A stretch of 21,283 nt of DNA from Microcoleus sp. (GCA_042408215.1 JAYFMW010000002.1:1-21283), one strand, 5' to 3'. Counted from the stretch's first letter, positions 1 to 21,283 are shown. Numbers and translations: made by a program. Notes: generated by a model not told the origin, from the letters alone.

Positions 1-111
1 GTGGCAGATTTCATTTAGTGGATAGTCTGCTAGTACATACGCACCAGGAGAGGCAACGGTCTTTTAGTCAGTCCACAAGGTTATCAACCTCCTTTTCTAT
101 TGTACTAACTA

Positions 112-135
112 TTTTTAGATTTTAGATTTTAGATT
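112..135. repeat. Short tandem heptamer repeat (TTTTAGA)n
   Basis: tttttagattttagattttagatt, about 3 units; resembles the short tandem repeats of filamentous cyanobacteria. Confidence 0.7.
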
Positions 136-253
136 GATCCCACGGCTTGTGGCTGGTGGGGATGTCGTTTAGTGCGATCGCGAAGTGCGAGATCGGTGAG
201 GGCGATCGGGCGATCGGAAATCAGTGCGATCGACAAAAAAAGTTGATTTGTTC

Positions 254-344
254 AGGACTTATGTACTAATAACCTAATTCTGTCATTCTGAGCGAAGCGA
301 AGAATCTCAAACCTTTGGAACAGCGTCCAGACTGCGTAAGTCCT
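254..344. mobile_element. MITE-like element with AGGACTTAyGyA / TGCGTAAGTCCT terminal inverted repeats
   Basis: aggacttatgta at 254-265 and tgcgtaagtcct at 333-344; internal aattctgtcattctgagcgaagcgaagaatctc. Confidence 0.65.
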
Positions 345-375
345 ATTGTTAAAAGTGACAAATAGAGAGTTATTT

Positions 376-853
376 ATGACTGCTAAATTGATACAGGACA
401 CACCAGTATCTAAAATTGCTGAAAAATATCGACAAGAAGGCTATACAGTATTTGTTGAGCCTGAACCTGAAGACATCCCTTTCTATAGCAATCCTTGCAG
501 GAGTCGTAAATCTTTTTACCCCACCCCAACCCTCCCCTTAGTAAGGGGAGGGAGTAAGACATTCACAAATGATTTAGGATTGCTATATTTAGGGACCGAT
601 CGCTCAAATTTGATTGCAAAAAGGAACGAAGCCGAAGGTTACATAATCTAATTCAACGGTTCTGCTAGACAAACATTCATAGACAGGTTGAGATAAATTG
701 CTGAAATAGTATCTGAAAATACAGGCTGGCGTTTCTTGTTAATTACTGAAGAAGATGCTTTACTGAAAGACAACGCCAAGGAAGTAAATCTCTTATCTTG
801 GGAACAAATTTTTAGGAGAAAAACACAGATTGAACGCCTAATCTCATTAGAAC
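376..853 (+). pseudogene. Pseudogene of a small restriction-endonuclease-fold (REase_AHJR-like) protein
   Basis: ORFs 346-651 and 736-939 share one frame. Removing a 102-bp insert gives ..IAEKYRQEGYTVFVEPEPEDIPFYLGTDRSNLIAKRNEAEGYII*FNGSARQTFIDRLR*IAEIVSENTGWRFLLIT.. with in-frame TAA at 649-651 and 694-696. The 3' end is cut by a repeat at 854. Family call is from motif memory. Confidence 0.65.
484..587. mobile_element. MITE with TATAGCAATCCT / AGGATTGCTATA ends, inserted in the pseudogene
   Basis: Perfect 12-bp terminal inverted repeat at 484-495 and 576-587; internal ccctccccttagtaaggggaggg hairpin; TA target. Confidence 0.8.
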
Positions 854-991
854 AGGACTTACGCAAAGCCCTGTGTCATCCGCAAGCGTTGCGAATAATC
901 GATCGAGATTCTTCAGTTCCTTCGCGACCCTCAGAATGACAGAATTTCGTTGAAATGCGATCGCCCTTAACTTGCATTGATGGGCGATCGC
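854..991. repeat. Composite repeat: AGGACTTACGCA end, inverted copy of the 276-308 motif, and an HIP1-flanked short element
   Basis: aggacttacgca at 854-865; gagattcttc...ctcagaatgacagaatt at 905-946 is the reverse complement of 276-308 with a variant middle; gcgatcgcccttaacttgcattgatgggcgatcgc at 957-991. Confidence 0.6.
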
Positions 992-1009
992 CACTAAACA
1001 AAATCCCTA

Positions 1010-1258
1010 GTAGGGACACTCCAGGAGCCCATTAGTGTCAACTTAACTTCTAACCCAGTCACAGATTGCTGTTTGACCATTAAGCCTAGATCCCCCCTAG
1101 CCCCCCTTCTTAAGGGGGGGATAAGAGTTCGATCAAAGTCAACCCCTACTCCCCTTCTTAAGGGGGATTTAGGGGGATCTAGACTTCGCCTAAAAGCGAC
1201 ATTTATTATGGGTTTTAGGCTTAAGTTGACACCTATGGGCACGCTTGAGTGTCCCTAC
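1010..1258. mobile_element. Nested palindromic/MITE element
   Basis: Outer arms gtagggacactc (1010-1021) / gagtgtccctac (1247-1258); middle TIR gcccattagtgtcaacttaa (1027-1046) / ttaagttgacacctatgggc (1221-1240); inner pair of CCCC-TTAA-GGGG hairpins at ~1087-1181. Confidence 0.8.
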
Positions 1259-2598
1259 TTGCGTCTTCCTGACGGCGATCGCGTCGGTGCAGCTACCCCC
1301 CTGCGAGACTCAGAATTCCCCGCCCCAGAAGGCTTTTCCTGGTGCTTATCGTGCGATCGATGAGACGAATTACCACCCGGAGGAGTCCGCCGATTCTGGC
1401 GTCCGGGCTGACCTGACCGACCACCCATTTTAATCGGCTCAGCTTTGGCGTAGGGATCGGGTTCAAAACCCGCGACTACTTCTTGCGGCACAGAGCGCTT
1501 CATTAGCTTTTCGATGTCCGCTAGAAACTCGTCTTCATCCACACACACGAGGGATAGAGCTTCTCCGGGCGTACCAGCACGACCGGTGCGTCCAATGCGG
1601 TGAACGTAATCCTCGGGTACGTTGGGGAGCTCGAAATTAACCACGATCGGTAACTCGTTGATATCAATACCACGAGCGGCAATATCGGTTGCTACCAGCA
1701 CTTGTAAGCTACCGTCTTTGAATTTTGCTAAGGTGCGGGTACGCACGGATTGGCTTTTGTTACCGTGGATGGCGAGGGCGGAAATGCCTACTTGAATCAG
1801 ATGTTTGGATAGTCGATCGGCGCCGTGCTTAGTGCGGGTAAAAACTAACACCTGATACCATTTGTGCAGATTGATTAAGTGGGTGAGGAGGTCGGTTTTG
1901 CGATCGCGCGACACTTTGTAAACCTTCTGCGCGATCAATTCAACGCTGAGGTGTTGGCGCGCCACCTCGATCAACACTGGGTGGTTGAGCATTTTTTCCG
2001 CCAGTGCTTTGATCTCACTCGAAAAGGTAGCGGAAAACAGCAGGCTTTGTCGTTTAGAAGGTAGCAGGGCGAGGATGCGACGGACATCGGGGATGAATCC
2101 CATATCCAGCATTCGATCGGCTTCATCGAGTACCAGAATTTCCACCTGCGAGAGATCGATCGTCCGCTGCTGTACGTGATCGAGCAATCGGCCAGGAGTA
2201 GCGACTAGAATATCTACACCGTCTTTCAGGCGCTGGATTTGCGGATTGATGCTAACCCCGCCAAATATCGTCATCGATTTCAAGTTGAGGTATTTCCCGT
2301 ACTCGCGCACGCTTTCCTCCACCTGTGCCGCGAGTTCGCGGGTGGGCACGAGAATGAGCGATCGCACCGGCCGACGACGCATCGGCGCATCCGGGCTATT
2401 TGTCGTAGAAAGCAGTTGCAGAATCGGCAAAGTAAAACCAGCGGTTTTACCAGTACCCGTCTGCGCGCCCGCTAACAAGTCTTTCCCTGACAGGATTACA
2501 GGAATTGCCTGCATCTGAATGGGTGTAGGGTCAGTGTAACCCCGTGCGGTAACAGCACGGAGAATTTTATTGGACAGACCGAGGTTTGAAAAAGACAT
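1255..2598 (-). CDS. rhlE: DEAD-box RNA helicase, RhlE/CrhC type
   Basis: Q-motif [43 protein letters not shown]; basic disordered tail. Start moved to ATG 2598 (MSFSNLGLS) with GGAG upstream. Resembles the Anabaena cold-induced helicase CrhC. Confidence 0.93.
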
Positions 2599-2719
2599 GA
2601 AACTCCAGAAATAAAATCGGTCTGTCGCCGTTGAGGGCACCAGTCTTGAGCAGACGGATATGGATTGGAAAGGCTAATGTAGGGTGTGGTACCAAAACTG
2701 GCAGATACCGACATATATC

Positions 2720-2728
2720 ATTCTAGCA
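2720..2728 (-). promoter_or_regulatory. Candidate extended -10 promoter (TGcTAGAAT) for the helicase
   Basis: Minus strand TGCTAGAAT about 120 nt upstream of the ATG, implying a long 5' UTR. Confidence 0.4.
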
Positions 2729-2804
2729 AAATATGGTGGTACATTTACGCGATACATTTCAGATATCTTGGACAAGCCCCACAGCCGAAAATACCTCGAT
2801 AGCA

Positions 2805-3918
2805 TCACTCGTAAGAGTGAAGGGCGTACCCTTCATGAGCTTTCAACATAATATTGAAAGCACCGTTAGCATCTCTGTCAGCAACATAGCCGCATTCAGG
2901 ACACTTAAAAACTTTGTTCCCACCTAGTTTTGTGTGAATATGACCGCATTTACCACAAGTTTTGGAGGTATAAGCTTCGTTTGTTTCCACAATTATCACG
3001 CCATATCTATCAGACATAGATGTTAACAATTGCTTGAAACGATAGTGACTCCAGGTTAACATTGACCGCACCGATTTAGTATTTATTCGCCTTTTTGATT
3101 TCAACACCATCTCTGATGTTTCAAAAGTGGGAATAAATATTACCTTGTAATTGCGGACTAAATAGCTTGTGACTTGGTGATGCAATTCATCTACTAGATT
3201 GCGAATCTTAATCCGCATCCGAGATGCTGCACGAAGCAAAGAACGGCGATGATTAGCTTTAACTTGCTTTTGGTAAGCACGGCTAATTAACTTGTCAAGG
3301 TGAAAGCATAATCTAACGATTCGCTCAATGTCTCCCTTGCCAATTTCTAAAACCGTTTGGACCTCATAACCAGTTAAAAAAGTTCTTACCCCTGGGTCAA
3401 GGGCTATTAACTTATCTTGAGTGGTTGATTTAGTGGGGATGTATTCAGGAATTACCGCAAACCAACGTCTTCTATCTCGTACTAATTGAGTGCCATAATT
3501 ACAAGATTCTGGAAGTAATTGCGACGATTCAAAGATACCTCCCTTAGTTAATTGAGGGAACCAAGTCCCTTTAATAAAATTCCCATTCTTAAATTTAATT
3601 GCTGATACAGATTGACGACAACTACGAAATTTCGCTTCACCACTGTTAGCTTTTGCTTGTCTCCAAGCATCGTAAGCATCTTGGACTGCGTTGGCTTTGG
3701 GATGCCTTGGTACAGTTTTTAACCAATCTGGCAAATTGTTGAGAACTAAAGCTTCAAGGTCATAACTACTACCTTGAAAACCATTTTTGAATGCCTCAAT
3801 ACAGCGGTTATAAACAAAACGGCAACCCGCCAACCAATGCCGCCAAATCTGGCTTAATTTGCGCTCAGGATAGACCCGGATTTTCCTCGCAGAATTGGGC
3901 GTTGGTTTCGCTGTCAAT
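2805..3918 (-). CDS. tnpB: RNA-guided endonuclease TnpB of IS607 with rearranged RuvC (pro-Fanzor-like); start uncertain, frame open up to 4520
   Basis: KIRVYP..WLAGCRFVYN N-terminus; RuvC-I ALDPGVRTF; IFIPTF at the canonical Glu position; NEAYTSKTCGKCG...CPECG zinc finger; DRDANGAFNI. Confidence 0.88.
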
Positions 3919-4527
3919 TTTTGCGAGTGCCGTTTTTTGTTTTTGTATTTCCGGGTATGTCCTGAGTTTTTTTTCGTACTTACGGAGTCCGTATAGCCGA
4001 GAGGAAAAACAGTGGACGACGGACAACATATCTTGTACGAGTTCGGTTTCTGGACTGTATTTTTGTTGATAGAGAACCACGATTTTACAGTCAAATCTTT
4101 CGCACAACCATTCGATGAGGTCAAATCCGAATCTGGCAAGTCGGTCTTTGTGGGCAACGACAAGCAGTTGGATATCGCCGCTGATAATTCGTTCCAAAAT
4201 GGCGTTAAGTTTGCGCCGCCTAAAATTGAGTCCCGATCCAATTTCTGTGATGACTTCGCAGCCTGGGTAGCTTGTAGTAAGTGCTTCAATTTGTTTCTGG
4301 AGGTCATCTCGTTGGCTGGATGTTGAGACTCTGGCGTACAAGATTGTAGAAGATCGAACAGGCTCAGTTGGATCGGACTTTTGTTTAAGATATCCGGCGA
4401 TATCGTAGCGCCTTTGTCCGGCTTCGGTTTTAAAGGTGGGAATTTTACCGTCTTCTGACCATCTGGCGAGGGTTCGGGTACTAACTCCCAGAAGGTTAGC
4501 TGCTTCCCTTGGTGTGACATACGGCAT
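3865..4527 (-). CDS. tnpA: IS607 TnpA serine recombinase/transposase with N-terminal MerR-like HTH
   Basis: TPREAANLLGVSTRTLARW HTH; YARVST catalytic Ser motif; EIGSGLNF; HKDRLARFGFDL; FSSRLYGLR. Confidence 0.93.
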   Translation of the reverse strand: MPYVTPREAANLLGVSTRTLARWSEDGKIPTFKTEAGQRRYDIAGYLKQKSDPTEPVRSSTILYARVSTSSQRDDLQKQIEALTTSYPGCEVITEIGSGLNFRRRKLNAILERIISGDIQLLVVAHKDRLARFGFDLIEWLCERFDCKIVVLYQQKYSPETELVQDMLSVVHCFSSRLYGLRKYEKKLRTYPEIQKQKTALAKIDSETNAQFCEENPGLS

Positions 4528-4670
4528 GACTTTTGCTACGGAAACACTTCTGATGGTAACGGTATCTGTCTACAATATCAAGTATGTCTATTAAAGTCTG
4601 TTTAACTGCCTTTTGGTCGCAGGTCTGTCGCTACGCTTCTCAAAAGGTTTGTAGAGAATCGCTGTTTTTA

Positions 4671-4706
4671 GATACCCGACTTCATTAAAGTGCAGCGGGT
4701 ATCTGA
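4671..4706. repeat. Imperfect REP-like palindrome AGATACCCG...CGGGTATCT
   Basis: tagatacccgacttcattaaagtgcagcgggtatctg. Confidence 0.55.
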
Positions 4707-4760
4707 GTATTCTGTTTTTTTAGGTGGGCTGACTTATCTGTGGTGTCGGAAACACAAACC

Positions 4761-4908
4761 CTAGGGCGTGTTTTCAAACTACTGATTATGAACCATATCT
4801 CTCGAAGATCCCCCTAAATCCCCCTTAAAAATGGGGACTTTGAGACTCTTTCTCCCCCCTTGTTAAGGGGGGTCGGGGGGGATCTTCGAGTTGGAAAACA
4901 ACCCCTAG
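4761..4908. mobile_element. MITE-like element overlapping the GST 3' end
   Basis: ctagggcgtgttttcaaact (4761-4780) / agttggaaaacaacccctag (4889-4908); CTAG at both ends; internal gatccccctaaatcccccttaa...ttaaggggggtcgggggggatc core. Confidence 0.75.
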
Positions 4909-5556
4909 ATTACCAGATTCCCACCTTGGGTATTTCTGCATCACACGGGTGTAAATTTCCGAGTCTACAAACGCTGCTAACCAAGCTTGCAAATGCGGCC
5001 AGGACTGTTGGTTGAACCAAATTTGATCGACCTGAGCGAATTGACGAACAAAAGGTGCGATCGCCCGATCGGCCAAAGCCACAGAATTACCAAATAAATA
5101 TGTTGTCTTGCTTAACATTGCGTTGAGTCTAGCCAGATCTAAAGCACCCGACGCCCGATGGACAATTGCATCAGTGCCTTCGTAACGGTTAGGGTATTTA
5201 TAGCGATCGAGATCGGCTTTAAATCCACCATCAAATTCAGCGATTAGTTCTAACATTTCTGCAACCGAACCTTGCTCTGGCATTAACCATTTTTCAGGAT
5301 CATTTTTTGCCAAAGCCCACAACATGATATCGATACTTTCATCTAATACACGCCCGTCGATATCAATTAATACCGGCACCGTACCTTTCGGAGATACATC
5401 CAACATTTCCTGCGGTTTATCACGCAAAACAATCTCGCGTAACTCACACACTTGACCGCTCACAATCAACGCGCATCGCGCGCGCATCGCATAGGGACAG
5501 CGGCGAAAAGAATACAAAATTGGGTATACTGAAATGCTATTAACTTGTTGTATCAT
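4825..5556 (-). CDS. Glutathione S-transferase family protein
   Basis: LYSFRRCPYAMRAR, SPKGTVPVL, ESIDIM, LDRYKYPNRY, AIAPFVRQFA. Start set at ATG 5556 (AGGA upstream, overlapping the trhO stop). C-terminal tail comes from the MITE. Confidence 0.88.
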   Translation of the reverse strand: MIQQVNSISVYPILYSFRRCPYAMRARCALIVSGQVCELREIVLRDKPQEMLDVSPKGTVPVLIDIDGRVLDESIDIMLWALAKNDPEKWLMPEQGSVAEMLELIAEFDGGFKADLDRYKYPNRYEGTDAIVHRASGALDLARLNAMLSKTTYLFGNSVALADRAIAPFVRQFAQVDQIWFNQQSWPHLQAWLAAFVDSEIYTRVMQKYPRWESGNLGVVFQLEDPPRPPLTRGEKESQSPHF

Positions 5557-6487
5557 CTGGTTTTTCCTGGGAATCGTAACGAGCACCAATATGTACTTGG
5601 TTGCGACCTTTAGCAAGTTCAATTTGACGTTGCCGCTCAGATAAACCTTTTTTTTTCGCTGCGGTTTTTGAGTCATGACAATGAGGACAACTCACGCCCA
5701 GCACAAATAATTCCGAAGCCTTATCTTCCTGACTAATCGGGTTGCGACAAGCTCGACAAAGTTCATATTCACCGGGCTTTAACCCATGCACAACTGAAAC
5801 GCGCTCATCAAACACAAAACATTCGCCTTCCCAACGACTTTCTGCTGACGGCACTATTTCCAAATATTTCAAAATTCCGCCTTCCAGATGATAGACTTGA
5901 TCGAAACCTTGACTACGCAAAAATGCTGTAGATTTCTCACACCGAATGCCGCCCGTGCAGAACATCGCTACCTTGGGTTTATGGCGTAAGGCAGTTTCTT
6001 GCCGCACCCATTCTGGTAATTCCGAAAAGCTTTTTGTTTTGGGATCGATCGCGCCTTTAAAAGTGCCGATCGATACTTCGTAGTCGTTACGCACATCAAC
6101 CACAACCACATCAGGATCGTCCAACAGTTTGTTCCATTCTTCTGGCTTGACATACTCGCCAGCCATCAGGTTTGGATTAATGTCCGGTACACCCATAGTC
6201 ACGATTTCGCGCTTCAAGCGTACTTTTAGGCGATAAAAAGGTGCTTTTTCCGAGCAAGATTCTTTGTGTACCAAATCAGCCAAACGGGAGTCACGGCGCA
6301 GGAATGCCAGCACTGCTTGCACGCTTTTCGGCGAGCCTGCAATTGTGCCATTGATACCTTCTTGGGCCAGCAAAATAGTGCCTTTGACGTTGTTTTCGTT
6401 GCAGCAGGCGAGCAGCGGTGCTCTGAGTTCGGCAAAATCCGATAGTTCAACGAATTTATACAATGCAGCGGTTAAGAAATAAGTCAT
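5540..6487 (-). CDS. trhO: Rhodanese-domain tRNA uridine(34) hydroxylase TrhO (YceA/UPF0176)
   Basis: ALYKF, GTILLAQEGINGT, LKVRLKREIVTMG, DVRNDYE, FCTGGIRCEK, LEGGILKY, CFVFDERV. Confidence 0.92.
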   Translation of the reverse strand: MTYFLTAALYKFVELSDFAELRAPLLACCNENNVKGTILLAQEGINGTIAGSPKSVQAVLAFLRRDSRLADLVHKESCSEKAPFYRLKVRLKREIVTMGVPDINPNLMAGEYVKPEEWNKLLDDPDVVVVDVRNDYEVSIGTFKGAIDPKTKSFSELPEWVRQETALRHKPKVAMFCTGGIRCEKSTAFLRSQGFDQVYHLEGGILKYLEIVPSAESRWEGECFVFDERVSVVHGLKPGEYELCRACRNPISQEDKASELFVLGVSCPHCHDSKTAAKKKGLSERQRQIELAKGRNQVHIGARYDSQEKPDDTTS

Positions 6488-6684
6488 TTATTTGGTAAAT
6501 GTTCGATGGGAAAAAAGTTACCACTCATCATAGCGAAATGCAAGTATATAGCATATTTTGCAACAATTTGTTACCGAAATTTTCGAGATAATAATTAGGT
6601 TTGGTTGCCCGATAACTGAGTTATTGCTAATTTTAGATCTCCCTCGGTATCAATGCAGGTTTGTTTGGGAAGGCAAATTGATTG

Positions 6685-6912
6685 CTAAAGGGATTCAAAG
6701 CTGGCGGTGAAACCTTTTATGGTGAGGCATTCTTCCGTGAATTCCTCTGCGTCATTGACGTTTTCGAGCTGATATTCCATGATCCGCTGTCCGTCGCCTT
6801 TCATCTTTTTGGAGGAGAGTGGCGTGCCCGGATATTTGGCAGCGATGGCTTTGAAGTCTTTGGAATGGGTATCCCAGCTTTCGGCAGAACAGTTAATGAT
6901 TACACGCCACAT
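6685..6912 (-). CDS. Small hypothetical protein (75 aa)
   Basis: Clean ATG-start ORF with AGGA upstream and protein-like composition. Confidence 0.65.
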   Translation of the reverse strand: MWRVIINCSAESWDTHSKDFKAIAAKYPGTPLSSKKMKGDGQRIMEYQLENVNDAEEFTEECLTIKGFTASFESL

Positions 6913-7005
6913 GATTAAATTCCTGGTTGGGTTTGGTTTGCGAATAGTCTGGATCTTATTGTGTCACGATCGGGTAAATGGCAGGCGCGATCGCGGAAGT
7001 CGGTT

Positions 7006-7344
7006 TCACGACACTGCAAATTCGGTGATGCGTCGCCTATTTTCCGATTTGAAGCCTAGAACAATCTGCTGTTTGGGAATTAAGAGCGCTACAAGTTCAC
7101 TCGCAACACCATCTTCTGTACCGTCTTGTTGAATCCAGATTTTGTGATTAATGATATCCATATGAATCAGGACTCCATAAATTCGTCGCTGCTATTGCCA
7201 GCCAATTTCAATCAGTAAATATCGCTCGTTTTTTTCATCTATAATTAATTGTGGTTGGGTTTCCTGGTCGTTTTTCATAAATTCGATATAGTCTTCTAAG
7301 ACGTTAATAACTACCTGTTTTAAGCTGATGGTTATGGTATCCAT
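7006..7344 (-). pseudogene. xisI: XisI protein gene with an internal amber stop (absent from the ORF track)
   Basis: Manual translation: MDTITISLKQVVINVLEDYIEFMKNDQETQPQLIIDEKNERYLLIEIGWQ*QRRIYGVLIHMDIINHKIWIQQDGTEDGVASELVALLIPKQQIVLGFKSENRRRITEFAVS; TAG at 7192-7194. Confidence 0.88.
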
Positions 7345-7527
7345 TTTATAATAGACATCTCCGAAATAAAAATTATTGGCGCGATCGCAGATAGTCTAAA
7401 ATAGAATTTTACCGATAAAAAGACACATGAGTCAGCCTTTTGCCCTCTTTTTTAACTGGTCACTTATTTCTGCCAGTCTGGTCTAGCCTTCTCAGTATAC
7501 TGTGTTGATTGATGATTTCGTTAAACT

Positions 7528-9903
7528 GTGGCACTAAGCTCCATGAGCAAAAATACTCCAACAATTTCTTACTCAGTTAAGGGTTTGAAGAATTCAGCAG
7601 AAATTCTTATCGATCCTTGGGGAGTACCTCATATCTATGCTTCGTCCTTCTTTGATGCTTTTTTTGTACAAGGATTTAATGCCGCACGCGATCGACTGTG
7701 GCAGATTGACTTGTCGAGACGGCGAGGCTTAGGGCTGCTTTCCGAGGTATTCGGTCCCAATTACCTGGAACAAGACACAGCCACCAGACTGTTTCTCTAT
7801 CGGGGGGATATGCACAAGGAATGGTCAGCCTATGGCTCAAATGCTCAAGACATTGCCACAGCTTTTGTCAATGGCGTGAACGAGTATGTCGAGATAGTAA
7901 ACCAAAACCCCGATCTCATGCCTTGGGAGTTTCAATTACTTGGGTATAAGCCTGCTTTCTGGTCTCCAGAGGATGTGGTTCGGATTCGCACCCACGGATT
8001 TTGGTTTAACCTCGAAAGTGAAGTCACTCGCGCCCAAATTGCCTGTCAGTTCGGTCTCGAAGTCGATGAATTCCGAAAACAACTTGAGCCGGAGTGGAAA
8101 ACGGAAATTCCGCAAGGGTTAGATCCGTGTTTGATTCCTAAAGACGTGCTTCATCTCTACACTCTAGCGAAACAGGGCGTAACCTTCACCAAAGAATCCT
8201 TGGGAGCCGTTGGAGATGATTCTGGTCAGTTCAGCGGACTGTCTGTCGCTCAAAGCATTGAACATTTGGCAGGAGGAAGCAATAACTGGGCAATTTCTCC
8301 CCAATTGACGGCTACGGGTCGTCCAATTCTCGCCAGCGACCCCCATCGAACTCTTTGTGTTCCTTCGCTCCGCTATATCGCCCATCTGGTCGCCCCTGGT
8401 CTAAATGTGATTGGTGCTGGCGAACCAGGCTTACCGGGCATATCCATTGGACACAACGATCGCATAGCCTTCGGTCTGACACTTTTTCCGATCGACCAGG
8501 AAGATTTGTACGTCCACCAGACCAACCCAGACAACCCAAACGAGTATCACTACAAAGGAGGCTGGGAAGCTATACAGATCGTAGAAGAAGAAATCCCCGT
8601 GTGTGGGAGTACACCTGTGAAGGCAACGCTCAAGTTTACCCGTTACGGACCAGTCATTTACGAAGACAAGCAGAAACATACCGCCTTCTCCGTTGGGGCA
8701 GTTTGGCTGCAACCGGGTATGGCTCCCTACTTTGGCAGTATCCAGTATATGCAGGCTACTACCTGGTCAGAGTTTCTCGCCGCCATGAACTCTTGGGGGG
8801 GACCGGCGGTGAATCAGGTCTATGCTGACGTTGATGGCAACATTGGCTGGAAAACAGCGGCACTAGCCCCGATCCGCCCAAATTGGGATGGTTTGCTGCC
8901 AGTACCGGGAGATGGACGCTACGAATGGGCAGGCTTCTACAACATTGATCGACATTTTCCTGTGGAGTACAACCCCAAACGGGGCTGGGTGGCAACAGCC
9001 AACCAAATGAATCTACCGTCAGATTACCCATACAAAGAACGCAAACTGGGATTTGATGAATGGTCAAATCCATGTAGATATCAGCGGATTGCCGAGAACC
9101 TCAACGAGGGTTCGAGTTTAACATTGCTCGATTCTCTGCGCCTGCAAACAGACTTTCTGTCCATTCCTGCTCGGAGGGTAGTAAATCTTCTCCAAGGGCT
9201 GGAGTCAGACAATCTCAAACTTGCCCAAGCTCTAGAAATGCTCAAGAATTGGGATTGTGTGATGGGCATAGAATCAGCCCCTGCCGCTCTGTTTGAAGTA
9301 TGGTTCAGTCAGTATCTGTGTCCGGCAGTTATGGCTAAACTTCTACCGCCTGAAGCACACAAACTAATCGGTGCGGGAGATCCTGCTGTTGCGATCGATG
9401 TGCTGGAAAATCCTGACGTGAGGTTGGGAGTCAATTCGCAGGCGCTTAGGGATGACATTCTCCTGTCTAGTTTAGTAGCCGCAATTGAGAAAGTTGAAAA
9501 AACTCTGGGTCTAGATCGATCGCAATGGGCTTGGGGTAAACTACACTATGTCTTTTTAGAACATCCGCTCTCTAACCTGGTGGATGAGCAAACTAGAGTA
9601 CAGATCGATATAGGGCCAAAGCCAAAGGGAGGCAGTAGTTTTACTGTCAACAAGACCCAGTACCGAACCAACGATTTCCGTACCATCGTCTCTGCTTCAT
9701 TCCGGATGATTCTTGATGTCGGAAACTGGGATAATTCTCTAGCTTTGAACATACCAGGACAGTCAGGAGTTGCAAGTAGCACACACTACAAAGATTTATT
9801 TCCCCTTTATGAACAAGAACAAGCCTTCCCTTTACTGTACAATCGAGAGGCGATCGAGAAAGTTGCTCAGCAGCGAATTGAACTAAAATCTTTAAATCTT
9901 TAA
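7528..9903 (+). CDS. Penicillin acylase family Ntn-hydrolase (peptidase S45), no evident signal peptide
   Basis: DPWGVPHIYA, QGFNAARDRLWQ, GSNNW (autoproteolysis Ser-1beta), ILASDPH, NQVYADVDGNIG, PGQSG; alternative start ATG 7543. Confidence 0.93.
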   Translation: MALSSMSKNTPTISYSVKGLKNSAEILIDPWGVPHIYASSFFDAFFVQGFNAARDRLWQIDLSRRRGLGLLSEVFGPNYLEQDTATRLFLYRGDMHKEWSAYGSNAQDIATAFVNGVNEYVEIVNQNPDLMPWEFQLLGYKPAFWSPEDVVRIRTHGFWFNLESEVTRAQIACQFGLEVDEFRKQLEPEWKTEIPQGLDPCLIPKDVLHLYTLAKQGVTFTKESLGAVGDDSGQFSGLSVAQSIEHLAGGSNNWAISPQLTATGRPILASDPHRTLCVPSLRYIAHLVAPGLNVIGAGEPGLPGISIGHNDRIAFGLTLFPIDQEDLYVHQTNPDNPNEYHYKGGWEAIQIVEEEIPVCGSTPVKATLKFTRYGPVIYEDKQKHTAFSVGAVWLQPGMAPYFGSIQYMQATTWSEFLAAMNSWGGPAVNQVYADVDGNIGWKTAALAPIRPNWDGLLPVPGDGRYEWAGFYNIDRHFPVEYNPKRGWVATANQMNLPSDYPYKERKLGFDEWSNPCRYQRIAENLNEGSSLTLLDSLRLQTDFLSIPARRVVNLLQGLESDNLKLAQALEMLKNWDCVMGIESAPAALFEVWFSQYLCPAVMAKLLPPEAHKLIGAGDPAVAIDVLENPDVRLGVNSQALRDDILLSSLVAAIEKVEKTLGLDRSQWAWGKLHYVFLEHPLSNLVDEQTRVQIDIGPKPKGGSSFTVNKTQYRTNDFRTIVSASFRMILDVGNWDNSLALNIPGQSGVASSTHYKDLFPLYEQEQAFPLLYNREAIEKVAQQRIELKSLNL

Positions 9904-9915
9904 ACTGATATTGAT

Positions 9916-10842
9916 ATGGAAGCATCTCTCAGTAAACCGGACAATGCCTACCCAATCTGTTTTCATAACGGGAATTTTGTTTCATGGGAACAGGCTGTCA
10001 TCCACGCCAATTGCTTGTCAATGCGATATGCGCTGTCAGTGTTTGAAGGAATTCGGCTTTATCGGCAGCCTCCTATTGACGAATTAAAGCCTTTTGCTTT
10101 AGAGGCTCACATCGATCGCCTGGGTAGATCCCTGGCGCTGATGCTTTTACCAGATCCGGGAATTAGCCAGATCGATTCTATTATTAAAGACCTCGTGATT
10201 AAAAACCAAATCATTGAAGACACTTACATTCGAGTAGCCGTCAATACGATAAATTTTGGTGAACTCGCATCGCCACCTACGCCATCCCTCACCGTCACTG
10301 GGACAAAAATGGGGCGCAAGCGATGGTTGGCACAGGGAAAAAAAATGAAAGTTTCTATCAGTAAATGGCAGCGCACTGCTGAGCTAGCCTTTCCCTCTGC
10401 TGCCAAAAATATCTCTAACTATGCAGGACCGCGCTTGGCATTGCTCGAAGCGATCGCGGCAGGATATGACAGTACAATTTTAATCAACCATGAAGGTTAT
10501 CTGTGCGAGGCTCCCACGGCGGCGCTATTTATTATCCAGGATGAAGAAGTTGTGACTCCGCCTTTGAGCGAAGGAATTCTCCCCAGCATTACCCGAAAAA
10601 CTATTTTGCAGTTGTGCGATTTACTCGGCATTCGGGCTACAGAGCGACGCCTGCGTCCGGCTGATGCATACCTCGCTGATGAGGCATTTTTATGCGGCAC
10701 TGGCATAGAAATTGCCCCGATAGCTTCCTTTGACGGACATTCTTTAAAGAAAACGGCAGAATCTCCAATCACAAATAAGATCTGCCAAGCCTATTTTCAG
10801 TTAGTCAGAGGCGAAATAAGCTGTTATACCAATTTAATGTGA
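9916..10842 (+). CDS. PLP-dependent class IV aminotransferase (BCAT/DAAT/ADC-lyase fold)
   Basis: YALSVFEGIR, HIDRL, AAKNISNY (PLP Lys), GILPSITRKT, ADEAFLCGT; 12 nt after the acylase stop. Confidence 0.9.
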   Translation: MEASLSKPDNAYPICFHNGNFVSWEQAVIHANCLSMRYALSVFEGIRLYRQPPIDELKPFALEAHIDRLGRSLALMLLPDPGISQIDSIIKDLVIKNQIIEDTYIRVAVNTINFGELASPPTPSLTVTGTKMGRKRWLAQGKKMKVSISKWQRTAELAFPSAAKNISNYAGPRLALLEAIAAGYDSTILINHEGYLCEAPTAALFIIQDEEVVTPPLSEGILPSITRKTILQLCDLLGIRATERRLRPADAYLADEAFLCGTGIEIAPIASFDGHSLKKTAESPITNKICQAYFQLVRGEISCYTNLM

Positions 10843-11098
10843 AGTTGCACATATCTCGATCCCCCTAAATCCCCCTTAAGAAGGGGGACTTTGAGAAGAA
10901 TCTTGTCCCACCCCCTACTCCCCTTATTAAGGGGGGTTAGGGGGGATCAGATTCTATGCAGCCTCATAAAAAATTGGTATTAGTCATTTAAATCACATCT
11001 TCCGGTGGTTTCGACAGTTCAACAGGCTCAGTGCAACGCTTCGCTCAACCATCTGGTTTGAAAAAATCGAATATGTGATTTAAATGTTCGACAGCTTA
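10817..11098. mobile_element. Two nested MITEs between the aminotransferase and ATP-grasp genes
   Basis: Outer TIR taagctgt[..]gtcatttaaatcacat / atgtgatttaaatgttcgacagctta. Inner element 10826-10980 (ataccaattt..gttgca / tgcagc..aaattggtat) inserted at a TA in the outer left TIR and carrying the CCCCCTTAAGAAGGGGG core. Confidence 0.75.
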
Positions 11099-11146
11099 AC
11101 CAGGCTCTAAATCGAGTTGTTAATTAAAATGGAGATAGGAACGATC

Positions 11147-12514
11147 ATGATCGATTGGTATGCAACGGGAGCAATGCTAGCTTATATTCATCAATTTCGA
11201 TCTCAAGTTTCTGAAATGATGGAGGAGCATCTTTCACAGTCACCTAAGTTCCAGAATATCAGCTACCCAATCACACCATTACCACTGTTTTTATCTGGGG
11301 AAGAACTTGACAACCATCAAAATAAAGTTGAGCGGTATGTGGTTATCCTGGAAAAATTGTGTCGGCTTTACAACGAACACCAAGAAATTCGCGACTATTT
11401 TGGACTCAAACCAGAAGAGGATAAATTAGTTCGGTTAGATTGTGGTTATAACCCCCAGATTCGTATTTGCCGATTAGATGGTTACTTCGATCAAAAAGAT
11501 GGTAGCTTAAAGATTCTGGAGAATAATGCAGATTCTCCCGCAGGCACCCTTTTTACCCCAAGATTAAATGGTTTTGTCAGTCAAGTTATTGAACGGGGGC
11601 TGAAAGATCAAACCATTCAAACTAAAAGTATGCCCTTAGATAATCCCACAACATTCTTGGAGCAACTCCTAGCTACCTACCGGGAGTATGGTGGCACCCA
11701 AGAGCAACCACGACTGGCAATTTTACAGGTTGCGGGCAAGTCAAATATTGAAAGTCAGGAAATGGCACGGGAGTTTACCAAACACGGTATACCAACGTCG
11801 ATCGCAGATCCTAGAGAATTTACTTTTACTCGGACAGGTGCAGAAGTTAACGGTCAACCCATCCATTTTGTCTGGAATAAGATTAACACTTGTTTTTGGG
11901 ATTGGAATTCCCTTCAAGTTGAACATCCGAATTTGCTGTCTGAATGGATAGAGGCTATTTCCGAACGAAAAATCTGCCATGTTAATTCATTTGCCTCTCG
12001 ATATGTAGCAGAAAACAAGCGGTGTATCTCCTTTTTTCAAGAACTCGAATATAAACAGTTTTTCAAAGAGGAAGAACACTCACTATTACAGTCGCTTTTG
12101 CCTTGGTCGCGAAAACTCGAACCTGACAAACAAGTCGTCTATGAAGACAAAGACTGGAATTTGGCAGAACTACTTAGCGATCGACAAGCAGATTTTGTTT
12201 TGAAGCAACCTTATGATATACGCGGAGACGGTGTGACAATTGGACGGAGTGTCGATCGAAAGACGTGGCTCGATCGGATGAGTTTGGGAATGCGCCAAGG
12301 CTTTGTCGTTCAACGCTACATTCAACCGATGACCTATCCAATTATTTCTTTCCAAAGAAAGCCAGTTGTATTACCAATGAATGTCAGCATTGATTCATTT
12401 ATGTTTGGTGGTAGATTGGTAGGGTTTGGTTCTAAAGCCAGCTTGGAAGATAAAGTAAATCTGTTCAAAGGAGGGCAAAAATTAGCGGTAAAAGTTGTAG
12501 AAGCTATAGGGTGA
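11147..12514 (+). CDS. ATP-grasp amide ligase, glutathionylspermidine-synthase-like/circularly permuted type
   Basis: CRLDGY, KILENNADSPAG (ExNxDxP), VLKQPYDIRGDGVTIG, VVQRYI; start at ATG 11147 (GGAG/AGGA upstream) or 11129. Confidence 0.8.
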   Translation: MIDWYATGAMLAYIHQFRSQVSEMMEEHLSQSPKFQNISYPITPLPLFLSGEELDNHQNKVERYVVILEKLCRLYNEHQEIRDYFGLKPEEDKLVRLDCGYNPQIRICRLDGYFDQKDGSLKILENNADSPAGTLFTPRLNGFVSQVIERGLKDQTIQTKSMPLDNPTTFLEQLLATYREYGGTQEQPRLAILQVAGKSNIESQEMAREFTKHGIPTSIADPREFTFTRTGAEVNGQPIHFVWNKINTCFWDWNSLQVEHPNLLSEWIEAISERKICHVNSFASRYVAENKRCISFFQELEYKQFFKEEEHSLLQSLLPWSRKLEPDKQVVYEDKDWNLAELLSDRQADFVLKQPYDIRGDGVTIGRSVDRKTWLDRMSLGMRQGFVVQRYIQPMTYPIISFQRKPVVLPMNVSIDSFMFGGRLVGFGSKASLEDKVNLFKGGQKLAVKVVEAIG

Positions 12515-12524
12515 ACTACTCCAA

Positions 12525-13742
12525 CTAAGCTGACGCTATAGTTGGAGCTTCTGTACTCATAGGCGAGTGCCGCAAATGAGACTTTCGTCCCATCTTTGGT
12601 CTTACCTCCCCTCCTACAGCAGAGGCGGCTGAACCTTCCGCCTTGAGCAATCTGATTCCCTCTGCCCGAATGTTGGTCGCTGCATTGCCATCCCTATCGT
12701 GATGAGTGCCGCAGTGGGGGCAAGTCCATTCCCTCACGCCTAACGGCATCTCACTCATTTGATAGAAACAATTCGAGCAGAGTTTGGAACTAGGGAACCA
12801 TCGATCAATCTCAACTAACTTCCCACCTTTGCGGTCTAACTTATAGGCTAAGAAATTAGTGAACATTCCCCATCCACAGTCAGATATTGCTTTGGCCAAA
12901 TTGTGATTACGAACCATGCCCTTGACATGAAGATTCTCTACGATGACAGCTTGGCTATCGCTGACCAACTTGTAACTAAGTTTATGTAGAAAATCTTGCC
13001 TTGAATTGCTAACCCGTTCGTATACTTTGGCAACAACTTTGCGATATTTATTTCGGGAATTACTCCCTTTTTGTTTCCGGGCTAATTTTTTCTGCTTCCG
13101 TTTCAGGTTTCTCTCGTGTTTGGCAATATGTTTAGGGTTGTCGTATTTAGAAACCTTTTCGCCGTCTGTAACCACAGCGAAATGTTTTAGCCCTAAGTCA
13201 ATCCCATATATTTTGCCTTCTACTGTAGTAGGATTTTCCCCTTCTACTTCCGTCAAAATAGATGCCAAGTATTTACCTGATGGGGTTTTGCTAATAGTGA
13301 CAGTCTTTATTTTCCCCTCAATAGGTCTATGTATCTTGGCTTTAACTACTCCGATTTTACCGGGTAGTTTGACATTGCCTTCAACAACTCCAACGTTTTG
13401 AGGATACTGAATAGACTGTTTACCGTGCTTAGATTTGAACCGAGGGAATCCGGCTCTACCTTCAAAAAAGTTCTTATACGCTGTGGTTAGATTGAGTGTT
13501 GTAGCTTGCAAAACTTGGCTATAACAATCGGCTAGCCAGCGGGTATCTTCTGCTTTTTTGAGTGCTGGTAAAAGGGCATTGAGTGCTGAACGTCCAAGCC
13601 CAAAACCTGTTTCTTTATAAGTTTCAATCGACTTATTCAAAGCATAGTTCCACCACCAACGAGAGCATCCAAATACTTGGGCTAGTAGTGCTTGTTGTTC
13701 TTTTGTTGGGTATAAACGGACTTTTACGGTTTTGTGCAACAC
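12525..13742 (-). CDS. tnpB: RNA-guided endonuclease TnpB (canonical IS605 OrfB)
   Basis: KVRLYPTKEQ HTH; RuvC GIDLGLK, VIVENL, DRDGNAA; CSNC/CPHC zinc finger; AAGGAGG SD upstream. Confidence 0.95.
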   Translation of the reverse strand: MLHKTVKVRLYPTKEQQALLAQVFGCSRWWWNYALNKSIETYKETGFGLGRSALNALLPALKKAEDTRWLADCYSQVLQATTLNLTTAYKNFFEGRAGFPRFKSKHGKQSIQYPQNVGVVEGNVKLPGKIGVVKAKIHRPIEGKIKTVTISKTPSGKYLASILTEVEGENPTTVEGKIYGIDLGLKHFAVVTDGEKVSKYDNPKHIAKHERNLKRKQKKLARKQKGSNSRNKYRKVVAKVYERVSNSRQDFLHKLSYKLVSDSQAVIVENLHVKGMVRNHNLAKAISDCGWGMFTNFLAYKLDRKGGKLVEIDRWFPSSKLCSNCFYQMSEMPLGVREWTCPHCGTHHDRDGNAATNIRAEGIRLLKAEGSAASAVGGEVRPKMGRKSHLRHSPMSTEAPTIASA

Positions 13743-13814
13743 TCAATATCACCTCCTTGGTTTTGGATTATATCACAATATACACTTAGCGATAAGACTA
13801 ATCTAGAAATATTT

Positions 13815-13859
13815 GGAAATTGAGAGGTACATCCTTTATGGATGTACCTCTCAATTTCC
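13815..13859. repeat. Perfect 20-bp inverted repeat inside the IS left region
   Basis: ggaaattgagaggtacatcc-tttat-ggatgtacctctcaatttcc. Confidence 0.85.
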
Positions 13860-13922
13860 CGGCTTATATCCCCACCTAACATTCGTATAGGTGGGGACTT
13901 ACGCCGATTTTGTTAAATTTGG

Positions 13923-15032
13923 CTAACGGCGAATCACGGCTTCTTGAGTCATGTACTGATTCAAGTTCTCCCAGCAAATGGTGCTACCAAATCCAGGTTG
14001 CTCCAAAGGCTGCACCATGCCAGGAGCTACCAACTCAACAGCATCATTCACAATCTCCTGCCGGAAATATCGGTTACTCGCACTGACATCACTAGGATAT
14101 GTAACGTTATCCAAGGTAGCCAGCGCAATGTTTGTCCATCTTCCAATCCCCATTTCATACTTGGCACCTATAAAAATAGGAATTCCAGCCTCCTTGCACG
14201 CATCATGAATTCTTAACGCTTCAGAAATACCCCCCACGCGCCCAATTTTCAGGTTAACAATTCGCGCCACTTTCAATTCGATGATTTGCCGAATATCTTC
14301 TAACGACACTACCGCTTCGTCTAAAGCGATCGGTGTAGTCATTTGCGCTTGGAGTTTTGCCGTTTCATAAAGCGTTCGTGGAGGAAATGGCTGCTCCAGA
14401 CACATTAAGTTAAACCGATCGAAACTTGCTAAGTAGGAAATGTCTGACGGTGAGTAAGCTCCATTAGCATCCGCCAAAAGCGCAATGTCGGGAAATACCG
14501 ATCGGATGGTTTCCAACGGTTCTACATCCCATCCTGGCTTGATCTTGATTTTGAACCTATGATAGCCAGCCTCAAGTGCTTGTTGAAGTTCACCAATCAA
14601 TTCCTCCTTGCTCTGGTGGACACCAATTGTAGCTCCAGACTTTACTGGTCGAAACTCACCGCCGATAAGTTGGTAGAGCGGAACCCCTTGGATTCGACCG
14701 TACAAATCCCAACAAGCACATTCCAAGGCAGCACGTGCTTCGTAATGACCGCGAATGTGAGAGAAAAAATCGGCAACTTGGTTGGGACAATCAATGGTTC
14801 GATCTAGCAGAATTGGTGCAAGATACCTTTGAATCACCAGCCAACAAGTCTCTATAGTTTCGTAGTTATAGTAAGGCGTTTCCATGGCAGTACATTCGCC
14901 ATATCCACTCCTCCCTTCACTTTGAACCTCAACAATGAGCTTAGTCCATTCTTCAAAGCGCTCCCAGCGATTGGAAAACGGACGATGAAGGGGAATCTTC
15001 ACAAATCTCAGCACAATTGTGTCGATATTCAC
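13923..15032 (-). CDS. Enolase-superfamily enzyme, OSBS/N-acylamino acid racemase (NAAAR)-like
   Basis: GYGEC, KIKIKPGWD (KxK), ADANGAY, EQPF, LDE, NLKIGRVGG; GTG start at 15032 overlaps the aldolase TGA (GTGA). Confidence 0.88.
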   Translation of the reverse strand: MNIDTIVLRFVKIPLHRPFSNRWERFEEWTKLIVEVQSEGRSGYGECTAMETPYYNYETIETCWLVIQRYLAPILLDRTIDCPNQVADFFSHIRGHYEARAALECACWDLYGRIQGVPLYQLIGGEFRPVKSGATIGVHQSKEELIGELQQALEAGYHRFKIKIKPGWDVEPLETIRSVFPDIALLADANGAYSPSDISYLASFDRFNLMCLEQPFPPRTLYETAKLQAQMTTPIALDEAVVSLEDIRQIIELKVARIVNLKIGRVGGISEALRIHDACKEAGIPIFIGAKYEMGIGRWTNIALATLDNVTYPSDVSASNRYFRQEIVNDAVELVAPGMVQPLEQPGFGSTICWENLNQYMTQEAVIRR

Positions 15033-16045
15033 AGTAATTTTAACCCACATATAGTTTCATAAAGGCTAACTTCCATCGAGGAATTAACCGCTTCAACTTC
15101 ATTAGTCAACAGCTTTTCCATTAGATTTAATGATGGTAAATTAGCTTCTTTAGCAGTCTCCTCTATTGCTTGAATCTTGTCTATATTTAAGTTCATTATT
15201 GATGAAAGTACATTTTTACATTTGTTGATGCTGTTGAAAGTTAACCATTTATTTATGTACTCTTGTGTTATTTGCGCCAATTGAGAAAGATTGTATGTCG
15301 AACCCTTGCACCAATTCAGGTAAGTAGCAATGAGTTCTGTCCTCAAATTACCTCCCCCTTTGCCCAATCCACCAAGAGTACTATCCAATATGTGGACTCC
15401 TGCATCAATCGCTGCTACTGAGTTGGCAAATGCTAAGCTAAGTCCGTCGTGAGCGTGGAAGCCTATCTGAATAGATAGGTTTTCTGAAAGTTCTCGCACG
15501 GTAGCATAAACCTGAGAGGGAAATAAGCTTCCATTTGAGTCAGCTATGTAGAAAAAATCCGCTCCAAATGCTTCTGACTTCTTTCCATAAGACACGATCG
15601 AGTCTAAGGGGATTTCGCTGACTCTGATCAGATTTACCGAACAAAGCATTCCCCAGTCTTTAATAGCCTCTATATGCTTCCTAACGACATCAAAATTTTC
15701 ATGATTTTCATGTTTCACAACAACTCGAACTAGAGAGATGTTGAGATCGCTTAACATCTTATACTCTTTTAGAGTAACCCGATCCAGATGAACCATAACA
15801 ACCAGTTTGGGCAAAGTTCCTGCATCCATGAAGCCAGCTAAATATTCAGGATCGCTCACTGCTGGTCCTTGTCTGAACCTTCCAGAATAATCAATCTGGC
15901 TCGGTCGATAATATCCCAACTCGGCGTATTCAATATTAGCTTTGCCAAACCCTTTAACAATGCTATAGGCTTCATTGTCGCTAAAGTTATGATCGTTGAC
16001 GTATCCACCGTCTCGAAGAGTCACATCTAACAGTCTAACTGACAT
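15029..16045 (-). CDS. DRE-TIM metalloenzyme, 4-hydroxy-2-oxovalerate aldolase (DmpG)-like
   Basis: LDVTLRDGGY, YIADSNGS, GFHAHDGLSLAFANS, GLGKGGGNL. Confidence 0.85.
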   Translation of the reverse strand: MSVRLLDVTLRDGGYVNDHNFSDNEAYSIVKGFGKANIEYAELGYYRPSQIDYSGRFRQGPAVSDPEYLAGFMDAGTLPKLVVMVHLDRVTLKEYKMLSDLNISLVRVVVKHENHENFDVVRKHIEAIKDWGMLCSVNLIRVSEIPLDSIVSYGKKSEAFGADFFYIADSNGSLFPSQVYATVRELSENLSIQIGFHAHDGLSLAFANSVAAIDAGVHILDSTLGGLGKGGGNLRTELIATYLNWCKGSTYNLSQLAQITQEYINKWLTFNSINKCKNVLSSIMNLNIDKIQAIEETAKEANLPSLNLMEKLLTNEVEAVNSSMEVSLYETICGLKLL

Positions 16046-16156
16046 AAGTAAAGCAATTTGTGGAGATTAACGTTACCTGGATTAATAACTAAAAAGCGAG
16101 CGACACCTCTCTCTAATTTGGTATCGCTTCAGGAATTACATTCGTTTATAGCAATT

Positions 16157-16942
16157 TCACCTTTGAGACACCAATTCTTTTTCCTGCCACAGCTTCCAAC
16201 GAAATGGAGGTTCAGTTGGATTATAGTAACGTTCTAAAATAACATCAAAATGAAGATGCCTCAGATCAATTGCTTTGGCTAAATAGTCAACTGCCTGTTG
16301 CTGTAACTTGGGTGTTGTACAATACAAACGCAGAATTTCTTTAGCTGTACTGGCATGATCGTCTTCCAACTCACTAATATGTTCTTGGTCGCCTTCACTC
16401 GAAGCATGGTGGGTGAAGAAATCATACCCTTTGTGCGGCAGTTGATAAACATCCCGCATCACTTTTTGCATACTTTGCCCTTGAGCATTGATAATTGGAG
16501 GCTGTCCCTCCATTAGTAAAAGCACCGAGGCGACACCAGCACTAAAGTGGACAGTAGAGTCATTACAAACATGAAGATTGTGTTCGATAACCGCACGAGT
16601 TTCTGGTATAATCGGTGCATTTTCAATAGTTTCTTTTGATACACCAACCTGTTCGCCAAAGTCTACAAAAGATTGCAAGTGTCGGCAGGAATTGGTCAAA
16701 GCACCAGTTTCTTCCTCATAAATGTTTGTAATTAGGCCGCATCGGAGTCCGTAATCATCAATTCGGGAAGCTATCCCCAGAATATTTCTCGTCCAAAAGT
16801 TCTTAATAGGCCATCGATTAATGACGAACTCCTGCAAAAGTTTCTGACTAGCTTTACCATCCATAATTAATTGGTAAAGAGGGCTAGTCATCTTCCTGCG
16901 CTCCCAAATCATTTGCTCCAAGGTTTTGATGAAGTCGTTCAC
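16157..16942 (-). CDS. Heme-oxygenase-like diiron oxidase (CADD/PqqC/TenA-like HDO)
   Basis: NIYEEETG...RH, LMEGQ, FFTHH...EDDHA candidate metal-ligand set; start moved to GTG 16942 behind AAGGA. Confidence 0.8.
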
Positions 16943-17091
16943 TAATTTATTCCTTATGCTATGGACGAGGTTAGAAAAAAATGAAAGCAAGTTAGGTAAG
17001 GGTTTGAGGCTAATTGGCACTTGGTGACAGCTACAATAACACATCCCAATGCATATTTGTTTAACTTGTCAGGAATGACCTTCCTTGCTCA

Positions 17092-18444
17092 TCACTTAAT
17101 TCGGTACGTTTCGACAAACCGTGCTGGCGATCGCACTAAACTGCCATTCCAGTTTTCGATACAACTTTCAGCGAAAGTTTTGCCTGTTTCTACAATTGTT
17201 TTGAGGGGTTCCAAGTATTCTAGTACTTTGGGATCTTCCAGACCTAAATTAATCCGGTGTTGAAGTCCCTCTTCTGCTAGTCGAATGACTTCTTTTGCCA
17301 GTGAGGCTATCGGTTTTCCACAGTACTGTGCTGAAAGTCCTCGCCGTGCAGCATCAGCTCGTGCTACTTGGTGTTGTTCGATCGTACAATCTTTGAGTAA
17401 TTGCCAGACAGAATCGCAGGAGGGACGGTGATAGAGAATACCTACCCAGAAAGCGGGAACGGCTGGAATTGCCTCAAAAGGAGGACCATCGGGAGCCCGC
17501 AACTCAATAGTCTCGCGGGTGCGAACATCCGGCCAAAGCTGACAGAGGTGGTTTCGCCAATCAACTAGAGTAGGATATCGTCCATCAGGAAATCCGTCTG
17601 CCAGCACCGCTGCAAACGTACAACCTTCTCCACTTTTGTACTCTCCATCGGTTGCGTAAAAAATCACTTCATTGTTAAGCGCCCAGTCGATATAGTCATC
17701 TATCGTTACATCCTCTTTCAGCGCCCTATGGATCAGACCGCTTCTTCGGGAATCGGTCTTGAACCAATGCTCAGTGCGACGTGACAGCGAACCGCGCGAT
17801 TCTCCATCCTCAAGCGGAGAATTAGCAAACAAGGCAACAACTATTGGTGTCAAGGACACTGATGTGCGAAGTTTGCAGATTAAATCCTCTTCCGAAGTAT
17901 AGTCTAGTGTTGTCTGGGTAGAAATAGTATGAGCCATAATCTGCTCTCCACCTGAACCAGGATCGCCCAGGGCAGTGAAGTGTTCACGCATGAACTTACC
18001 GTATGGCTTGGGCATCCAATTAGCATTCTCAACGGTATTGAAAGGGAAAATACCACCAGGAACTAGAGCCAAATTAAGCGTACTGGCAGTTTCAGCTAGC
18101 CTCCGGAGAGATTGCTGCATCGTTACAATCAGCTCGATCAGGTTCTGTGTGACTGGCGAACAGTATTCGATAGCCCCACCATGCTCAAATGTGATTTTGG
18201 CACCATCATTCATATCTACTTGTGTGAGTAATTCACCCTTGTAGGCGGGCTGTCCAATTCCATCGCGAACAAATGCTTCAAGCAACGCTCGCATACCCCT
18301 TTGCCCCTCATACGGCAGCGATCTCCCTGTGTCTCGATCGAGCACGGCTATCTCAATTTCGAGACCGATTTTTTCATCGACTCCTGGCTGCTTGTGAAAC
18401 AGGCTGCGTAAATCTCCTCTTGTGAGCTTTGATGACATGTTCAT
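17092..18444 (-). CDS. Glutamate--cysteine ligase family 2 (GCS2/EgtA-like) gamma-glutamyl ligase
   Basis: IGLEIE, TFEHGGAIEY, WMPKP, STQTTLD, ALFANSP, WPDVR, IELRAPD, AFWVGILY. Confidence 0.88.
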   Translation of the reverse strand: MNMSSKLTRGDLRSLFHKQPGVDEKIGLEIEIAVLDRDTGRSLPYEGQRGMRALLEAFVRDGIGQPAYKGELLTQVDMNDGAKITFEHGGAIEYCSPVTQNLIELIVTMQQSLRRLAETASTLNLALVPGGIFPFNTVENANWMPKPYGKFMREHFTALGDPGSGGEQIMAHTISTQTTLDYTSEEDLICKLRTSVSLTPIVVALFANSPLEDGESRGSLSRRTEHWFKTDSRRSGLIHRALKEDVTIDDYIDWALNNEVIFYATDGEYKSGEGCTFAAVLADGFPDGRYPTLVDWRNHLCQLWPDVRTRETIELRAPDGPPFEAIPAVPAFWVGILYHRPSCDSVWQLLKDCTIEQHQVARADAARRGLSAQYCGKPIASLAKEVIRLAEEGLQHRINLGLEDPKVLEYLEPLKTIVETGKTFAESCIENWNGSLVRSPARFVETYRIK

Positions 18445-18473
18445 TAAGTAAGGTTGTTAGTGAGAATTTTACC

Positions 18474-18512
18474 CCATGTAGAGACGCACTGAATGAAAGT
18501 GTCTCTACATGG
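18474..18512. repeat. REP-like palindrome CCATGTAGAGAC...GTCTCTACATGG
   Basis: 12-bp perfect arms just upstream of the GCS2 start. Confidence 0.7.
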
Positions 18513-18535
18513 TTTATCGGTTAATCAATCAGCTT

Positions 18536-18692
18536 TAGGGCTTACGTATTGACAGAATGAACGGTATAGGGTATGATGTTGGGGCATTAATCTCTGATTG
18601 TTCCAATATGAGCGATTGCGATCCGCGCACTGCCCCTTGGTCGAATTCCGTCAATACACATCAGTTCCAATTTGTACAGTGGGTAAATCCTA
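18536..18692. mobile_element. Degenerate MITE of the AGGACTTACGCA family in the divergent promoter region
   Basis: tagggcttacgtattgacagaat ... attccgtcaatac ... tgggtaaatccta. Confidence 0.5.
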
Positions 18693-18748
18693 GCCTAGTA
18701 AGAATTTTCGCATAACTTGGTATAGTAAGAAAGATAGACCTCGATTTT

Positions 18749-18768
18749 CCCCCCCCCCCAAAAAAAAA
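18749..18768 (+). repeat. C11-A9 homopolymer tract
   Basis: cccccccccccaaaaaaaaa, followed by tggggaaa which can pair with ttttcccc. Confidence 0.85.
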
Positions 18769-18843
18769 TGGGGAAATTCCCATAAGGATTAGTATTTCGA
18801 GAAAAATCAATCCAAAGTTGTAGTATTTTTCCTCAACAATGTA

Positions 18844-19833
18844 ATGGTGACGAATCCAGTAGCACTGCCAGAGCCACAGACAAAATTGACCTCAAGTCTG
18901 ATACCAGTTAGTTTATTGTTAGTAGCAGTATTAACCCTGTCCTTCGCAGCAATATTCATCAGATGGAGCGAACAGTACATCGGTCCTAGTGCCACAGTTT
19001 TTAATCGTTTCTGGATATCCTTTGTCATTCTAGGACTAGTGCAAGGAATCAGATCCTTCATTTCCCTATTTTTTCGTGATTCTCCCACACAACAACAGAC
19101 TTACACCCTAGAAGATGTGTTGCTTTTGCTAGCATCGGCTGCTGTAACATCTATTTCCCAAATTTCCTGGGCTTGGTCTGTGACTCAAACTAGTGTTGCC
19201 AACTCTAATTTACTGCATAACTTAGCACCTATTTTTACTACTCTGGGTGGATGGTTGCTATTGGGTCATCGCTTTAATAGCAAATTCTTGATAGGAATGG
19301 CTCTTGCTATGGGGGGTGCGTTCACTATTAGCATTCAAGATTTGCACATTGCTGGCGATCACCTTGTTGGTGATGTTTTGGCTTTACTCTCTGCCGTGTT
19401 TTATGCAGGGAATTTTCTAGTCTCAGAAAAACTAAGAGTTAAGTTTTCCACAGCAACGATATTACTTTGGTCTTGTTTTTTCAGAAGTTGTATAACCTTG
19501 CCAGTAGCTCTATTCACTGAAAATCAAATATTTCCTTCCTCCTTACAAGGATGGTTAGCAGTTATTTCCTTAGCTGTTGTTTGCCAAGTCATCGGTTCAG
19601 GAATACTTATTTATAGCGTCAAGCGGTTTTCATCAGGGTTTACTTCTATGTTTCTTCTGCTAGAGCCGATTATTACAGCTATACTTGCCTGGCTCGTCTT
19701 TGATGAAAGCCTAAGCCCTCTCAACTTGTTAACTTTTTTCGTGGTTTTAGTTGGTATATACCTAGCTAAATCCGGTCAAGGAGCTGATAAGGTAGAAACT
19801 CAAATTGTTGGGGTAGATATGGCAACTGAATAA
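18844..19833 (+). CDS. EamA/DMT-family transporter (about 10 TM)
   Basis: LSFAAIFIR, VFNRF, TSVANSNLL, GDVLALLSAVFYA, LLEPIITAILAW. Confidence 0.92.
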   Translation: MVTNPVALPEPQTKLTSSLIPVSLLLVAVLTLSFAAIFIRWSEQYIGPSATVFNRFWISFVILGLVQGIRSFISLFFRDSPTQQQTYTLEDVLLLLASAAVTSISQISWAWSVTQTSVANSNLLHNLAPIFTTLGGWLLLGHRFNSKFLIGMALAMGGAFTISIQDLHIAGDHLVGDVLALLSAVFYAGNFLVSEKLRVKFSTATILLWSCFFRSCITLPVALFTENQIFPSSLQGWLAVISLAVVCQVIGSGILIYSVKRFSSGFTSMFLLLEPIITAILAWLVFDESLSPLNLLTFFVVLVGIYLAKSGQGADKVETQIVGVDMATE

Positions 19834-19868
19834 GGTGGCAGATAAACAATACCTAAGTATCATATAAA

Positions 19869-20021
19869 ACTAGCCCTTTCAAGCTGGGTCAAAATCACCG
19901 GAAATTTTGCCCAATTGGGGGCTTTTCATCTTTGTGTATTTGGGGTGCAAAAGTCAAGTTATTGACCACTAAGACACTAAGACAAATACACTATTTAAAT
20001 TGACACATTAAAAGGGCTAGT
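19869..20021. mobile_element. Possible MITE with imperfect ~25-bp TIRs
   Basis: actagccctttcaagctgggtcaa / ttgacacattaaaagggctagt; internal actaagac repeats. Confidence 0.45.
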
Positions 20022-20053
20022 CCTATTATAATTATAGTATTTATATAGTATTT

Positions 20054-20728
20054 ATGATGTCACCAACAAACTTGTACGCAGGTTATATGCGCCTGTCTAC
20101 GGCTGAGGTATCCGATAGCCTCAACTCATTTGGATACTGTGGTGCTTTGAAGGGTATCCGAGCGCACCAATGGGGACTAAAATTTTTTGGACCCGCTTTT
20201 ACAGTAACCAGAACTACCAATGACGATCCAAATTACTGCGAGGCCAGTGAATTTCTTGACCAAGTCCCGGCTGGATATGTGATCGTTATTGATAATCTGG
20301 GAATTACTGACAGTACCTGTTGGGGGGGAATTCTGACAGCTTGCGCCAAGAACAAGCAGATTCAAGGAACAGTCATCAATGGTGTTTACCGCGATGCTGA
20401 AACAGTTCGAGCATTAAACTACCCAGTATTTTCCAAAGGTGTATTCATGGTGACTGGAAAAGGGAGAACTCGATTGAAAGGACTGAATATACCTGTGAAT
20501 ATTGAAGGCGTTACCATTCATCCTAGCGATCTAATTTTTGGGGATGCCAATGGAGTTGTAGTTATTCCCTTTGAAAAAGCTGAAGAAGTGCTTACTAGAG
20601 CAGAGCACATTCAAGATGTAGAAAAGCAAATTGAAAGGTTAGTTGTGTTTGAAGGACTACCTCTGCGTGAAGCCCGTGAAATCATGAAATACAACCAACT
20701 TACTAAGATCTCCGGCTCACACTCCTGA
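20054..20728 (+). CDS. RraA-family / 4-hydroxy-4-methyl-2-oxoglutarate (HMG) aldolase-like protein
   Basis: STAEVSDSL, GPAFTV, VIVID, WGGIL, INGVYRD, DLIFGDANGVVVIP. Confidence 0.88.
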   Translation: MMSPTNLYAGYMRLSTAEVSDSLNSFGYCGALKGIRAHQWGLKFFGPAFTVTRTTNDDPNYCEASEFLDQVPAGYVIVIDNLGITDSTCWGGILTACAKNKQIQGTVINGVYRDAETVRALNYPVFSKGVFMVTGKGRTRLKGLNIPVNIEGVTIHPSDLIFGDANGVVVIPFEKAEEVLTRAEHIQDVEKQIERLVVFEGLPLREAREIMKYNQLTKISGSHS

Positions 20729-20769
20729 AAATTATCATGAATCATTTCTGAGGGGGGTAAAGCCGGGAG

Positions 20770-20828
20770 GTAGAGTCGAGGGGAGTGTTGCCACTCCACC
20801 CCTCTCTTCCGAAACCGTGCGTGCGGTT
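20770..20828 (-). mobile_element. Group II intron 3' fragment (3' half of domain V, domain VI, terminal AC)
   Basis: Minus strand AACCGCACGCACGGTTTCGGAAGAGAGGGGTGGAGTGGCAACACTCCCCTCGACTCTAC. Confidence 0.75.
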
Positions 20829-20854
20829 AAACTAAGCGATTCCCTTGCGCGTGA

Positions 20855-20895
20855 ACCTCTCGTCTTCAGAACCGGACGTGAGACTTTCGCGTCAT
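20855..20895 (-). mobile_element. Second group II intron fragment (most of domain V)
   Basis: Minus strand ATGACGCGAAAGTCTCACGTCCGGTTCTGAAGACGAGAGGT (GAAA loop, CACGTCCGGTTC); the 5' GAGCCGG is missing. Confidence 0.7.
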
Positions 20896-20927
20896 TTGAA
20901 TTCATTTTTATTTTATTTTATTTCACT

Positions 20928-21283
20928 TTAACTAGGTAGATATATCGCACCTATTCGCCACCTTACTAACCCATATACTGCTAAAATTACTTGTTCGTAA
21001 TTACCGGATTTTATCCGAAATATTTCCGCAGCTATTCGGTAAATTTTGACTCCTCTAATTATATGTTATACAACTACTATTTTTGGGGCGCGTTCTCGAT
21101 TTTCACTTGTTTGCTCTGTTGTTAAATCTTTGTTTTTCGTTTTTTTATGAGGTGCCGATATTGCCTGGTCTCCTACATAAGCTTGATCTCCTTGAAAGAG
21201 TTGAGCATCGCTTAATTCTTTTTGGCGTGACCGCCATTAATATCACTTGTTGATCCAGGTTCTCCTACCACTACATCTACTAT
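20928..21283 (-). pseudogene. DDE_Tnp_4 (IS5/ISL2-like) transposase C-terminal remnant, running off the window
   Basis: IVDVVVGEPGSTSDIN / frameshift / RQKELSDAQLFQGDQAYVGDQAISAPHKKTKNKDLTTEQ..VV*HIIRGVKIYRIAAEIFR..GLVRWRIGA; stop at 21066-21068. Confidence 0.8.

Follow-up and report, generated by a model that had tools for sequence, protein, structure and literature searches.

A portable gene cassette in Microcoleus that probably makes a non-proteinogenic amino acid

Results and Discussion

We analyzed a stretch of 21,283 nucleotides from Microcoleus sp. (JAYFMW010000002.1:1-21283), referred to here as the window, and found that nine of its genes, between positions 7528 and 20728, make up what is very likely a biosynthetic amino-acid cassette. 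We consider it probable that this cassette is portable and directs the synthesis of a non-proteinogenic and probably acidic amino acid that serves as an antimetabolite or building block; an unusual, possibly toxic amino acid is the most likely product. The nine ORFs have open frames and the order and orientation given for them in an earlier, sequence-only reading, and Pfam matches in the window agreed with eight of its family assignments (Penicil_amidase, E 2e-196; Aminotran_4, 4e-47; MR_MLE, 5e-41; HMGL-like, 3e-31; Haem_oxygenas_2, 1e-23; GCS2, 1e-31; EamA, 8e-36; RraA-like, 2e-36). The ninth gene, read as a GspS-like ATP-grasp ligase, had no match in Pfam or NCBIfam, and the part of the claim that held is the fold, GspS being among its matches. 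A literature search conducted mostly outside subscription journals found no description of the gene set, in line with the statement that it is no recognized pathway.

NRPS, PKS and carrier-protein families were not matched among the 15 window ORFs scanned. The description of the cluster as free of such genes is limited to this window, however, because relatives adjoin NRPS genes.

A conserved five-gene core

The conserved unit is smaller than nine genes. Among 11 actinomycete loci that were picked via their HDO (heme-oxygenase-like diiron enzyme) alone, 10 (10 genomes) have all five of what we term the core genes, encoding the HDO, an HMGL-like aldolase, a class IV aminotransferase, an ATP-grasp ligase and an RraA aldolase. 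Counting against a fixed core are a G1487 locus without three core genes, a G1234 HDO match that contains a TGA, and locus L045, for which no HMGL aldolase match was found in 20.7 kb. In adjacency counts based on 30 loci, some of them closely related, the HDO gene adjoins the HMGL-like aldolase gene in 28/29 and the aminotransferase gene directly precedes the ligase gene in 29/29.

The racemase gene is optional (6 of the 11 actinomycete loci), and inversion is therefore not essential to the core. It is linked to an M81 peptidase gene, both being present in six of these loci and neither in five, while M20, second-ligase and MFS genes occur together in 5/11. Based on these co-occurrences, uncapping is apparently done by unrelated hydrolases in these lineages. 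No M81 or M20 match was found near the G1110 locus, and four metagenome loci (L021, L025, L026, and L028) have the racemase with M81 absent. The neighbors of relatives include NRPS modules, amino-acid ligases, MFS transporters, and B3/4, DUF2000, YjgF and GNAT proteins.

The acylase, GCS2 and EamA genes were seen in none of the 11 actinomycete loci and were found in the cyanobacterial copies only. The proposed co-occurrence of all nine genes is correct in that they travel together and recur in Argonema, whereas the conserved unit is five genes plus the optional racemase. This distribution would fit a patchwork in which the core forms a single pathway, with the acylase, GCS2 and EamA genes as passengers of the same mobile island. 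GCS2 relatives without core genes in G1146 point the same way, as do the cyanobacterial copies, which are recent and near-identical and therefore represent one event. However, the three genes are still together with the core in the rearranged Argonema cluster, and in other lineages unrelated hydrolases, ligases and exporters take these roles; we consider a patchwork decidedly unlikely.

The cluster is rare and its distribution is sporadic. It is present in 2/79 genomes of the genus, in 1/401 of the class (the window's own genome), and in 6/301 and 4/401 genomes of two actinomycete families. All nine genes recur, rearranged, in Argonema antarcticum with 91–98% protein identity, and the set is therefore not a chance grouping. 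At the DNA level the two clusters are 95–98% identical, versus 67–78% for flanking genes. Judged from these comparisons, the cluster was recently shared with Argonema and is horizontally traded between mat-forming cyanobacteria, so that it may yield an unmonitored bioactive compound in fresh water. The set is also found here and there among soil bacteria. In a tree of HDO proteins (quick method) the window's partner is Nostoc linckia (support 91), and no donor is indicated. Among plasmids, no HDO match was found, and matches for the ligase and RraA were remote and in unrelated contexts.

The HDO is nearest to CADD

The HDO gene (16157..16942, minus strand) encodes a protein whose predicted model (pLDDT 94) has the heme-oxygenase-like helical bundle. 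Its top fold match was CADD (Z 25.0, rmsd 1.9, 210 aligned), followed by FlcD (Z 21.2), UndA (21.0), and HrmI (20.6). The 3His/3carboxylate ligands E77, H88, E145, H179, E193, and H196 conform to the E-H-E-H-(D/E)-H set and are kept in 120/120 sequences, and the first four align with those of CADD. The model places the HDO in an uncharacterized subfamily nearest to CADD, predicted to be a dimetal, O2-activating enzyme. The reaction of an HDO is not readable from its ligands, and about a dozen HDOs have been functionally validated (PMC13108848). Most of these gave new chemistry, and this subfamily is tight, with a fixed five-gene context, so that its substrate can be sought by reconstitution.

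Like the self-sacrificing pABA synthases CADD and NePabS, to which it has the closest fold and the same six ligands, the window HDO has a Tyr (Y23) aligned with CADD Tyr27, and this residue is Tyr in 120/120 sequences. The HDO might therefore excise its own Tyr23 and pass hydroxybenzaldehyde to the adjacent aldolase to form hydroxy-homotyrosine. Against this, there is no conserved Lys at positions 153–157 of the 120 sequences to correspond to the amine-donor Lys152 of CADD; the relay residues are altered, with Tyr141 replaced by Met (120/120), Tyr170 by Phe (105/120) and Tyr47 by Arg (120/120); there are extra invariant Arg/Lys residues; and a single-turnover source would be costly for a secreted product. 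We regard self-sacrifice as extremely unlikely. A role as the CADD pABA synthase was rejected on the absence of the Lys152 counterpart and the score to TIGR04305 (56 bits versus a cut-off of 200); the genome carries its own separate CADD on C6 (290 bits). A prediction of an HDO–aldolase complex scored 0.00, which has no bearing for or against binding.

Enzymes that may build the carbon skeleton

HMG/CHA aldolases have the motif D-X20-R-D or G-X20-R-D-X2-E/D. The RraA-family protein (20054..20728, plus strand), an HMG/CHA-type aldolase or oxaloacetate decarboxylase, has G92-X20-R113-D114 with T117, position 92 being Asp in most relatives shown. Its W90, G91, R113, D114, K136, and R138 are invariant in 16 sequences, and its best PDB match was the uncharacterized 3K4I (E 4e-44), with the HMG/CHA aldolase 3NOJ at E 5e-12.

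The HMGL-like (DRE-TIM) aldolase (15029..16045, minus strand) has the R-D motif and HxH metal site of DRE-TIM metallolyases, R11 and H197/H199 being invariant and D12 conserved to 90% or more across 26 sequences. It had been called DmpG-like, but we rejected membership in the DmpG family itself. Its motif is RDGGY, compared with RDGSH in DmpG; it scored 133 bits against the DmpG family cut-off of 286; and no DmpF dimerization domain (PF09290) was found in the genome, in a search whose positive control matched in 1/14. A function as 4-hydroxy-2-oxovalerate aldolase thus failed on all three counts. The best PDB match was the putative aldolase 3DXI (E 4e-32), and that to DmpG 1NVM was E 5e-23.

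The class IV (BCAT-like) PLP aminotransferase (9916..10842, plus strand) has the PLP lysine K164, which is invariant in 27 sequences together with Y38, F43, G45, R47, Y104, R106, and G133-R134. Its best NCBIfam match was BCAT, under the cut-off.

Proposed capping, epimerization and uncapping

The core ligase (11147..12514, plus strand) has a predicted model (pLDDT 89) that matches the circularly permuted ATP-grasp fold of glutathione synthetases, Cp1B and GspS (E 8e-18 to 3e-11). By sequence its sole PDB match was Cp1B (9CJN), with a weak score (E 2e-5), and in the fold comparison glutathione synthetases place just as high. Both fold and motif agree with Cp1B, as R109, D111, E125, and N127, conserved to 95% or more across 33 sequences, reproduce the R-x-D...E-x-N pattern of Cp1B R139/D141/E163/N165. 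Cp1B couples a diacid to L-amino acids and installs epoxysuccinate (PMC12568646).

This match raises an E-64-type logic, in which the aldolases and HDO would form a reactive dicarboxylic acid, the ligase would fix it on an amino acid, the amide would be the end product, and the racemase and acylase would tailor or recycle it. The second ligases or AMP ligases of several loci are consistent with such a scheme. However, the fixed position of the aminotransferase gene before the ligase gene points to an amine partner produced by the cassette itself, and most of the complete loci also carry an amide hydrolase; we consider an amide end product unlikely.

In NSAR/OSBS enzymes the Arg following the second catalytic Lys has a role in racemization. 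The window enolase (13923..15032, minus strand; likely start GTG 15032) has the KxK motif (K167/K169), three metal carboxylates, and a second Lys with the following Arg. Its D194, E219, D244, K268, R271, and R304 are invariant in 11 sequences (numbering counted from the ORF at 15050), and its matches include proteins named as N-acylamino acid racemases (E 6e-72 to 1e-61). The family-specific R28, W29, and K297 are capping-loop/pocket residues unlike those of solved NSAR/OSBS members. The protein is probably an N-(diacyl)amino acid racemase. An enzyme that "epimerises or dehydrates" had been proposed, and racemase is the better reading than dehydratase because its partner is a D-succinylase homolog.

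That partner, an Ntn acylase (7528..9903, plus strand; PF01804), has the beta-chain Ser251 (SNNW at 251) and full-length similarity to the D-succinylase of PDB 7EBY/7EA4 (829 bits, E 4e-248, residues 5–781), the next entry scoring 170 bits. No obvious signal peptide was seen by eye at its N-terminus. Of the 79 genus genomes it occurs in two, which are also the two that have the ligase. D-succinylase acts selectively on D-forms and is the partner of N-succinylamino acid racemase. The window likewise has an NSAR-type racemase with a close D-succinylase homolog; unlike in that pair, the cap would be supplied by an ATP-grasp ligase instead of a CoA transferase, and the genes sit inside a biosynthetic cassette.

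The racemase exceeds the menC cut-off of TIGR01928 (303 versus 201 bits), the closest relative of the HDO by fold, CADD, is a folate enzyme, and DmpG, RraA and acylases are familiar from degradation. These facts would suit a catabolic, detoxifying or cofactor pathway, in which the HDO and retro-aldolases degrade a compound or the genes act in quinone, folate or glutathione synthesis. We consider this very unlikely, since housekeeping menC, CADD and gshA are over cut-off outside the window, no DmpF was found in the genome, the window is without an uptake system or dehydrogenase, and relatives adjoin exporters, ligases and NRPS genes. The enolase was specifically rejected as housekeeping MenC: the cyanobacterial menC is on C26, and on its profile the window gene scored 59 bits versus 259. 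Together with the rarity of the cluster, these features favor biosynthesis over housekeeping.

Accessory genes and proposed pathway

The GCS2 ligase (17092..18444, minus strand) resembles plant glutamate-cysteine ligase (PDB, E 1e-53) and is under NCBIfam cut-offs. It is in 3/79 genus genomes, and the housekeeping gshA is separate, on C6 (TIGR02048). The gamma-glutamyl part of the sequence-only reading cannot be central to the pathway; GCS2 was found in cyanobacterial copies only. The EamA/DMT transporter (18844..19833, plus strand; PF00892), a probable exporter, is 91% identical to the Argonema cluster copy and 39–56% identical to paralogs elsewhere in the genome.

In the biosynthetic pathway that we propose, the two aldolases would join pyruvate or oxaloacetate to a carbonyl partner, giving a 4-hydroxy-2-oxo acid that the aminotransferase would convert to an L-amino acid. 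The Cp1B-like ligase would then cap the amine with a dicarboxylic acid at the expense of ATP, and the HDO would oxidize the skeleton, either before the cap is added or afterwards, by desaturating it or cleaving a C-C bond. The racemase would epimerize the capped amino acid and the D-succinylase homolog would uncap the D-form, drawing the pathway to a D-amino acid, which GCS2 may gamma-glutamylate for self-protection and EamA may export. The trio of D-succinylase-like acylase, NSAR-like racemase and Cp1B-like ligase suggests a D-amino acid formed via diacid cap, epimerization and cap removal; we slightly favor such a relay, and this exact order of steps is unlikely to be correct throughout. Extra invariant Arg/Lys residues in the HDO, aminotransferase, racemase and RraA lead us to infer an acidic substrate. 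If the relay is real, the trio is a natural D-amino acid route without NRPS epimerization domains and would be useful in biocatalysis.

Relatives of the HDO and ligase have been deposited without function in three fosfomycin-producing Streptomyces species. Tentatively, the cassette could represent a new class of amino-acid pathway, in which an uncharacterized HDO subfamily carries out a new oxidation of an aldolase-built acidic skeleton and an ATP-driven cap-epimerize-uncap relay sets a D-center, the warhead being free in cyanobacteria and in short peptides or NRPS-fed elsewhere, and which would be an overlooked second antibiotic of those Streptomyces. Relatives are present in cultured strains of Streptomyces, Micromonospora, Frankia, Nostoc and Argonema, so that a test is practical.

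Comparison with known systems

The Bes (beta-ethynylserine) pathway of Streptomyces cattleya has an HDO, gamma-glutamyl ligase, exporter, halogenase and PLP alkyne-forming enzyme. It is, like the proposed pathway, a free-standing amino-acid pathway with the first three of these (BesC reaction, PMC13108848). Unlike Bes, the window has no halogenase or PLP alkyne-forming enzyme, its HDO is 14% identical to BesC, and its aldolases, aminotransferase and racemase are without Bes counterpart. Among the families of the window ORFs there were also none of the other signature enzymes sought, namely the MboB reductase and deiminase (Mbo), the epoxidase and ANL synthetase (E-64), and PEP mutase (rhizocticin). 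Guanitoxin, tabtoxin, rhizocticin, ketomemicin and azomycin were considered as products and set aside, since their synthesis requires enzymes that the window lacks.

Three systems share further features. The mangotoxin mbo operon has an HDO, two amide ligases, a transporter and no NRPS, and attaches a residue that is then removed; unlike mbo, the window has other ligase families, builds its own carbon skeleton, and is without MboB-type reductase and deiminase (PMC13185094, PMC13725569). The E-64 cp1 cluster, including Microcoleus mfa, has a glutathione-synthetase-fold ligase with R-x-D...E-x-N, whereas the nine window genes include no Fe/2-oxoglutarate epoxidase or ANL amide synthetase and the ligase similarity is remote (PMC12568646). 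In the RhiG branch of rhizocticin, an HMGL-like aldolase joins oxaloacetate to an aldehyde to give a 4-hydroxy-2-oxo acid (bioRxiv 10.1101/2021.04.07.438883), whereas the window ORFs have no PEP mutase or phosphonate genes and add an HDO and second aldolase. The mangotoxin paper counts at least 25 HDO plus ATP-grasp cluster types in its Figure S2C, which may include this cassette (PMC13185094).

Local sequence features

The three-unit layout that had been described is correct in gene order and had overlooked an IS200/IS605-type insertion (12501..13793, minus strand) between the converging ligase and racemase genes. It encodes TnpB (12525–13742; OrfB_IS605 and guided_TnpB matches). L124 lacks the segment 12501–13793, which the contigs from runs X14 and X15 also skip. 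Contigs from three RNA-labeled runs span parts of the cluster; these runs have no silent-stretch control, possibly come from one campaign, and were not counted as expression. The X14 and X15 contigs stop at 18437 and 18439, positions that X1 reads through. An Rfam search gave 0 matches. A multicopy repeat outside the pathway (10810..10997) lies between the aminotransferase and ligase genes, with as many as 265 matches at other places in the genome; L012 does not have it at this site. The likely starts of the HDO (GTG 16942) and ligase (ATG 11147) both have AGGA upstream. Between the aldolase and racemase genes, L012 and L015 have approximately 270 extra bases that are absent in the window, where both frames are open despite this absence and now overlap by 4 bases.

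Conserved core and distribution of the cassette

We conclude that the gene set at 7528..20728 is a real, mobile and uncharacterised amino-acid biosynthesis unit of the HDO (heme-oxygenase-like diiron enzyme) and amide-ligase kind. A search with the HDO identified 293 proteins out of 554 candidates, the best 120 of which have 56-97% identity and are named from Streptomyces, Micromonospora, Frankia, Kitasatospora, Nostoc linckia, Kofleriaceae and Reinekea. HDO profile searches in overlapping draws of actinomycete genomes matched 2 of 401, 6 of 301, 1 of 21 and 4 of 401. Flanks were taken for 11 of these loci, from 10 genomes; G041 was left out because its contig is 2 kb. The HDO, HMGL aldolase, aminotransferase, ligase and RraA-type aldolase were all present in 10 of the 11, while the acylase, GCS2 and EamA were found in none at the threshold used. 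In a survey of 30 loci, the HDO gene lies next to the aldolase gene in 28 of 29, and the aminotransferase and ligase genes are neighbours in 29 of 29. The ligases form a subfamily of their own: 36 representatives exceed 320 bits, and the next score is 271.

The sequence-only reading treated all nine genes as one cluster. This holds for Argonema antarcticum, in which all nine are present with GCS2 and RraA at moved positions, but those 10 actinomycete loci share only the five core genes. That the acylase, GCS2 and EamA are passengers is a less likely explanation. The cluster genes of A. antarcticum have 95-98% DNA identity to those of the window versus 67-78% for six flanking genes, and this comparison indicates recent transfer between the two lineages. 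Of 79 genus genomes, the same two yielded both the ligase and the acylase, and three yielded GCS2; an HDO profile search of 401 genomes of the class matched only the window's own. In L011, a Microcoleaceae record, the genes around the cluster have 94-96% identity to the window's genome, which places the host in that family; loci L011, L014, L015 and L124 are too closely related to count as independent evidence. At least half of the sampled words were present in 13 of 20 listed sequencing runs (five studies), with sources including freshwater sediment and microbial mats; of these 13, X1 was the one whose contigs were aligned to the window. The genus genome G1146 has a GCS2 relative of 40% identity (C13, 95177-96520); neither the ligase nor the acylase turned up there.

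Relatives of the HDO and ligase lie two accession numbers apart in Streptomyces fradiae (ACG70819, ACG70817), S. viridochromogenes (KOG26948, KOG26950) and S. wedmorensis (MFE5912194, MFE5912196), deposited only as PqqC-like or hypothetical. The S. fradiae ACG708xx record is probably the fosfomycin fosmid, and "OrfE" is presumably an unassigned gene beside the fosfomycin cluster. The three species are described as the Streptomyces fosfomycin producers, with a cluster of fom1-4 and fomA-D (PMC9088020). The consulted portions of a 2026 HDO review (PMC13108848) name no enzyme in this gene context. No description of the gene set was found in the literature searched; MIBiG, most subscription papers and Figure S2C of the mangotoxin paper were outside its scope and could lower the novelty.

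Enzymes and proposed pathway

In the simplest reading, the core would make and oxidise an acidic amino acid, its amine capped meanwhile with a diacid. In the window's genome, the racemase and D-succinylase homologue would then invert and free the capped amino acid, GCS2 would mask the released product and EamA would export it. We infer every chemical step.

CADD, a self-sacrificing pABA synthase, is the closest structural match to the HDO model (Z 25.0, rmsd 1.9), and 120 of 120 sequences carry the six metal ligands and Tyr23. Self-sacrifice of Tyr23 is nevertheless a less likely mechanism: unlike CADD, the family has no conserved counterpart of Lys152, and other residues stand in place of several relay tyrosines. 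Conservation is at least 97% at six Arg and two Lys. The genome also encodes a CADD of its own, on contig C6.

The HMGL-like aldolase has RDGGY where DmpG has RDGSH, and no DmpF was found in the genome; catabolism is considered less likely. RhiG, the rhizocticin aldolase, is an earlier example of an HMGL-like aldolase that works alone, with oxaloacetate as substrate (bioRxiv 10.1101/2021.04.07.438883).

Eight of the nine genes have the Pfam families that the sequence-only reading expected. The ninth, the ATP-grasp ligase, has no profile match and was placed by fold, its structural model matching glutathione synthetases, Cp1B and GspS; its Atlas position is among circularly permuted ATP-grasps. 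It retains the R-x-D...E-x-N residues needed by Cp1B, the E-64 diacid ligase, which joins a diacid to L-amino acids (PMC12568646). The main rival to a transient cap is an E-64-like diacid amide as final product. Among the matches of the racemase are named N-acylamino acid racemases, and the acylase scores 829 bits against D-succinylase (next entry, 170). GCS2 is similar to plant glutamate-cysteine ligase except at two motifs (KGRY to KPYG, KRYLEMR to RETIELR); gshA lies elsewhere in the genome, outside the cluster.

Accessory genes as apparently interchangeable modules

With queries drawn from the 11 actinomycete loci themselves, racemase and M81 peptidase were coupled (both in 6, neither in 5), and an M20 peptidase, second permuted ligase and MFS transporter occurred together in 5. 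G1234 has both sets and G1110 neither. The low-GC loci L055 and L056 have a C45 hydrolase with RimK-like and other ligases. NRPS genes lie inside the fetched region of L021, L028, L045, L047 and G1074. Genes for B3/4, DUF2000, YjgF, PhzF and GNAT proteins recur near the cassette, presumably as protection against an amino-acid analogue, judging from the functions of these families.

Two HDO loci, L135 and L137, occur in the one genome G1487: one holds the complete core plus M20, ligase and MFS, and the other is partial, with aldolase, HDO, M81 and a racemase split between two frames. The cassette of G1074 is met by converging genes for two lantibiotic-dehydratase N-terminal (PEARL-like) proteins, an AMP ligase and a PLP enzyme (L119, 11790-18949), with two NRPS genes upstream, in L118. 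After the cassette in L043 come genes of the MbnB/TglH, methyltransferase and radical SAM families (13686-18751). L021 has a second, unrelated HDO (1720-2541) 7.5 kb upstream of the cassette, grouped with genes for an amidohydrolase, an aminotransferase and two GNAT proteins.

Structure of the window

The window is one complete contig (C2, 21,283 bases) of a 7.36 Mb genome. All nine ORFs described from sequence were found; the layout had overlooked an IS200/IS605 element (12501-13793), which sits where the ligase and racemase genes converge and leaves both of their frames unbroken. The element is missing from L124 and from contigs of the RNA-labelled runs X14 and X15. L012 and L015 have approximately 270 bases between their aldolase and racemase genes that the window lacks; here the two frames now overlap by four bases.

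C2 is probably the continuation of contig C5, with an assembly break or a difference between strains separating the two, because window 1-850 and 4622-6993 match the C5 end (701125-708220) at 99-100% identity. The flanking genes at 1255-6487 are ordinary (DEAD-box helicase, glutathione S-transferase, TrhO tRNA hydroxylase). Just outside the acylase, an XisI gene (7006-7344, minus strand) is split by one in-frame stop, both halves matching PF08869. An IS607-type element (2805-4527, minus strand), absent in L124, encodes the TnpA resolvase (3865-4527) and TnpB, the latter in an ORF that is open for 571 codons and overlaps nearly all of TnpA.
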